A DNA stretch of 64,000 bases from Nitrosopumilus sp. (GTDB lineage Archaea; Thermoproteota; Nitrososphaeria; Nitrososphaerales; Nitrosopumilaceae). How positions within the stretch are numbered: the first letter of the stretch is position 1; each line of letters begins with the position of its first letter. The position numbers and the translations under genes are program-made. The notes under the pieces are model-generated. The model made no database searches, had not been told where the DNA came from, and saw only the letters and a program-made list of their open reading frames with translations. This document shows, one piece after another, positions 1 through 64,000 of this stretch. Where the stretch lies: NCBI GenBank assembly GCA_963667665.2, contig OY763927.2:320001-384000 (forward strand). The letters are read 5' to 3'.

Positions 1-201
1 ACTTTGACGATTAATTTCACCTAGTGTGTCATTTAGTTCCCCCTTGACTATAACTTGAGAAATTCCTGATATATCACGTATGGTAATGAATGTCATCTTT
101 CCTAATTTTCGAAGGTCTTCAATCCAGCCTCCTAATACTACTTGTTTTCCAATTAATTCTGTAGTTAATTCTGAAATATCGTGAGTTTTTATAAAAACCA
201 T
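1..201 (-). CDS. aspS: Aspartyl-tRNA synthetase, N-terminal part (runs off window start)
   Basis: Manual translation from ATG 201: MVFIKTHDISELTTELIGKQVVLGGWIEDLRKLGKMTFITIRDISGISQV; OB-fold anticodon-binding pattern GW..R..G...F..RD..G..Q. Confidence 0.85.
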   Translation of the reverse strand, partial: MVFIKTHDISELTTELIGKQVVLGGWIEDLRKLGKMTFITIRDISGISQVIVKGELNDTLGEINRQS

Positions 202-288
202 ACCTATCTTGTATCCTCAAATTCTATATCAATGTCAAGGTTTCGGTATGTCGTAAATTTTTAATTCCTAGTTTAGTTCAAAGATATC

Positions 289-1227
289 ATGACTTTTCTT
301 TCCGTAAAGGGGTTGTCTGCAAAATACACTTCATCTCAAGGTCCAGTTTATGCAGTTGATGATGTAGATTTCCATCTAGAAGATGGAGAATCAATGGGAA
401 TTGCAGGTGAGAGTGCATGTGGTAAAAGTACATTGGGGTTATCCCTAATTCGAATGCTTTCAGGTGGTAAAACTGATGGTGAAATTGAATTTGATGGAGA
501 ATCAATCTTAGAAATGAAAGAATCTGATTTTGATGAAAAATATAGGTGGAAAAAAATCTCCATGGTTTTTCAAGGAGCTATGAATTCACTAGATCCTGTT
601 TTTACAATTAATGAACAATTCCTTGAAATTCTAAAAGAACACAATTTTGATGGTGATACTAAAGAAATAATCTCTAATACTATCCATTCAGTTAGTCTTG
701 ATGAACAAGTTCTGAAAAAATATCCTCATGAGCTAAGTGGTGGAATGAAACAAAGAGTAGTTATTGCAATGGCATTGCTTCTAAAACCAAAATTTGTAAT
801 TGCTGATGAGCCAACTACTGCACTTGATGTATTGATCCAAGCACAGATTGTAAATTTATTAAAAAATCTCAAAAAAAATGACATGTCCTTTATGCTAATT
901 ACACATGATTTGGCAGTACTCTCTGAAATTGCAGATAAGATTGGTATCATGTATGGTGGACATATGGTAGAGTTTGGCTCATCACAAGAAATCTACAAAA
1001 ATCCAAAGCATCCATACACCCAAGGACTCTTAGAATCAATTCCAACACTGAAAGGCGGTACTCCAAAATATATCAAGGGAATTCCTCCAAGCTTACTTGA
1101 TGCACCAACTCAATGTCGATTTATAGACAGATGTCCTTTAGTAATTGAGAAATGCAAACAAGTTCCTCCAAAATTTAAAACCAAAACTGGATATGTTAGA
1201 TGTTGGCTTTATGAAGAAGAAAAATAA
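289..1227 (+). CDS. Oligopeptide/dipeptide ABC transporter ATP-binding subunit (OppD/DppD type)
   Basis: Walker A GESACGKS, LSGGMKQR signature, DEPTTALD, HPYT and C-terminal CRFIDRC..C..VRC. Confidence 0.93.
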   Translation: MTFLSVKGLSAKYTSSQGPVYAVDDVDFHLEDGESMGIAGESACGKSTLGLSLIRMLSGGKTDGEIEFDGESILEMKESDFDEKYRWKKISMVFQGAMNSLDPVFTINEQFLEILKEHNFDGDTKEIISNTIHSVSLDEQVLKKYPHELSGGMKQRVVIAMALLLKPKFVIADEPTTALDVLIQAQIVNLLKNLKKNDMSFMLITHDLAVLSEIADKIGIMYGGHMVEFGSSQEIYKNPKHPYTQGLLESIPTLKGGTPKYIKGIPPSLLDAPTQCRFIDRCPLVIEKCKQVPPKFKTKTGYVRCWLYEEEK

Positions 1228-1252
1228 TTCTAACTTCTCAACAATAAATTGT

Positions 1253-1627
1253 TTAAGAGTGTATTTTTACAATTGGCAAACATGAATCTATAATTCTTAA
1301 CATTTCAGTTCTTAGAACTTTTTTATCAACTGATATCCATACTCTAACCTTTTTAATTGCAAAAGCAATGATCTGCACTTTACTTCGCTCTTCCCACACA
1401 AATTCAATCTCTCCTAAATTCTTATCAAAGAATCCTTCAAGATCCGTCTTTATTGCAATGTGTGAGAATTGATATTTTGTATTTTTGGCATCCAACAGAG
1501 GTTCTAGGTCATCTCTTCTTCTATGGGCTAGTAACTCTCCGCTCTCATTAATTACGCCTACAAATCTGACAAATGGGCTAATGCCTGCTATATTTCCACA
1601 AATTTTTTCATAGTCATTGTTTGTCAT
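1253..1627 (-). CDS. Conserved thaumarchaeal hypothetical protein (roadblock/profilin-like fold likely)
   Basis: 124-aa ORF with VRFVGVINESG and LGEIEF patterns. Confidence 0.65.
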   Translation of the reverse strand: MTNNDYEKICGNIAGISPFVRFVGVINESGELLAHRRRDDLEPLLDAKNTKYQFSHIAIKTDLEGFFDKNLGEIEFVWEERSKVQIIAFAIKKVRVWISVDKKVLRTEMLRIIDSCLPIVKIHS

Positions 1628-1740
1628 TTAATTTGGTTGCAAAAATATGATATTTTAATGATTGTCTCAATATCTGCGTGAACTATTTTCCTAAATCTTT
1701 TTAACATCGACGTTAATCATACATTTTTTGAAATATTTAA

Positions 1741-2247
1741 TCAAAAGACTAATGCGAATCCAGACACTACAGCAATTGTCTTTACCATTTTACCTGTGAC
1801 CATAAATACAATGAATTTACTAAATTTCATTTTCTTTACACCAGCAGAAATCAAAATAAAATCTCCAATTACTGGAATCCATGATGCAAAAAATACTGCA
1901 CCCCAACCAAATTTATCAAGCAGTTTGTTGCCTTTCTTTTCATGTTTAACCTCATTTCCGTTTTTCTTTTTTCGTAATTTGTTGATTAGTTTGTTTCCTC
2001 CAAATCCAATAAAATAATTCAGCACCCCACCGATTATAGATCCTAGACCCAATACAAAACCAACAAGAAATACATTTTCTCCTCCAATCAATAATGCTGA
2101 TGTCAGAATTTCAGTAGGCAATGGTATTGCCGTAGCTGATAACAATGAATTAAGAAATAACCCAATTATTCCATAATCCTGAAATACATTGTTGGCTAGG
2201 ATTTCCTGCGTCATTTGGTAATATTCCATAATTAATTCATAACTCAT
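1741..2247 (-). CDS. YqaA/DedA (VTT domain) membrane protein
   Basis: SATAIPLPTE, GGVLNYFIG, SWIPVIGD motifs; hydrophobic. Confidence 0.85.
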   Translation of the reverse strand: MSYELIMEYYQMTQEILANNVFQDYGIIGLFLNSLLSATAIPLPTEILTSALLIGGENVFLVGFVLGLGSIIGGVLNYFIGFGGNKLINKLRKKKNGNEVKHEKKGNKLLDKFGWGAVFFASWIPVIGDFILISAGVKKMKFSKFIVFMVTGKMVKTIAVVSGFALVF

Positions 2248-2369
2248 GATTACTACCTTGTTTTGTAAGAGTCAAAATAAAACCATCTCTGATATTACTT
2301 ATTTTCAATTGTTTAAAGCCTTGAAAAATATTCGTTTTCAATAAATAATGCCTGAAAATAGTTTGAATA

Positions 2370-3007
2370 TTGAATTTTTCTGATTTATTCCCATTTGCTG
2401 CAGGTGATGGTTATCTGATTTTAGCTTTAGTCAATTTCTTTGGGTCCCTTATCCCATTTGTCCCATTACAGGGATTTTTGTTGCTTGCTACAATGTCTGT
2501 TGGAAATGAATATGATTTACATGTTTTGGATTGGTATCTGCCATCACTGCTGCTGTCGCAAAACAAATGATCTTTTTTGTTAGCTTTAGCGGTAGGAAAA
2601 TCATGAATGAAAAAACTCAAAAAAGAATGCGCCCATTTGAAAGATTAGTGAAAAGATATGGCGTAGCTGCTGCATTTGTTGCTGCAGCAACTCCAATGCC
2701 TGATGATATAATATTTGTTCCATTAGGACTGGCAAAATATAATCCAAAAAGATTTTTTGTTGCAACCCTTACTGGAAAAATTGTTCTTAGTTACATCATT
2801 GTTTTTATTTCTCACTATGTTGGATTGTCTTTCATTGAACCTTTCTTAGAAAATATTGATGATGCTACACCTGTTTACATTGGAATTATTGTTTTTGGAG
2901 CAATAATGACTGCAATTATAGTTCTACTTTTAAAATTGGATTGGCAAAGAATTATGGGAAAATTTGCTCCATGGACATTAGATGAAAATAATCCAGAAGA
3001 AGATTAA
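2370..3007 (+). pseudogene. VTT/DedA-family membrane protein split by a 1-nt deletion near 2529 (real lesion or sequencing error)
   Basis: ORFs 2370-2570 and 2531-3007 join as ...DLHVL(A)LVSAITA... if one base is restored; ATPMPDD motif. Confidence 0.75.
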
Positions 3008-3561
3008 ATTTTTATTTTAAAATTCCACAACTTGTCTGTTGCTTCTTTAATTCCTATTCTTGGTGATTTGGTAATCATTACTGGTTTTATTCCATCTGTG
3101 ATGAATAACTTTGAATGTTTTGTCAAATCTATACCATAATGCTCTTTAGTTATTTTCAATGCTTGAGTTAATTTCGCTGGCCCATTTGTGAGATTTACAA
3201 AATTTACCCCTTTTCTGTTTTCTTGAATTAATTTAATTCCTTTTTCGGGTTGGATTGCACGAATTAAAACAGCCCCTGCTTTAATTTTTGGATTTTTTGC
3301 TACTACATTAAAACAATAATGCATTCCATATGTAAAATAGACGTAAGCGATTCCTACATCTCCAAACATCACTCTGTTTCTTTCAGTAATTTTTCTAAAT
3401 GCATGACTTGCAGGATCATCTTTGTGCCTATATGCTTCAGTTTCTATAATGATTCCTGATATTTCATGTCTACCTATTTTTCTGACAATTCTTTTTCCAA
3501 GAAGGTTTTTTGCAACAGTTACTGTATTTTTTAAATAAAATTTCCTAGGAAGTATATTCAA
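3004..3561 (-). CDS. mpg: DNA-3-methyladenine glycosylase (MPG/AAG family)
   Basis: IIETEAY, DPASHA, YVYFTYGMHYCFNVV, GAVLIRA, NGPAKL, PRIGI. Confidence 0.95.
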   Translation of the reverse strand: MNILPRKFYLKNTVTVAKNLLGKRIVRKIGRHEISGIIIETEAYRHKDDPASHAFRKITERNRVMFGDVGIAYVYFTYGMHYCFNVVAKNPKIKAGAVLIRAIQPEKGIKLIQENRKGVNFVNLTNGPAKLTQALKITKEHYGIDLTKHSKLFITDGIKPVMITKSPRIGIKEATDKLWNFKIKI

Positions 3562-4138
3562 TATCTACTGTAACCTCTTTGTCATTTTTTAAATCTCTAA
3601 TCAAATCAAACAGTTTTACAATGTCATTTTTTAGCACATCAATTAATTTTTGATTGTATATTGTAGCTGCTGGATGAATAGTTAAAAAATATAATAAATT
3701 ATCTTTTCGTACTACTTTACCTCTATGTTTTGTAATCTCTGATCCACCTAAAATTGAATTAAATGCAGTATTTCCTAAAATACAAATAAGTTTTGGTTTG
3801 ATTGTGGCAATTTCTTGTTTTAGATATTCTTTACAAGTGTCTCGCTCATTAGCGGTGGGAACTCTATTGTTTGGAGGTCTACACTTTACAATATTTGTAA
3901 TGTAAATGTCGTCTCTTGAAATCCCTGCCTCATCAAGTGCAACTGAGAGTTTTTTTCCTGCAACTCCAATGAATGGCTCTCCGTTTTGGTCCTCATTTTT
4001 TCCTGGTGCTTCACCGACAAAGATCACATCTGATTGAAAATTTCCTTTTCCTGGCACTGCATTTATTCGTGTTTTACACAAATTACACTTTGTACATTTT
4101 ATGACATTTTGTTTTACTATTTCTAATTCTTGGGTCAT
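3545..4138 (-). CDS. udg: Uracil-DNA glycosylase family 4 (Fe-S)
   Basis: CxxC, GEAPG, PFIG, NIVKCRPPNNR, HPAA. Confidence 0.95.
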   Translation of the reverse strand: MTQELEIVKQNVIKCTKCNLCKTRINAVPGKGNFQSDVIFVGEAPGKNEDQNGEPFIGVAGKKLSVALDEAGISRDDIYITNIVKCRPPNNRVPTANERDTCKEYLKQEIATIKPKLICILGNTAFNSILGGSEITKHRGKVVRKDNLLYFLTIHPAATIYNQKLIDVLKNDIVKLFDLIRDLKNDKEVTVDIEYTS

Positions 4139-4141
4139 TTT

Positions 4142-5563
4142 CTAATTTACACTCTTTACTGTTGCAATTCCTCGAATTGATGGTCCACCATTACCCATTA
4201 TCATTGATTGCATAGGATCACCTTTCCCACAATTAGTTATTGGTCGTATGGTGAAATCATTTCCACAAGCATCAATTGATTCAAAAAATTCTGGGGCTAT
4301 TCCCATTACAATTACATCTCTAAGTAAATCCGTAATTTCTCCATTCTCAATTTTTTGGGCATATTGGCATGAAATACTCCAGTTGTATCGTTTCATGTCA
4401 ATTGAAGGAATTTTCATATTGGATATGTAATATCCATTTTTGACTCCTTTTATCATCTCATTTACGCCCCAATCCCCATTTCCAATACATGTGCATGCCA
4501 TACGAATTAGAGGCATGAATCTGTAGTTTGTCGCCCTCATATTTCCAGTGGATGGTGTATTGAAAATTTCTGCAGTTTCTCTATTTTGCATATGATTTTT
4601 TAAAACTCCGTTCTCAACTAGAGTTGTTTTTTTTGTTTCAACTCCTTCATCATCAAAATAATACCATCCTAAACTTTCTTTGATGGTTGGGTCATCAAAC
4701 ACATTTAATTTCTCTGATCCAATTTTTTCTCCAATTTTTCCTTTCCACCATGCACCTCCAGCCCATGCCATCTCTTTTCCCAAAACTCTGTCTGCTTCTG
4801 ATGGATGACCTAATATTTCATGTGTAAGTAATGATACAAAATCTGGATTCATTACAACTGTAGCTTTTTCTTCCTTTGCAGGTTTTGCATCAATTAACTG
4901 TGATGCTTTTAGTGCAATCTCTTTTGCACTTTGGTGAATCATATTTTCATTGGTAATTTGCTCCATTCCTCCTCTCCCCCCTTCTGTTATGTTTATTGAC
5001 TGTGTAAGTCCTGATTCATGAGCAGTAGCTATCATGTCTACTACTACATCTGTAAAGTTTTGTATAATTTCTGAACCTTCACTGTTTACAAAATATTTTG
5101 AATTAATTGTATACCATGGGTTGACAACTGATTTGATTATTCTTGGAGTGTCTGAAATAATTTTGTCACATTCAAACCCAATCTTCATTAATTCTTCTAG
5201 TTCAGGTTTTTTTAAAACTGGAAAATCTATCTTGGTTTTGTTAATTGTATTTGGATATAGTTTGATTTTATTTTTTTTATTTTCTGCATAGTGTAAAGAA
5301 TTTCTTAGAGCATCATCTATAATTTCTTTTATTTGTTCTATGGACTTTGGATTTGTAATTGAACAAAAACTCCATACTCCATCTTTTACTAGTCTAATCC
5401 CAATTCCTTCATCCTTGTTGGTTCTAACATGTTCTATCTCTCCATTTTCTATGAGTGCTGATTTTCTTTCTTGTAGTTCTGCTCTTGCATCGCAATATTG
5501 GGCTCCTGAATCAATTGCATATCTTATTACATTATCTGCCAATTCTTGTAGGCGTGAATCCAT
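4142..5563 (-). CDS. tldD: TldD family metalloprotease
   Basis: HEILGHPSEAD, DDEGV, CGKGDPMQ, GGP. Confidence 0.93.
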   Translation of the reverse strand: MDSRLQELADNVIRYAIDSGAQYCDARAELQERKSALIENGEIEHVRTNKDEGIGIRLVKDGVWSFCSITNPKSIEQIKEIIDDALRNSLHYAENKKNKIKLYPNTINKTKIDFPVLKKPELEELMKIGFECDKIISDTPRIIKSVVNPWYTINSKYFVNSEGSEIIQNFTDVVVDMIATAHESGLTQSINITEGGRGGMEQITNENMIHQSAKEIALKASQLIDAKPAKEEKATVVMNPDFVSLLTHEILGHPSEADRVLGKEMAWAGGAWWKGKIGEKIGSEKLNVFDDPTIKESLGWYYFDDEGVETKKTTLVENGVLKNHMQNRETAEIFNTPSTGNMRATNYRFMPLIRMACTCIGNGDWGVNEMIKGVKNGYYISNMKIPSIDMKRYNWSISCQYAQKIENGEITDLLRDVIVMGIAPEFFESIDACGNDFTIRPITNCGKGDPMQSMIMGNGGPSIRGIATVKSVN

Positions 5564-5606
5564 GATTAATGAAATTCAGAGAGGTTCCTAAATCTTCTGT
5601 ATTGTA

Positions 5607-5744
5607 CTAATTTGAAATTGCAGGCATTGTAAAGTAGTATTCGTCTTCAAATTCATAGTCTGATATGCCTTTTTTACGCAGAAATTCAAAATACTCTGTG
5701 CAATTTTTGTAAAATTCGCTATTTTTACTATATTCTTGCGTCAT
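5607..5744 (-). CDS. Small hypothetical protein (45 aa, below ORF-track cutoff)
   Basis: MTQEYSKNSEFYKNCTEYFEFLRKKGISDYEFEDEYYFTMPAISN*; fills an intergenic gap on the same strand as its neighbours. Confidence 0.6.
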   Translation of the reverse strand: MTQEYSKNSEFYKNCTEYFEFLRKKGISDYEFEDEYYFTMPAISN

Positions 5745-5844
5745 ACTTTCTTTCTCTAAATCTACATTATTTCAAGAGAGTGAGAAATTTTAGTTCTGAG
5801 AGTTTGTTTTCTTTAAGCAGAATTTATGGCTCATTTTGTTTGCT

Positions 5845-7706
5845 TTATGATTTAGGAATTGTAAATGAAAATGTGGCTCCTTGATTTAGAACACTCTCCA
5901 TAGATATGTTACCTTTATGACTTTCAATAATTCCTTTACAAATTGCAAGACCTAGCCCACTTCCCCCTCTTTCTCTTGTAAGTGTAGCATCAACTTGGTA
6001 GAATTTTTTGAATAATTCTTTTTGCTTGTCTTGCTGAATTCCTATTCCGTTATCTTTTATGCTGATTTTTATTTCTGAAGGAAGATCTTCCATTGAAATT
6101 TCAATTTTACCTGTATTGGATTTTGTTGCAACTAAACTATTTTTGATTAGATTTGTCATAACTTGTCTTATTCTTTCTTGATCATGATCGATTGTCAAGT
6201 CTACTACATTGGATTTAATTTTAATATTATTTTCTTCTGCTTCTGGTTTTAATGATTCAATTGCTTTATCTACTGTTTCTTTGATGTTGGTATTTGATAT
6301 TTTCATACTTAGTTGACCTAATTCTAATTTTTGTGCATCAAGTAAATCTGAAATAATTGATAACAATGATTCAGAACTAGATTTGATAATTTGTATTCTT
6401 TCTTTTTGTTTATCGTTTAGTTTTCCTAAATGTTCACCAAGTAAAATATCTGAATATCCTTGAATTGGAACTAGCGGTGTTTTTAATTCGTGAGTGATCA
6501 TTGCAAGAAATTCATCTTTTGCAATATCAGTTTTCTTTGCTTCTTCTTCTTTCTCTTTGATGGTGTTGGACATTATGTTGAAAGTTTGAACTAATTGCCC
6601 TACTTCATCAGTTCCTGAATATTCAATTTTTTCACCATATGCTCCTTCTTTTACTCTAGATAGAGCCTGTGTGATTGTTGCAAGAGGCGATAGTGATTTT
6701 CTAATTACAAATAACACCAAAAAGAATACTGCAATGTCCGCAACTAAAATTAACTGAATTATTGTTTCTTCTTCAGAACCTTGTGCTGTGATAATTAAAT
6801 TCCACTTTTCTAAAAGTTTGTCAATATCAGTATAAAGTAATTCTTTTTGGGCGTTCATCTCCTTTTTTGCAATATTAAACTCAGGTGATAATAGTGCCCT
6901 TTCTTCTAGAATTGAAATTTTTACTTGCATTGATTCCCATAATGGATCTAATTGGCGTAATGCATTCGAATTTTCTCTAGGTACTGGAATTAATTCTTCA
7001 TGTTCTTTTCCTACACTTTCAACGTCTAGTTCCACTGTATCGATCTGAAGTAATTTTCTAATTCCTATTTCAAATTCTAATCTATTTTCTTTTAATTTAT
7101 TTTGAGAGCCCTCTTCTTCTCCAATTGATATCAGCAAAGTTTGTTGTCCTATAACATTGACATTTTCAGCTAAATCTTTGGCAATCTGTTTATGTTTGTT
7201 ATAATCTCTTCCTAGATTTTCAAATTCATTAACCATATTATTACTAAGTAAAACTAATTCATTGTTTTTCTCTAAAATATAATTCACAGCTTTTATGGCT
7301 TCTGGATCAAAAACTGATGTATTTTCTGCATGCTGAGCTTTTGATTTGTAAGACTCCCATGATGTTACTACTTTGTTATAGTCTGTAGTTAATGCTAATG
7401 GAATTTTTTCTAATGATTGACCTTTGATAGATCCTCCATTTTTTATTACATACACTATGTTTTCCACTTCTATAATCTGTTATCTAATTGTTCTTTGTCT
7501 TCTTGATTACCACTTGCTACTGATGTAGCTAATGATGAAATAGATTCTGCAGCTACTTTGACATCTCCTACTCTGATAATTGAATATGATTGTGTAGTCT
7601 GTGAATTACTATCTTGATAAAATAAGAATAAATTAAGTGCAGCAGCTGAAATCAAAATTGCTACCAATAAGTATGTCTTACTGATTAGTTTCACAATAAA
7701 ACTCAC
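5845..7706 (-). pseudogene. HAMP sensor histidine kinase split by a 1-nt deletion near 7480
   Basis: N-terminal TM ORF 7470-7706 joins 5845-7467 as ...LDN(E)IIEVENIV...; HAMP (DEVGQL), HELKTPL, NLIKNS, DNGIGI, GSGLGL. Confidence 0.85.
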
Positions 7707-7755
7707 TTAGCACAGGGTATAAAAATAATAGGTGAATTTTGTTTATACACACATC

Positions 7756-8115
7756 ATGTCTGATGAATTTATTGAAATTGCTACAAAAGAAATTAATGAA
7801 GAAATATCTGGGATGGAACAATTATTGTCTGCATGTCAAAATGACGCTGATGTTTTTTCTAGTGCTGGTAAATTTCAAAAACACACTCACAAAATCAAGG
7901 GATTAGCACCAATGATGGGCAAAGAGGAACTTGGCAGTTTTTCTGCAATATTAGATTCAATTTTGAAAAAAATGATTGATGGCGTTATAATTGATGGCAT
8001 TTTTAATGACATGACTGATTCTATTTCTTTAATGAAAAAATCCATGTCTGAGCCTAAGTGTGATTTGGCAGAAATTAAAAATAGAATTTCCCAAATTCTG
8101 AATAACCTAAAATAG
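7756..8115 (+). CDS. Hpt (histidine phosphotransfer) domain protein
   Basis: HTHKIKGLAPMMG motif; ATG 7756 preferred over GTG 7732. Confidence 0.85.
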   Translation: MSDEFIEIATKEINEEISGMEQLLSACQNDADVFSSAGKFQKHTHKIKGLAPMMGKEELGSFSAILDSILKKMIDGVIIDGIFNDMTDSISLMKKSMSEPKCDLAEIKNRISQILNNLK

Positions 8116-8150
8116 CTAATATTTTTAATCACTTTTTCTCATATTTTAGA

Positions 8151-8513
8151 ATGGGAAAAATAATGATTGCAGATGATTCTGATGCAATCCGATTAGTGCT
8201 CACTGATATTTTGTCAATTGGTGAACATGAGATAGTTTCAGAAGCTAATGATGGTGCAGAAGCAGTTGATTTTTACCAAAAAAGTAATCCTGAAATACTT
8301 TTGTTAGATTTGGCGATGCCAAAAAAAGATGGATTAACTGTAGTTAAAGAAGTAATGGCATTTGATCCTAATGCAAAAATTATTCTAATTACTGCTAGTG
8401 ATGATCAAAAAGTAATCAAAGCATGTTTAGATTGTGGTGCAACATCCTACATTTCAAAACCATTTGATTTTAAAGCTGTCTTAAAAGCAATTAGTGGTAT
8501 TTTAGCAAAGTAA
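8151..8513 (+). CDS. CheY-like response regulator
   Basis: ADDS, LLDLAMPKKDG, ITAS, KPF. Confidence 0.95.
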   Translation: MGKIMIADDSDAIRLVLTDILSIGEHEIVSEANDGAEAVDFYQKSNPEILLLDLAMPKKDGLTVVKEVMAFDPNAKIILITASDDQKVIKACLDCGATSYISKPFDFKAVLKAISGILAK

Positions 8514-8550
8514 TTTAGGGAATAAATTTATTACAAAATAGATAGAAAAC

Positions 8551-10371
8551 TTGTCAAAAATTGTTACTGATACTAGTGTTATAATTAATGGTCAACTAAT
8601 TGCACAAATAGAAGCAGGTTCAATTAAAAATTCTGAAATTATTATCCCTCAAGCAGTTTTTGATGAATTGCAATCTCAAGCATCAAGTAAAAAGGAACAG
8701 GGTTTTGTAGGATTGGAGAAAATTAAAAAACTTAAAGATTTGTCTGGGAGTTATGGTTTGAATATTGTTTTGAAGGGATCACATCCTTCTACTGATGATA
8801 TTAGACTTGCAAACAGCGGTAGAATTGATGCTCTTATCACTGATATGGCTAAACAAAATGATGCTGTTCTTTACACATCGGATCGTGTTCAACATCTAGT
8901 TGCACAAGCTGAAGATGTAGAAACAGTATTTCTCAAAGTTGTTATTAAAAATGAAACATTAGAATTTCTGAAATTCTTTGATGCTGAGACAATGAGTGTT
9001 CATCTGAAAGAAAACCAACATCCTTTAGCAAAAAAAGGAAAACCTGGAAATTTTTTATTAACTACCCTTAGTGATGAAATTCTCTCTAAAGACTATTTGG
9101 AGTTAATTTCATCACAAATCTTGAATATTGCGCATGCATCTGATTCAAGTCATATTGAGATCTCAAAGACTGGTGCATCAGTAATTCAACATGGTGACTA
9201 CAGAATAGCAATCACTCATCCTCCTTTTTCTGAATCATTTGAAATAACCATTGTTCATCCCATCGTAAAGTTATCCCTTGAAGATTATGATATTTCAGAA
9301 GAGTTGATGCAACGTTTCACTGATAGAGCAGAAGGAATTGTGATTTCTGGTGCTCCAGGTTCTGGGAAAAGTACTCTTGCATCAGGATTAGCAAATTTTT
9401 ATTATAATAAAGGAAAAATTGTTAAAACATTTGAATCCCCACGTGATTTACAAGTTGATTCTGGAGTTACTCAGTATGGTAAATTAGATGGAAGTTTTGA
9501 TAACAGTGCTGACATTTTGTTACTTGTACGTCCAGATTATACTATTTTTGATGAAGTAAGGAGGCAAGAAGATTTTAGAACCTTTGCTGATTTACGATTA
9601 ACTGGTGTGGGTATGGTTGGGGTAGTTCATGGAAATTCTCCTATAGATGCAATTCAACGTTTTATTGGCAAGATTGAACTTGGTATAATTCCAAGTGTCT
9701 TAGATACTGTAGTCTTTGTAAAAGATGGTGTTATTGAAAAAGTTCTTGACTTGGAATTAAAAGTAAAAGTACCTTCTGGAATGACTGAATCTGATCTTGC
9801 AAGACCTGTAATTGAAATCCGGAATTTTGTAGATAATGTATTAGAGCATGAAATTTACACATTTGGAGAAGAAAATGTAATTGTTCCTATTGCAAAAAGA
9901 ATTCAAAAAGTTGGAATTGAAAAGCTTGCTGAAGATAAAGTAAGAGAAACTTTCAAAAGATATGATCCTAATGCAGAAGTTGAAATTTTATCTGCTAATA
10001 GAGTTAAGGTACTAGTAGATGAGCAGTGCATTGCATCCATTATAGGAAAAGGAGGCTCAAATATTAGTGAAATTGAAAAATTTCTCAAAGTCCATATTGA
10101 TGTAGTTCAAAAGGATTCTAACCATTCATCTGCAATGATAAGTGATCTGCCTTTTACTTATTCTGAATCAAAAACTGCTCTGCTTCTAACTGTTGATAGA
10201 GAATACACTTCAATGCATGCTGATATTTCTGTTAATAATGAATATGTTACATCCGTAAGAATTGGTAAAAAAGGGCAGATAAAAATTCCAAAACGTTCTG
10301 ATGCTGCAAGAAATCTTTTGAATTTTGCATCATCACAAAACGATATTCAAATATCTATCAAAGATTTTTAA
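8551..10371 (+). CDS. PIN-domain ATPase with KH domain (archaeal PINA family)
   Basis: N-terminal PIN (DTSVII), GAPGSGKS, ESPRDLQ, DEVR, KH GKGG. Confidence 0.9.
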   Translation: MSKIVTDTSVIINGQLIAQIEAGSIKNSEIIIPQAVFDELQSQASSKKEQGFVGLEKIKKLKDLSGSYGLNIVLKGSHPSTDDIRLANSGRIDALITDMAKQNDAVLYTSDRVQHLVAQAEDVETVFLKVVIKNETLEFLKFFDAETMSVHLKENQHPLAKKGKPGNFLLTTLSDEILSKDYLELISSQILNIAHASDSSHIEISKTGASVIQHGDYRIAITHPPFSESFEITIVHPIVKLSLEDYDISEELMQRFTDRAEGIVISGAPGSGKSTLASGLANFYYNKGKIVKTFESPRDLQVDSGVTQYGKLDGSFDNSADILLLVRPDYTIFDEVRRQEDFRTFADLRLTGVGMVGVVHGNSPIDAIQRFIGKIELGIIPSVLDTVVFVKDGVIEKVLDLELKVKVPSGMTESDLARPVIEIRNFVDNVLEHEIYTFGEENVIVPIAKRIQKVGIEKLAEDKVRETFKRYDPNAEVEILSANRVKVLVDEQCIASIIGKGGSNISEIEKFLKVHIDVVQKDSNHSSAMISDLPFTYSESKTALLLTVDREYTSMHADISVNNEYVTSVRIGKKGQIKIPKRSDAARNLLNFASSQNDIQISIKDF

Positions 10372-10822
10372 AATTTTCAATTACCTTTGGATTTGCTTTA
10401 AGAAAAGTAATGAATTTTCTTAACTGCTTTATTGTTTTTGGATTAAGATGGTGTTCAATTCCTTCGGTGTCTTGATTTGCAGTATCATATCCAACTCCTA
10501 AGATTTCAAAAAATTCTAATAAGATTCCATGTTTTTGTCTAATTCCCTCAGCTATTTGTATTCCTTTATCTGTAAGATTAATTCCATGATATTTTTCATA
10601 TTCTAAAAACCCATTCTCGTCTAGTCTTTGAAGCATCTTAGTAACACTAGGTGCACTTACATCCATGTATCTTGAAATGTCTAGTGTAGTTGCATAACCT
10701 TTCAATTCGACTAGTTCTGATATTATTTCCAAATAATCCTCCATTCTTGTACTTGATTGGGTTCTCTCTGATTGATGAGCAGCTTTAATGGAATCCAATC
10801 TTTTGGAATTTTTAGGTTTCAT
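10358..10822 (-). CDS. mntR: DtxR/MntR metal-dependent repressor
   Basis: MEDYLE, SAPSVTKML, KHGILLEFF, EGIEHH. Confidence 0.9.
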   Translation of the reverse strand: MKPKNSKRLDSIKAAHQSERTQSSTRMEDYLEIISELVELKGYATTLDISRYMDVSAPSVTKMLQRLDENGFLEYEKYHGINLTDKGIQIAEGIRQKHGILLEFFEILGVGYDTANQDTEGIEHHLNPKTIKQLRKFITFLKANPKVIENFKNL

Positions 10823-10956
10823 GTAATCTTTGTATCTAAATCAAATCTAGTATAATTGGATTCTCTTCTGTTGATTTTAGTTACTCTTTGTTGACTTGGA
10901 TGTTACAGTAATTGATCTTTGAATCTTAACTAACTTCTTCTAAATCATAGGCTGGA

Positions 10957-11307
10957 ATGGTTGATCCCTTAAAGGTACGACTTGAAAAATTACAAAAATC
11001 TGCTGAATCAGCTAAACGCAGAGCAAATTTGTACACAGATGTGGCTAAAATGAATGAAGGACCTAATACTAGTTCGTTAGGTGCTCTTCAGAAAGCTTCT
11101 GCACCTGGTAAAAAACTTCAAAAAATTGGATTTTTGATGTTATGGGTTCCTGAACCTACTGGTGTTACTTGTGCAGTAGGCGCTCCGTTGATAGTTGCAG
11201 GTAGATATCTTGACAAAAAATACAATGGTGCCACTATTCATGATATTGGTCATGAGACAAAACATGCCTTTACATCAATACGTGATTTTAAGAATTTTAT
11301 AATATAA
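10957..11307 (+). CDS. Hypothetical protein with hydrophobic hairpin
   Basis: 116-aa ORF; PEPTGVTCAVGAPLIVAG. Confidence 0.6.
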   Translation: MVDPLKVRLEKLQKSAESAKRRANLYTDVAKMNEGPNTSSLGALQKASAPGKKLQKIGFLMLWVPEPTGVTCAVGAPLIVAGRYLDKKYNGATIHDIGHETKHAFTSIRDFKNFII

Positions 11308-11344
11308 CACTATTAGTTTTTAAAATATCTATTACAGACTTTTC

Positions 11345-11616
11345 ATTCCTACTACTGCCCTAAAGCAGGGTAATAGATAGGGTAATAAGAAAAAATTTGT
11401 TTTTAGTCATGGCGGTATAGCTCTATCCGTGCCTAGCTTTTGAGCTATTGTAGAGCTACATTTGTAATTCTAGTCGTGGAATGTAGAGCTACAATGGAGC
11501 TACATAGTGCCCTACTAATCCCTGCTAAACAAAAAGGCAGAGATGTATGCACTGTCAAATATCTATTAAAAAAATAACAGTGCGTAGCTTTTCTGTTATA
11601 GTATAGAGGTAGGAAT
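11345..11616. repeat. Non-coding cluster of GAGCTA/TAGCT direct and inverted repeats inside nested short inverted repeats
   Basis: TGTAGAGCTACA at 11449 and 11482; GGAGCTACA 11496; ATTCCTAC 11345 / GTAGGAAT 11609; AGCAGGG 11364 / CCCTGCT 11520. Confidence 0.6.
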
Positions 11617-11665
11617 TAGTAGAGATTAGAATTATCTAAAATACTGGATTGCATTAAAGAAAATT

Positions 11666-13213
11666 ATGAAACCTGTAATAATTATCACAATAGCGTTTGT
11701 TTTGTTAATTCCACTATCTGCTTTTTCAGATATATTTGGTGAACCAACGTTAAAGGTTAAAGATCTAGTTGTTGAAAAATATGTGTCAAATTTGTGTTGC
11801 ATGATTACTACCATGACTTTTGTTGAAGATGATATTTTATTTTTACAAAAAACTGATGGAGTGGTTCGTTTAATTCGAGATGGAGTTTTACAAGATAAAC
11901 CTGTACTTGATGTAAGTGTTGATTCAATTGGAGAAAAAGGCATGTTGGGAATTACCAGTGTTGATTCATCAGTATATCTCTATTTTACAGAAGCAGAAAA
12001 GGACGGAGGTGAATCATTAGGAAATAAAATTTACAAATATGAATGGGATGGGGATTCTTTGTTAAATCCAGTATTACTAAAAGAACTTCCTTCAAATGTT
12101 TCTCATAATGGGGGAGCAATGGTTACAGGATTGGATAATCAAGTCTATGCAGTAATTGGAGATACATTACACTATGGTCTTCTTCAAAACAAGCCTATAG
12201 AATGGTTGAAAGGAGACGATATTGATTTTAAAGATAATGGAGTAATTTTACAATTAGAAACAGAAAAACCATATTTTGCTATGGGAATTCGAAATAGTTT
12301 TGGATTAGCAATTGATCCTGTTACTGGGAATTTATGGGCAACTGAAAACGGTGATGATGATTTTGATGAAATCAATTTGATTCCAGAGAAGTTTAACAGT
12401 GGATGGATAGTCATAATGGGACCTGCAACTGAATCAGAACTTGCTAGCCTTCCAGGTTATGAAGATTATGTTTATGGTGATCCGGAATTTACTTGGGAAG
12501 CAGTTGTCGCACCAACTGGATTAGATTTTGCAAAATTTCAAGAAACCAATGCTTATGATAATTCTCTTTTTGTAGGAGACTGTAATACTGGGAATCTTTA
12601 CAAATTTGAATTAAATGAAAATAGAGATGGTTTTGAATTTACTAGCCCATTTCTTCAAGATAATGTAATTAACTTTGATGAAAATATGGATGAAATTATC
12701 ATAGGTACTGGATTTGGGTGTATCACTGATATTGAACGAGGACCGGATGGTTTTCTTTATGTAGTATCATTAAGTGAAAGTACAATTTTTAGAATTCTTC
12801 CTACTGCAAGTGCATCTAATGTAATAGACTCGAATGGAGGAGGTTGCCTAATTGCTACTGCAACATATGGTTCAGAATTATCACCACAAATACAACAACT
12901 CAGAGAACTACGAGATAATTCATTACTAAACACAGAATCAGGAACTGCATTCATGGAATCATTTAACGAATTTTACTATTCATTTAGCCCATACATTGCA
13001 GATTTAGAGCGTGAAAATCCCGTATTCAAAGAGATAGTAAAGATTGCAATTACACCAATGATTTCATCTCTATCAATTTTGAATTATGTGAATATGGATT
13101 CAGAAGAATCAGTATTAGGATATGGAATTTCTTTGATTATACTTAATGGATTGATGTATGCTGGTATTCCTGCAAGTGTGATTGTTGTGATTAGGAATAG
13201 AAATAAGATATGA
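11666..13213 (+). CDS. PQQ-dependent sugar dehydrogenase (Asd/YliI-like beta-propeller) with CFI-box-CTERM sorting domain
   Basis: Signal peptide, GEKGMLGI, HNGG, GIRNSFG, DEIN, APTG, GPDG; C-terminal GGGCLIATATYGSE plus TM. Confidence 0.9.
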   Translation: MKPVIIITIAFVLLIPLSAFSDIFGEPTLKVKDLVVEKYVSNLCCMITTMTFVEDDILFLQKTDGVVRLIRDGVLQDKPVLDVSVDSIGEKGMLGITSVDSSVYLYFTEAEKDGGESLGNKIYKYEWDGDSLLNPVLLKELPSNVSHNGGAMVTGLDNQVYAVIGDTLHYGLLQNKPIEWLKGDDIDFKDNGVILQLETEKPYFAMGIRNSFGLAIDPVTGNLWATENGDDDFDEINLIPEKFNSGWIVIMGPATESELASLPGYEDYVYGDPEFTWEAVVAPTGLDFAKFQETNAYDNSLFVGDCNTGNLYKFELNENRDGFEFTSPFLQDNVINFDENMDEIIIGTGFGCITDIERGPDGFLYVVSLSESTIFRILPTASASNVIDSNGGGCLIATATYGSELSPQIQQLRELRDNSLLNTESGTAFMESFNEFYYSFSPYIADLERENPVFKEIVKIAITPMISSLSILNYVNMDSEESVLGYGISLIILNGLMYAGIPASVIVVIRNRNKI

Positions 13214-13229
13214 AAATCATCCATATTCA

Positions 13230-13421
13230 TTGAACGCTACTAGAGATAAAGTTAACATCAGAATAATGGTTCAGATAATACAAAAACAAGATCAGCGTAC
13301 AGGAAAATTAACTGAAGGAATTGTCAAGAGGATTCTCACTTCAAGTAATTTTCATCCTCATGGGATTAAAGTTGAATTAGAGAATGGGAAAATAGGCCGT
13401 ATTCAAAACATAGTAGAATAG
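13230..13421 (+). CDS. YwbE family protein
   Basis: QKQDQRTGKLTEGIVKRILTSSNFHPHGIKVELENGKIGR. Confidence 0.85.
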   Translation: MNATRDKVNIRIMVQIIQKQDQRTGKLTEGIVKRILTSSNFHPHGIKVELENGKIGRIQNIVE

Positions 13422-13475
13422 TCTTGTTAATTTGACATTTGGGATTTGCAATTCTAGATTTGAATAATCTATATT

Positions 13476-13516
13476 GGATTTTGTAATTCTATGTGATTAA
13501 TTGGGCTCAAATTCAT
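13476..13516 (+). repeat. Junction site copy A (GGATTTTGTAATTCTATGTGATTAATTGGGCTCAAA)
   Basis: Direct repeat with 14457-14502 and 20452-20479; lies between convergent genes. Confidence 0.85.
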
Positions 13517-14271
13517 TAATCATTTTTTACTTCGATTTTATTTTTATTAAATTTGTTGTATCCATCTTTGTTGTATCCCTCTTTGTTGTAACCTATGTGA
13601 TCATATCCAAGTCTATCATACCCCTCTTTGTTATACCCAATACTATCATATCCATCTAAGTCATACCCAATACTATCATATCCATCTAAGTCATACCCAT
13701 TACTGTCATATCCAAGTCTATCATATCCGTCTTTGTTATACCCGTCTTTGTTGTATCCGTTTTTGTTATGCCCATCTAGGTCATACCCGTCTTTGTTGTA
13801 ACCCTTTTTGTTGTATCCATTACTATCATACCCATTTTTGTTGTAACCCTTTTTGTTGTATCCATCTTTGTTGTAACCCTTTTTGTTATACCCGTCTTTA
13901 TCAAAATTTATTTTTGTATCAATGTGAATTCCATCAAGATAAAAACCATGATTATCATACCCATTTTTGTCATACCCCTTTTTGTTGTATCCATTTTTGT
14001 TGTAACCCTTTTTGTCATACCCCTTTTTGTTGTATCCATCTAGGTCATACCCATTTTTGTTGTATCCATTTTTGTTATACTCCTCTTTGTTATACCCGTC
14101 TTTATCATACCCATCTTTGTTGTAACCCTTTTTGTTGTATCCATCTTTGTTGTACCCATCTTTGTTGTAACCCTTTTTGTTATACCCGTCTTTATCATAC
14201 CCATTACAATCATACCCATCTTTGTCGTATCCAAACTTGTCAAATTTTTTAAATTTATCAAATAATCCCAT
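13516..14271 (-). CDS. GY[D/N]xx pentapeptide tandem-repeat protein (~44 units, 15-bp DNA period)
   Basis: Likely start ATG 14271 (MGLFDKFKK); GYDKD/GYNKK repeats interrupted once by GFYLDGIHIDTKINF. Confidence 0.85.
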   Translation of the reverse strand: MGLFDKFKKFDKFGYDKDGYDCNGYDKDGYNKKGYNKDGYNKDGYNKKGYNKDGYDKDGYNKEEYNKNGYNKNGYDLDGYNKKGYDKKGYNKNGYNKKGYDKNGYDNHGFYLDGIHIDTKINFDKDGYNKKGYNKDGYNKKGYNKNGYDSNGYNKKGYNKDGYDLDGHNKNGYNKDGYNKDGYDRLGYDSNGYDLDGYDSIGYDLDGYDSIGYNKEGYDRLGYDHIGYNKEGYNKDGYNKFNKNKIEVKND

Positions 14272-14456
14272 ATTATTTTCATAAATTGCTAGCAAATAAA
14301 ACCGATCATGTAATTTTGTATTATGCTCTAAAGCGTGTATGCCCAACCTTCTTGGTCGCAAAATTCTTTATAGTAAATTTCTCCTAAAGAACCTCTTGAG
14401 TTTGTTTGTGATTCTAGGTGTAACCAAGGATATACTATACTCACTCCATAGATTCA

Positions 14457-14502
14457 GGATTTTGTAATCCTCATGTGATTAATTGAGCTTGCTAAATCAT
14501 GG
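14457..14502 (+). repeat. Junction site copy B (GGATTTTGTAATCCTCATGTGATTAATTGAGCT)
   Basis: Matches copy A over ~34 bp with few differences. Confidence 0.85.
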
Positions 14503-14551
14503 GTAATTTCACACCTATTTTCATAAATATTATGAATTTCCCACATTAGGA

Positions 14552-15223
14552 ATGAGTCTATGTAATGATCCTAAATGTCCTCTAAATAGACAGGGAGTTA
14601 CTCATGAAATTCACGAATTAATTGAAAATCGACCAGTGAAAAATCCATGCAATGATCCTCGATGTGCAATGAATAGAATGGGAATGAGTCATGAGATACA
14701 TGATGGAAAACAAGTTAATGATAGTGAACCTATACAAGAAAAAACATCAAAACAATATGTTGTAGATGATGAAGATACAGAATCAACTAATGAAACTTTA
14801 CAAGAATTAGGTAAACGGGTTTACAGAGATAATCCAAATAAAATATCTAGAGAAAAAATACTTGCAGAGCGAAGAAAAAGAGGAAGACAAAAAATAGAAC
14901 AAGAAGCTCAAGAAGTCAATAGAAGACAAAAGATTAAAGAAAAAACATCTACAAAATCTGAAACGGTTTCACAAACAAGAAACAAAAAAGAAATTCCATC
15001 AGTTAATCAAATTTTACATTGCAATGATCCATATTTGACATTTAACTTGACACAAGATACAACGTGTGATGAAATTAAATCAACATACAGAATACTAAGT
15101 AAAAATTACAATGCATCTCGTGGAAGTGCTAATAGATCACAAGATGAACAAGAACGACTCACCAAGACACAAAGTAAAATAAACATTGCATATGACATCT
15201 TAAGAAAAAAACATTGTGGTTGA
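14552..15223 (+). CDS. J-domain-like protein lacking HPD, with two N-terminal CNDPxC..HEIH putative Zn repeats
   Basis: C-terminal DPYLTFNL...DEIKSTYRILSKNYNAS...KINIAYDIL follows the J-domain pattern with YNAS at the (Y)HPD position. Confidence 0.75.
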   Translation: MSLCNDPKCPLNRQGVTHEIHELIENRPVKNPCNDPRCAMNRMGMSHEIHDGKQVNDSEPIQEKTSKQYVVDDEDTESTNETLQELGKRVYRDNPNKISREKILAERRKRGRQKIEQEAQEVNRRQKIKEKTSTKSETVSQTRNKKEIPSVNQILHCNDPYLTFNLTQDTTCDEIKSTYRILSKNYNASRGSANRSQDEQERLTKTQSKINIAYDILRKKHCG

Positions 15224-17285
15224 TATGGTAGTTTTAGGAATTGATTTAGGTACTAATAGTTCTGCAGCAGCTGCAATGATTGATGGTAAAGTACAACTCA
15301 TTTCATTTTCTGATAAAAACTCTACAGATGTAAAGCCATTTTATTCTGTTGTCTCTTTTTTTGAAGATGGCAGTTGCCTCATTGGAAAGCCAGCACTGGA
15401 GCAAGCATCATACAATCCAAAAGGAACTGTGTTTAATGTCAAAAGAATGATGGGAACCGGAGAACCCATTCATGTTTTAAAGAAAAGCTATCTTCCACAA
15501 TTTATCTCAGCATTACTAATTATGGAAATGAAGATTAAAGCAGAGAAACTTTTGAATGAAACTATCACAAAGGCAGTCATTACAGTTCCAGCATATTTTA
15601 ACGATAATCAGCGTCAAGCAACGAGAGATGCTGGAAAAATCGCAGGTTTGAACGTAATTCAGGTGTTAAATGAGCCTGTCGCTGCATCAATTGCCTATGG
15701 TCTAAACAGACTAGAAGAGCCCACAAAAATTCTAGTATTTGACATGGGGGCTGGAACTTTGGATGTATCAATTTTAGAAGTTGATAATAATTTCTTTGAG
15801 GTATTATGTACTACAGGAGATACAAATCTTGGTGGAATTAATGCCGATGAAATTATTTCAGAGATGATTTTAGAAGAAATTAAAAAAATAAAACCAAATG
15901 AAACAATTGATGAACTCTCAAAGTTACAGATAATGCAGTTAGCTGAATCAATTAAAATCAGATTATCTGAAAATACAGAACTTGATTTTGTTGAAGATAT
16001 TGCATTAACTGATTCGCATATTGATTTACCAATATCAATTAGTAGAGAAAAGTTTGATTCTATGATAGAATCAATTTTAGATAAATGCAAAGTATGCATA
16101 TCTGATGCGCTAAAAGGTGCAAATCTTACTTCAGATAAAATAGATAAAGTAGTGTTAGTTGGAGGATCAGTTAAAATTCCTGCCATTAAAAAAATGGTTT
16201 CAGAATTTATTCGAGAACCAGAATCAAACATTGATTCTACATTTACTGTTGCATCAGGTGCTGCAATTCAAGGTGCAGTGTTGTCTGATGATCGAAATTT
16301 GCCTGTGATTTTTCAGAATTTAGTACTATTAAACAAAACACCATTAGATTTAGGGGAGCATGCCATAAAAAAAAGACAGGAATTTATACAATTAATGATT
16401 CCAAAGAATACTACTTATCCAACTGAATTCACTGAAGTATTTTATGTAAATAAAATTATGCAAACTGAAGTCTCAATTAGTGTTTGGCAAGGAGATTTTG
16501 AAAAGAATCCAGATTTTCCAGGTAATGTAAACATTGGACAATTTTGGTTACGTGGTTTACGTGAAGGAATAGAAAAAGAGATTGAAGTTACATACAAAAT
16601 TGATGCAGATGGAATAATTTCAGTTACTGCATATGAGATAGAAGGAAATGCCCATGATGAATTAACCATAGATAAAATGGGAAATTCAGTAATTTCACCA
16701 CCTGAACTTGAATTTGCGCACGAAGAAATCGAGAAAATTGAGAAAAAGCACAAACGGGACATTATGAGTCCATATGAAACTCCAGTTGATGATTATGAAT
16801 TTGCATCACCAAAAGTATCTGAAGAATACACCAAGGATTATGGATGGGTTTGCAATTGTTTGGCAAAAGCAATAGAGATTATCAAAACACATCATAACCA
16901 TCCAGAATATCATCCGGATTTTTTCAAGACTGCAAGATTTGAGATATATCTACAATTAGACATGCAGTATGCTTATGCATATATTCAATTGACAGGTGGA
17001 CCTGTTTACCCAATTCACATTCATAATGCTCTAAAAGAGAATTCAGAGCAAAATAATAGAATTTTGGTAGTAACATTAGTTCATGAATTACTTCATGCAA
17101 TACATCCTGATTGGGGACATAATAAAATACGTCCAGCTGAAAGAAGGCTAGCAAACTTGGCAATGTACTTTGATGCATACAGAGAGATGGAAATTAAATT
17201 TCTCAGTGGAAAAATGTCTTTGTGTAATAATACTATGACGCGAAGAGACCAAAAAGTTAGAATTCAATGCAAGAGTGAAGACTAG
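15216..17285 (+). CDS. Atypical Hsp70 fused to a C-terminal HExxH (SprT/zincin-like) metalloprotease
   Basis: GIDLGT, TVPAYFND, NEPVAA, DMGAGTLDVS, LVGGS; SBD-beta (YKIDADGIISV); C-terminal TLVHELLHAIHPDWGH. Confidence 0.85.
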   Translation: MVDMVVLGIDLGTNSSAAAAMIDGKVQLISFSDKNSTDVKPFYSVVSFFEDGSCLIGKPALEQASYNPKGTVFNVKRMMGTGEPIHVLKKSYLPQFISALLIMEMKIKAEKLLNETITKAVITVPAYFNDNQRQATRDAGKIAGLNVIQVLNEPVAASIAYGLNRLEEPTKILVFDMGAGTLDVSILEVDNNFFEVLCTTGDTNLGGINADEIISEMILEEIKKIKPNETIDELSKLQIMQLAESIKIRLSENTELDFVEDIALTDSHIDLPISISREKFDSMIESILDKCKVCISDALKGANLTSDKIDKVVLVGGSVKIPAIKKMVSEFIREPESNIDSTFTVASGAAIQGAVLSDDRNLPVIFQNLVLLNKTPLDLGEHAIKKRQEFIQLMIPKNTTYPTEFTEVFYVNKIMQTEVSISVWQGDFEKNPDFPGNVNIGQFWLRGLREGIEKEIEVTYKIDADGIISVTAYEIEGNAHDELTIDKMGNSVISPPELEFAHEEIEKIEKKHKRDIMSPYETPVDDYEFASPKVSEEYTKDYGWVCNCLAKAIEIIKTHHNHPEYHPDFFKTARFEIYLQLDMQYAYAYIQLTGGPVYPIHIHNALKENSEQNNRILVVTLVHELLHAIHPDWGHNKIRPAERRLANLAMYFDAYREMEIKFLSGKMSLCNNTMTRRDQKVRIQCKSED

Positions 17286-17287
17286 AA

Positions 17288-17911
17288 TTGAGTGGAGAAT
17301 ATCTAATTGAAATTAGAATTAGAGGAGATATTAGAGATTTATGTAAAAAATTAATCTATGATATTTTTTATAAATTTCGTGTTTCTAATGTAGCAAGTAA
17401 AAGACCAGTTCCACATATTTCATTGTTTGGTCCATTTGATTGCAAATCAATTAAACCAGTAATTCATGAAATAAAAAAAACAGGAAAAAATTATACAAAA
17501 TTAGAATACAAAGTAAGTGGCTTTGATTATTTTGAATTAAAGAAAAAATTTCTATTCATTACTACATCTACAAAGAAAAATGTACTCTATCTCAAAATTG
17601 AAGCAAGCGAAGATCTTAAAGAATTCAGACATTCATTATCTAAAAAATTACTAAAAATTACAAAATCAGTAAATATTGATAATGATTCTAAAGAAGACTT
17701 CAAATTTCATGCAACTATTGCCATGAGGGATATTGATAGAAAATTTGACCGAATATGGGATTATCTCAAAAAATACAAAATTCACAAAAATGGAACATCA
17801 TATAGAATTACTTTGCTTAGAAAAGGGAGAATTGTGTGTGAATATGACCTGTATGAGCAGAGATTTTTGAAAAGAACTCAAGCATTAAGGCGTAAACCCA
17901 GAAGGAGATAA
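17288..17911 (+). CDS. 2H phosphoesterase (2'-5' RNA ligase/LigT-like)
   Basis: Two HxS/T motifs: PHISL and FHATI. Confidence 0.8.
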   Translation: MSGEYLIEIRIRGDIRDLCKKLIYDIFYKFRVSNVASKRPVPHISLFGPFDCKSIKPVIHEIKKTGKNYTKLEYKVSGFDYFELKKKFLFITTSTKKNVLYLKIEASEDLKEFRHSLSKKLLKITKSVNIDNDSKEDFKFHATIAMRDIDRKFDRIWDYLKKYKIHKNGTSYRITLLRKGRIVCEYDLYEQRFLKRTQALRRKPRRR

Positions 17912-17927
17912 TATTTGAAAAACAAAG

Positions 17928-17951
17928 GAAATCTTAAGTTCATACAAAATT
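17928..17951 (+). promoter_or_regulatory. BRE/TATA-like promoter element duplicated at 20489-20512
   Basis: GAAATCTTAAGTTCATAcAAAATT vs GAAATCTTAAGTTCATAtAAAATT (23/24 identical); begins 34 nt upstream of GTG 17962. Confidence 0.6.
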
Positions 17952-17961
17952 CTAATTAATT

Positions 17962-18207
17962 GTGAGGCATCGTCGAAGACGAAATTATGGAAGTCGTAGA
18001 AGTTCTGGAAAAAGTTTGAAGATTTGGATTAAATTAATAATTGCAGGAATCATACTTTTCTTTGTAGGAGTTTTTTACATTACAGCAACAGGTGGTCCTA
18101 CAATTGCATCACCTGGCATGATAATTAGTCTCATTGGAGTTATTCTTGTAGTAGTAGGAGTATTATCTGGAATTGCGCGTGGCTTTAATCGAATGATGAG
18201 TGAATGA
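17962..18207 (+). CDS. Small two-TM membrane protein with Arg-rich N-terminus
   Basis: MRHRRRR followed by two hydrophobic helices; stop overlaps next start (ATGA). Confidence 0.7.
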   Translation: MRHRRRRNYGSRRSSGKSLKIWIKLIIAGIILFFVGVFYITATGGPTIASPGMIISLIGVILVVVGVLSGIARGFNRMMSE

Positions 18208-19131
18208 CTTCAGAATTTAATAGATTTTTCTCATCAAAAACTCTAGCTAGTACATACAAACCAACATTTGTAAAATGTCTTTTAGATTTAGGAGATTTTC
18301 AAAAAGATGAAGGCGAACAATGGGTAAAAAAACATGAAGATTATCTTACAGTTGATCTAAATTTCATAGCAGTAAGATTTCTTAGATATTATCATCCTTT
18401 AAAATTCAAGTTTAAATTAAAACAAGAGGCAACAGCAAAAAGAATTGTCATATATAGAATTTTAGAAGATTTTAAAGAACTTGTAGGAATAAAGACTGCT
18501 CCATCAAAGAAGACATTATGTTCAGAACATTTTTCTGAAATGCGACAAATAACAATCAAAGAGGGAATCAAACCACAAGTTCTCAAGAAATTATTAAACG
18601 ATTGTAATATCTATTCTATAAACAAAGGCTCCAACAGTATTGAGATTAAAACAGATGTTGTAAAGTTCATGAAAGAAAACAAAAAAGTTCTTGAATCTGC
18701 ATTAAATCACATGATTGCAAAATATTTAGAAAATTGTAATGCATCCCCAAATATCTCTACTGCATTAGAAGAAATTATTCCAAGAAAAAAACTTAGTGTA
18801 CCGATATTTGATACAATAATTGATTTGCAATCTTCTCGATGTTTTTATTGTAACCAGAAATTTGATAGAAAAGAGTTTGCACAAGAACATTTCATCCCTT
18901 GGAATTTCATCAGACAAACAGAACCTTACAACATCATTGCAGCGTGTACCCCCTTGTAATTCTAGTGAAAATGATCGATTGGCCAGTGAAAAATACCTTG
19001 AAAACATCATTAAACGAAACAAGACTCTGGAGAAACTCCCTATGGGGTATTCTGAAGAGTTCATGAGAAACATGTATGGTATGTGTAGAATAGAATATCA
19101 CGGAATTAGTGAGAAACTATGGGAACTGTAA
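18204..19131 (+). pseudogene. HNH endonuclease with N-terminal 'TYK' domain, +1 frameshift in C5 run at 18949-18953
   Basis: STYKPTF N-terminal motif; CFYC..EHFIPW..NIIAAC then (frame change) TPCNSS; removing one C restores CxxC. Confidence 0.8.
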
Positions 19132-19448
19132 ATCACAATAAAGCAATCAGAGACAAAATTCCTGAAATAATCCGAGAATCCGGAAAAGAATGTAATGTAA
19201 AGACATTATCAGATGAAGAATTTTTGGAGAAATTAGAAGCAAAACTACATGAAGAAGTTTCTGAATACCAAGAAAGTAAATCTCTTGAGGAATTGGCAGA
19301 TATTTTAGAAGTAATTAACAGAATTTTAGAAATTAAAGGAATTCCAAAAAAGAAACTAGAAGAGATTAGAATAATGAAAAAAGATGAGCGTGGTGGCTTT
19401 GAGGAGAATTTGTTTTTAATTGATACTGAAGAAAAGAAAAAGGGATGA
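19119..19448 (+). CDS. MazG-like nucleoside triphosphate pyrophosphohydrolase (HisE-like family)
   Basis: KAIRDKIPEII, KLHEEVSE, EELADILEV, ERGGF. Confidence 0.9.
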   Translation: MGTVNHNKAIRDKIPEIIRESGKECNVKTLSDEEFLEKLEAKLHEEVSEYQESKSLEELADILEVINRILEIKGIPKKKLEEIRIMKKDERGGFEENLFLIDTEEKKKG

Positions 19449-20434
19449 AACCATACCATACATTCAAGAGTATTTCGCACATAGTTTATCAAGAAATTAA
19501 AGATTTTATCCAATTAAATTACAAAATTCAGATTTCTGCAAAAACTTCACCAGGCCTTGAAGAATCTTTTGACATTTTATCAGAGTCTATCAAAGTTCAT
19601 TACTATAAGAAAGGAAAATTACTTTTTCAATCAAGCCCAACAAACAAAACATATGCAAATTTGGTTTCTGATATTAATAAAAAATTTTCATTAAATACAT
19701 TTGATGAAATAGAAGAAAAACCAACTGAAATTCCTTCTGATGTAAAATATTACATCGGTTGTGATGAGTCTGGTGCTGGAGAAACCTTTGGATCAATGTT
19801 TCTAGGGTGTGTTATAGTTGATGCTGATAATTTAAAAAATATTCAACAAATTTTTGATATCCAAAATATCAAGATACTTGAAGAGCATGAAATACTTGAA
19901 AAATATGATGCAATCAAAAAGTACTGTAAAATTTTTGAAAAAAAATGTGATGCATCAGAAATTGATGAAACAAGCAAAAACACGCTTCTTGATCGAAAAT
20001 ACAAAGAATTGATAAATGATGCAATTTCGGGAAAAGAAAATGTATGTGTAATAATTGATGACTATGGAATTCAAAGAGAGTTAAAATTATTTTTGGATAA
20101 CCTTCGTTCTCAAGGAAATACAGTAATTATAGAACACAAGGCTGATGAAAAATATGCAGTATGTCAAGCTGCTTCAGTAGTTGCAAGAAAAGAAAGATTT
20201 GAAGAAATGAGAAATATCAATAAAGAATTTAGTGTGCAAGATGAAACAGGGGAAAAAATTTATCCAGGATCTGGTAATGCTGGAAACCCACAAACTGCAC
20301 AATATTTAGAAGCATTCATGAATCTATATCCCGGTAAAGAACTTCCAACTTTTGTAAGAAAGAAATGGAGTAATGCAAAAAAAATATTGAAAGAAAAATC
20401 TAATCAGAAAATTTCAAGATTTTTTAAAGAATAA
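19445..20434 (+). CDS. Type 2 RNase H with N-terminal TBP-like domain (RNase HIII-like)
   Basis: VHYYKKGKLLFQ N-domain; GCDESGAGE, IIDD, KADEKYAVCQAASVVA, GSG, RKKW. Confidence 0.8.
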   Translation: MKPYHTFKSISHIVYQEIKDFIQLNYKIQISAKTSPGLEESFDILSESIKVHYYKKGKLLFQSSPTNKTYANLVSDINKKFSLNTFDEIEEKPTEIPSDVKYYIGCDESGAGETFGSMFLGCVIVDADNLKNIQQIFDIQNIKILEEHEILEKYDAIKKYCKIFEKKCDASEIDETSKNTLLDRKYKELINDAISGKENVCVIIDDYGIQRELKLFLDNLRSQGNTVIIEHKADEKYAVCQAASVVARKERFEEMRNINKEFSVQDETGEKIYPGSGNAGNPQTAQYLEAFMNLYPGKELPTFVRKKWSNAKKILKEKSNQKISRFFKE

Positions 20435-20451
20435 CTCTTTTGTTCTTTCAG

Positions 20452-20479
20452 ATGTGATTAATTGGGCTCAAAAACATGG
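20452..20479 (+). repeat. Junction site copy C (ATGTGATTAATTGGGCTCAAA)
   Basis: 21 bp identical to 13491-13511. Confidence 0.85.
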
Positions 20480-20488
20480 ATGTTAAAA

Positions 20489-20512
20489 GAAATCTTAAGT
20501 TCATATAAAATT
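20489..20512 (+). promoter_or_regulatory. Second copy of the duplicated promoter-like element
   Basis: 23/24 identity to 17928-17951; upstream of the WD40-Roc gene. Confidence 0.6.
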
Positions 20513-20532
20513 TAGAATAAAGATGAGAAATA

Positions 20533-22743
20533 ATGTCTGAACAACTAGAAAAAATTTTTACATTTCCAGATGAATTTCCACCAATAACTACAGGATTATT
20601 ACTCGATGATGGGATAATTATTACAGGTCATTATAATGGATTTGTAGTAAAATGGAAAATTGGCTCAACGAAATATGATATACTTCATGATTGTGGCGAT
20701 AAAGTAGAAACTCTATCTAAATCTCCTACAAACCAAATTTTAGTTGGTTGTAATTCGGGGTTTCTATTCCATTTTGATCTTAATAATCCTACAGATAAAA
20801 TTATAATTCAAAAAGGAACAAATACAATATCATCTCGTATTTGGAGATCTGTATGGCCAACTGATGACACAATTCTAACAACTTCTACTTACGGTGGATT
20901 AAATTTATTCAATAAAACAGATTCAAAATGGAATAATGAATTATTATCAGGTCATTATCATAGCATTTTTGGAATTACTAATAAAAATGATAGATATGTT
21001 GTTTCAGGTGATTATAAAGGAAAAATAATAATTTGGGAAAAACATGATGATGGTTACAAATCTATTGATGAAGTAAATATTCAAGGCTCTGTAGAAGATA
21101 TTTCATGGATTAAAGAAGAGTCTTTTTCAGCAATTGATAATCTTGGCCACATCAATATTTTTGAATTAGATTCTACATCTGGATTATGGAAATCAATTGT
21201 TGGAGCTGATGTAGCTACTAGTAGAGGACATTGCATACATGTTATTAACAATGGAAAAACAGTTTTTGCTGGTACTGATACCGAGCTTATTCAATTTGAT
21301 CTTGATTCCCAACAAATTCAAACAAGTAATTTAGAAAAAATTAGAAAAATTTTTTCAGAAGGCAATCGAGTTTATGTACTTTCTGTAATTGGACTCTACT
21401 CATTTGAACCAAATAAAATACAAGTGCCTGTTGAACTTGTCAAATATCAATATGCTAAAGTTAGCCTCATTGGTCACACAGGAGTAGGTAAAAGTACATT
21501 ATGCAGTTCTATTGTTACTGGTTCAACGGATAATGTCAAATCTACTTTTGGAAAAAAGATTTGGACATGGAACTTACCCGATAACAATGATGGACCTGAA
21601 CAAAGAATAATTTTTCATGATCATGGTGGTCAAGAGACAGTTCTGGGTACATTTCTCCCGTTTCTCTCAGATTCAAATATAATTTTGGTATTTTTCAAAC
21701 AAACAGATAAAACTACATTTGATAAAGCCTATGAAATTATTAACGAATTAAAATCAATAGTTACCAAAAAATCTAAAATTTATCTTGTCCAGACACACAT
21801 CGATGAAGAGATTATCGATGTTGATGAAAGCCATATAGCTCAACTTATTGAATTAGGAGAAATTGTCAATTGCTTCAAAATATCACCAAAAACGGGTGAA
21901 GGAGTAGAAGAATTTTTGAAACAATTACAGAATGAAATTGACTGGTTGGAATCTAAAACGATGGCGCAATCTGAATATGTAGAAGGTCTCATGAAAACTA
22001 TCACCGATTTATCCATATTCGATGGTACAGTTGTAAGCTTTAATTCTGTAAAAAACTCTTTTCAAGAAAAAACATCTTTGAATATAACTACTGGTCATTT
22101 GAATTTTCTTTTAACTAACTTTAGTAATCAAGGATTTATTGAATATTATCCTGATGTTTTGAAATCAGTAATTTTCAATAATGATGAGTATAATAAACTA
22201 CGAAGTAATGTACCGATTTTGGTAGATCAGGCAAATGGAATTATTTCAATAAAAGAAATTGAATCTGTCTTCAAACCTTCAACGTACTTGCAGATCTTAG
22301 ATAATGTTTATTTGAGTTATTCTATTGCGATAAAAGATAACGATGTACGAATTTTTCCTGATAAACTTAAAACTGAAGGAAGTACTGTTAAGAAACCTTA
22401 TGAAGATTTTTTGAAAAAACCTAGTCATCAATTCGAGTATCTCTTTCCATTACAAAAAATAAAATTGTATAATCTAATTGGACCCTTAATTGAATTAAAA
22501 TTAAAATGCATTGATGCGTCTAAGTTTGATGGATTATTCGCCTGGGAAACAAATGCTTGTCTTTATTACTCAATTGGAGAAGTAGGTAATTCAATTACTG
22601 GAAGAAATTCTAAGATATCTTATTTTATAGGGGGAACTGATAAAAAAATTTGTGATAGACTAAACAATGAATTTTCATCTATATTGATGCGTCTCTTTGG
22701 TCATAACATTTCTCAAGACACACAAACTAGTACATTAAACTAA
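20533..22743 (+). CDS. WD40 beta-propeller - Roc GTPase - COR-like (Roco) protein
   Basis: WD40-like blades (SGDYKGKIIIW, GHYHSI); G1 GHTGVGKS, G2 STFG, G3 DHGGQE, G4 QTHID, G5 SPKTGEG; COR-like NQGFIEYY and IFPDKL. Confidence 0.8.
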   Translation: MSEQLEKIFTFPDEFPPITTGLLLDDGIIITGHYNGFVVKWKIGSTKYDILHDCGDKVETLSKSPTNQILVGCNSGFLFHFDLNNPTDKIIIQKGTNTISSRIWRSVWPTDDTILTTSTYGGLNLFNKTDSKWNNELLSGHYHSIFGITNKNDRYVVSGDYKGKIIIWEKHDDGYKSIDEVNIQGSVEDISWIKEESFSAIDNLGHINIFELDSTSGLWKSIVGADVATSRGHCIHVINNGKTVFAGTDTELIQFDLDSQQIQTSNLEKIRKIFSEGNRVYVLSVIGLYSFEPNKIQVPVELVKYQYAKVSLIGHTGVGKSTLCSSIVTGSTDNVKSTFGKKIWTWNLPDNNDGPEQRIIFHDHGGQETVLGTFLPFLSDSNIILVFFKQTDKTTFDKAYEIINELKSIVTKKSKIYLVQTHIDEEIIDVDESHIAQLIELGEIVNCFKISPKTGEGVEEFLKQLQNEIDWLESKTMAQSEYVEGLMKTITDLSIFDGTVVSFNSVKNSFQEKTSLNITTGHLNFLLTNFSNQGFIEYYPDVLKSVIFNNDEYNKLRSNVPILVDQANGIISIKEIESVFKPSTYLQILDNVYLSYSIAIKDNDVRIFPDKLKTEGSTVKKPYEDFLKKPSHQFEYLFPLQKIKLYNLIGPLIELKLKCIDASKFDGLFAWETNACLYYSIGEVGNSITGRNSKISYFIGGTDKKICDRLNNEFSSILMRLFGHNISQDTQTSTLN

Positions 22744-22745
22744 AA

Positions 22746-23162
22746 ATGTTTGAATTTGATGTTGCACTTTCATTTGCAGGTGAGCAAAGAGTTTATGTTG
22801 AAAAAGTTGCATATTTTTTGCAAAACAAAGGACTCACTGTGTTTTATGATAAGTTTCATCAATCTCATCTGTGGGGTAAAGATTTATCGATATATCTTCA
22901 TGATGTTTTTTCTAACAAATCAAAATTTTGTATAATGTTTATTTCTAAAGAGTATATTGAAAAAGCTTGGCCTAGTCATGAAAGAGAAGCAGCGCTTCAA
23001 AAGCAAGTTGAAGTTGGAGGCGGTTATATTCTACCAGTGCGATTTGATGATACAGTGGTTCCTGGTCTTCCTGACAGTATCTCATATATTGATGCAAATA
23101 CCTACACCCCAGAAAATATTGCCAAAATGTTTTTAGAAAAATATGAGAATAAAAATACATAA
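22746..23162 (+). CDS. TIR domain protein
   Basis: FDVALSFAGEQR, VFYD, FISKEY, WPSHE (putative catalytic Glu), ILPVRFD. Confidence 0.92.
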   Translation: MFEFDVALSFAGEQRVYVEKVAYFLQNKGLTVFYDKFHQSHLWGKDLSIYLHDVFSNKSKFCIMFISKEYIEKAWPSHEREAALQKQVEVGGGYILPVRFDDTVVPGLPDSISYIDANTYTPENIAKMFLEKYENKNT

Positions 23163-23191
23163 TTTTCAATCATTATAATCAAATATCTTTA

Positions 23192-24400
23192 CTAACGAAT
23201 AATTTCCAAAATTTTCTCAGGTGGAATTTGCCCATAACTTTTTTTTAATTCATCAATGGTATGCCATTCTCCAACTTCTGCAATAATTCCATAGTTGTAG
23301 TTAGTTTTGGATAACCAGTAATGAGCACCAATATGCCTGAGTACGTGCGTAGAATGACTGAGAAAATAGTTAGTGTTTTTCCCCAAATGTTTGTAGATTT
23401 GAATTAATTTTTTTCTTATATCTATTTGAAATGCATATCTTGATTCATTTGATTCATAAATTTTATTGCAGCCTCTTGCACGAAGTAAATCAATACTTTG
23501 TTGTGTTTCTTTTTTTGTGATGTACTTTGTCCATTTTCCTCCTCTAATGTGTGATGTCTTTGATTCAATCGCAGACATAACATAGATTATTTTTTCACGG
23601 TTGTTGTATGTGGTATAGTCATTTGTCATTGTATATAGTGCACCAAATCTTGCACAAGATTCTATTCCAATCCAGAACCATCTGTAAATATCAGAATCAA
23701 TTCCCCATCTTTCTTTGATAAATGAATCAGCTTGCTCTAGTTCTGTAGTTGTTAGTCTAATGTCTGCATACAGTCCATGTGATAATACTTTTTGTGACAT
23801 TATTCCCCCAACTCCTTTTCTCCATGTAATGTTGTAAAATCCACAAAAGTCTCTTACTGCTTGTACTCTGGTATATACAACCCACTTTATTCCGTTAGGT
23901 CTGTTTCCTCTGGGATCTCTTGTATCTTTTTTTTGTGAACATAGTTGTGCAAAACTTCGCATAATTTTTTCAGTATTTCTTTGAGAGACTAACAAATCTG
24001 ATGGATGAATTGAACACGTATTGCATACTGATTCTAGTGAACGTAGACGAACTTTCCAGTTTCTTAGTGGTTCGACTCCCTTTCGAGTTATCAGATCATC
24101 TATCCATTCGGCAACTAGTATCTCTGATGTTATTGGATGATCTTTGTTGAATTGACGGAACTTTTTCTCTGATGGAATCTTTGGTAGAATGAATCTTCCT
24201 GTGTTAGTTTTCTCTAACTTCATTCTTTTCATATAGTTGTAGACTGTTTTTCTACACACTCCGAGCATCTTTGCTACCTCTGTCATTGGTATGGGATATG
24301 GTCTGGAACCTGTACCGTGAACCATATCTGATATCTCTGTAATTATCTGAGATTCAGATGCTCTCTTGCCGTGCAGGCGCATTCTGGGAACAAACTTCAC
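23192..24400 (-). CDS. Tyrosine recombinase/integrase with N-terminal HTH
   Basis: SCARF (R), ESKT (K), HVLRH (HxxR), GEW (W), KKSYG (Y); HTH MTEVAKMLGVCRKTVYNY; GAGGTG SD upstream of the GTG start. Confidence 0.88.
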   Translation of the reverse strand: MKFVPRMRLHGKRASESQIITEISDMVHGTGSRPYPIPMTEVAKMLGVCRKTVYNYMKRMKLEKTNTGRFILPKIPSEKKFRQFNKDHPITSEILVAEWIDDLITRKGVEPLRNWKVRLRSLESVCNTCSIHPSDLLVSQRNTEKIMRSFAQLCSQKKDTRDPRGNRPNGIKWVVYTRVQAVRDFCGFYNITWRKGVGGIMSQKVLSHGLYADIRLTTTELEQADSFIKERWGIDSDIYRWFWIGIESCARFGALYTMTNDYTTYNNREKIIYVMSAIESKTSHIRGGKWTKYITKKETQQSIDLLRARGCNKIYESNESRYAFQIDIRKKLIQIYKHLGKNTNYFLSHSTHVLRHIGAHYWLSKTNYNYGIIAEVGEWHTIDELKKSYGQIPPEKILEIIR

Positions 24401-24527
24401 CTACTTACACCTCAGGCCAAGCCTCGAATTTTTTTTAGAAATTACTTTGTGTGTGCTATTTTCTAGAACCAACGAAAGTTAGTACCCAAATTAACGTATT
24501 TTAAAAGGACTTGAGATAAATTAACTT

Positions 24528-25019
24528 ATGACTACTAGAACCCAGGTAATCCTTCCTATTTTCATTGCAGCTGTAATAGTTGGAGTTGTTGGTTTGGCTA
24601 CTCTTCCAAGTGATATTAAATTAGAATCTGTTGAATTTCCTGTGGGCATCATCAAAGTTGATGATGTTCCTCTTCAAGTACAGATTGCTGATACTGAACC
24701 TAGACGCGTTCGTGGATTAATGTTTCAAGATCAACTTCCTTTAGATCAGGGAATGATCTTTGTGTTTCAACAATCTGGTCTTCATTCTCTATGGATGCTT
24801 AACATGCAATTCTCTCTTGATATGATTTGGTTTGATCAAGACGGAAAAGTTGTGCATATTGAAAAAGATGTTCCACCATGTAAAAATGCATTAGAAATTA
24901 TAACCTGTCAAAGTATTATTCCTGAAGGTGAATCAGTTTATGTTCTTGAGGTTACTTCAGGATTTGTTGAAGAAAATAACATTACAAAAGATTCAATTTT
25001 GAGTATTATCTCCATTTAG
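24528..25019 (+). CDS. DUF192 domain protein
   Basis: RGLMF, GMIFVF, LWMLNMQFSLDMIW, YVLEV; N-terminal TM. Confidence 0.9.
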   Translation: MTTRTQVILPIFIAAVIVGVVGLATLPSDIKLESVEFPVGIIKVDDVPLQVQIADTEPRRVRGLMFQDQLPLDQGMIFVFQQSGLHSLWMLNMQFSLDMIWFDQDGKVVHIEKDVPPCKNALEIITCQSIIPEGESVYVLEVTSGFVEENNITKDSILSIISI

Positions 25020-25060
25020 AATTGCAAAAACTTATCATAGAATGATAAAATCTGTATTTT

Positions 25061-25693
25061 ATGAACAAGTTGATTTTAATTTTCGTTATTGTTGGTATTG
25101 CAGTAATAATTTCTGCCTCATTGCTTTTAATTTCTGAAAACCCATCAGTTCCTCAATCAAAACCAATCTATGAAGTGGGTTTTACTTTTAATGATGTTGA
25201 CAAAATTAAAAAATCTCTGTCAACACAAAAAATTTTCATGTCTTCTCCAATCGAAATCACTGATCATACTATAGGTAAATATTGTCCCTCCTTTGCCGAT
25301 ATTCAAAACCCCATTAATCATTGTGCTACTACTGTTATCACAGACATTAATGGAAACTCTCTCGGAAATATCAACATGGGTGGAACTACTGATGGCCCAA
25401 TTATGGCATTAGCCATTATTGACTCATCTCCATTTTTAGATTCAAAACAAGATACAGTTAACTATGTTTTTCAAACAATGATTGAAACCTTGGTGTGTGA
25501 TTGCTGGGAAGAAAAACAGCCTGGAGGCTTTGAATCAGTTAGTGCATGGCTAGATGTTGCTGCAGAAAAATATGCTGAATCTCCTCAAAGTACACTCACA
25601 TCAAAAATTGAAGGCCTAGAAAATATGAAAGTGATTTTGAAGATAAAATCTACAAATGAAAATTATCTATGGACATTAATTGTACTCAAGTAA
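25061..25693 (+). CDS. Conserved thaumarchaeal membrane-anchored hypothetical protein
   Basis: N-terminal TM, LVCDCW motif. Confidence 0.7.
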   Translation: MNKLILIFVIVGIAVIISASLLLISENPSVPQSKPIYEVGFTFNDVDKIKKSLSTQKIFMSSPIEITDHTIGKYCPSFADIQNPINHCATTVITDINGNSLGNINMGGTTDGPIMALAIIDSSPFLDSKQDTVNYVFQTMIETLVCDCWEEKQPGGFESVSAWLDVAAEKYAESPQSTLTSKIEGLENMKVILKIKSTNENYLWTLIVLK

Positions 25694-25871
25694 GTCTAAT
25701 TAGACATCACAAAGTGTTAGTAATAACGTAACAAAATCTGCCAAAATTGATGGTTTACCAATATGTTTCGAGCCTAAAATGTTTTTCAATCTAGTAGATG
25801 TATAGAGGATTTTTCTCTCTTTATTGATCCAAGTTAAGTAAAAGATTCACGTTATTTTGTTGATTGTGAAA

Positions 25872-26249
25872 ATGAGTGAAATTCTACAGTTACTCAATAT
25901 TGTAAAAGAAGCATCTTGTGATATTTACCAGGACTTAGGAGCTGGATATAATGAAACTGTCTATGAAGAAGCATTAGCAGTATAGTTTAGAGCTCGAAAG
26001 CTAAAGTACAATGTAGAAGCAAATGCAGAAATTTTCTATAAAGGTATCAAGGTCGGTATTCATAGACTTGATTTTATTGTAGAGAAGAAATTAGTTGTAG
26101 AACTAAAGGCTCAACCTAAACTAACTGCATCCCATGTAGGACAAACTATTTCATATCTGAAAACACTTAATCTACCAAATGGAATTTTAGTTAATTTTCC
26201 TTATCCAGATAAACCAAAACCTGTTTTCAAAGAAGTTAATGTGTTTTAA
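25872..26249 (+). pseudogene. GxxExxY protein (PD-(D/E)xK-like) with in-frame TAG at 25983
   Basis: Manual translation: LGAGYNETVYEEALAV*F...RLDFIVEKKLVVELKA...QTISYLK...GILVNF. Confidence 0.85.
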
Positions 26250-26278
26250 TTAATTCTAAATGTACAGGTTATTATGTT

Positions 26279-26548
26279 CTATTTTAATGGAAGAGTATCA
26301 ACAATGTGAATTTGTTTTTCTTTCATGAAATATGCACATCGCAAAACGACGTCTTCTTCTTCAACATAGACTTTGAAACCTTCTCCACAAGAATAGTAAT
26401 TCATTGACCCCATAGATCTTGTCATGTTTCTAATAGCTTCTATCTCTCTTACGTAATACGCAAAAGTTTTTCCGTCTTCTGAACCACGTGCTCGGATCCA
26501 GCTGATAATTTGTGAACTGATGTAAACAATCCAACCATTAGATGACAT
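26279..26548 (-). CDS. Hypothetical protein (89 aa)
   Basis: ORF only, inside the insert. Confidence 0.45.
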   Translation of the reverse strand: MSSNGWIVYISSQIISWIRARGSEDGKTFAYYVREIEAIRNMTRSMGSMNYYSCGEGFKVYVEEEDVVLRCAYFMKEKQIHIVDTLPLK

Positions 26549-26655
26549 GCAAATTTCTTGACGTTAAGTTCCAGTTAAACGTTATGTGTAATCACGCCAA
26601 GTGTATTGACATTTCTGACAACGATAAAATCTGTTTGTAGTAAGATAGTAAGTGT

Positions 26656-26787
26656 TTAGGCGTCTAGAATTTCTTTTAGATCCCCAGTGTATTTCATTGG
26701 AGTTATGGTGCCATTTCTGACTTTTTCTTTGTATGCTTGCATAGCTTTGGTATCCTCATTTTCCCATGTTATGTTTTGTTTTTGCAT
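26656..26787 (-). CDS. Small hypothetical protein (43 aa)
   Basis: MQKQNITWENEDTKAMQAYKEKVRNGTITPMKYTGDLKEILDA*; TATA-like TTATAT upstream on the minus strand. Confidence 0.45.
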   Translation of the reverse strand: MQKQNITWENEDTKAMQAYKEKVRNGTITPMKYTGDLKEILDA

Positions 26788-26956
26788 ATTAAATCGAATG
26801 CCATATAGCATATAATGATTTAGATTTTAAAATCAGTGAATCTGATCAGATTTCCTTAGGTAGTTCTAGTCGTAAAGTGGTAAAGTGTACTTAAAGAAAT
26901 CCATAAATTCTTAATTTCAGGATCAACAGTTACTTCGATGCTCTGTTACTCTATTA

Positions 26957-27015
26957 CTACTTAGGCGTTAAGACTACTTAGACACCTAAGTGGTAAGACT
27001 ACTTAGATACCTAAG
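26957..27015. repeat. Tandem palindromic repeats TAAGACTACTTAGAYACCTAAG x2 plus a partial CTACTTAG
   Basis: Copies at 26969-26990 and 26994-27015, each with a CTTAG-N4-CTAAG dyad. Confidence 0.8.
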
Positions 27016-27229
27016 AAAAAAGTGGAAGTTTGCCTCTTTGCTAGCTGAGGGGACCTCACTAGAACATCTCTTTGAGTACGTGATTATAATATTTACAAAT
27101 TTGAGGCTCAATGTCCTGGGTTGGCAATATGTTTTGAGTGTAAATTATTCTTCAATCTAACTAATCCAAATTATTATTATTAACAAACTGTATCTAGTAA
27201 GTCTAATTATATACAACAAAATTCTTTGA

Positions 27230-28015
27230 TTGGCGATTACAATGATTGATCATCTGTGGTTAATTCCTCTGGGATTTGTTGCAGGAGTATTGGGTTCTAT
27301 GATTGGTCTTGGTGGTGGAATTATAGTAGTTCCTGTATTGACCTTTCTAGGATTTTCTCCAACAGCTGCTGCAAGTAACAGTCTTTTTGCTGCATTAAGC
27401 AATGCTATTGCATCAACCATTTCCTATTCTAGACAAAAAAGAATTGAATATTCATTAGGTCTAAAACTTGGATTACTTACAATTCCTGGAACCATTCTCG
27501 GTGCAGTTATTTCTACTGATGTATCTCCTGATATTTTTAAAATATTATTTGGTTTTGTGTTGATTGCATCTGCAGCTTACATATTTTTGAGAAAAAAAAT
27601 TGAAACAAAAGAAAAAACACTATCCACACAAATGATGGTTTTTGCGATTGGTGCTAGTTTCTTTGCAGGAATAATTTCTTCATTTTTTGGAATAGGTGGT
27701 GGGATAATCTTTGTGCCTTTGATGGTGGTTGGAATGGGGGTGGCAATGAAAAAAGCTGCTCCTACTTCTCAAATGATTTTATTATTTGCATCATTATCTG
27801 GAGTGATAGCTCATAGTATTTTGGGGCATCCTGATTTTACTCAGGCAGGATTTTTAGCAATTGGTTCTTTTCTTGGTGGATTAGTTGGTGCAAGATTATC
27901 TTTAGATATCAAAGAACGATATTTGAAAATCATAGTATCTGTTGTAATCTTGATTGCAGCTGCAAAACTGTTTTTTGATTCTATATCTGATGGTACAACC
28001 ATCTTTGGATTTTAG
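27230..28015 (+). CDS. Sulfite exporter TauE/SafE family protein
   Basis: GLGGGIIVVP and GIGGGIIFVP repeats, AAPTS, multiple TMs. Confidence 0.92.
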   Translation: MAITMIDHLWLIPLGFVAGVLGSMIGLGGGIIVVPVLTFLGFSPTAAASNSLFAALSNAIASTISYSRQKRIEYSLGLKLGLLTIPGTILGAVISTDVSPDIFKILFGFVLIASAAYIFLRKKIETKEKTLSTQMMVFAIGASFFAGIISSFFGIGGGIIFVPLMVVGMGVAMKKAAPTSQMILLFASLSGVIAHSILGHPDFTQAGFLAIGSFLGGLVGARLSLDIKERYLKIIVSVVILIAAAKLFFDSISDGTTIFGF

Positions 28016-28067
28016 CCTCGAATCCTTTCTTGTGTTTTTATAATAATTTTGTAATGTATGTTGTTCA

Positions 28068-28113
28068 TTAGGTCCTTGACCTAAAGGGCTGGAGAGACCA
28101 GTCGGCTCTCCGG
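28068..28113 (+). ncRNA. Candidate small structured RNA or DNA hairpin element
   Basis: GC-rich patch with hairpins TTAGGTC-ctt-GACCTAA and GGAGAG..CTCTCC; TTTATAAT ~25-30 nt upstream, T-run downstream; between convergent genes. Confidence 0.35.
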
Positions 28114-28143
28114 TATTTTACTCACTAAAATAACCAATCTCTC

Positions 28144-28707
28144 TTAAGAATTATTTTTTAACCATTCTAAAATTTCAAAAATATGCTTGTCAGGTGGAAA
28201 CACTGGATAAAACACTTTGATAATTTTAGAATTTTTAACAATTAACGTTAATCGTTTGTATAATGTCTTGTCCTCTACATTAAACGTTGGAATGTTGAGT
28301 TTTTTTTGAAATTCTAATTTATTATCTGATACCAAGATTTGTGATAATTTTCTTAGTGAATACAATTGCTCGAGTTCATAAATTGATTGAGATGTTATTC
28401 CAATTGGTGTTGCATCATATTTTTCTAATGCCTTTTTATGTTCACTAAATGAAATATTTTGAGGAGTACATCCACGTGCTCCTGGAATATCATTCCATCC
28501 TGAAGGTAAACTTTTTTCTGGAACAGACATCATTGGGAAAAAATACAAAATACCATATTGTCGGCTAATGTTTGATAAATCCAAAAAACTATCATTTGTA
28601 GATGGTAAAATGATGTCAGGAATTTGTCGTCCTAAAAGATGATTACATACACCGTCATTATCTGGCTGAGGGAGATCATCTGGAAGTTTTATTATATCTT
28701 CGTCCAT
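28144..28707 (-). CDS. Peroxiredoxin/redoxin family protein
   Basis: LPDDLPQPD, IPGARGCTPQ, KRLTLI, KVFYPVFPPD. Confidence 0.9.
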   Translation of the reverse strand: MDEDIIKLPDDLPQPDNDGVCNHLLGRQIPDIILPSTNDSFLDLSNISRQYGILYFFPMMSVPEKSLPSGWNDIPGARGCTPQNISFSEHKKALEKYDATPIGITSQSIYELEQLYSLRKLSQILVSDNKLEFQKKLNIPTFNVEDKTLYKRLTLIVKNSKIIKVFYPVFPPDKHIFEILEWLKNNS

Positions 28708-28783
28708 TTACTATCTGAATATTACTCTTTTATCTATAGAATTGCAATACCAAGATTTGAACTCTAAAGACAAATCTCTATGT

Positions 28784-29410
28784 TTATATTAAAATAACTA
28801 ACATTACCAACGCCAAAAATGCCATACCCCAGTCTTCAATTAGTGTTACTTTAGTTAATGGAACTTTAAGGAATGTTCCAAGACATGAACATTGGAATTG
28901 TTCTTTCTTCAATAATTTTATTGTAACACCTATACCGCTAAAGGTCATGACAAATAATTCTACAAACAGGAGAGTGCGTGATTCTGGAATTAGTATCATA
29001 CTTAGACCAAAAAACAATTCAATAAATGGATAAATGTATCCATAGGAGAAGAATTTTTTTGCTAACAAGTCATATGTGAAATATCCTTGTGCAAATCCTT
29101 TCAAGTCAAACAACTTGAAACCCGCAAAGGTAAGGAAAAATCCTATCATGAAATAAGATAATGTTTTGTTAATTGTGAAAGTGCCTTCTCTATAATCCCC
29201 AATGGTAATTGCTATTGTTGTGAGTAGTAACAAACCAAAAACCACCAATAATGGCGTGTAATCTTTCCATGTTGTATCTTTAGTTTGTGGGGAGTCAGAT
29301 TCCGCTTTATCATTTGATGGTTTTGATTCCACAAGATCCATCCCACATTTTGAGCACCTAGCAGGTTTGTCTTCTGTTATTTCTGGATGCATTGGACATA
29401 TGTAATTCAT
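28784..29410 (-). CDS. Heavy-metal-binding domain (YxCPMHP) fused to MauE/DoxX-like membrane domain
   Basis: YICPMHPEI..RCSKCGMDL; YDLLA, YPFIEL, CSCLG, TLIED. Confidence 0.9.
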   Translation of the reverse strand: MNYICPMHPEITEDKPARCSKCGMDLVESKPSNDKAESDSPQTKDTTWKDYTPLLVVFGLLLLTTIAITIGDYREGTFTINKTLSYFMIGFFLTFAGFKLFDLKGFAQGYFTYDLLAKKFFSYGYIYPFIELFFGLSMILIPESRTLLFVELFVMTFSGIGVTIKLLKKEQFQCSCLGTFLKVPLTKVTLIEDWGMAFLALVMLVILI

Positions 29411-29442
29411 ATATCATTATGATCTAATGACATAGTTATAGA

Positions 29443-29468
29443 CTGTAGTTTACAATTGTAAACTACAG
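29443..29468. promoter_or_regulatory. Perfect 26-bp palindrome, probable operator
   Basis: CTGTAGTTTACAATTGTAAACTACAG is self-complementary; ~33 nt upstream of the metal-binding gene start, next to its TATA-like element. Confidence 0.7.
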
Positions 29469-29517
29469 AATTGTTGGTCATAATCCTATACAAATTGAAT
29501 CATTGGGATTTACAAAG

Positions 29518-29649
29518 TCAAGAATAGTTTCTCTCTATTTTGTGACGGCTTCCATCTGTATGAATACATTGATCTCCAATGTGAATTAGTCTCTTGTGAA
29601 AAGAGGCAGGACAATTATCTCCACAATTGCATAAATGGGTTTCATTCAT
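29518..29649 (-). CDS. Small Cys/His-rich peptide (43 aa), possibly metal-binding
   Basis: MNETHLCNCGDNCPASFHKRLIHIGDQCIHTDGSRHKIERNYS*. Confidence 0.5.
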   Translation of the reverse strand: MNETHLCNCGDNCPASFHKRLIHIGDQCIHTDGSRHKIERNYS

Positions 29650-29688
29650 TCTAATTTACATAAATTAAAAAAAATCGGGGCATGATCA

Positions 29689-29940
29689 TTAACTACGTCG
29701 CTCTAATTCAGTAACACGGTTTTGTAGATCTGTTATATCAGATCGGAGCAATGATGGTTTACAATCAAATCCGTTATGACCATGTGCACAGGTTTCAGAA
29801 TATCTAGGTGCAGTTGATTTTTCTGAAGGTTCGCCTGATGCATCAACAAATGCAGTGGATGCTGCAATCATGCTTACAGCAAATATAGCCACAAATCCTG
29901 CTATCAAAACTGATTTTTTATTCATTACTATACTATACAC
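29689..29940 (-). CDS. Small secreted protein with CAHGHNGFDC motif and C-terminal coiled coil
   Basis: Signal peptide MNKKSVLIAGFVAIFAV (likely true start). Confidence 0.65.
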   Translation of the reverse strand: MYSIVMNKKSVLIAGFVAIFAVSMIAASTAFVDASGEPSEKSTAPRYSETCAHGHNGFDCKPSLLRSDITDLQNRVTELERRS

Positions 29941-30033
29941 TTGGTATTATTTATTATTTCTTAAATTATAGAAATAGTATACTATTTCTAGTAAAACGAT
30001 ATTTTATATCTCATTACTAGATAATGATACATA

Positions 30034-30636
30034 ATGAATTCATTAGATAGAGTTGTGGCAAAAGGTGTAAGATCTGTTTTAGAAGAAGATTTGGGTAAAG
30101 TCACGTACAAAAAAATAGAAAAACAAGTATTTGAGGTATATGGAATTACAGTGTTAGAGGCAGTAAGTGATTTTTCTAAACTAGATTTAGTTCTACGAAA
30201 GTTCTTTGGCAAACATACTACAAACATTGAATCAAAGATTTTCAAGAAAATATTATCAGTAAATAATGAAACTAAAACTGAATCAGTAATTACAATTAAA
30301 GATACTGGTGTTGCAAAAGATGTATTTGAAGCTTATGGAGATCCTGCAAAAAAGATAATCTTAGATTTATTGTTACATGAATCCAAATCAATTCCAGAAG
30401 CTATTGCAAAATCAAAACTACCAAAGGCATCCACATATAACAGAATAAAGGAACTAATTCAAGATGGATTGTTAACCATGGTTGGATTTACCAACGCAAG
30501 TGATGGTCGAAAGGTAAACGAGTATGCAACTACTTTTAACAAAACAATATTTGAAATTCAAGATGAAAATATTTTGATTAACGCAAATGTACAATCAAAA
30601 TTTCTTAAAGATAGCTTTGCATACAATTCAATTTAA
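30034..30636 (+). CDS. Winged-helix (ArsR-like) transcriptional regulator, Nitrosopumilus-expanded family
   Basis: YGDPAKKIIL, PKASTYNRIKELIQDGLL, DGRKVNEY. Confidence 0.8.
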   Translation: MNSLDRVVAKGVRSVLEEDLGKVTYKKIEKQVFEVYGITVLEAVSDFSKLDLVLRKFFGKHTTNIESKIFKKILSVNNETKTESVITIKDTGVAKDVFEAYGDPAKKIILDLLLHESKSIPEAIAKSKLPKASTYNRIKELIQDGLLTMVGFTNASDGRKVNEYATTFNKTIFEIQDENILINANVQSKFLKDSFAYNSI

Positions 30637-30651
30637 ATGTCGTAAGGTGAT

Positions 30652-31414
30652 ATGATGCTAACTTTTTCAAATGAATTAAAAAAGTCATACAAAATTCCTG
30701 TAATGATTTTTGCAGCAAGTGTTGTATTCTATATGGTAAGTATTTCAACTGAATCACTTGACTTGTCTTTGATTACTAGAATTGGCATAGTTAACCCCAC
30801 TTGCAGTATCTACTTCATGCTTTTTAATATCCAAAAACTATGGTAATTCAAAAATATTTGGAAAATCATACCTGATTTTGGGATTAGGATTTCTTGCCAC
30901 ATTTGTAGGCGAGTTGGTCTTTTTTTACTATGTTGATTTTTTGTATTTTGAGGAGTATACGGCCTTGGGAGATATTCTCATATTTTCAGGCTATCCTTTC
31001 ATGATAGCACACATAATCATCAATGTAAGATATTTTGTAGAAAAACTGGAGATTTTTCAAAAAATCATGCTTGTAATAATCCCTGGAGTAATAATTCTTG
31101 GATATTCACTTGTTCTAACAGGAATCCCTCTTGAGGATAGTAGTGATTTTTACTATTATCTACCATTTGTCTCAGCATCATCAATCGTATTGGGATTGGC
31201 AACTGTGGCATTTACTCTATTTAGACAGACTGCTTTAACTTCGGCATGGTTTGTATTGTTAATTGGAATTACAATTGGAACAATTGGAGATATTCTGTAT
31301 AATTATGCAGCAACTTTAGGAGTCTATAGTTTTGGTGACTTTTCAAACGTGTTGTGGATTGCTTCTCCTTTGATCATGATTTATGCTTTGTATAAACACC
31401 AAAAATCAATATAG
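30652..31414 (+). pseudogene. Multi-TM membrane (sensor-like) protein with +1 frameshift in C4 run at ~30795
   Basis: Removing one C gives NPLAVSTSCFLISKNYGNSKIFGKSYLILGLGF, joining ORFs 30652 and 30878. Confidence 0.75.
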
Positions 31415-31427
31415 GAATGGAAAATTG

Positions 31428-31613
31428 GTGAATAGAAAAATTTTGATGATGTTAGTCATTGCAAGCTTTGGATTGCCAATACAATTTGTAATTACTTCTG
31501 TGTATCCTGCATCTGAATTTAGTTTTGTATATGGTTTGAGTTTGGCAATATTTGGAATAATAGTTGTAATCATGATTGTGTTGTACAGTAAGGTAAGAAA
31601 GGAGATTGGATAA
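31428..31613 (+). CDS. Small two-TM membrane protein
   Basis: Likely GTG start at 31428; hydrophobic. Confidence 0.55.
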   Translation: MNRKILMMLVIASFGLPIQFVITSVYPASEFSFVYGLSLAIFGIIVVIMIVLYSKVRKEIG

Positions 31614-31654
31614 TGTCTATACAAGATTTGAGATGCAAATAATCGTACTATGAA

Positions 31655-31999
31655 TTAATCCATAGTTCTAACTTCAGCATCAAATTGTATATTCCATTTC
31701 TTGGACCATTTTCTAACCAAATAAATTGAAATAGCATAACTAATTACTATCATTGGAATTTGTAAAGCCCAATCGACAGGATCCATAGCAAAATTCGGAT
31801 CATAGTTGGCGTTAAAAAACCAAGATTCAGATGTTATTATCATTGAATATGCTGTACCTGCAATCCCCGCAACACCAACATACATTATTAGCAAGTATTT
31901 CCGTAGATGTTTTATTTTATATAATGCAATCAGATCCAATACAGGAAATAGAACATAAATTGTTTGTCGAGTTAAACTCACTTTTCCTTTTGCAGGCAT
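31655..31999 (-). CDS. Hypothetical membrane protein
   Basis: KIKHLRKY and RKWSKKWN motifs, TM segments. Confidence 0.7.
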   Translation of the reverse strand: MPAKGKVSLTRQTIYVLFPVLDLIALYKIKHLRKYLLIMYVGVAGIAGTAYSMIITSESWFFNANYDPNFAMDPVDWALQIPMIVISYAISIYLVRKWSKKWNIQFDAEVRTMD

Positions 32000-32094
32000 G
32001 AATTTATGAAATTATAAAGACTAATTAGAATTACTAATCAAACAATTTCAACTAAAACTATCATTACCCCTAAATCATATGTAATAACAGACAA

Positions 32095-32622
32095 ATGAAA
32101 ACTACAAAACTTAGATGGGTAGATCTATTCATTATTGCAGCGATAATTCAGGGTGCAATAATTGCCATAATGGCTGTAGTCATTATAGCAATCCAAGTAA
32201 TTAATAGCGATATTAACATAATTCAATATCTTTCATTATCTTTTGGAGGATCTGGCAAATGGTTCTTTTTTGGAGTAATATTTCATCTCATCATAATAGT
32301 TGCAATAGCAGTTACTGCATTATTTTACAGTCATCTTGAAATTACTTTGAAGAAAAAATTCTCAAGAAAATCAAATGTGTTGGCTACGATTCACTTGATT
32401 GGAATGAATGTTGGAGGTGCAGGATCTATGATGATAATGACATATGCAGGTTTAGCAGGCACTGGATTGCTTACAGTTTTTACTGAAGGAAAACTAGGTC
32501 CAAAAGATCTTGCCATTCTAGATTCATTCATAGAACCAATTGGTGGATTTATTGCACTTTTAGCAATTGGTGTTATGTGTGGTGGTTTGGGTTTTGTGTT
32601 GGCATACAGAAATAATTCATAA
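32095..32622 (+). CDS. Hypothetical 4-TM membrane protein
   Basis: HLIGMNVGG motif; hydrophobic. Confidence 0.7.
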   Translation: MKTTKLRWVDLFIIAAIIQGAIIAIMAVVIIAIQVINSDINIIQYLSLSFGGSGKWFFFGVIFHLIIIVAIAVTALFYSHLEITLKKKFSRKSNVLATIHLIGMNVGGAGSMMIMTYAGLAGTGLLTVFTEGKLGPKDLAILDSFIEPIGGFIALLAIGVMCGGLGFVLAYRNNS

Positions 32623-32755
32623 AAATAGTGATAGAAAATTATGGGCCTAACTTATTGCAAAAGGTTGATTGGCAGTCGACTCTCCTGTATTTTACCTAAA
32701 AAAGCATACACAGGTGGATGCATTAGTTTTTTTACGAAAGAAAAAATGAAAAAAC

Positions 32756-33814
32756 GTGAAAAATAGTCTGGAATCATCTGAGATCTCATCATCTGAGTGG
32801 TTATCCCTAAATCAATTCCTCTACGAGATAAAGCAGATTGATTCATCATGCGTGTCTATCTATTATCCATATGGTAAGGGACAAGAAACAATATCTTTGC
32901 TACAGGAAACAAAGAGAAATGAATCATTTGAAAAAATAGAATCAAAAATTGAAATTAGAATTGCCGAACTTAAAAAAAATCCGGTCTCTGTAGGCAAGTT
33001 TACAAAAACTCTGTGCATTTTTGGATGGATAAAAAATGGTAAAGTAAACATTAAAGTGATTGGCACCTCAAAAAAACTTCCATATATCTACATAGCAAGC
33101 AAAAAACCATTCATCAAACCATTCAACGATATTTTGAAAACCAATTATGATGTTTTAGTTGTTACACTTGATCAAAAATCAGCAAAAATACAGAAATTTC
33201 ATGGTAGTCAAATAATCCAAGAAGCTAAACTTAGAATTCATCTACAAGGACGACATAAAAAAGGTGGGCAAAGTCAAGGTAGATTTCTAAGAGCAAGACA
33301 AACCAAAATCCATGTTTTCTTCAAGAAAGTAGCAAACAAAGTCAGAATGATGGATTCAAATTCTGAATTACTCTTGTTGGGTGGAATTGGACCTGCAAAA
33401 ACAGAATTTTACGATGAACTTGATTCAGAGTTAGTAAAAAAATGTCGATTTGTAGAAACCTTATCTTTTTCCACTCCAAAAAATGATGTTGGTAAGAAAA
33501 TAATTCATCATTTGTATCAGCATAGACGAAAATATGTTACAGAAATTATTGAAAAATATGAAAATCTAGTCAAAGAAGGGTTAACTGCAAAAAGAAATAA
33601 TATTATTTTCAAGGCATTAGAAATTGGAGCAGTAGATACACTAATTATCTCTGCAAACTATCACACTACTCCTCAATTCAAAAATATCATGAAAATGATG
33701 GAGATGGCAAAAAACACATCAGCTAAAATAGAGTTTGCAGTTTCTCCAAAAATTATTAAAAAACTAGAAATTAATGATTCAGTTTTAGCCATACTTCGAT
33801 ATAGGGTAAAATAA
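32756..33814 (+). CDS. aRF1/baeRF-like release-factor paralogue (eRF1 domains 2-3, GGQ motif)
   Basis: GRHKKGGQSQGRFLR, LLGGIGPAK, ALEIGAVDTL, AILRY; no NIKS. Confidence 0.85.
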   Translation: MKNSLESSEISSSEWLSLNQFLYEIKQIDSSCVSIYYPYGKGQETISLLQETKRNESFEKIESKIEIRIAELKKNPVSVGKFTKTLCIFGWIKNGKVNIKVIGTSKKLPYIYIASKKPFIKPFNDILKTNYDVLVVTLDQKSAKIQKFHGSQIIQEAKLRIHLQGRHKKGGQSQGRFLRARQTKIHVFFKKVANKVRMMDSNSELLLLGGIGPAKTEFYDELDSELVKKCRFVETLSFSTPKNDVGKKIIHHLYQHRRKYVTEIIEKYENLVKEGLTAKRNNIIFKALEIGAVDTLIISANYHTTPQFKNIMKMMEMAKNTSAKIEFAVSPKIIKKLEINDSVLAILRYRVK

Positions 33815-33910
33815 TCTCATCTAACCTGAATTACGTCTAAATGGCTCTATTTCATTCATTAATCACTAGTATGATTTCTACGTCTCTATTAAATACAAAT
33901 TCTACAATTT

Positions 33911-33979
33911 ATGATTATGACAATATTGTACATTCCTATAAGACCATCACGAAGAAATGATGACGAATATGAAGATTAA
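33911..33979 (+). CDS. Micro-protein, PIRPSRR/acidic-tail family copy 1
   Basis: MI(MTILYIPIRPSRRNDDEYED)*; TATTAAAT at ~33887; paralogue at 46718. Confidence 0.65.
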   Translation: MIMTILYIPIRPSRRNDDEYED

Positions 33980-34006
33980 TCTATTTTATTTTTAGATTTT
34001 TTATTC

Positions 34007-35776
34007 TTATCTTGATTCATCTACACAGAAAACAATTTCTGCTGAAGAACCTGCACTATCTGATACAAGGAAATTAAATGCATCTGCAATTCTTTGATTG
34101 TTTGGTTCTGAACCAGTAACTGTACCTGGAAATACTGTAAACATTCTAATTTTTGATTTTAGAACATCACTTAATTCTTGATTAACTGTAGTTGTAAATG
34201 GTCTTAGTGCTCCTCTGAAAACTTCTACCTGAGCTCTTTGTGTTCCTGAAACTTTTCTTCCAATTGGAAGGTCTGGACCAATTATCATGATTGCGCCTTT
34301 TGCATCTTTGTAAAGACGTGGATCTTTACCTCCACCTGGAACAAATTGTTCTAGTGCTCTCTGAGCTACAGTTGCTGGAGTTGAAATGAATTTTTCAACA
34401 AGTTCTTCCCATGCCGTTCTTGACAATTCAGTTAATTTTGATATTTCTGGTAATTTTCCTGTAACATGAACTACTGCTAGGATTTCACCGTGATTAGTTT
34501 TAGCAGTGTTTAGCCACTTTTCGACCTCTTCAGGATTTTTGATATCAAAAATATGGGTATGACATTTGCTACTAATGTGCTCTTGAAGTTCTTTTGGTGT
34601 AGATTCTGAAATGAAACATGCAGCTCTTCCTCCATTTTTCTCAATATGTTGTGCCAAAAATACTACTCTTTCTGCATCCACTTTATCAGTTGCATCAATG
34701 GTAAACACAACTACTTTGCCGCTAAAATCTGCTTGGTGAACTCCAGGTGTTGTAGTTCCAATATGTGGCCTTACAGGATAAAATACTCTATCTCCTGGAA
34801 CAACTTTTCCATTTAGAATTTTTGCCATTTCATCATCACACAAGTTGAGAACTGATTCTGAAACTTGTCCTTGTGATAGAAATTCTCGATTTGCTATCAT
34901 ATGTGATGTATTTTTTTGAATTTTTCCTGCAAGACTTTGAATTTGTTCTAATAACTTTGTAAATGTCTCAGTTACTTTGGCAACATCCTTTCCGTTTGCT
35001 AGTTTTTCAGCAACTTTTGCAATTCCCTCTGTATCTACTCCGTCTTTTAGTATACATTCTAACAATTCTTTACTTGCTTCTTCAACTTCAACTGGACTTA
35101 GATCTTCAAATCCAATGACTCTCATAAATTCTGAAGCTGCTTTTGGATAAACAGTCTTGTAAATTCGATCAGAATGAACTGGTCCTGGATTTGTCGCAAT
35201 AGATATGATTCCTTTGTCTGTTAATTCCCATGACATTGCCTCAGCTAGTCTGTTCTTTGCACCTTGAGATGCAGTGTATGGACTTCTAAATCTGTATGGT
35301 CTTTGTTCTAATGGTCTCTCTTCAGTAAAGAATGTTGAAATAGTAATTATCTTTCCTCCTTCTTTCATTACTTTTAGTGCTTGTACAGAGCCCCAAAATG
35401 TTCCCGTTAGGTGTATTGCAATAGTACTTTTGAATTCATCAAGTGGCGCATTTGCAAAACATGTAACAGGACCTGAAACCCCTGCATTGTTAATTATGTA
35501 ATCTATTGTAACGTTGTCATTTTTTAGTGAATCAAACATGTTATTCATTGCAGCTTCATCAGCTACATCAACTCCTGCAAAAATTGTAACTTTTGCTCCA
35601 CTGTTTACTTTGGATATGGCATCTTCTAGTTTTATTGCTGCTTCTTCTAACACTTCTTTTCTTCTTCCAAGGATAATTACACTTGCTCCATTTTCAACAA
35701 ATCTTGTAGCAATGGCTAAACCTATACCTGTCCCACTACCTGTAATTAGAGCAACTTTATCTTGAAATTTCAGCAT
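34007..35776 (-). CDS. Two-domain SDR oxidoreductase resembling malonyl-CoA reductase (Mcr) SDR modules
   Basis: Likely start ATG 35776 (MLKFQDKVALITGSGTGIG); NNAG, PYRFRSPYTASQGAK, PGPVHSDRI; second degenerate Rossmann domain. Confidence 0.85.
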   Translation of the reverse strand: MLKFQDKVALITGSGTGIGLAIATRFVENGASVIILGRRKEVLEEAAIKLEDAISKVNSGAKVTIFAGVDVADEAAMNNMFDSLKNDNVTIDYIINNAGVSGPVTCFANAPLDEFKSTIAIHLTGTFWGSVQALKVMKEGGKIITISTFFTEERPLEQRPYRFRSPYTASQGAKNRLAEAMSWELTDKGIISIATNPGPVHSDRIYKTVYPKAASEFMRVIGFEDLSPVEVEEASKELLECILKDGVDTEGIAKVAEKLANGKDVAKVTETFTKLLEQIQSLAGKIQKNTSHMIANREFLSQGQVSESVLNLCDDEMAKILNGKVVPGDRVFYPVRPHIGTTTPGVHQADFSGKVVVFTIDATDKVDAERVVFLAQHIEKNGGRAACFISESTPKELQEHISSKCHTHIFDIKNPEEVEKWLNTAKTNHGEILAVVHVTGKLPEISKLTELSRTAWEELVEKFISTPATVAQRALEQFVPGGGKDPRLYKDAKGAIMIIGPDLPIGRKVSGTQRAQVEVFRGALRPFTTTVNQELSDVLKSKIRMFTVFPGTVTGSEPNNQRIADAFNFLVSDSAGSSAEIVFCVDESR

Positions 35777-35875
35777 AGATGGACTGTCAAACCTTTTGTG
35801 ATATTTAATTGGATTGATCCCTGGAGAAAATATTTTCTTGATATCTTTATTTGTGGGTATGACTCTTGATTTTTT

Positions 35876-36112
35876 ATGCATGATGCAGAATTAGATACAT
35901 TTGTTTCTAAAACATGGCCTGAAAAATTTAATGATATGTTAAAGGAGATCGGAGTAGATTCAGAATCAAAAGAAATTGGAACTGATGATGTTGAAAAAGA
36001 TGATTACTATAGTAGATATTTTGCTCAAACACCTAGAATGATTACTAATCGAGGATGCCTTGATGTCAAGAATTCTAACATTGATGTAATACAAATTATT
36101 CAAAAGGGATAA
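35876..36112 (+). CDS. Hypothetical protein
   Basis: ORF with YYSRYF and ITNRGC; co-oriented with the next gene. Confidence 0.6.
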   Translation: MHDAELDTFVSKTWPEKFNDMLKEIGVDSESKEIGTDDVEKDDYYSRYFAQTPRMITNRGCLDVKNSNIDVIQIIQKG

Positions 36113-36114
36113 AG

Positions 36115-36492
36115 ATGCAAGATCCAAATCCAATCCCCTGGGGTGCACAAGACCGATTTCAAGCACATTTCATTGTAAGAAAGGATGCTGGAAACGCAGT
36201 TGGAGACTATCTTGCAAAAACAATACTAACAACTAAAGGGCATTTTGGTTCAAAAACTGTTGTTAAAGTTGAATGGAATGGTCCTGGTAGTTTGGCTTCA
36301 AAACTAAATGGTGATAACGAACTAAATGAAATGATTGCAAAGCAATCGATCAAAAATGCTACTATCTATGTGGAGCCTACTGAGGAAGCAATCAGAATTA
36401 GAAGTAAATGGGATAATCATATTGCCTTTGGTATTACCAAAGAACTTTATGAAATTTATAATAAAATAGCTGGTCACATTAAAGCAATCTAA
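36115..36492 (+). CDS. Conserved thaumarchaeal hypothetical protein
   Basis: PWGAQDRFQAHFIV, KGHFGSK; 125 aa. Confidence 0.7.
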   Translation: MQDPNPIPWGAQDRFQAHFIVRKDAGNAVGDYLAKTILTTKGHFGSKTVVKVEWNGPGSLASKLNGDNELNEMIAKQSIKNATIYVEPTEEAIRIRSKWDNHIAFGITKELYEIYNKIAGHIKAI

Positions 36493-37025
36493 GCTTTCCA
36501 CCAGTCTAAAGCAAGAAAATCTACTTTGTCTTTACCTTTTGGAATTGCTAAGATGAATTGTTTTCTTACTGTTGATGCAAGTCTTCCTGCAAGAACAATC
36601 CCTGTTGATGAAATTGATTCATTTCTATTGTAAACTTGAATCAGATATGGTGCATGATCAATTCCTGGCCCTTTTTCATAGACTGCAAAGTCACATCCGA
36701 ATTTTATTCCGGGATTGATGATGTATCCTTTGTCTCTAAAATTTTTGTAAACTAGATATTTTTTATCAAAATCATGATATTCTTGTTTACAAATCTCAAT
36801 CATTTGATCAATGTTTAATTTTTGTTTTGATTTGGTAATTGTAATTTTCTTATTTTCTAAAAGGTACAGCCCTTCGATAAGATCTAAAATTAATGGAACA
36901 TCTATTTCTTCAATTTTTGGTTTTGGAATGCCTATTGGTTTTCCATAGTATCCTTGACTGAAAAGTTTACGTGAATCCTCTATATTCCAAACAATGATTC
37001 TATTTTCTATTAACTCACTTTTCAT
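36489..37025 (-). CDS. endA: tRNA-intron endonuclease
   Basis: LDLIEGLYL, YLVYKNFRDKGY, GIKFGCDFAVY, PGIDHA, RLASTVRK. Confidence 0.95.
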   Translation of the reverse strand: MKSELIENRIIVWNIEDSRKLFSQGYYGKPIGIPKPKIEEIDVPLILDLIEGLYLLENKKITITKSKQKLNIDQMIEICKQEYHDFDKKYLVYKNFRDKGYIINPGIKFGCDFAVYEKGPGIDHAPYLIQVYNRNESISSTGIVLAGRLASTVRKQFILAIPKGKDKVDFLALDWWKA

Positions 37026-37124
37026 AATTCTTGGCTATCATTATGTGTATATGAATTCTTTAGTTGAATATAGTAATTTTGAAGAATTAAAAATAAAGTA
37101 AAAATGAAAAATTATGTGTTTTCT

Positions 37125-37790
37125 TTACAGGCTCAATGCTAGTAATATGAAAGAATCTGAGACTCGTTGGCATTTATCTGCCATCTCTTCTATTCCCTCT
37201 ATCACATCTTTCATCAACAACAATTCTTTTGTATTTGATATTTCGGATAGAACTTTGATTGTTGCTTGTCTATATTTGATATCAATTTCTCTCTCTATTG
37301 TTTGTGTTTCTTGAGCTAATTCAATTGCATTAGCAGTGTTTGTGTTAAGACTTCTAATGATTTCATTTAGCTTGTAAACTTCATCAACAACTAGTTCAAT
37401 TAACTTTGTGATGTCCTGGTTAAGTTTTGCACTTTTTAGTGTAGTTACTTTGACGTTTGAGAGTTTGAATGCAATACCTGTAATGTAACCTGCAATTTCA
37501 TCCATTGTGTATGCTGTATTGAGAAGATTTTCTCTATTCATGATTAATCCTCCTACGTCAGCTACTTCACGTGTAATCTTTCTTCTTAGATTTTCTACTT
37601 CTTCTTCAATAGTTGAAATTTGTTCTAGTACACCTTTGATTCCTGCCTTATCTTTTTTTAACATAAGTTCAGGTAGTGTTGCAAGTTCTCTGGCAGCGTT
37701 TAGAATTCGGTTAATTTCGTCTTGTAAAACTGCTATGGCCTTTCTTTTTGCTTGAACTTCAAGTTCTCCACTATACATAACAGAAATCAA
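37125..37790 (-). CDS. DUF47/PhoU-like phosphate transport regulator
   Basis: EEEVENLRR, MDEIA, EREID, EEMAD helical pattern. Confidence 0.85.
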   Translation of the reverse strand: MISVMYSGELEVQAKRKAIAVLQDEINRILNAARELATLPELMLKKDKAGIKGVLEQISTIEEEVENLRRKITREVADVGGLIMNRENLLNTAYTMDEIAGYITGIAFKLSNVKVTTLKSAKLNQDITKLIELVVDEVYKLNEIIRSLNTNTANAIELAQETQTIEREIDIKYRQATIKVLSEISNTKELLLMKDVIEGIEEMADKCQRVSDSFILLALSL

Positions 37791-37844
37791 AAATTCCTGA
37801 GGTAATTTAAATCATCTTTGATTATTGATGTTTTTTGAGCACGA

Positions 37845-39611
37845 TTATATCAAATTTTTATCATGTGCTACTTTTTTTTGACCTTTGTATAATGTAATTA
37901 CTTCTTCATTTGTTGATGCATCTTCAACTGCTTTCTCAATTCTGATCTTTCCTGTAAATTTTGGAAATCTTAAAGCAAGACCATACTCTTTTCTTATCTT
38001 GCCTCTTGCTGCTTTGTGAATTGGACTTAATGTAATTTCTGATGCTACAACTTCGATTACTAGTTCTGGTTCAAACCACACATCCGCTTCCATTTCACTA
38101 TCTATGCGAGGATTTTTCTTGATTGTAACTTTTGGATTTAAAATTTGATACAACTGGTCCAAACTTTCATCTGAAAAGCCTGTTCCTACTTTGCAAATGC
38201 TAGTGAATATGTCATCATCTTCATCATATGTTGCAAGTAGTAGTGTTCCATAGTTTCCAGTCCTTCTTCCTTTTCCAAAAAATCCTCCTATTACCACAAG
38301 ATCTAAACTATCCCCTAATTCATTTTGATACTCTCGTTTTAGCTTTAACCAATTACTTCCTCTTGAACCTGCTTGGTATGGTTTATCGAGCATCTTTAGC
38401 ATCAATCCCTCACTACCTGCATTAATGCTATTTTCAAAAAAGTCATTAACTTCATTTTCATTTTTGACTATTGTCATTGGGATATATTTTGCAAATTCAT
38501 CTTCTTTTACAATTTTTTCTAATTTTTCTCGCCTATCTTTGTAGTTTAACTCTAAGCAGCTTTTTCCATTACAGTATAAAATATCAAAAAAATTTATTGT
38601 AATTGGATACTGAGTAACTGCTTTTTCTATCTTGTATTTTCTTCTCCTATGCATTAATTCTTGAAATGGTAAAAATGCTCCCGTACTTTCTTTAATTGCA
38701 ACTGCCTCTGCTTCTAAAATTACATTCTCTGCTTGAATTGCTTTTGGAATTTTTTCTATGATATCCGGATAATAACTTGTAATGTTTTCTAAACTCCTAG
38801 AAAATAATACGACTTTGTCTCCTTCGATGTGAAGCTGAACTCTTTCTCCATCTAGCTTGTATTCAGCTGCAAAATCATTTCCCAATTTTTCAATTGCCTC
38901 TTCTTCACTTTTTACTCTGTCAGCGAGCATTGGTCTGATGGGATTAAACAAAATAATCTCAAATTTTTCAATTCCTTCGAGACCTTTTGTTGCTATAGTT
39001 TCAGCAACTTTTCCTAAATCACTTGAAACGTTATATGCGTGTTCCAAAATTTTTCTGTTATCTTTATTTCCAGAAAATGCTATTGCTAATGCATCCATTA
39101 CTGTGTTCTCTGCAATTCCTAATCTCAAAGAACCTAACAAAATCTTTAAAATGAAACTTGCCTCTAAAGGACTTGCATCATTAAGTAAACTCGAAATATA
39201 TTTTATCTTCATATCTTGTGATCGAGTTCCTTCTAACTTGGCAATTTTGAATAAAGTTTCATAAACTCTCTCGACTGTGATATCTTCTACAAGAAATGTT
39301 GTCTGTGTTTTTTGTTCTAGTATTACTGATGCCGCATGTCCAAGATCTCCTTCTTTTCTATATTCTTCTTCTATTTTCTTAACTGGAATTCCTGATGACT
39401 TTGAGATTGCTCTTATTGCAAGTTTTTCAGCAACACCTAACTCAATTCCTTCAAAATCTGGCCTTAGTTTTCCTTGTAATAGATACACAATCTTCGAAAT
39501 TACATCATGAGGTGTTTTTTCAAATAATTCTACTAGAAACTGTGTTAACTCTAATCTTTTTCTAGTTGATTCCATTTGGTTAAAAGAATCAGCTAAAACA
39601 GAAAACTCCAT
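37845..39611 (-). CDS. lig: ATP-dependent DNA ligase
   Basis: EYKLDGERVQ, EGLMLK, WLKLK, LRFP. Confidence 0.97.
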   Translation of the reverse strand: MEFSVLADSFNQMESTRKRLELTQFLVELFEKTPHDVISKIVYLLQGKLRPDFEGIELGVAEKLAIRAISKSSGIPVKKIEEEYRKEGDLGHAASVILEQKTQTTFLVEDITVERVYETLFKIAKLEGTRSQDMKIKYISSLLNDASPLEASFILKILLGSLRLGIAENTVMDALAIAFSGNKDNRKILEHAYNVSSDLGKVAETIATKGLEGIEKFEIILFNPIRPMLADRVKSEEEAIEKLGNDFAAEYKLDGERVQLHIEGDKVVLFSRSLENITSYYPDIIEKIPKAIQAENVILEAEAVAIKESTGAFLPFQELMHRRRKYKIEKAVTQYPITINFFDILYCNGKSCLELNYKDRREKLEKIVKEDEFAKYIPMTIVKNENEVNDFFENSINAGSEGLMLKMLDKPYQAGSRGSNWLKLKREYQNELGDSLDLVVIGGFFGKGRRTGNYGTLLLATYDEDDDIFTSICKVGTGFSDESLDQLYQILNPKVTIKKNPRIDSEMEADVWFEPELVIEVVASEITLSPIHKAARGKIRKEYGLALRFPKFTGKIRIEKAVEDASTNEEVITLYKGQKKVAHDKNLI

Positions 39612-39648
39612 TCTAATCCTCTACGTAATCCTGAATAAAAGTTTGAAA

Positions 39649-40062
39649 CTAGATGTATCTGAAAATTGTTGGTTTGTCTGATTCTGGTTGTTTAGAGACT
39701 AGTGCAAAGTTGTATAGTGGATATTCTTTTTTGTATTGTTTCATGAAACTCCAAGCAACATCATGTGTTTTGAATTCAGTTCTAATGCCGTCAATTTGAC
39801 TCTTATTTCCAAACACATCAAAAATTACCACTGAATATTGTTTTGGGCGATTATGTGGTCTTGCTTTAACTAACCAAAATAATGCAAAAACAAAAACTGA
39901 GCCTAAAATTACATACTCCCCAGCCATTTTGAAAAATGTTAAAATGATTCCTGGTATGATTTTACCAAATAAAACAACCATGAAATCTGAAAATGTAACT
40001 AATGCTAATACTGTAACCAGATAGGTCTTATAATCAAAAACTTTTTGAAAATAATTATCCAT
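39649..40062 (-). CDS. Conserved hypothetical membrane protein
   Basis: Two TMs, VAWSFMKQY, IFRY C-terminus. Confidence 0.7.
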   Translation of the reverse strand: MDNYFQKVFDYKTYLVTVLALVTFSDFMVVLFGKIIPGIILTFFKMAGEYVILGSVFVFALFWLVKARPHNRPKQYSVVIFDVFGNKSQIDGIRTEFKTHDVAWSFMKQYKKEYPLYNFALVSKQPESDKPTIFRYI

Positions 40063-40125
40063 CTATTTTTGAGAGGTCTTTTTTGATTTAACTATTTCTT
40101 AAAATTTTGATGACAAACTAAACTG

Positions 40126-41262
40126 TTAATCTGGATCTTCGTATTTCTCTTTCTTTTCGCCACGTGTGGTGTATCCATCCATTGGCTTCATCTTGCTTTC
40201 AAGAATACTCATTCTATCTTTGTAACCTTCAGCATATTCTAATTCTGATGGAACAAGAGTTGCTGGATGAATAAATCCTTGACTTCTAATTGACATTGCT
40301 TTCTTTGTTGCAATTTCTCTTATGTAATCCCAGTCTGGAGTTGAGAATCCATCAAATGGACCAGTAAACTTTCCATTATGCATACTAAACACTAGTGCCT
40401 CAACAATTGGAATACAGAAATTGATCGTTGCTGGGGAATTTAGTTTTACAGGCATTAGTGGCATGTTATGACTGCCTCTTGTGTTTCCTGCCACATAATG
40501 TGGATTATTAAATACACTTCCAACCTCTTCTGTAGCTGGAAAATTCTTTTGTGTTCTAACTAGACATATTGGATCATCTTTTCCAACATATGTTCCTGCA
40601 ATGTTATGTAGTCTATCTGTTGATGCTGCAAGAATTGGCTCTCCATCTTTAGTATTTACTGAATCAACAACATATCTTCCTGGATACATTAATGCAGCTT
40701 CAATAGTTGGTTTGTCTTGCCACAATTCAAGTTCAGCAATTGTGCCTTGTTCTACATCCATTATGTTTATCTTTACTCCACTAGCAAGTGATTTGTTTAC
40801 AATCAAACCTGTATTACTTAATGCATCTACGAACATTCTGTAAATTGGATAGTTGAATGCTCCCGGTTCTGTTTTGTCTGCTGCAAAAACTGTGAATGCT
40901 TCATTTGGTCTTTCTTCAAATTCTAATTCTGCAACGCCTGGACCCATGCCTTTGATATTTCCTGAAAATGAATCTTTTAGCAAATCTTGTCCTGCACCAT
41001 ACAGTCCTTCCTCTTTAGCAACTTCTGTTCCTGCCATGAATGCATCCCAAGCTAGTTTGTGAATTTGTTCGTTTTCCACTCCATGTGTGTGAGACATTAC
41101 AATGTGAACGTCATCCCCACAATATCCTATGTAATGATCAATTAGTAGATCTGCTGAATTTTTTACTGTATTTCTTACTGCTTCAATTAAAGCATCACTT
41201 GGTTTTGTATGTCCGCCAACTCCGCCGACATCTGCTTTGATAACTGAAACTGTAATTTTCAT
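40126..41262 (-). CDS. fbp: Fructose-1,6-bisphosphate aldolase/phosphatase
   Basis: KADVGGVGGH, YGAGQDLL, DKTEPGAFN, YVGKDDP, RGSH. Confidence 0.96.
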   Translation of the reverse strand: MKITVSVIKADVGGVGGHTKPSDALIEAVRNTVKNSADLLIDHYIGYCGDDVHIVMSHTHGVENEQIHKLAWDAFMAGTEVAKEEGLYGAGQDLLKDSFSGNIKGMGPGVAELEFEERPNEAFTVFAADKTEPGAFNYPIYRMFVDALSNTGLIVNKSLASGVKINIMDVEQGTIAELELWQDKPTIEAALMYPGRYVVDSVNTKDGEPILAASTDRLHNIAGTYVGKDDPICLVRTQKNFPATEEVGSVFNNPHYVAGNTRGSHNMPLMPVKLNSPATINFCIPIVEALVFSMHNGKFTGPFDGFSTPDWDYIREIATKKAMSIRSQGFIHPATLVPSELEYAEGYKDRMSILESKMKPMDGYTTRGEKKEKYEDPD

Positions 41263-41392
41263 ATTTTCTCTTTTTACCTCTTTGATTTATGTGCTTTTGA
41301 TAAAGTATTAAGATCTAAAATAAATTGAAAAAAACTATACTTTTTTTCAAAAATTCATAACGCTAATAAATGACCTCTGAGAGGCAGTCCAT

Positions 41393-42691
41393 ATGGCAAA
41401 CAAACCCCACTTGAACATGATTGTCACAGGCCACATCGATAATGGTAAATCAACAACTATGGGACATTTCTTGATGGATCTAGGCGTTGTAGATGAAAGA
41501 ACAATTGCAGCACATGCAGTTGAATCTGAAAAGACCGGAAAAGGTGATACTTTCAAGTATGCATGGGTTATGGATAACATCAAAGATGAAAGAGAAAGAG
41601 GTATCACTATTGATCTTGCTTTCCAAAAATTTGAATCTGCAAAATACTTCTTTACATTAATTGACGCACCAGGACATAGGGATTTTATTAAAAATATGAT
41701 TACAGGCGCTTCTGAAGCAGATGCCGCCATTTTAGTACTTTCAGCAAAAGAAGGTGAAACAGACACTGCAATTGCAGCAGGTGGACAAGCAAGAGAACAT
41801 GCATTCTTACTAAAAACACTCGGTGTAAGCCAACTAATTGTTGCAATCAATAAAATGGATGCAGTTGACTATAAAGAGGACGCATTCAAAGCAGCCAAAG
41901 AAAAAGGTGAAAAATTGATAAAATCTGTAGGTTACAAATTAGAAAATGTAGCCGTTATTCCAGTTTCTGGATGGAAAGGAGACAATTTAGTTAAAAAAAC
42001 TGAGAATATGCCATGGTACTCTGGAAAGACACTCCTTGAAGCATTTGATGACTTTACAATACCAGATAAACCAACTGGTAAACCACTACGTGTCCCAATC
42101 CAAGATGTTTACACAATTACTGGTGTAGGTACAGTACCTGTCGGTAGAGTTGAAACTGGAACTATGAAAGCAGGAGAGAAAATAATTGTAATGCCTTCTG
42201 GTGCCTTGGGTGAAATCAAATCTATTGAAACTCACCATACTGAAATGCCATCTGCTGAAGCAGGTGATAACATTGGTTTCAATCTTAGAGGTATTGAGAA
42301 GAAAGACATCAAGAGAGGGGATGTACTTGGAACTCCTGATAAACCACCAATGGTTGCAAAAGAATTCAAAGCACAAATTATAGTTATTCACCATCCAACA
42401 GCAATTGCTCCTGGTTATACTCCAGTAATGCATGCACATACTACACAAGTTGCAGCAACTGTTACTGAATTTCTTCAAAAGATTAATCCAGCAACTGGAG
42501 CAGTTGAGGAAGAAAATCCAAAGTTCTTAAAAGTTGGTGATTCTGCAATTGTAAAAATTAGACCTGTACGACCAACTTGTATCGAAACTTTCCAAGACTT
42601 CCCTGAGATGGGTAGATTTGCACTCAGAGATATGGGTGCAACAATCGCAGCAGGAATAGTTAAAGAAATTACCGAAGAGTACAAACCATAG
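41393..42691 (+). CDS. tuf: Translation elongation factor EF-1alpha
   Basis: GHIDNGKST, RERGITID, DAPGHRDF, NKMD, GRFALRDMG. Confidence 0.99.
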   Translation: MANKPHLNMIVTGHIDNGKSTTMGHFLMDLGVVDERTIAAHAVESEKTGKGDTFKYAWVMDNIKDERERGITIDLAFQKFESAKYFFTLIDAPGHRDFIKNMITGASEADAAILVLSAKEGETDTAIAAGGQAREHAFLLKTLGVSQLIVAINKMDAVDYKEDAFKAAKEKGEKLIKSVGYKLENVAVIPVSGWKGDNLVKKTENMPWYSGKTLLEAFDDFTIPDKPTGKPLRVPIQDVYTITGVGTVPVGRVETGTMKAGEKIIVMPSGALGEIKSIETHHTEMPSAEAGDNIGFNLRGIEKKDIKRGDVLGTPDKPPMVAKEFKAQIIVIHHPTAIAPGYTPVMHAHTTQVAATVTEFLQKINPATGAVEEENPKFLKVGDSAIVKIRPVRPTCIETFQDFPEMGRFALRDMGATIAAGIVKEITEEYKP

Positions 42692-42700
42692 GCAATTTTC

Positions 42701-43009
42701 ATGACACAAACTGCCCGTGTAAAACTTACTTCCGTTGATTTAAAAAAATTAGATGGTGTTTGTGGCGAAATTATGGGAATTGGTAAAAAAACCGGTGTCA
42801 AAATAAAAGGTCCTACCCCACTTCCTGTCAAAAGATTACACATTGCTACTAGAAAATCTCCATGTGGTAGTGGTACTGAAACCTATGAAAAATGGGAAAT
42901 GAGAATGCATAGAAGAATAATTAACATTAACGCTGATGATAAAGCTATAAGACAACTAATGAGGCTTAAAATTCCTGATGATGTCTACATTGAATTGTCT
43001 TTGACATAA
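42701..43009 (+). CDS. rpsJ: 30S ribosomal protein uS10
   Basis: GPTPLP, RKSPCGSG, WEMRMHRR. Confidence 0.97.
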   Translation: MTQTARVKLTSVDLKKLDGVCGEIMGIGKKTGVKIKGPTPLPVKRLHIATRKSPCGSGTETYEKWEMRMHRRIININADDKAIRQLMRLKIPDDVYIELSLT

Positions 43010-43047
43010 TTTGGTATCCTTAAATTACAGAAATTTTGATGATAAAT

Positions 43048-43257
43048 ATGGTTGACGAAAACATAGATTCTATTGAAGAAACCCCTGTAGAGGAGACTCC
43101 TGCAGAGACATTTGATGTAATTTACTCTTGTCTTAGATGTGCAACTAATGTCTCTAATGAAGAATTATCTCGCTTACCTGAAATCAAATGCATCTGTGGA
43201 TTTAGAGTATTTACCAAAGTAAGACCTCCTGTAGTAAAAACAATAAAAGCAATTTAA
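43048..43257 (+). CDS. rpoP: RNA polymerase subunit Rpo12 (RpoP/Rbp10)
   Basis: YSCLRC..IKCICGFRVFTKVRP. Confidence 0.85.
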   Translation: MVDENIDSIEETPVEETPAETFDVIYSCLRCATNVSNEELSRLPEIKCICGFRVFTKVRPPVVKTIKAI

Positions 43258-43455
43258 CTATCTGTCTTTTTTATAACTGTGTTCTCTTTGTAAATGAGTT
43301 CTCATATCTTCCATGTTTGAAAAATATTTGTTACATTCTTTACAATCATATTGTAAATCTTTCCCATGAAAAATCTGTTTATGATTCATTAACTCTTCTT
43401 CTTTTGAAAATTTTTTGTCACAACTATCGCATTTAATTTTATTAAAAAATTTCAC
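43258..43455 (-). CDS. Double C2H2 zinc-finger protein
   Basis: CDSC..F...L..H...H; CKEC..F..M..H...H. Confidence 0.9.
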   Translation of the reverse strand: MKFFNKIKCDSCDKKFSKEEELMNHKQIFHGKDLQYDCKECNKYFSNMEDMRTHLQREHSYKKDR

Positions 43456-43457
43456 TT

Positions 43458-43868
43458 TTATCCAAACTCTGCTTTCTTTTCATCCCAACAAGTCCTACAG
43501 AGATGACCCTCAATCTTCCAATTTCCTTTTGCATTATATCTGAATAGTCCCATCTTTCCTCCACATAATGCACAAAAATTTTTTTTCTTAGTATGGGTTT
43601 CTTCTTTTTTGTCAAAACATTCTTTGCATAACAAACCTTCCATATCCCATTGCCATCTCGGTTCCCACAAATCTGTAATCTTTTTAGTTGTTTTACATAC
43701 TATACATGGCTGTCTTACTGTGCCTTCATAGTATTCCTTTGATTTATCAAAATGACAATCCCCACAAAGTCTACCTTGAATGTTCCATTCTTTTTTTGGT
43801 TTGTGTTTGTGAGTTAACTCCTTGTTACAAACAGCACAAAATGAAGGCTTTTTACTAAATAATCCCAT
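43458..43868 (-). CDS. Cys-rich protein with three CxxC...W..G.LCxxC repeats
   Basis: Three treble-clef-like repeats. Confidence 0.8.
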   Translation of the reverse strand: MGLFSKKPSFCAVCNKELTHKHKPKKEWNIQGRLCGDCHFDKSKEYYEGTVRQPCIVCKTTKKITDLWEPRWQWDMEGLLCKECFDKKEETHTKKKNFCALCGGKMGLFRYNAKGNWKIEGHLCRTCWDEKKAEFG

Positions 43869-43925
43869 AATCTCTATGAGATTTCAAATAATTTAATCTA
43901 TTAAATGTAAATAAAAAAGAAAGGA

Positions 43926-44198
43926 TTAGAGTCTTAGTAACTCTGTTCCTCGTCTGGTTGAAATGTAGTGTCCTCCTAATTTAGGAAGTATTGTTCTGGG
44001 CATCTCTGTAAGATCAATCATGGATGTACCCTTAGCACTTGCAATTTTCAAACTCCCAAATTCGCTAAGTTTTGCTTCTTGAGCTTGTTTGAATTCCTTA
44101 CCTGCCCAATTCATAGATTTTACTGATTCTATGATAGTTTTGGTACCTTTCTCTACACTTCTGACAACTATTGTATCCACAAAGTCTATTCCTGACAT
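43926..44198 (-). CDS. Conserved thaumarchaeal hypothetical protein
   Basis: 90-aa ORF with a T-rich terminator-like tract downstream. Confidence 0.7.
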   Translation of the reverse strand: MSGIDFVDTIVVRSVEKGTKTIIESVKSMNWAGKEFKQAQEAKLSEFGSLKIASAKGTSMIDLTEMPRTILPKLGGHYISTRRGTELLRL

Positions 44199-44327
44199 TA
44201 CACTTCATACACAGAAAAAGTAGATATGGTCTAGTTAGCTGAGATGATAATCTTTTAGCTCAATATACAATTTCATGACCCAAGAAAACTTGCGTTAAGC
44301 AGTGAAAATAAAAATAACAAGAATCTC

Positions 44328-44450
44328 TTATTTGTTTAAGATTTTTTCAAGAGCCTGGCTTGCATTGAGCATACCGTTTCTCTTTGCAAATTCTTCGATC
44401 ATTTTGAATTGTTTTTCAGTAAAACATACTGGCATTGAACGTCTTTCCAT
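44328..44450 (-). CDS. Small ribbon-helix-helix-like protein (40 aa)
   Basis: MERRSMPVCFTEKQFKMIEEFAKRNGMLNASQALEKILNK*. Confidence 0.6.
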   Translation of the reverse strand: MERRSMPVCFTEKQFKMIEEFAKRNGMLNASQALEKILNK

Positions 44451-44547
44451 GAATATGATCTGTATAATTAACTAATATCTTTTGCTCTCAGAATCGGTCT
44501 CTTTTGTATAATCCCCTTTGTAAAATCATAAACTAGTCTGAGACTTA

Positions 44548-45339
44548 CTAATTGCTCAAATTAAAATATCTTATAATAAAAAAAATAATAGTACCTACAA
44601 TAACTCCAATTGTTATTAATTTTAAAATACGTTCTTTCTTTCTGATGATATGATGATCTCCGTTATCTCTTTTGAGCAATTTGTATTGTCTAGATGTTTT
44701 TATCAATGCATAGGTAACTCCTGCAGTAATTGTAGCAATAATTACTGTCTCAATAGAAATTGAATTTGTTTGGATAACAGAACCTGCAAAAACAGGTAGA
44801 ATGCCCCACGAAAACACTGTTGATATATTATTGTGAAATTTACCTCCAAACAGTTCTAGACTATATGCAAATAGAAAAAAACCTTCAACAATACCTATTG
44901 GAAAAAGCCAAGGAGAATCTAAAAATGCAAAATAAATTCCAACATAAAATGCAATACTTACAGCAAATATTGCTATAATCCCAATCTTCTTTTTTGGCAG
45001 ACTTCCCCAAGGTTTTGTTTTTCCTCCAACTGCATCAAGCAGGTGAGCTCCTACTCCTAGTGCTAAAATGTATATCACACAAATTGCAACTACTCGCTCT
45101 AATTGTAGAGGTCCTGAAATTGCTCCTAATGCGGCAAAGCAAGTAACAATACTAGTGTATGGTAAAAATAAAATTCCTATACTAATTCGAAATTTTTTAG
45201 AGCCAAATTTTGGAACAAACCATTCTGATGTTCTATCCCCTTGCAATAATCTTGTTTGGACTTTGTTGCTTATATGATCACGGAATAGACAACTGATATA
45301 ATTGATAAAATGACTGATTGGCTTGTGAACAAATATCAA
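44548..45339 (-). CDS. Integral membrane protein (UbiA-like); true start probably downstream
   Basis: LFLPYT, AHLLDA, GGKFHN, WGILPV; multiple TMs. Confidence 0.7.
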   Translation of the reverse strand: MIFVHKPISHFINYISCLFRDHISNKVQTRLLQGDRTSEWFVPKFGSKKFRISIGILFLPYTSIVTCFAALGAISGPLQLERVVAICVIYILALGVGAHLLDAVGGKTKPWGSLPKKKIGIIAIFAVSIAFYVGIYFAFLDSPWLFPIGIVEGFFLFAYSLELFGGKFHNNISTVFSWGILPVFAGSVIQTNSISIETVIIATITAGVTYALIKTSRQYKLLKRDNGDHHIIRKKERILKLITIGVIVGTIIFFIIRYFNLSN

Positions 45340-45729
45340 AAATTTATCAAAAAAGGAGTCATTGAATCACTTGACAAGGTTCCTTTTCACAATAAGGCCC
45401 CAATCAAACGATTATCTATGTTGAACAAAACTTTGATTCCTCAATCAGATACCCATATTGCAGTTCACTTTGTAGATGCTTCAATAGTTCTTCCCAAATA
45501 TAGTAAATTACACAAACATGATCATGATGAAATTAATTTGATACTCTCTGAAGATTCCAGCTTAACATATGAGATTCAATTTGAAGATGAATCCTATCAA
45601 GTAACATCACCTTCAACCATATTCATTCCAAAGGGAACACGACATAGTGCACAGGCAATTTCAGGTAAGGGACTTTTTGTATGTATAATTTTATCAAATA
45701 ATGTAAATTCTTCTTCTCAAAACAATTGA
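45310..45729 (+). CDS. Cupin-fold protein
   Basis: HKHDHDEIN and IFIPKGTRH. Confidence 0.8.
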   Translation: MTDWLVNKYQKFIKKGVIESLDKVPFHNKAPIKRLSMLNKTLIPQSDTHIAVHFVDASIVLPKYSKLHKHDHDEINLILSEDSSLTYEIQFEDESYQVTSPSTIFIPKGTRHSAQAISGKGLFVCIILSNNVNSSSQNN

Positions 45730-45762
45730 AACCCTAAAAAGCAAATATCTAATAATTCTAAT

Positions 45763-46017
45763 ATGAAAATAACTGAAATAGAAATTGATGATAGCCAAAC
45801 AGGCTATTGTTGGGTTCAAATATATACTGGGAATAGAAAAAAAGCAATTTTATTAAAACATCAAATTTTATCTGATCAAGCAATTCGGGAAAGACTTGAA
45901 AAAGAAATTATACAAAGCCAAAACATATCTACCAATTCCTCGACACCGATGGAAGTTACATTCCAAAGTTTTCTTACCACAAAACTCAAATTAATTCATG
46001 AAGGAGAAAACGAATGA
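45763..46017 (+). CDS. Hypothetical protein
   Basis: 84-aa ORF; stop overlaps the next start. Confidence 0.55.
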   Translation: MKITEIEIDDSQTGYCWVQIYTGNRKKAILLKHQILSDQAIRERLEKEIIQSQNISTNSSTPMEVTFQSFLTTKLKLIHEGENE

Positions 46018-46625
46018 CAAAGAAACGTCAGATCTTAGTTATTGGTAATAATACAAATGGCTGTACACCAAAACATGAAAAAATTGCCTACGAAGTCGGA
46101 GAAAAAATTGCAAAATCTGATTCTGTTTTAATAACTGGTGGATTGGGAGGTGTGATGAAAGCTGCATCACATGGAGCTCATGATGCAAATGGTTTGAGTA
46201 TAGGAATAATTCCTCAAGAGGATGCTACATTGGCTAATCAATTCTGTGACATTGTAATTCCAACTGGAATGGGACTTGCTCGTGATTTTTTAAATGCATT
46301 AAGTGCTGATGGAATAATAATTGTCGGTGGTGGATCTGGTACTTTGTCAGAAGTATGTGCTGCATACATGTACAAAAAACCAATGGTTGCAATCCGAAAC
46401 ATTGGTGGTTCTGTTGAACAATACATTGATGGTTTTCTTGATCACAGAAAAAATATCAAAATCATTGGAGTTGATACTCCTGAAGATGCAGTACAAACAA
46501 TTTTAGAATTAATTTCTAAATCATTCGACAAAGACACAGAATCATCTGATGCTGAAATCCTTGATGATTTTAATAAAATTAAAAGTGGTGAGGTTTCAAG
46601 AATGGCTCAAAAGAATTCTGATTAA
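46014..46625 (+). CDS. TIGR00725/LOG family Rossmann protein
   Basis: TGGLGGVM, TGMGLARD, GGGSGTLSE. Confidence 0.9.
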   Translation: MTKKRQILVIGNNTNGCTPKHEKIAYEVGEKIAKSDSVLITGGLGGVMKAASHGAHDANGLSIGIIPQEDATLANQFCDIVIPTGMGLARDFLNALSADGIIIVGGGSGTLSEVCAAYMYKKPMVAIRNIGGSVEQYIDGFLDHRKNIKIIGVDTPEDAVQTILELISKSFDKDTESSDAEILDDFNKIKSGEVSRMAQKNSD

Positions 46626-46717
46626 TATTATATTTTGTGGTGAATTATTCCATTTTGGATCTAGAAATGTCCCCAAAATTCCCTATTCTTTATGGATTAA
46701 TTTATCGTAATGAAACT

Positions 46718-46789
46718 ATGATTGGAAGTAAGATGAGATTTTTTGTACCTATTAGACCAAGCAGAAGATCATCTGATGAAGACGAATAA
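46718..46789 (+). CDS. Micro-protein, PIRPSRR/acidic-tail family copy 2
   Basis: MIGSK(MRFFVPIRPSRRSSDEDE)*; paralogue at 33911 with synonymous codon differences. Confidence 0.65.
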   Translation: MIGSKMRFFVPIRPSRRSSDEDE

Positions 46790-46814
46790 GTTGAAAATTC
46801 TCTAATTTCCCTAA

Positions 46815-47954
46815 TTATTGCATAGAGACTAGTAATGGATCTGGTCTGTAAAATTCACCATGTTCTTCAGCCAGTTTGTTTAATTCATCAACAATTTTTT
46901 TGATACCTATTTCTTTTGCTGTTTCAAACAATGGTTTTTTGAGTCCTAATCCTAATTGTGCTGCTTTTTCAATCTCATCTATGTCACTTGCTCCGTTTGA
47001 AACTAACCATGCTGCATTGTTTAGAATGTTGGCAACAATTTGAATTGGATCACATTTTGCTGCTAATTCTTCTGAAAGTGCAACTCTTTCATATTTGTCA
47101 TCTGCATATTTGTAATATCCTTCTCCAGATTTTTGTCCAAGTTTTTTTTCATCAAACATTTTTTCAACTAGAGGATGAGGATTGATTACTTTTTTGTCTC
47201 GTAAATGCATCTCTACTGTAGCTTTGTGAATTACATCCATTCCTGTAAAATCTGCCAACTCAAATATGCCCATTGGGAATCCTAATTTGAATTTGAATGC
47301 TGAATCAATCTCTTCTAGTGTTACACCTGTTCTATCTTTTAGATAACATGCTTCATGAACCATTGGTATAAACAATCTATTGATTATGAACCCTGGAACA
47401 TCTTTTCTACATATTACTGCAATTTTGTTAACTGATTTTACATACTCTTTTGTTAAATCAATTATTTCTTGTGATGTTTTCTCTCCAGGAATTATTTCTA
47501 CTAGTTTCATTAATTGTGGTGGATTGAAAAAATGAATTCCAATAAATTTTTCAGGACGTGATGTGGTATTTGCTATTTCGGTGATTGGTAATGTACTTGT
47601 ATTTGATGCAAAAACTACTTCTGGTGCTGCTGCCTTGTCTAATTCAGCATAAACTTTTTTCTTTAAATCCATAATTTCTGGAACTACTTCTATGACTAGT
47701 TCTGCATCTTTTACTGCTTCATTCAAATCTACAACGGGTGTAATTCTTGAAAAAATTGCATCGCCTTCTTCTTTTGAAATTTTTTCTTTTGAAACTAGTT
47801 TATCTATACTCCATTTTACTTTCTCCATCGCTTTATCCAAAAACCCTTGTTCAATATCACGTAACACTACATTGTATCCTGCAGTTGCTGAAACTTGAGC
47901 AATTCCGTGTCCCATAACTCCAGAACCTAAAACTGTGATGTTTTTTACTGCCAT
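46815..47954 (-). CDS. 3-hydroxyacyl-CoA dehydrogenase (probable 3-hydroxybutyryl-CoA dehydrogenase of the 3HP/4HB cycle)
   Basis: GSGVMGHGIAQ, SNTSTL, GIHFFNPP, PGFIINR, PMG. Confidence 0.93.
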   Translation of the reverse strand: MAVKNITVLGSGVMGHGIAQVSATAGYNVVLRDIEQGFLDKAMEKVKWSIDKLVSKEKISKEEGDAIFSRITPVVDLNEAVKDAELVIEVVPEIMDLKKKVYAELDKAAAPEVVFASNTSTLPITEIANTTSRPEKFIGIHFFNPPQLMKLVEIIPGEKTSQEIIDLTKEYVKSVNKIAVICRKDVPGFIINRLFIPMVHEACYLKDRTGVTLEEIDSAFKFKLGFPMGIFELADFTGMDVIHKATVEMHLRDKKVINPHPLVEKMFDEKKLGQKSGEGYYKYADDKYERVALSEELAAKCDPIQIVANILNNAAWLVSNGASDIDEIEKAAQLGLGLKKPLFETAKEIGIKKIVDELNKLAEEHGEFYRPDPLLVSMQ

Positions 47955-48008
47955 AGTTTTTCAAAAATTGAGCATCCTTTATAATGTATTTCAAAATATT
48001 ATCAGTTA

Positions 48009-48176
48009 ATGGGTCTGTTCAAACGCAACAAAGAGAAGGAAAACATAACAAAATGTGAAAAATGTGGCACAGAATTACATGATCCTGAACGTTTGAAAAG
48101 ACATATGAAAAAAGCACATGGAAACGTCCCTGAAAAGAAATTAGATCCAAATTCAGGTGATGGTGGCTTATGGTAA
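48009..48176 (+). CDS. Small C2H2 zinc-finger protein (55 aa)
   Basis: MGLFKR..CEKCGTELHDPERLKRHMKKAH..GGLW*. Confidence 0.8.
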   Translation: MGLFKRNKEKENITKCEKCGTELHDPERLKRHMKKAHGNVPEKKLDPNSGDGGLW

Positions 48177-48177
48177 T

Positions 48178-48456
48178 ATGGAACTTAGTTCAAGTCAAAA
48201 AACTAGTTTAGTTTTTGGAGGTGCTTTTTTAGTTGCTGGAATTATTTTATCAACTATGATTTTCCCATTTTGGCATCTAATTCGAGAAGATGTCTTTGAA
48301 GATGTGGTGATATTAACAAATGATGATGGTATTTGTTATGTTGAAACTATAGATAATGTTCCAAAGACAATCAAAGATTGTAATCTCAACCCAGGTGATA
48401 AAACAACAATCAAGTTTGGGAAGGATCTTGCGTGGGCTAGTATTGTTTCCCCCTAA
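48178..48456 (+). CDS. Hypothetical membrane-anchored protein
   Basis: ATG 48178; TM then IFPFWHLIRED, CYVET. Confidence 0.7.
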   Translation: MELSSSQKTSLVFGGAFLVAGIILSTMIFPFWHLIREDVFEDVVILTNDDGICYVETIDNVPKTIKDCNLNPGDKTTIKFGKDLAWASIVSP

Positions 48457-48491
48457 TCGATGATTTAATATTTTAAAAAATCTGATAAACA

Positions 48492-48902
48492 ATGATGGAA
48501 TGTATTTTTTGTAAAATTGTTGCAGGTGAAATTCCAGCAAAAATTCTTAAAGAAACCTCAAACTCTATCTCATTTTTAGATGCATTTCCTCTTGCAAAGG
48601 GTCATGTGCTTGTAATTTCAAAAAATCATCATCAAAAAATTCAGGATATGAGCCCTGAAGAAAATTCTGATTTATTTTCACTAGTCCATTTGATGATTTC
48701 TAAAGTTGATGCCTTAACTGGTGCAACTTTAGTTGCAGTACATAATGGGAAAGAAGCTGGGCAAGAAGTACCTCATGTTCATGTACATTTAGTTCCGCGA
48801 AGTGTAGATGATTCGGCAGGTACCATTCATAGCATGTTTGATTCTACATTGAAATTATCTGAATCAGAAATTGGAGAGCTTTACAATAAATTAAAAATTT
48901 AA
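48492..48902 (+). CDS. HIT family hydrolase
   Basis: CIFCKI, AGQEVPHVHVHLVP. Confidence 0.95.
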   Translation: MMECIFCKIVAGEIPAKILKETSNSISFLDAFPLAKGHVLVISKNHHQKIQDMSPEENSDLFSLVHLMISKVDALTGATLVAVHNGKEAGQEVPHVHVHLVPRSVDDSAGTIHSMFDSTLKLSESEIGELYNKLKI

Positions 48903-48904
48903 TC

Positions 48905-49582
48905 TTAGTAAGGAAACAATATCTCTTTTGTATTGAGATTTTCTACTTTGATTGCTTTTGTTGGACAAGTCTGTGCAGCATTCATTATTTTGTTTATTCC
49001 TGCACCTTTTTGATTGATTACAGATGATTTAGGATTTGATCTAGTTTGTCTATTTATTTCAAAAACTCCAGGTGCTATAGTTTCACAGCTACAACAACCA
49101 ATACACAAGCTTTTATCTACATCCACGAAAAGGTTTGGCTGTTTATTTGGTTCTTTCGCTTTATCGTATTCTCCATTTCTACCGTCTGGACGTATACGCG
49201 CATTGTATTCTTTCCAGAATTTATTTTCATATTCTTTCCAAAACTCAGGATCCCCTTCCTCAACTTCACGAGTATATTTACTCCAGTCTTGTTCAGGAAT
49301 TTTGTCACCAGCTGGAGATGTCCATTTAGGTTTTCTCTTAACGTTTGTAGTATTTGATTTCTGTTGAGTATCTTCTTGATGTGCTAAATTGTCATTTTGA
49401 TTATAGTTTTTCTTTAGGAAAGTATATGCTTCAGTAATTTTTTTAAATTCAACATCCTCATTTTTATCCTTATTTTTGTCAGGATGTAATTCTAATGCAA
49501 GCTTTCTGTATGCTACCTTGATCTCATCTTGTGATGGGTTTGATTTTACATTTAGTACTTTGAGTGCTTGATATGAATTCAC
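48905..49582 (-). CDS. DnaJ-ferredoxin fusion (thaumarchaeal DnaJ-Fer)
   Basis: LHPDKN J-domain; CIGCCSC..CP ferredoxin. Confidence 0.92.
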
Positions 49583-49644
49583 TAAATTATAATGACTCGT
49601 AATATGTTAAAAACAATTGCATAATGTATGGCATTACAATTTGT

Positions 49645-50007
49645 CTATTCTAATAAAATTTCATCATCTGCTTTCCATGCAGGTTCAACTATGCATAAAA
49701 ATTTCAAATCAATTGAGCCTATATTTTCAATAAATTGCTTAGAATTTGGTGGAACATATGCAGAATCATCTTTTTCAAGGTGATGTGTCTCTTCATCGAT
49801 CTTTAGGTTTCCACATCCTTCCAAAATATAATATATTTCAGATGAACTAATTTTGTGAAGTTTAGATTTTCTTCCTAGACCTAGTGTGAATTGAGCAATG
49901 CTATAATTAATTCCATTTAGTGTGTTATGTGGGTGGAAATATTGTTTTATTTTGGTACCTTCATCTCCTTGAATGGAATCAATTTCAGAATTTCTTCTTA
50001 ATGACAT
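49645..50007 (-). CDS. Cupin domain protein
   Basis: EIYYILEG, VPPNSKQ, FLCIVEPAW. Confidence 0.9.
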   Translation of the reverse strand: MSLRRNSEIDSIQGDEGTKIKQYFHPHNTLNGINYSIAQFTLGLGRKSKLHKISSSEIYYILEGCGNLKIDEETHHLEKDDSAYVPPNSKQFIENIGSIDLKFLCIVEPAWKADDEILLE

Positions 50008-50012
50008 ATTGT

Positions 50013-50468
50013 CTAAATAATTTTTGAAACTTTGGTTTTAAAATCTGATTCGTACCATGTTGTTTTGTATATTTCATTTTTTCTAGGTAGAATGTTTATT
50101 GCAATGTGGGAGAATGTTTTTTTCTTGTCAATTGAACCATGGGTATGATATGTCTTTGCTGGAATGTATACTATATCTCCTTCATTGAGGCTGATTTTTT
50201 CTGTTCTTTTTATCTTAAAGTTAGTTTTACTTGTTCCATATCTTCGAAAAATCTCAAGGCTTCCCTTACCTTTTGTTGCAATTAGCACTTGATTTCCATT
50301 ATGTGCATGAAGTTTTGTTCTAGATCCTTTCTCAAAATGTACATGATAGATGTCTTGATCTTTTGATTTTATTTTCTCTGAGAGAACCTTCATCCATGTT
50401 TTATTTGTAAACCAATCAGGATTTACTTTTCTTTTATCTCCAAATCCAAAAATATTTGATTTTTTCAT
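50013..50468 (-). CDS. Cupin domain protein
   Basis: RTKLHAH..Q.L, GDIVYIPA..HTHG. Confidence 0.9.
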   Translation of the reverse strand: MKKSNIFGFGDKRKVNPDWFTNKTWMKVLSEKIKSKDQDIYHVHFEKGSRTKLHAHNGNQVLIATKGKGSLEIFRRYGTSKTNFKIKRTEKISLNEGDIVYIPAKTYHTHGSIDKKKTFSHIAINILPRKNEIYKTTWYESDFKTKVSKII

Positions 50469-50469
50469 T

Positions 50470-50835
50470 CTAAATTCTATCCAAAATTTTCTTTTTCTTT
50501 GCTTGGAATTCTTTTTCTGTAATTACTCCATTGGTTCTTAACTTTCCAAGTTTTTTTAGTATCTCCAAATCTTCTTTGGTATTTGATGTTACATTTTTTG
50601 CAGCTGAAATTCCTTCATTAATTTTTTTAATTCCTCTTTTATGTAGAGAATCTCTTTCTTTTTTTGCTTGATTACGAAGTTCTTTGCTTGTCTTGCTAGC
50701 TTGTTTTGCAGTCATTGCTCCAAGTTCCACTGCATTATCTAACACTTCATCTGCTTTTTTTACTCCTTCTTGTAGTGCCTTGTCTGCTTTTTTTAGCAAT
50801 TTTTCAATATAGCCACCTTTTTTTGCTATTCCCAT
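50470..50835 (-). CDS. SHOCT domain protein
   Basis: LKKLGKLRTNGVITEKEFQAKKKKIL. Confidence 0.85.
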   Translation of the reverse strand: MGIAKKGGYIEKLLKKADKALQEGVKKADEVLDNAVELGAMTAKQASKTSKELRNQAKKERDSLHKRGIKKINEGISAAKNVTSNTKEDLEILKKLGKLRTNGVITEKEFQAKKKKILDRI

Positions 50836-50916
50836 ATTTTTTGTATGATTTCAATTCTATTATCTCTTTCTTAGTGGAATTGGTTTAATAGATGGAATCG
50901 TATACTTTGTGTAGTT

Positions 50917-51621
50917 TTGGCAAAGACTAATGATGTAAAGATAATTGTTCTAAGAAAAAAAATTGATGAAGAAGAGGCAATGGAAATTATTCAACAAAAG
51001 AAAACAATTCCATTCAAATCTCTGCTTTCACGTCCAAAAAAAGAACAAGTGCATGTTCATTCATTGAAATTAAACTACGAATGCATTTTGATGGTTTCCG
51101 GAAAATATGTAGCTGATTATTACCGAAAAGCAACTCACACTATTTCTGTAAATTATAATATTCGTGATGTGGTATTGGGTGGTGGTCTTTTTCTTGTGCG
51201 TTCTAAATCTGGATTTGCAAAGACACTTTCTGGAAAACGTGGTAAAAATAAAATTGATTTAAAATTAGAAGAGCATATTTTTATCGAAGAAGAAGATGAA
51301 TTGATTTTTGATCATCATGGGCATGAAATAAAATTCCCATTTAAATTAAATTCAAAGACTGTTGAAAATTATCCCAAACGAATTTTAGAAAAAAACCTAC
51401 AAAATATCAAAAAACCAGAAATAACTAATGATTTGGCAATTGAGAAACTTCAATCTCTACTCAAAAAACCTGTAGAAACAGATGTTCGTGATGTAACTGA
51501 AGAATTTGACTTGCGAGAAATTACTGAAGTTTATGTTCCAATCTTTGAGGCAAGACTAATTGGTCCTAAAAAGAAGGTTGGAATTATTCGTCTAGATGCA
51601 GTGCGAAAAAAGATTCTGTAA
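50917..51621 (+). CDS. Conserved hypothetical protein
   Basis: 234-aa ORF, YVPIFEA, RLDAV. Confidence 0.7.
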   Translation: MAKTNDVKIIVLRKKIDEEEAMEIIQQKKTIPFKSLLSRPKKEQVHVHSLKLNYECILMVSGKYVADYYRKATHTISVNYNIRDVVLGGGLFLVRSKSGFAKTLSGKRGKNKIDLKLEEHIFIEEEDELIFDHHGHEIKFPFKLNSKTVENYPKRILEKNLQNIKKPEITNDLAIEKLQSLLKKPVETDVRDVTEEFDLREITEVYVPIFEARLIGPKKKVGIIRLDAVRKKIL

Positions 51622-51637
51622 TTTAACTAATCTAATT

Positions 51638-52459
51638 CTATAGTTTTACAAGTTTTCTGAATTGATCATTTTCATATAGTTCCTCAAAGATTTTCTCTTC
51701 TTTTGCCCATCCGCGTATTACTTTGGGACTTTTAGAGACTGCCAGTTTTAACAACTCTAATGATTCAGGATACATTCCTAATGCTGCTTTACTTCGAGAT
51801 TTTGCATAAATGACATTTACATTATCTTTGAATTTTTCAAGAATCTCATCAAACACCCTTAATGCTTTTTCATGTTGTCCTAATTCTGCTAACTGGATAC
51901 CTTTTTGAAAAAATGCATCTTGATTTTTAGGATATTTTTTACAAACATTTTGAAAACAATTTAGAGCTTCTTCATGTTTTTTCATTTTACCTAATACTAT
52001 TCCTTTGTAGACTAGAGCGTTTGGTTTTCTTGGTTCTATGGATATTGCTTTATCTAAAAATTCTATGGCTTCTTCACGTTCTTGTAATTTATCAAGCAAA
52101 ACTCCTTTGTTAAAATATGATGCTGCATTTTTTGGATCAGCCTCTATTGCTTTATCATAGCATTCTGATGCTTCTTGAATATTTCCCATCTCTGCCATTG
52201 CAATTCCTTTGTTGTTATATGCTTGAGCATCTTTTGGATTAATCTCTAATAGTTTTTCAAAACATGTTACTGCGTCAGTATATTTTTTTCTCTGATTTAG
52301 TGCCAAACCTTTGTTAAATAATGCAGAAACATTTTCAGAATCTTGCTTTAGAACCTTGTTAAATAATGCAATGGCAACTTTTGGCTGATTTTCATCCATC
52401 ATCGAAATTGCATTATACAATAAATCTTCTACATTTTCTTTTGAACCAAATAATCCCAT
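51638..52459 (-). CDS. TPR repeat protein
   Basis: Repeated ALFNKG/AYNNKG..A..CY/F. Confidence 0.93.
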   Translation of the reverse strand: MGLFGSKENVEDLLYNAISMMDENQPKVAIALFNKVLKQDSENVSALFNKGLALNQRKKYTDAVTCFEKLLEINPKDAQAYNNKGIAMAEMGNIQEASECYDKAIEADPKNAASYFNKGVLLDKLQEREEAIEFLDKAISIEPRKPNALVYKGIVLGKMKKHEEALNCFQNVCKKYPKNQDAFFQKGIQLAELGQHEKALRVFDEILEKFKDNVNVIYAKSRSKAALGMYPESLELLKLAVSKSPKVIRGWAKEEKIFEELYENDQFRKLVKL

Positions 52460-52496
52460 AATTCCTCCAAAATGATATGGCTAATGAAAGTTTGGC

Positions 52497-52616
52497 TTAT
52501 CCTAATGACTTGAATTTCTTAATTGCTTCTTTTGCCATTTCTTCTTGCTCTTTTGCTGAAGTATCAATAGGGTCCTCTGTGGCGTAATCCTCTTTTACTT
52601 CTTTTTTCTTTTCCAT
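52497..52616 (-). CDS. Small charged protein (39 aa)
   Basis: MEKKKEVKEDYATEDPIDTSAKEQEEMAKEAIKKFKSLG*; TTTATAAA upstream on the minus strand. Confidence 0.6.
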   Translation of the reverse strand: MEKKKEVKEDYATEDPIDTSAKEQEEMAKEAIKKFKSLG

Positions 52617-52687
52617 GCTTTTCTTGAATAGTTATTTTATAAAAATTTGAAGATAAGCTTAATTTGAATTAGAATTGAGTTTGATTA

Positions 52688-53050
52688 TTGCCAAATTCTG
52701 AAATCAAATATCTATCTGATAAGATTCATGTGCATAGGTGGCCTCAAGACAGTCCAGTTTGGGATGATTTTACACAAAAACAGATAGTTGATTCAATTAA
52801 CAAAAATCCTGAAAAAAAACAAGTTACAATTAAAGAAAAAATTATTCAAATTGAAGATTTTGAATTTACATCTCTCAAAAATATTGGAATTTCAGTACCC
52901 TTTTTCAAAGAAGAGTGTACTCTGATATTTGAAGCTCAATTTGACAAACTTTTTGCCCATGTTCATATCACTATAAAATCTGAAAATTATGTAGATGTCT
53001 TTAATGAATTAATTTCTTGGAAGAAAAATTTTGTTGAAAGATTTGGATGA
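52688..53050 (+). CDS. Conserved hypothetical protein
   Basis: KIHVHRWP, VPFFKEECT, AHVHIT. Confidence 0.7.
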   Translation: MPNSEIKYLSDKIHVHRWPQDSPVWDDFTQKQIVDSINKNPEKKQVTIKEKIIQIEDFEFTSLKNIGISVPFFKEECTLIFEAQFDKLFAHVHITIKSENYVDVFNELISWKKNFVERFG

Positions 53051-53053
53051 TCG

Positions 53054-53075
53054 TTAGGTTACCTTATGGTTACTA
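53054..53075. promoter_or_regulatory. Imperfect dyad TAGGTTACCTTATGGTTACTAA, possible operator of the SDR gene
   Basis: GGTTAC-N5-GGTTAC near-palindrome in the intergenic region upstream of 53129. Confidence 0.3.
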
Positions 53076-53128
53076 AGTATAGAGTCTATCACTTTCCAAT
53101 TTAATTACCCCTCATTATGTGATAAGGC

Positions 53129-53977
53129 ATGTCGCAGTTAGAAAAAGTTGCAATTGTTACTGGAAGTTCCTCCGGAATTGGATATACAACTGCTTTGGAT
53201 CTTGCAAAAAATGGTTTTAAAACATATGCAACCATGCGAGATACAAACAAATCAAATAATATCTTAGCAGAAGCTACAAAAGATAATCTTCCACTAAAAG
53301 TGATACAACTTGATGTCAATGATGATTTATCCGTACAACAAGCAATTCGAGAAATACTCAAAGAAGATGAACGTATTGATGTACTAGTAAATAATGCAGG
53401 ATTTGCAATTATGGGGGCAGTAGAGGATACTTCTGTTGATGAGGCAAAAGAACAATTTGAAACAAACTTTTTTTCGCTTTATCGAATGGTACAATCTGTT
53501 TTACCTACAATGAGAAAACAAAAATCAGGAATTATAATTAACATTAGTTCTATTGCTGGGTTTTTAGGAATACCCGGAACTTCAGCTTATGTAAGCTCAA
53601 AATTTGCCATGGAGGGATTCTCCGAATGTTTAAAGGCAGAATTAGAACCATTTGGAATTAAGGTTGCAATAGTAGAACCTGGTCCAATTAAGACAAATGT
53701 TGGAAATTCTTACAAATATACAAAAAACTCTCAATTGTCTAGCTCTGCGTTTGCAGAACTTAACACAAAAGTAAAAGACATGATGACTTATGCAGTTACT
53801 GATGGTGGTAATCCTCCAGAAGTTGTATCAAAAGAAGTGTTGAATGCAGTACTTTCAAACAATCCAGATACAAGATACCCTGCAAGTCCTGAGGCAAAAT
53901 TACTCTTTGACGCACGACGTTCAAAAAATGATGCTGATTTTGAACAATTCGTAAAGGAACAATTTTCTCCAAAATAA
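53129..53977 (+). CDS. Classical SDR oxidoreductase
   Basis: TGSSSGIG, NNAG, YVSSK, VEPG. Confidence 0.95.
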   Translation: MSQLEKVAIVTGSSSGIGYTTALDLAKNGFKTYATMRDTNKSNNILAEATKDNLPLKVIQLDVNDDLSVQQAIREILKEDERIDVLVNNAGFAIMGAVEDTSVDEAKEQFETNFFSLYRMVQSVLPTMRKQKSGIIINISSIAGFLGIPGTSAYVSSKFAMEGFSECLKAELEPFGIKVAIVEPGPIKTNVGNSYKYTKNSQLSSSAFAELNTKVKDMMTYAVTDGGNPPEVVSKEVLNAVLSNNPDTRYPASPEAKLLFDARRSKNDADFEQFVKEQFSPK

Positions 53978-54074
53978 TAGATGGTTTAAATTAGAATGTC
54001 AAGTTTAAAACAAGAAATTAAAAACGTAAAACAACTTAAAGGATATCCAGATTAAGTGAATTACTATGTGATTT

Positions 54075-55118
54075 AACAAAATTTTCATTTTTGCTCTTAT
54101 CCCTCTTGTTCTTTCAATTGGATTAAGTCCAGCTTTATCATTTGATTTTACTCCAGATGCGTTTGCACTAAAAGCAAAAGGTACATCTTCATCTCAATAT
54201 GGCTCTGCAAATTCTCTAGTATGTGGAGATAGATTATGTTCTGAACCAGAAAAACAAGAAATTCCTGAAGAAATGATGGAAGAGAAAGTTGTGGACGATT
54301 CTATGCAAGATCAAAATGTAGTATATGATGATGGAACATTTCAGCTAGTAAAAATTGTAGAAAATATCTACAGTTTTGGTACCTCAATGGGATCTTTTTC
54401 TTTAGTTATGGTAACTGACGATGGAATTATCATTGGAGATCCTGTAAATCAAAATCATTCAGAAATTATGCTTAAAGCAATCAGAACAATAACTGATCAA
54501 CCAATCAAGTATCTGGTTTATAGTCATACTCATTGGGATCACACTAGTGGTGGTCAAGTTTTTAAAAATGAAGGTGCTACAATTCTCAGTCATATTGATG
54601 CTAGAGACTGGCTTTTAGATAATCCAAATCCAAATGTAGTAGTGGCTGATGAAGTTTGGAAAGGTAATTTTAAAGAAATTATTCTTGGTGGTAAAACACT
54701 TGAGCTTCATCACTTTGGTCCAAGTCACGGTGAAGGCATGACTGTTTTTTATTTACCTGAAGACAAAATTGTTTTCCTAGTTGATATTGTAACTCCTAAA
54801 AGACTTGGGTTTACAATAATGCCTGATTTTTCTCCAAAAGGATGGACACAAACACTAATTGAAATTGAAAAACTTGATTTTGATATTGCAATGTTTGGTC
54901 ACAAGAGAGCATTTGGTCCTGCATCAGAAGTAACTGAGGTTAGAGAATATTTGCAAGATTTACGTACTGAAATTTTTAGAATGATGCAAGATGGTGTTAA
55001 TCCAATGATGATTCCATCAACAATAGAGTTGCCAAAATATCAAGAGTGGGAATTTTATGATGAATGGTTGGGAATGAATACGTGGAGATTCATCATGGAA
55101 CCACATATGGGTTGGTAA
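54075..55118 (+). CDS. Secreted MBL-fold metallo-hydrolase; N-terminal start disrupted (ATG TGA at 54066-54071)
   Basis: Frame is open from 54072 with signal peptide and VCGDRLCSE; SHTHWDH, PSHG, FGH; ORF track starts only at 54273. Confidence 0.8.
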   Translation, partial: NKIFIFALIPLVLSIGLSPALSFDFTPDAFALKAKGTSSSQYGSANSLVCGDRLCSEPEKQEIPEEMMEEKVVDDSMQDQNVVYDDGTFQLVKIVENIYSFGTSMGSFSLVMVTDDGIIIGDPVNQNHSEIMLKAIRTITDQPIKYLVYSHTHWDHTSGGQVFKNEGATILSHIDARDWLLDNPNPNVVVADEVWKGNFKEIILGGKTLELHHFGPSHGEGMTVFYLPEDKIVFLVDIVTPKRLGFTIMPDFSPKGWTQTLIEIEKLDFDIAMFGHKRAFGPASEVTEVREYLQDLRTEIFRMMQDGVNPMMIPSTIELPKYQEWEFYDEWLGMNTWRFIMEPHMGW

Positions 55119-55174
55119 CTGAACTTGCATCTATTTTATCACCAAAAATATTCTAATCCTGCCGGACTTGAATT

Positions 55175-56470
55175 CTAAAAATTCTGAGATGCTAAAATCA
55201 TCTTTTTGATATCGTCTTTACTATGTGCGTTAGATATAGCACCTAGTTTTCCAGGCAAAAAGAATATTCCGTCTTGAGCAATCATCTTGAAATGATACTT
55301 TGCAAGCATTGTACCATCACATTTTGCAGCCTGTGCTGAGTTTGTAATTTCTGTATTGCCTCCTTTTAGAAAGTGAGTCATAAATAATGAGCCCTTTCCA
55401 GTTACTGCAACTTTACCATCAAATGCCTTTCTCATCTCTTTTCTTGCAAATTCTCCAAGTGAGTTAATTTTTGTATAAACTGATTTTTTTGATTTTAGAT
55501 AATTGAGTGTTGCAAATCCTGATGTCATTGATGCAGGATTGGCAGAAAATGTTCCCCCTCCAACATAGGAGCGTTCTGATTTTTTCTTTCCAGCGGTATC
55601 TGCATATTCCATAATCTCTTTTTTACCACACATCACTCCAATTGCCATTCCTCCCCCTACAATTTTTCCTAGAGTTACAATGTCAGGATCAAGTTTCATA
55701 GTTGGATAAAGACATCCATATCTAAATCTAAAACCAGTAACTATCTCATCTAAAATAAACAGAGATTTGTTTTTGTGAATAAATTCCTGAATTCCTTTTA
55801 GATATTCTGGAGTAGCTGGAATGCATCCTCCACCACCTAAAACAGGCTCAATTATTACCCCTGCTAGGCTCTTTGCATATTTTTTCAAAATCTTCAATGA
55901 ACCCTCCAAATCATTGTAAGGAATCGAAATAATTTTTTCTTCATTTACTACTCCACTGCTTTCTGATTCTGTAAATGGCCAGTTTACACTTTTCAATAAA
56001 TCTGAAGTATATCCATGCCATCCCCCATCAATTTTTGCAATCACTTTTCTACCTGTAACTGAACGAGCCAATCTTACTGCATACATTGTAGCTTCAGTTC
56101 CTGATGTTACATATCGAATTTTCTCAGCTACTGGAACTGCTTTTGAAATTAATTCTGATAGTTTTATTGTCTGCTCATTTACTGTACCATACATCCAACT
56201 TTTTTCAATCTGTTTTTTCAAAGATTCTTTGACATTTTTTGGACCATGTCCTAATATCAAACTCCAATGTCCCATCCAATAATCTGTATACTTGTTGTTA
56301 TCCACATCAACAAGATTTTTTCCTCCAGATGATTTTACAACAAATGGATATGGTTCATAAAATCTTATGTTATGACTTACTCCACGTACATGAAGTTTTA
56401 ATGACCTTGCAAACATCTTCTCAGATGTTTTTGTTTTCTTTTTGTATTGAGCTAAGTAATCCAAAACCAA
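55175..56470 (-). CDS. hemL: Glutamate-1-semialdehyde 2,1-aminomutase (class III aminotransferase)
   Basis: [40 protein letters not shown]. Confidence 0.85.
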
Positions 56471-56593
56471 CTACACAAAAATATTCCTGCCATTTTAATC
56501 CATCAAAACATGCCTACTATAGTGGAGGAGGGGTAGGGGTTAAAAATAAAAATTGAAATTTTTTCAATCGATCAGGCATAATTTCACGCATGG

Positions 56594-56601
56594 TTTATAT
56601 G
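56594..56601 (+). promoter_or_regulatory. Probable rRNA operon TATA box (TTTATATG)
   Basis: Canonical TATA ~230 nt upstream of the 16S 5' end. Confidence 0.5.
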
Positions 56602-56744
56602 GATTCTGCATTCTTCAATTTCTGCATACGTAAAGCAATAGGCGGCGCTCGTGATGAAGTATGGCAATATGCCAAGTTATGATTCATGGGCCTCCATTTA
56701 CGCATACAAAATGAGGATATGATCAAAAGATCATTATCTGAAAT

Positions 56745-58332
<1,588 letters not shown>

Positions 58333-58443
58333 AAATCATCGATGCAATGCATCACGAAAGTGTTGTATGAAGGATGTAGCAGACCCCTGCCAGGGGGTTT
58401 GCAATGATCGTCGTGCATAGTCGTGTAATATGTGGCTGAATTT

Positions 58444-61436
<2,993 letters not shown>

Positions 61437-61603
61437 TCAGCCACTTACATAGAGACATTGGCACCGTATTAGGCGAATAACCTGTACGGTGCTTATGCAC
61501 GATGATCACATATTACACGATGATTTCAATTCTAATTACAGAATAGGATTTCCTATTTTGTAATTTTATTTTTAATGTCCCTAGCGGATGCTATGCAATC
61601 CCG

Positions 61604-62050
61604 TTGAATAAATATCACTTCAAATTAACCAACTCTGTGACTCCTAGATTGTCTGATAAAGAACTTGGATTCTTGAAAATATGTTATCACTGTTATAACG
61701 ATGGGAAAAATTTTCTTAGTACAATACGTGATATTCCAATACCAAATTTTACTGTACATGATATGATTAACTGCGAACGAAGTCTAATGCAAAAAGATTT
61801 GCTTAGTGGTTCAACAAATCGAACAAATGCTGGTGTCCATTATTCTCCCAATTCTATGACACAAAAAGGAATTAACGTTGTAAAAGAAATTTTAGGTGAT
61901 CCATTATTTGGTGATTTAGAACCTGCAATTAATACTGGTTTTAACGATAAAGGATATCGTTTTAAAAAATATGTCAAATCACATCTATTCCAAATCCTTG
62001 GATTGACTATTGGTGTTATTGGTGTGGTTGCGACGATCTTATCTATATGA
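61604..62050 (+). CDS. Hypothetical protein with C-terminal TM (start uncertain)
   Basis: MTQKG wHTH-like end followed by a hydrophobic C-terminus. Confidence 0.55.
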   Translation: MNKYHFKLTNSVTPRLSDKELGFLKICYHCYNDGKNFLSTIRDIPIPNFTVHDMINCERSLMQKDLLSGSTNRTNAGVHYSPNSMTQKGINVVKEILGDPLFGDLEPAINTGFNDKGYRFKKYVKSHLFQILGLTIGVIGVVATILSI

Positions 62051-62070
62051 TTCTATTATGAGTTGGATTT

Positions 62071-62379
62071 TTGATACTAAATGGAAAAAAACTAGACGAA
62101 ATGAAGAATCTGGAATCTGGAATCTGGCCATTAAAACCTGCATCCAAAGAACCCCCAAAACCTACTACTTCCCAATTAATCTACATGGTAGTATTATCTT
62201 CCGTTGTAATTCTTGTTGGTAGTGCCATGTTAGGTTCTAAACAATTTGTGGAAACTGGATGGATCCTTATTGGGTTAGGGATTATTGGTGAAATTACAAT
62301 TGTTTTAAGCGCTCATAATGAATTGAGAAATTTAGATAAAAGAATACGAAAATTAGAGAATGAATCTGACAAAAAATAA
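62071..62379 (+). CDS. Hypothetical two-TM protein with C-terminal coiled coil
   Basis: Hydrophobic hairpin; LDKRIRKLE. Confidence 0.6.
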   Translation: MILNGKKLDEMKNLESGIWPLKPASKEPPKPTTSQLIYMVVLSSVVILVGSAMLGSKQFVETGWILIGLGIIGEITIVLSAHNELRNLDKRIRKLENESDKK

Positions 62380-62499
62380 AACATATTCTAAGATCAATTT
62401 AATTAGTTTAATTTTTTATGTTAAGTGGGTATTCAGTATCATTTTTCGAGTGATATAGTCTTCGTGGGCTCGAATACCCTTTTTTGATTTGAATAATTT

Positions 62500-62746
62500 T
62501 TAATCATAGACTCTAGATCTTTTCTTTGACCATATGAAGAATGAGTTTTTCGTTTACAACATCTACTATCACTCGATACATTCCAACCCTGAATTTGTAA
62601 AATGGTGAACTTGTCAGACGTTCAAGATATGAAAATGGGTTTTTTTCTACCTCGCTTGTCTTTAAGAGGATTCTTTTTGCATCGTCTTTTGGAAGTTTAG
62701 ATAGTTTTTTTTCTGCCTTTTTAGACCAAACAGCAGTCCATTTCAT
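62500..62746 (-). CDS. relE: RelE/ParE family toxin; C-terminus apparently frameshifted
   Basis: AEKKLSKL, NPF, YKFRVGMYRVI; alternative frame continues KRSRVYD*. Confidence 0.8.
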
Positions 62747-62982
62747 ATACCATATTTCTTCTTAAGGTCATCATTTGTGATGTATTTACCATTTTTAAAA
62801 TCATTAATTGATTGTTCTATTTCTAGAATGTCTTTCTTAGATAATAATTCGGAATCATCTTCATTTAGTGTATTTACCATACGATTAATCATGGCCTCAA
62901 AGGATTCACTAGGATGGTTTTTCATAGTACTCCACGTTTCTTTTGAGTTTTTAGAAACTTGAATGGATGTCATTAATTCCAT
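62743..62982 (-). CDS. Antitoxin (RHH-type) paired with RelE
   Basis: TSIQVS..ESFEAMINR..IEQSINDFKNGKY..LKKKYG; overlaps the toxin start. Confidence 0.8.
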   Translation of the reverse strand: MELMTSIQVSKNSKETWSTMKNHPSESFEAMINRMVNTLNEDDSELLSKKDILEIEQSINDFKNGKYITNDDLKKKYGI

Positions 62983-63069
62983 AGTTTGCTATAGAATACT
63001 ATAGTATATAAACATTATACGCAAAGTTTAAGCCAATATGTTTAATAATCACTATGTGTGTATGTGATT

Positions 63070-63357
63070 ATGTCACAAAATGACGAAGTGAAAATTGAGA
63101 ACAAGACAATTCGTATCCCAGCTGCGATGTACTACAAAGCAGTAGAAATTACAGGTATGTTGTCTGCAATTGCCGGTTACAACTATTCTCTATCAGAAAT
63201 AGTATCAGAAATGATCACAATGTGTCATACTTCATGGTATCCGCAACTAACTGGAACCATACAAGATGAGAAAGCACGAGCAACCATGAGAGCAGATCTT
63301 CAGAAAAATCTTGAATTCAAAGAAGGGTTAGACAAGACTCTCAAGATTAGAAAATAG
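63070..63357 (+). CDS. Hypothetical RHH-like DNA-binding protein
   Basis: KTIRIPAAMY..SLSEIV. Confidence 0.55.
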   Translation: MSQNDEVKIENKTIRIPAAMYYKAVEITGMLSAIAGYNYSLSEIVSEMITMCHTSWYPQLTGTIQDEKARATMRADLQKNLEFKEGLDKTLKIRK

Positions 63358-63573
63358 TACGGCAAAATAATTTGGCACAGGAACTCCGTGAGACAATATC
63401 TTCCAAATCGGTGGAATCCAGAAGATATTGCCCCTCTATGTCAATTATACCGATATACTATTCCTAATCCTTTCCAACTAAAAAATATTCAGATGATTAA
63501 TTTTCATATTATATGCTACAAGAATTCCATACTTTCAGTGTAAGACATGGAATAGTTATCTGTGTTTTACAGA

Positions 63574-63906
63574 TCATTTTTTTTCATATTCAATTTCATA
63601 TAAGATTAGACCTGATGTAAAAGAAGTTAGATTATGTGCCATGTTAGATGCATCTCTCAAAAGTTCATGACCAATATTTTCTGTTGCGTGTTGAATACGA
63701 TTTCTTACATCAACGACAGCATTAACATAAGGTTCACGTCTTTCTTTGTCTTTAAGATATTCTAGCTGCTCAAAGATTTTTCCCAGTTGCTTTCTAGCAC
63801 TAATATTATTTCCTTGCACTCGAAATTTCTCAACAAAATTCTTTTCATCACTATCTAGTTTCTTTAGTAAATTATTGAAAAATGAAGTATAATCTTCATC
63901 AGACAT
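63574..63906 (-). CDS. Hypothetical protein (possible HEPN-like RNxxxH)
   Basis: ATG 63906; VRNRIQH motif. Confidence 0.5.
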   Translation of the reverse strand: MSDEDYTSFFNNLLKKLDSDEKNFVEKFRVQGNNISARKQLGKIFEQLEYLKDKERREPYVNAVVDVRNRIQHATENIGHELLRDASNMAHNLTSFTSGLILYEIEYEKK

Positions 63907-64000
63907 TAGTTTCTTTTTAAAATTATAATTATAATAAAACATTAATGATTGATATAGATTTTCAAATCTGTTAATTGGAGAAAGATTTTCCTTTATTTCA

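Follow-up and report, generated by a model that had tools for sequence, protein, structure and literature searches.

Gene-end fossils lie at module joints within an integrated mobile element of Nitrosopumilus

The dif modules of Acinetobacter plasmids and other Xer-exploiting elements lie between short recombination sites without a linked recombinase, and the 'minimal mobile elements' of Neisseria are hot-spot islands exchanged homologously between conserved flanks. In integrons and attC clusters, the site follows 3' ends and the units vary between strains, according to the available part of an account of archaeal integrons (Ghaly et al., bioRxiv 10.1101/2022.02.06.479319). The integrated elements of Thaumarchaeota with tyrosine recombinases, in the accessible part of their survey (PMC6563490), insert between conserved genes, have an empty site in relatives, are flanked by direct repeats of 8-26 bp and carry an integrase at one end together with defence-type cargo; 14 of the 68 elements use the 3' ends of protein genes. 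The assembly of defence islands in ammonia-oxidising archaea, which are abundant, is poorly known.

We analysed 64,000 nucleotides of a Nitrosopumilus genome (contig OY763927.2, positions 320,001 to 384,000; hereafter the window). Positions 11326-24498 are a single insertion in an intergenic spacer of 38-39 bp that is empty, by synteny, in six relatives. The empty spacer reads ...TAGTTTTTAAAAGGACTGAG..., while in the window it is split, with a copy of the 8-bp word TTTTAAAA at each side: one at 11318-11325, after the stop codon (11305-11307) of a conserved 116-aa gene, and one at 24499-24506, which is 106 nt ahead of where the integrase gene starts. The empty site of the relatives and the directly repeated word at its two ends identify the island as one integrated mobile element, inserted at the TTTTAAAA word between two conserved genes; its limits agree with those drawn in an earlier note on this DNA (11340-24480). 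The locus is a hot spot, empty in some species and otherwise filled in others. It shares with minimal mobile elements a single locus, empty or differently filled, and short shared anchors, from which it differs in having an integrase and a target-site duplication and in that the internal anchor is a gene fossil. The likeness to the published thaumarchaeal elements extends to the insertion between conserved genes, the flanking repeats (8 bp here), the terminal integrase and the defence-type cargo. In contrast to the elements covered by the accessible part of that survey, the integrase of the window is not recognised by Pfam Phage_integrase, and the TTTTAAAA junction does not occur as text in four of its supplement files (Krupovic et al. 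2019).

No direct or inverted repeat other than TTTTAAAA is shared by the island ends. The non-coding left arm (11326-11392, + strand) is similar to C1:1039851-1039926 of the same genome (78% match over 76 nt), a segment that also begins exactly at TTTTAAAA. That segment adjoins a 748-aa restriction-modification-like ORF. ARAGORN called no tRNA in the window and nothing in C1:1039501-1040000, though by eye the latter stretch ends like a tRNA 3' end. As Rfam gave only a sub-threshold microRNA match in 9000-27000, this region contains no known RNA family. Contig C2 was considered as an excised circle and ruled out, being a 99% duplicate of C1:930937-937890.

The island's integrase is encoded at the right end (23192-24400, - strand). 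It is a 402-aa protein with an HTH and a predicted, divergent tyrosine-recombinase fold, the two-domain type of Cre, Xer and lambda integrase: for its AlphaFold model (pLDDT 80), the top PDB matches found by Foldseek are all tyrosine recombinases, namely Cre, XerA, Tn1549 Int and XerH (best E 2.3e-4, probability 1.00, TM 0.34-0.47). R251, K281, H352, W379 and Y389 are invariant among 29 homologues and R355 is at least 90% conserved; their assignment to the R-K-H-R-(H/W)-Y catalytic set is our own reading and not a structural superposition. Pfam PF00589 misses the protein, and a paralogous fragment, 51% identical and encoded in the same genome, scores 23.8 bits, below the cut-off. None of 215 homologues of about 400 aa is annotated as an integrase. 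Comparison of homologous loci shows the TTTTAAAA island border to be the junction of this recombinase family: 9 of 19 homologous integrase genes are preceded by the word at a distance of 98-114 nt, as against 40 of 4,240 background windows; one locus (L078) has a 15-nt direct repeat of the same junction type in copies 7.5 kb apart; and in another (L079) a second TTTTTAAAAT, 6.4 kb downstream of the integrase, matches the left end of the island. A tRNA was found at only one of 20 loci (L094, about 7 kb from the integrase), so the family does not target tRNA genes.

The cargo begins with a gene for a glucose/sorbosone dehydrogenase-like protein that has a C-terminal membrane anchor (11666-13213, +; PF07995, 110 bits), of which an 89% identical copy lies elsewhere in a relative, G057. 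It is followed by a small YwbE-family gene (13230-13421, +; TIGR03833, 95.4 bits, cut-off 63.4) and, on the opposite strand, by a gene of 15-nt periodic GY repeats (13516-14361, -), the frame of which is conserved as a 251-aa ORF in metagenome contig L031; a paralogue at C1:601296-601760 shares the repeats, not the flanks. Next comes a pair of J-like and Hsp70-like genes (14552-17285, +; HSP70 407 bits, DnaJ 21.9 bits), the latter with a C-terminal HELLH region; the pair stands alone at 80% identity in G054. Genes for a 2H phosphoesterase, an 81-aa membrane protein, an HNH protein, a 109-aa protein and an RNase HII/HIII-like protein occupy 17288-20434 (+). The HNH gene (18204-19131) is frameshifted in the window and intact in metagenome contig L035 (HNH, 32.6 bits), and G041 and G008 each have the RNase gene by itself, about 80% identical. 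A promoter-like spacer (20487-20532, +), to which a segment at 17924-17966 is related, precedes genes for a beta-propeller/Roc GTPase and a TIR protein (20533-23162, +; Roc 46.7 bits, TIR_2 64.4 bits, PADLOC PDC-S66 59 bits for the TIR gene). The earlier note's labels for Hsp70, the 2H phosphoesterase, the RNase, Roc and TIR stood, while its J domain falls under the cut-off of 27.8, its HNH match is weak in the window and its 'MazG' (the 109-aa gene, 19119-19448) matches no family.

Three direct repeats, all on the + strand, divide this content. The 21-bp core ATGTGATTAATTGGGCTCAAA is exact at 13491-13511 (copy A) and 20452-20472 (copy C), against a chance expectation of 0.01 (shuffles, up to 3 mismatches), and the core of copy B (14473-14489) differs by one base within a 17-mer. 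Copies A (13476-13507) and B (14457-14489) are identical in 30 of 33 alignment columns, with one gap. The copies have 17-21 bp of core in common, and their arms vary. Across the genome (1.89 Mb), the 17-mer, with one R and at most 1 mismatch, matched the A, B and C sites only, and its reversed control matched nothing; the 17-mer was present in none of 40 relatives. The earlier note had described these intergenic sites in their places and single orientation, the 21 bp common to A and C, the resemblance of A to B and the position of A between convergent 3' ends, and on all four points it was right: copy A lies between the YwbE-family ORF (13230-13421, +) and the GY-repeat ORF (13516-14361, -). 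The repeats are also, as it held, at module boundaries, the joined modules being separately present or absent in relatives and the repeats island-specific within the genome. A supposed fourth copy at 13340-13369, inside the YwbE ORF, is a chance resemblance.

The same note read these repeats as three tandem att or integron-like sites at which the neighbouring recombinase stacked cassettes, and that version is largely refuted; we regard it as very improbable. The island does hold a protein with the predicted fold, its repeats are direct and partition it, and the window resembles arrays made by tandem att re-use in its direct repeats, identical core between units and site at a protein-gene 3' end. 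The recombinase and the repeat, however, are unlinked. The core is absent from 23130-24540 and 11280-11700, which cover the recombinase flank and both island borders; the only recombinase of the island lies 2.7 kb past copy C, and no copy occurs on its far side, from C to the right border or at either island end. The repeat was found at none of 26 homologue loci (386 kb), contrary to the proposed clustering of sites near this family, and G094, G102 and G103 have the element without an intact recombinase homologue. The junction of this family is TTTTAAAA, which keeps a fixed distance to the gene. Unlike tandem att arrays, the island has no intact target gene at its head, no copy at the outer border and no integrase in two of three units, and its only integrase uses another junction. 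A tandem att array was rejected on the absence of the core around the integrase-bearing unit, of an intact target gene at the array end and of an ORF upstream of any copy.

Membership among integrons fails on the hairpin, the adjacent integrase and the one-direction, mostly promoterless single-gene cassettes. Sites of the attC type are imperfect palindromes that form hairpins as single strands; folding A, B and C as DNA on both strands, along with two other copies, gave z-scores of -1.34 to +0.89 against shuffles and no attC-like hairpin. The unit between A and B is on the opposite strand, and that between B and C consists of seven ORFs that occur separately elsewhere. Compared with integrons as presented in the available part of the above account (bioRxiv 10.1101/2022.02.06.479319), the window lacks the attC hairpin and an IntI beside attI, and its units have promoter-like spacers of their own, one unit being inverted. 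One of its 'cassettes' is, unlike those of integrons, a set of seven genes of separate ancestry. The integron-like platform proposed in the earlier note is not borne out by this structure.

The note's reading of a dedicated site overlooked what the repeats are, fossil gene ends. Each is a remnant, 45-80 bp long, of the 3' coding end of a gene for a secreted SNase-like nuclease. Their homology is to the final ~60 nt of intact genes of 181-184 aa, ending ...RFCDSSEFASDPWAQKHGC*, in four relatives, three of which score 36.6, 22.2 and 21.7 bits for SNase (PF00565, cut-off 21); the fourth, in G055, scores 16 bits, and the fossils themselves are too short for such scoring. Copy A is a long fossil (13441-13519, +; short form 13476-13519) that reads IGFCNSM* and, after a loss of 1 nt, YVINWAQIH*. 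Its left part (from 13439) is also similar to the flank of the element in metagenome contig L032, and the part right of the core is common to L031 and L034 and travels with the GY gene. Copy B (14457-14503, +) reads GFCNPHVIN*AC*, with TGA in place of the TGG of the other copies, and copy C (20436-20486, +) reads (NS)FVLSDVINWAQKHGC*, with the end ...DVINWAQKHGC*. In G055, the boundary of the intact SNase-like gene with a dehydrogenase gene matches window positions 20472-20517 at 91% identity. Fossil lengths vary, A and L032 reaching about 35 nt further left, and an upstream ORF is absent at every instance, in the window copies, the metagenome contigs and the relatives.

Three full-length nuclease paralogues in the island, each decayed independently to its tail, could in principle have left such fossils, and relics of the family do occur. 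A fourth remnant of this gene-end region, more decayed than the others, lies 5 kb outside the island (29500-29575, +), where 53 nt match the L032 copy's flank at 87%, and a core region of G095 holds an independent relic of the nuclease gene. The latter was considered as sharing the left boundary of the element; its similarity extends a few bases further, so it reflects ordinary gene decay. However, all copies are of one derived short form, shorter by 9 nt than the intact genes, and have the identical core, and the same fossil recurs in other flanks elsewhere. No intact gene with the short-form 3' end was found in 151 genomes of the genus or in five metagenome contigs. Three separate deletions sparing the same ~50 nt are unlikely, which makes independent decay an explanation of very low probability.

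The element also occurs in the five metagenome contigs (L031-L035) and in three further species of the genus. Differing left and right neighbours flank the one core in the window, L031-L035, G102, G103 and G094; the core is identical in G102 and G103, where it was detected by profile and not as an exact word. In G102 the arrangement equals that of copy C, an RNase gene followed by the element. Identity to the window is mosaic: 88% for the GY part in L031, 94-95% for the RNase part in L031 and L033, and 85% for the HNH part in L035. The exact 20-mer had no match in species-representative genomes, a collection that possibly lacks the window's own genome, and a search with the element profile through 150 further genomes of the family, from 26 other genera, had no match with E up to 1e-5. 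Four 17-mer matches in viral contigs were treated as chance, three having no further similarity and one (L036) lying inside an unrelated 303-aa ORF.

Contigs from public runs represent related strains with a single copy or other module joints. The junction of A with C that the earlier note had suggested looking for is present in two of them: 13466 is joined to 20462 in X3, followed by about 2.1 kb unlike the window, and 13487 to 20450 in X5, where 430 other letters separate the J-Hsp70 pair from the right border that comes next. In X6, the end of the HNH gene is followed by the element. All four runs are contigs, from which ongoing excision or recombination is not readable, and island parts without cover in X5 and X6 are likewise uninformative. 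Other joints in the run contigs (17278 to 24390 and 20434 to 24457) lack a copy, so the repeats account for only part of the mosaic.

Could the element be a portable site-specific recombination site, served by a tyrosine recombinase encoded elsewhere in the genome? We consider this possible, though doubtful, and give no better chance to its corollary, that its core is used to excise, capture and reshuffle defence modules, within islands of marine ammonia-oxidising archaea and from one island to another, in the manner of integrase-less attC clusters or plasmid dif modules. The identical 17-21 bp core with mixed arms resembles POP'/BOB' products, copies are direct and at module borders, single-copy strains exist, and in L033 two direct copies 405 nt apart flank a two-ORF unit. 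The genome has 16 PF00589 matches, 11 of them over the cut-off, and the core is as long as the att sites reported in the accessible part of the thaumarchaeal survey (median 17 bp; PMC6563490). Against this, a recombinase is linked to the element in none of its contexts, the 151 genus genomes and five metagenome contigs showed no intact target gene that ends in this way, fossil lengths are ragged with indels beside the core, and there is no hairpin. Inspection of the alignment by eye for inverted arms found two CATG words, with one extra pair each, and otherwise no convincing arm pair. The dif-like reading, which calls for two inverted arms of ~11 bp with 6-8 bp between them and for a host Xer recombinase, was dropped: no 11-6-11 inverted-repeat architecture was seen by eye, and Thaumarchaea reportedly lack XerA (PMC2958812, in the part available).

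Retention for a function in cis, as a promoter element or operator or as a 3'-end or termination signal moving with genes, seems unlikely. In B and C, respectively, the core starts 47 and 48 nt from a TTCATA box and 79 and 81 nt from the start codon; the spacer that follows C and the promoter region of the G055 dehydrogenase gene share 91% identity; a same-strand gene precedes most copies; and the core contains the palindrome ATTAAT. Yet A, L031, L034 and G094 face a convergent gene and so have no downstream gene to control, and the element is missing from the homologous modules in G054, G041 and G008. The promoter at B belongs to the J module and not to the element: upstream of the G054 J-Hsp70 homologue there is no element, and similarity to the window starts at 14526. 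The copies show neither an archaeal-termination T-run nor an Rfam match.

The explanation we favour, at a probability of about one half, is that recombination among related islands left the repeats as joints of shared homology. Paralogous short nuclease-tail fossils sit where modules of different ancestry meet, and related islands, each with a copy, would recombine there by means of the host's own recombination. Exchange at a copy would swap left and right contents, and would leave one island with several copies in direct orientation and others with a lone hybrid copy each. We infer that the copies owe their spread to recombination at them and not to a dedicated enzyme or a cis-acting function. 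The fossil nature and ragged lengths of the copies, the reticulate contexts, the strain variants, the mosaic identity, the island borders with the integrase junction and the lack of linkage between integrase and repeat support shared homology. Other features oppose it: for homologous recombination, 17-21 bp of identical core is little, and it is the usual length of thaumarchaeal att sites; the better conservation of core than arms fits a functional site; the immediate divergence of the B and G103 contexts past ...GCT hints at a preferred breakpoint; copies seen together (three in the window, two in L033) are all direct; and some module joints have no copy.

The locus also reveals an unannotated tyrosine-recombinase family with a very short A/T-palindromic junction, which means that annotation pipelines miss such elements. 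Its short gene fossil is met again at module joints in other species and in metagenomes. If the fossil were an active recombination site, it would represent a new archaeal route of gene capture with a new type of site; if it is a mere scar, it could still help as a marker in tracing the assembly of these islands.

The earlier note had placed three sites at 13476-13516, 14457-14502 and 20452-20479 (copies A, B and C), and they are present in the sequence as described. An identical 21-mer occurs at 13491-13511 and 20452-20472, against 0.01 matches with up to three mismatches in shuffled sequence. Copy B carries a 17-mer with one change (14473-14489) and, over 14457-14489, is identical to copy A at 30 of 33 aligned columns. 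Across the organism's own 1.89-Mb genome, the 17-mer (≤1 mismatch) was detected at copies A, B and C only, with no match for the reversed control; 40 relatives gave no match either. Given the shuffle expectation, the genome-wide count and the absence from these relatives, the repeats are real, non-random and specific to the island locus.

To define the island, window positions 8000-27900 were compared with 60 genomes of the genus. Flank conservation extends on the left up to ~11326 and on the right from ~24499. Six genomes present an empty site, with 38-39 bp between a 116-aa gene and a DUF192 gene and the spacer sequence ...TAGTTTTTAAAAGGACTGAG... between them. The two parts of this spacer lie apart in the window, TTTTAAAA being present at 11318-11325 and again at 24499-24506. 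The split spacer and the presence of TTTTAAAA on both sides show that the whole 13.2-kb island is a single insertion bounded by an 8-bp duplication. The site is a hot spot, since five other genomes carry different cargo at the identical place. Genome G016 has methyltransferase pieces and a nucleotidyltransferase-like ORF there (labels assigned by eye), together with a frameshifted homologue of the island's recombinase; G018 and G055 retain a remnant of the recombinase 5′ end, and in G055 the site further holds an intact SNase-like gene and, after it, a dehydrogenase gene. A 102-bp scar in G010 contains the right-end sequence of the island. The left arm occurs a second time in the own genome (contig C1:1039851-1039926), likewise beginning at TTTTAAAA, and possibly represents another member of the island's element family, one lacking the integrase. 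This copy comes after a stretch resembling a tRNA 3′ end, where ARAGORN made no call, and adjoins a 748-aa restriction-modification-like ORF.

The ORF at the right end of the island (23192-24400, minus strand) matched HTH families only in searches of Pfam, NCBIfam, PHROGs and PDB sequences; 215 homologues of ~400 aa belong to the same archaeal family, the fullest name among them being 'HTH domain protein'. Its AlphaFold model, built on 29 homologues, reached a pLDDT of 80, and every listed match of the model in the PDB is a tyrosine recombinase. A fragment at another place in the own genome, 51% identical to the protein, reaches 23.8 bits for Pfam Phage_integrase, below the cut-off of that family. 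The structural matches and this fragment bear out the label of tyrosine recombinase; the catalytic residues were assigned by eye. Two separate recombinase-like fragments lie 1.3 Mb apart, C1:1519629-1520315 being homologous to the N-terminal part (aa 6-230, 49%) and C1:225788-226156 to the C-terminal part (aa 279-401, 51%). The own genome has 16 Pfam Phage_integrase matches, 11 of them above the cut-off, including a pair with identical scores on opposite strands at a distance of exactly 10 kb (C1:1837351-1837800, plus strand, and C1:1847351-1847800, minus strand). Contig C2 (6911 bp) was considered as a plasmid or excised circle and rejected; it is a 99.1% duplicate of C1:930937-937890 and probably an assembly haplotig.

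The recombinase family is associated with a junction of its own. In 9 of 19 homologue loci TTTTAAAA lies 98-114 nt 5′ of the start codon, compared with 40 of 4240 background windows, and most of the remaining loci have a close variant at the equivalent place; in the window the distance is 106 nt. At homologue locus L078 a 15-nt direct repeat spans the TTTTAAAA word, with copies 7.5 kb apart, and at L079 a second TTTTTAAAAT, located 6.4 kb downstream, matches the left end of the window's island. Integration (att) sites in Thaumarchaeota are described as very short as a rule (8-26 bp, median 17; PMC6563490), and a word search in four supplement files of that paper did not find TTTTAAAA. The copies had been proposed as tandem sites of the neighbouring recombinase, in an integron-like arrangement. 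This link fails because no copy lies at the island borders or beside the recombinase gene, the junction of the family is a different one, none of 26 homologue loci has the element, and none of the three genomes with the element has an intact homologue. The integron analogy fails as well, on the hairpin test and on the form of the cassettes.

What the copies resemble is the end of a gene. Positions 20472-20517 are 91% identical to a stretch of G055 made up of the end of its intact SNase-like gene and the intergenic spacer that follows. In-frame readings (asterisks, stops) are FVLSDVINWAQKHGC* for copy C, GFCNPHVIN*AC* for copy B and IGFCNSM*, then YVINWAQIH* after a one-base loss, for copy A, while intact genes of 181-184 aa in four relatives end in ...RFCDSSEFASDPWAQKHGC*. 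The element aligns with the last ~60 nt of the intact genes, being 9 nt shorter; three of four members of the nuclease family pass the Pfam SNase cut-off. Because an upstream ORF is absent from every copy, all copies are fossils of the 3′ end of an SNase-like nuclease gene. Their lengths vary, the left side being ~35 nt longer in copy A and in the copy on metagenome contig L032. The same gene-end region has left another, more decayed fossil at 29500-29575 (plus strand), in a non-coding gap 5 kb right of the island; it is 87% identical over 53 nt to the flank of the L032 copy. On L033:680-1104 two copies stand 405 nt apart, with a 55-aa Excalibur-motif ORF and a 64-aa membrane ORF between them. 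Nuclease relatives of greater length have the Excalibur domain after a ...WAQKHGC motif, so the first of these copies looks like part of the interior of a longer gene that is frameshifted. On a viral contig of 52 kb, an ORF encoding 303 aa (L036:5844-6755) contains the 17-mer in frame near its N-terminus (...KDVINWAKKNG...), with 36 of 40 nt identical to copy C; this is presumably a chance match.

The exact 20-mer is present in five metagenome contigs and in none of the species-representative genomes. A sequence profile built from eight copies was run on 151 genomes of the genus and detected free-standing copies in three species; the rest of its matches were one ordinary relic and the termini of nuclease genes that are intact. 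It gave no match in a further 150 genomes, which represent 26 other genera of the family. The neighbours of the element vary between instances. Copy A lies between a YwbE gene and the convergent GY-repeat gene, copy B between the GY gene and a J-Hsp70 pair, and copy C between an RNase gene and the Roc gene. On the metagenome contigs, which are short, the element lies between a 70-aa ORF and a GY gene (L031, L034), after an HNH gene whose stop codon falls inside it and before a 59-aa ORF (L035), or, as the L033 pair around the Excalibur fragment and small membrane ORF, to the left of an RNase gene. In the genomes it stands between an RNase gene and 1.2 kb of non-coding DNA (G102), between a contig end and a dehydrogenase tail at the same hot spot (G103), and between a small ORF and a convergent leucyl-tRNA synthetase gene (G094). 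A cis-regulatory role, for which the similar distance of B and C to the next promoter could be cited, is improbable, as four copies face convergent genes.

Positions 10000-26000 were compared with contigs from four public runs. The window form was found in X2 and X3, both sponge-metagenome runs. A second form in X3 follows the window to 13466, continues with 44 nt from the C side (20462-20505) and then with ~2.1 kb unlike the window. In X5, three other nucleotides stand between 13487 and 20450, the Hsp70 stop is joined to the right border via 430 other letters, and the RNase stop is joined to the right border. X6 contains the empty site and, in addition, the element placed after an HNH end. 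The element is thus present at some module joints and missing from others. The element is absent from the homologous modules of G054, G041 and G008, and the B-C segment is not a single cassette.

Several features of the modules were also recorded. The HNH gene (18204-19131) has two overlapping frames (251 aa and 103 aa) and looks frameshifted, because a single uninterrupted frame with a clear HNH domain is present in its relative on L035. Copies of a promoter-like segment occur at 17924-17966 and 20485-20527, upstream of two island genes, and at L024:4652-4697, upstream of the G055 dehydrogenase gene; two of these three copies extend into the first codons (GTG AGG CAT). X6 places several different upstream segments in front of the start codon of the dehydrogenase gene (11666). 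The GY-repeat gene (13516-14361, minus strand) consists of 15-nt units encoding GYNKx pentapeptides; repeat number varies (251 aa in a metagenome copy versus 281 aa in the window), and similarity to a paralogue at C1:601251-601760 is limited to the repeats.

The core is short, common to copies with mixed arms and placed at joints of the mosaic, and recombination at the copies explains all three features. The length and conservation of the core, the constant direct orientation and the divergence of two contexts directly after ...GCT would suit a true recombination site served by a dedicated enzyme acting from elsewhere, a reading that we consider possible, if rather doubtful. Ragged fossil lengths, indels adjoining the core, the occurrence of relics outside islands, and the absence of both a linked recombinase and an intact target gene argue instead for gene-end scars that may have served as anchors for homologous recombination by the host, to which we assign a probability of about one half.

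Follow-up and report, generated by a model that had tools for sequence, protein, structure and literature searches.

Two micro-ORFs in the window, which is the whole stretch of 64,000 nucleotides of Nitrosopumilus sp. DNA that was analyzed, belong to a clade-restricted family of predicted peptides. The family is present as multiple paralogues, and sequence comparison indicates that its peptides, 18-28 residues long, are under purifying selection along their whole length. The family appears to be undescribed. On balance, we favor the reading that it is a real micro-protein acting in trans. The ammonia-oxidizing archaea of this taxonomic family are among the most abundant microbes of the ocean and, to our knowledge, their small proteomes are almost unexplored. 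Peptides of 20-25 residues are below the standard cut-off of gene callers, yet these are kept in most genomes of the clade under purifying selection. The family also illustrates how conserved coding sequence is overlooked by gene calling.

The original prediction described two copies of a peptide with a PIRPSRR core and an acidic tail. Both ORFs were confirmed in the sequence, with the start codons, stop codons, and peptides given in Table 1. The core codons are also as quoted there, CCT ATA AGA CCA TCA CGA AGA in copy 1 and CCT ATT AGA CCA AGC AGA AGA in copy 2, including the TCA/AGC swap at the serine. The start that was given for copy 1, position 33911, stood only in part. There is an in-frame ATG at this position, two codons 5' of ATG 33917, from which the peptide would read MIMTIL..., but it is an extra codon specific to this genome, and the orthologues begin at the MT position. 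Upstream of copy 2, an in-frame ATG at 46718 gives a 23-residue form that begins MIGSKMRFF... The genome (1.89 Mb in two contigs, 34% G+C) gives 3.78 million residues when all six frames are translated, and the PIRPSRR motif occurs among them three times. Only 0.0026 occurrences are expected from residue frequencies, so this recurrence is beyond chance. The third copy lies outside the window and has a GTG start. All three copies are ORFs of 18-25 codons with a short hydrophobic N-terminus, the PIRPSRR core, an acidic tail, and a stop codon. The genus carries three orthologous groups, types A, B, and C, with one to three paralogues per genome. Copy 1 is type A, with an HMM E-value of 2.9e-10 in its own genome, copy 2 is type C, and type B is found outside the window.

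Table 1. Coordinates of the micro-ORFs and of associated features (window positions unless a contig is named).
Feature	Location	Strand	Details
Divergent eRF1-domain paralogue	32756-33814	+	352 aa
Conserved upstream element, type A	33867..33896	+	AGTATGATTTCTACGTCTCTGTTAAATAC-like block ending in TATA-like box TTAAATAC (33889-33896)
Micro-ORF type A (copy 1)	33917..33979	+	ATG 33917; 20 codons plus TAA (33977-33979); peptide MTILYIPIRPSRRNDDEYED; orthologues in 9 other same-genus loci
T-rich spacer	33980..34006	+	T5 at 33989-33993, T6 at 33997-34002; common to the 3' end of the converging SDR; possible oligo-T terminator of archaeal type
AT-rich TATA-like stretch, type C	46688..46705	+	CTTTATGGATTAATTTAT; kept in two orthologous loci; putative promoter
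Micro-ORF type C (copy 2)	46733..46789	+	ATG 46733; 18 codons plus TAA (46787-46789); peptide MRFFVPIRPSRRSSDEDE; orthologues in two genomes of the genus
Third PIRPSRR copy	C1:938405-938479	-	GTG start; peptide MTVIYVPIRPSRRDPDADELEDAED

The cross-genome motif search that had been proposed as a check was positive. Searches with a DNA pattern and with profiles both found the micro-protein conserved in many genomes. Its members conform to M-[TS]-x-I-Y-[VI]-P-[IVT]-R-P-x-[RK]-[RKS], followed by an acidic tail. A back-translated DNA pattern gave 28 matches in 18 of 41 genomes, compared to 7 matches for a reversed-pattern control. Of the 24 further genomes of this genus, 15 had a match. At 23 of the 28 places, the match proved to be a tiny ORF of the kind described above. 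Two of the remaining matches do not encode the motif, and three are in one GC-rich genome and lack the tail. A profile built from 33 distinct members had matches at E ≤ 1 in 79 of the 121 genomes searched from this taxonomic family, many of them at 1e-7 to 1e-15. A wider profile of 44 members was run against 301 genomes of the phylum and matched 37 of the 43 other genomes of the taxonomic family at E ≤ 0.01. Outside this family, it matched one of 257 phylum genomes, at an E-value of 0.004, which is the chance level. Within the family, three genera gave no profile match in the genomes sampled (0 of 7, 0 of 6, and 0 of 6). The micro-protein family is confined to one archaeal family, which carries the thaumarchaeosortase and PEFG-CTERM markers of Thaumarchaeota.

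Some of the matches departed from this picture. Two genomes of another genus of the family (G198 and G213) gave five and six profile matches compared to one to three in this genus, and the micro-protein family seems to be expanded there. Three HMM matches fell inside open frames of 142-298 codons. Fused or longer forms were rejected for these, since the genomes are GC-rich with few stop codons, and the peptide is terminal with its own start codon. An alignment-based search of viral contigs gave four pattern matches, none of which was confirmed by tblastn.

In the alignment of the 44-member profile, columns M1, P7, R9, and P10 are invariant and R12 is nearly so. Variants of the core include PIRPHKR, PIRPGRR, PVRPSRR, PTRPNRK, and PIRPNRS. 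The conserved block is made up of the N-terminal 13 residues, and the acidic tails vary in sequence and in length (6-14 residues), usually with one hydrophobic residue. Most members have two basic residues ahead of the acidic stretch, and in some R-S or K-S takes the place of R-R.

Evidence that the family is coding comes from the start codon, the codon usage, and the substitution pattern. An ATG, GTG, or TTG is found before the first proline in all 71 distinct peptides, at a distance of six codons in 66 of them and five codons in the other 5. Among 60 distinct DNA versions of the 13 N-terminal codons, the conserved arginines are written with CGN as well as AGR codons and the serines with AGY as well as TCN. 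Within the core, entropy averages 0.55 bits at the first codon position, 0.18 at the second, and 1.19 at the third, and the three-base periodicity sets in with the start codon. When pN/pS was computed pairwise for residues 2-19, it was 0.33 in the ORF frame, compared to 1.17 and 1.53 in the two alternative frames of that strand and 0.48, 2.03, and 0.90 in the reverse-strand frames. Synonymous sites are close to saturation, with a pS of 0.57-0.73. The genomes compared are relatives rather than independent samples. Most of the sets used for these codon statistics were chosen with a peptide regular expression, which inflates amino-acid conservation and not synonymous diversity. For this reason, pN/pS was recounted on 20 distinct same-genus loci located through the sortase gene. 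In this set, which lessens the bias although the ORF itself was still found by a P-I-R-P codon pattern, the overall pN/pS was 0.18, with values of 0.25 for the N-terminus, 0.11 for the core, and 0.21 for the tail. The last value indicates that the acidic tail is selected too, and therefore that it is made and used. The proposal that selection acts on the peptide and not on the DNA was borne out by these in-frame values of 0.18-0.33 and by the mixed arginine and serine codon classes.

The ten codons 5' of the start are highly variable, show no periodicity, and contain in-frame stops in 22 of 51 loci, including this genome. A 36-residue membrane form of type B, starting from an ATG in the upstream box, was ruled out because of these stops and the lack of codon periodicity.

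Database searches returned little. Pfam and NCBIfam gave no family at E ≤ 10 for four members of 20-25 aa, the PDB gave no sequence at E ≤ 10 with the 33-member profile, and the 9,060 bases of this genome's three loci gave no Rfam match at E ≤ 1. Eight sequences were looked up for exact identity among ~15 billion proteins. Two of them, both type-B forms, were present as metagenome gene calls without a name, one on 6 contigs and the other on 8; the window copies were absent from this set. A 2025 ocean-metagenome survey lists many Thaumarchaeota small-protein clusters (PMC12856327), and its supplementary sequence tables may include this family. No description of the motif was found in a literature search that covered part of this survey, and a search on thaumarchaeosortase, small proteins, Nitrosopumilus, and TSS gave nothing specific to the family.

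Leaderless archaeal genes have transcripts whose first base belongs to the start codon, with the center of the TATA box ~26 nt upstream. The TATA-like box of the type-A element is centered ~25 nt and ends ~21 nt before ATG 33917. This upstream block is kept in an alignment of seven type-A loci, while the sequence farther upstream is not, and the box and its spacing recur in three further loci. Type B has a TTTTGCAACCTTGGAATGTATCTT-like block and a TGTATCTT-like box that ends ~21 nt before the start codon; the block is kept across many genera, and the 21-nt spacer is free to vary. For type C, the spacing of the AT-rich stretch suits ATG 46718 better than ATG 46733. A TATA-like element had been claimed for both window copies, which is clear for copy 1 and less so for copy 2. 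Leaderless translation had been named as compatible with these elements, and the promoter spacing fits, with boxes ending ~21 nt before the start, as far as can be inferred from sequence. The three paralogues have a common peptide but no common flanking DNA. This arrangement suggests that each micro-ORF is a leaderless mini-gene with its own promoter. No further occurrence of the type-A element or of the full type-B element was found in the genome, which leaves a shared regulon unsupported.

Downstream, a run of at least five Ts was found within 40 nt of the stop codon in 30 of 84 loci compared to 20% of random windows, only a modest enrichment. None of the RNA contigs listed for window positions 32500-47500, which came from two metatranscriptome runs and two sediment runs, spans 33917-33979 or covers 46733-46789, although such contigs can reveal neither transcript starts and ends nor absence. 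The one nearest to copy 1 (record 9 of X2) starts at 33945.

The genomic contexts of the paralogues differ. The neighbors predicted for copy 1 are present, a 352-aa eRF1-domain GGQ protein upstream and a 624-aa SDR converging from downstream. Type A converges on the SDR gene in nine of 10 loci. The predicted association with a release factor did not extend beyond this genome, the only one of the 10 type-A loci with the eRF1-domain GGQ paralogue upstream. Type C lies between a SLOG/TIGR00725 gene and a 3-hydroxyacyl-CoA dehydrogenase gene in two of three loci, this genome included. Convergent genes follow types A and C, which leaves both without a downstream cistron on their own strand. The eRF1-domain paralogue itself scored 75 bits against an aRF1 cut-off of 235 and also weakly matched ribosome-hibernation-factor and VLRF1-type release-factor models. 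It is therefore a divergent release-factor-like protein.

At type-B loci, a C2H2 zinc-finger ORF, a DsbA-like thioredoxin, a 159-aa membrane protein, and the micro-ORF follow one another on the same strand. Across many genera, 24 of 30 loci have the micro-ORF after the 159-aa protein. In 21 of the 22 loci from this genus, the thaumarchaeosortase gene (TIGR04297, E 1e-188) follows on the same strand after a gap of ~165 nt. The gap widens to 1.3-5.5 kb in other genera, where the sortase is again downstream on that strand. The sortase gene apparently has its own conserved TATA-like element. The sortase was found in all 54 sampled genomes of the taxonomic family, and the 159-aa protein occurs in three genera with no micro-ORF behind it. 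One streamlined genus (L083) has the micro-ORF behind the DsbA-like gene, with no 159-aa protein detected. Neither the sortase nor the 159-aa neighbor matches the phyletic pattern of the micro-protein. The best candidate pathway for paralogue B is the envelope thiol-oxidoreductase cluster formed by the DsbA-like protein and the 159-aa CxC protein, which precedes this paralogue in almost every genus.

The 159-aa protein (L027:1618-2097, minus strand, genome C1) is a multi-pass membrane protein with a CxC in a GACSCG motif. It always comes after a DsbA-like thioredoxin, for which it may serve as the partner in the membrane. It gave no Pfam family at E ≤ 0.1 and no NCBIfam family. Its Atlas neighbors are unnamed thaumarchaeal clusters, and the metal-binding families HMA and YHS, at a weak 0.77, are leads only. 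In two other genera (L043, L048-L052, and L058), a Cys-rich ORF of ~45 residues (CxxC ... CC), possibly a zinc ribbon, replaces the micro-ORF before the sortase.

In the reading that we favor, each copy would be an independently transcribed mini-gene with its own promoter and probably a leaderless mRNA. Its product would be a cytoplasmic micro-protein of 18-28 residues in three parts: a beta-branched and aromatic N-terminus of 5-6 residues (M-T-x-I-Y-V, with T or S at position 2), an invariant Pro/Arg core (P-x-R-P-x-R/K-R), and an acidic tail of 6-14 residues. The peptide may work in trans as a short linear-motif ligand, with the N-terminal strand and the PxRPxR core docking onto a partner protein. 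The acidic tail, which is specific to each paralogue, could modulate or mask a basic surface or could give the paralogues their specificity. We infer the action in trans and the binding of a partner from the tripartite build, the selection on all three parts, and the lack of a same-strand downstream gene for types A and C. Characterized small proteins of archaea and bacteria (~20-60 residues), such as those of Methanosarcina that act on nitrogen-assimilation proteins, bind and regulate larger proteins. The micro-proteins resemble these in size class, in having a stand-alone gene, in lacking an enzymatic domain, in being limited to a clade, and presumably in binding a partner. Unlike them, they have no sequence similarity to described families and are found as several paralogues per genome, each with its own promoter. 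The family is a defined target for archaeal small-protein biology, as the peptides can be synthesized, the motif is sharp and can be mutated, and the orthologue sets are clear. The identity of the partner could reveal a regulatory layer specific to the clade and help to explain the DsbA-like/membrane-protein cluster by the thaumarchaeosortase.

Several other explanations were weighed against a micro-protein acting in trans. It is exceedingly improbable that the loci are not genes at all, and that a conserved DNA or RNA element or chance ORFs happen to translate alike. The ORFs are indeed below gene-caller size, and the large protein set contained only the two unnamed calls, but the peptide is kept at near-saturated synonymous sites, both classes of arginine and serine codons are in use, the start codon is fixed in position, Rfam gave no match, and the paralogues share the peptide and not the flanking DNA. 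A cis-acting leader or arrest peptide, with the ribosome stalling at the Pro/Arg core to control a linked gene, is very unlikely. Known peptides of this kind are SecM, TnaC, the Erm leaders, and the fungal arginine attenuator peptide. They have a regulated downstream cistron, and their critical residues are C-terminal, near the peptidyl-transferase center at the stall. The micro-proteins are alike in their 18-28 residues, which would fit wholly in the exit tunnel at termination, and in a conserved motif that is rich in Pro and Arg. In addition, type B is close to the sortase on the same strand in this genus, and copy 1 adjoins the eRF1-domain paralogue. They are unlike arrest peptides in that the conserved block is N-terminal, the residues by the stop codon vary in sequence and number, the tail is selected, and types A and C lack a downstream cistron. 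These points also speak against the stalling peptide of the original prediction. The linkage is also loose, as the sortase appears to have a TATA-like element of its own and is 1.3-5.5 kb away from type B in other genera, and the release-factor paralogue adjoins a single type-A locus. A related idea by analogy, which we regard as a long shot, is that the peptide modulates translation in trans, with the core binding the ribosome at the exit tunnel or factor-binding site, or binding an eRF1-like factor, and the acidic tail serving as a built-in neutralizer or release switch. If this were true, protein synthesis or hibernation in slow-growing ammonia oxidizers would be adjusted by one to six paralogues under different promoters, and the family would be an endogenous archaeal counterpart of proline-rich ribosome-targeting peptides.

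Proline-rich antimicrobial peptides of insects and mammals, of the oncocin and apidaecin types, bind the ribosome and Hsp70, and they have a strong positive charge and repeated PRP or PP motifs. The micro-protein could likewise be the pro-peptide of a cationic Pro/Arg effector, with the first 13 residues active and the acidic tail as a neutralizing pro-region, although we find this very doubtful. Its Tyr-hydrophobic-Pro-x-Arg-Pro-x-Arg-Arg core is reminiscent of the PRP-type cores found in proline-rich peptides of insects and of the rule for Hsp70 binding, in which basic residues flank a hydrophobic core. In most members, the dibasic pair comes before the acidic stretch, as in a precursor spacer. 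However, the net charges of the three genomic copies are -2, 0, and -5, so the copies are not cationic. There is also no signal peptide, no protease or exporter is linked in the three contexts, which are housekeeping ones, each copy has a single P-x-R-P unit rather than repeats, and some members have R-S or K-S in place of R-R. The alternative that deserves more weight, while still unlikely, is that the micro-protein is an accessory subunit of the type-B envelope machinery (the DsbA-like protein, the 159-aa CxC protein, and the thaumarchaeosortase), with types A and C as spare or differently regulated copies. This would fit the place of type B after the 159-aa protein in many genera, the DsbA-like gene just before, and the sortase 0.17-5.5 kb downstream on the same strand. 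It would also fit the hydrophobic stretch and Arg cluster, which loosely recall the end of a C-terminal sorting signal. PEFG-CTERM (TIGR04296), the presumed target of thaumarchaeosortase (TIGR04297), is found at the C-terminal end of secreted proteins and combines a PEFG signature, a membrane-spanning helix of ~20 residues, and, at the very tip, a basic cluster. The micro-protein has a similar order of hydrophobic stretch and Arg-rich cluster, and one paralogue adjoins the sortase gene in this genus, but it has no PEFG, 5-6 hydrophobic residues instead of ~20, and neither a protein body nor a signal peptide. Its basic cluster is followed by an acidic tail, and it did not match the TIGR04296 model. 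The micro-protein was therefore rejected as a sortase substrate; true PEFG-CTERM proteins exist, and the micro-proteins match no NCBIfam model. The hydrophobic stretch is also too short to cross a membrane. Single-pass membrane micro-proteins of the AcrZ/KdpF type have a hydrophobic helix of at least 17 residues, whereas only residues 3-8 are hydrophobic here, and the upstream in-frame extension lacks periodicity and is broken by the stops in 22 of 51 loci. The accessory role is further opposed by genera in which the 159-aa protein and the sortase occur with no micro-ORF and by the L083 genus, which keeps the micro-ORF with no 159-aa protein detected.

The genome also holds several features that touch on the sortase. 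Six PEFG-CTERM candidates have VVPEFG, a helix, and basic residues, and TIGR04296 was confirmed on two proteins, with E-values of 1e-12 and 2e-7. Confirmed or candidate loci on C1 include 1636525-1637898 and 1204058-1204879 (L121 and L122). The PEFG-CTERM proteins of this genome are likely the substrates of the thaumarchaeosortase. A second, partial copy of the sortase gene with in-frame stops is found at bases 3-504 of the 6.9-kb contig C2 and may represent a pseudogene, strain variation, or a leftover of the assembly. On C1, at least five proteins that look secreted (at 122298, 495647, and 1322685 on the plus strand, and 1530283 and 1211985 on the minus strand) share a C-terminal domain of ~70 residues with a hydrophobic anchor and a basic tip (...IADYERENxxFKEIV...LNLGMYxGIPAxVIxGIRKKF). 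The NLGMY codons of this domain resemble the conserved box upstream of type-B micro-ORFs, which may be chance or a trace of common origin. Finally, a near-identical repeat of more than 300 bases is present on C1 at ~897,860-898,200 (plus strand) and 516,880-517,210 (minus strand), with an internal direct repeat, TAGTTCTGTCCAAGTTTAA... It begins an ORF that reads MIVYTVPIRP... and is unrelated to the micro-protein family.
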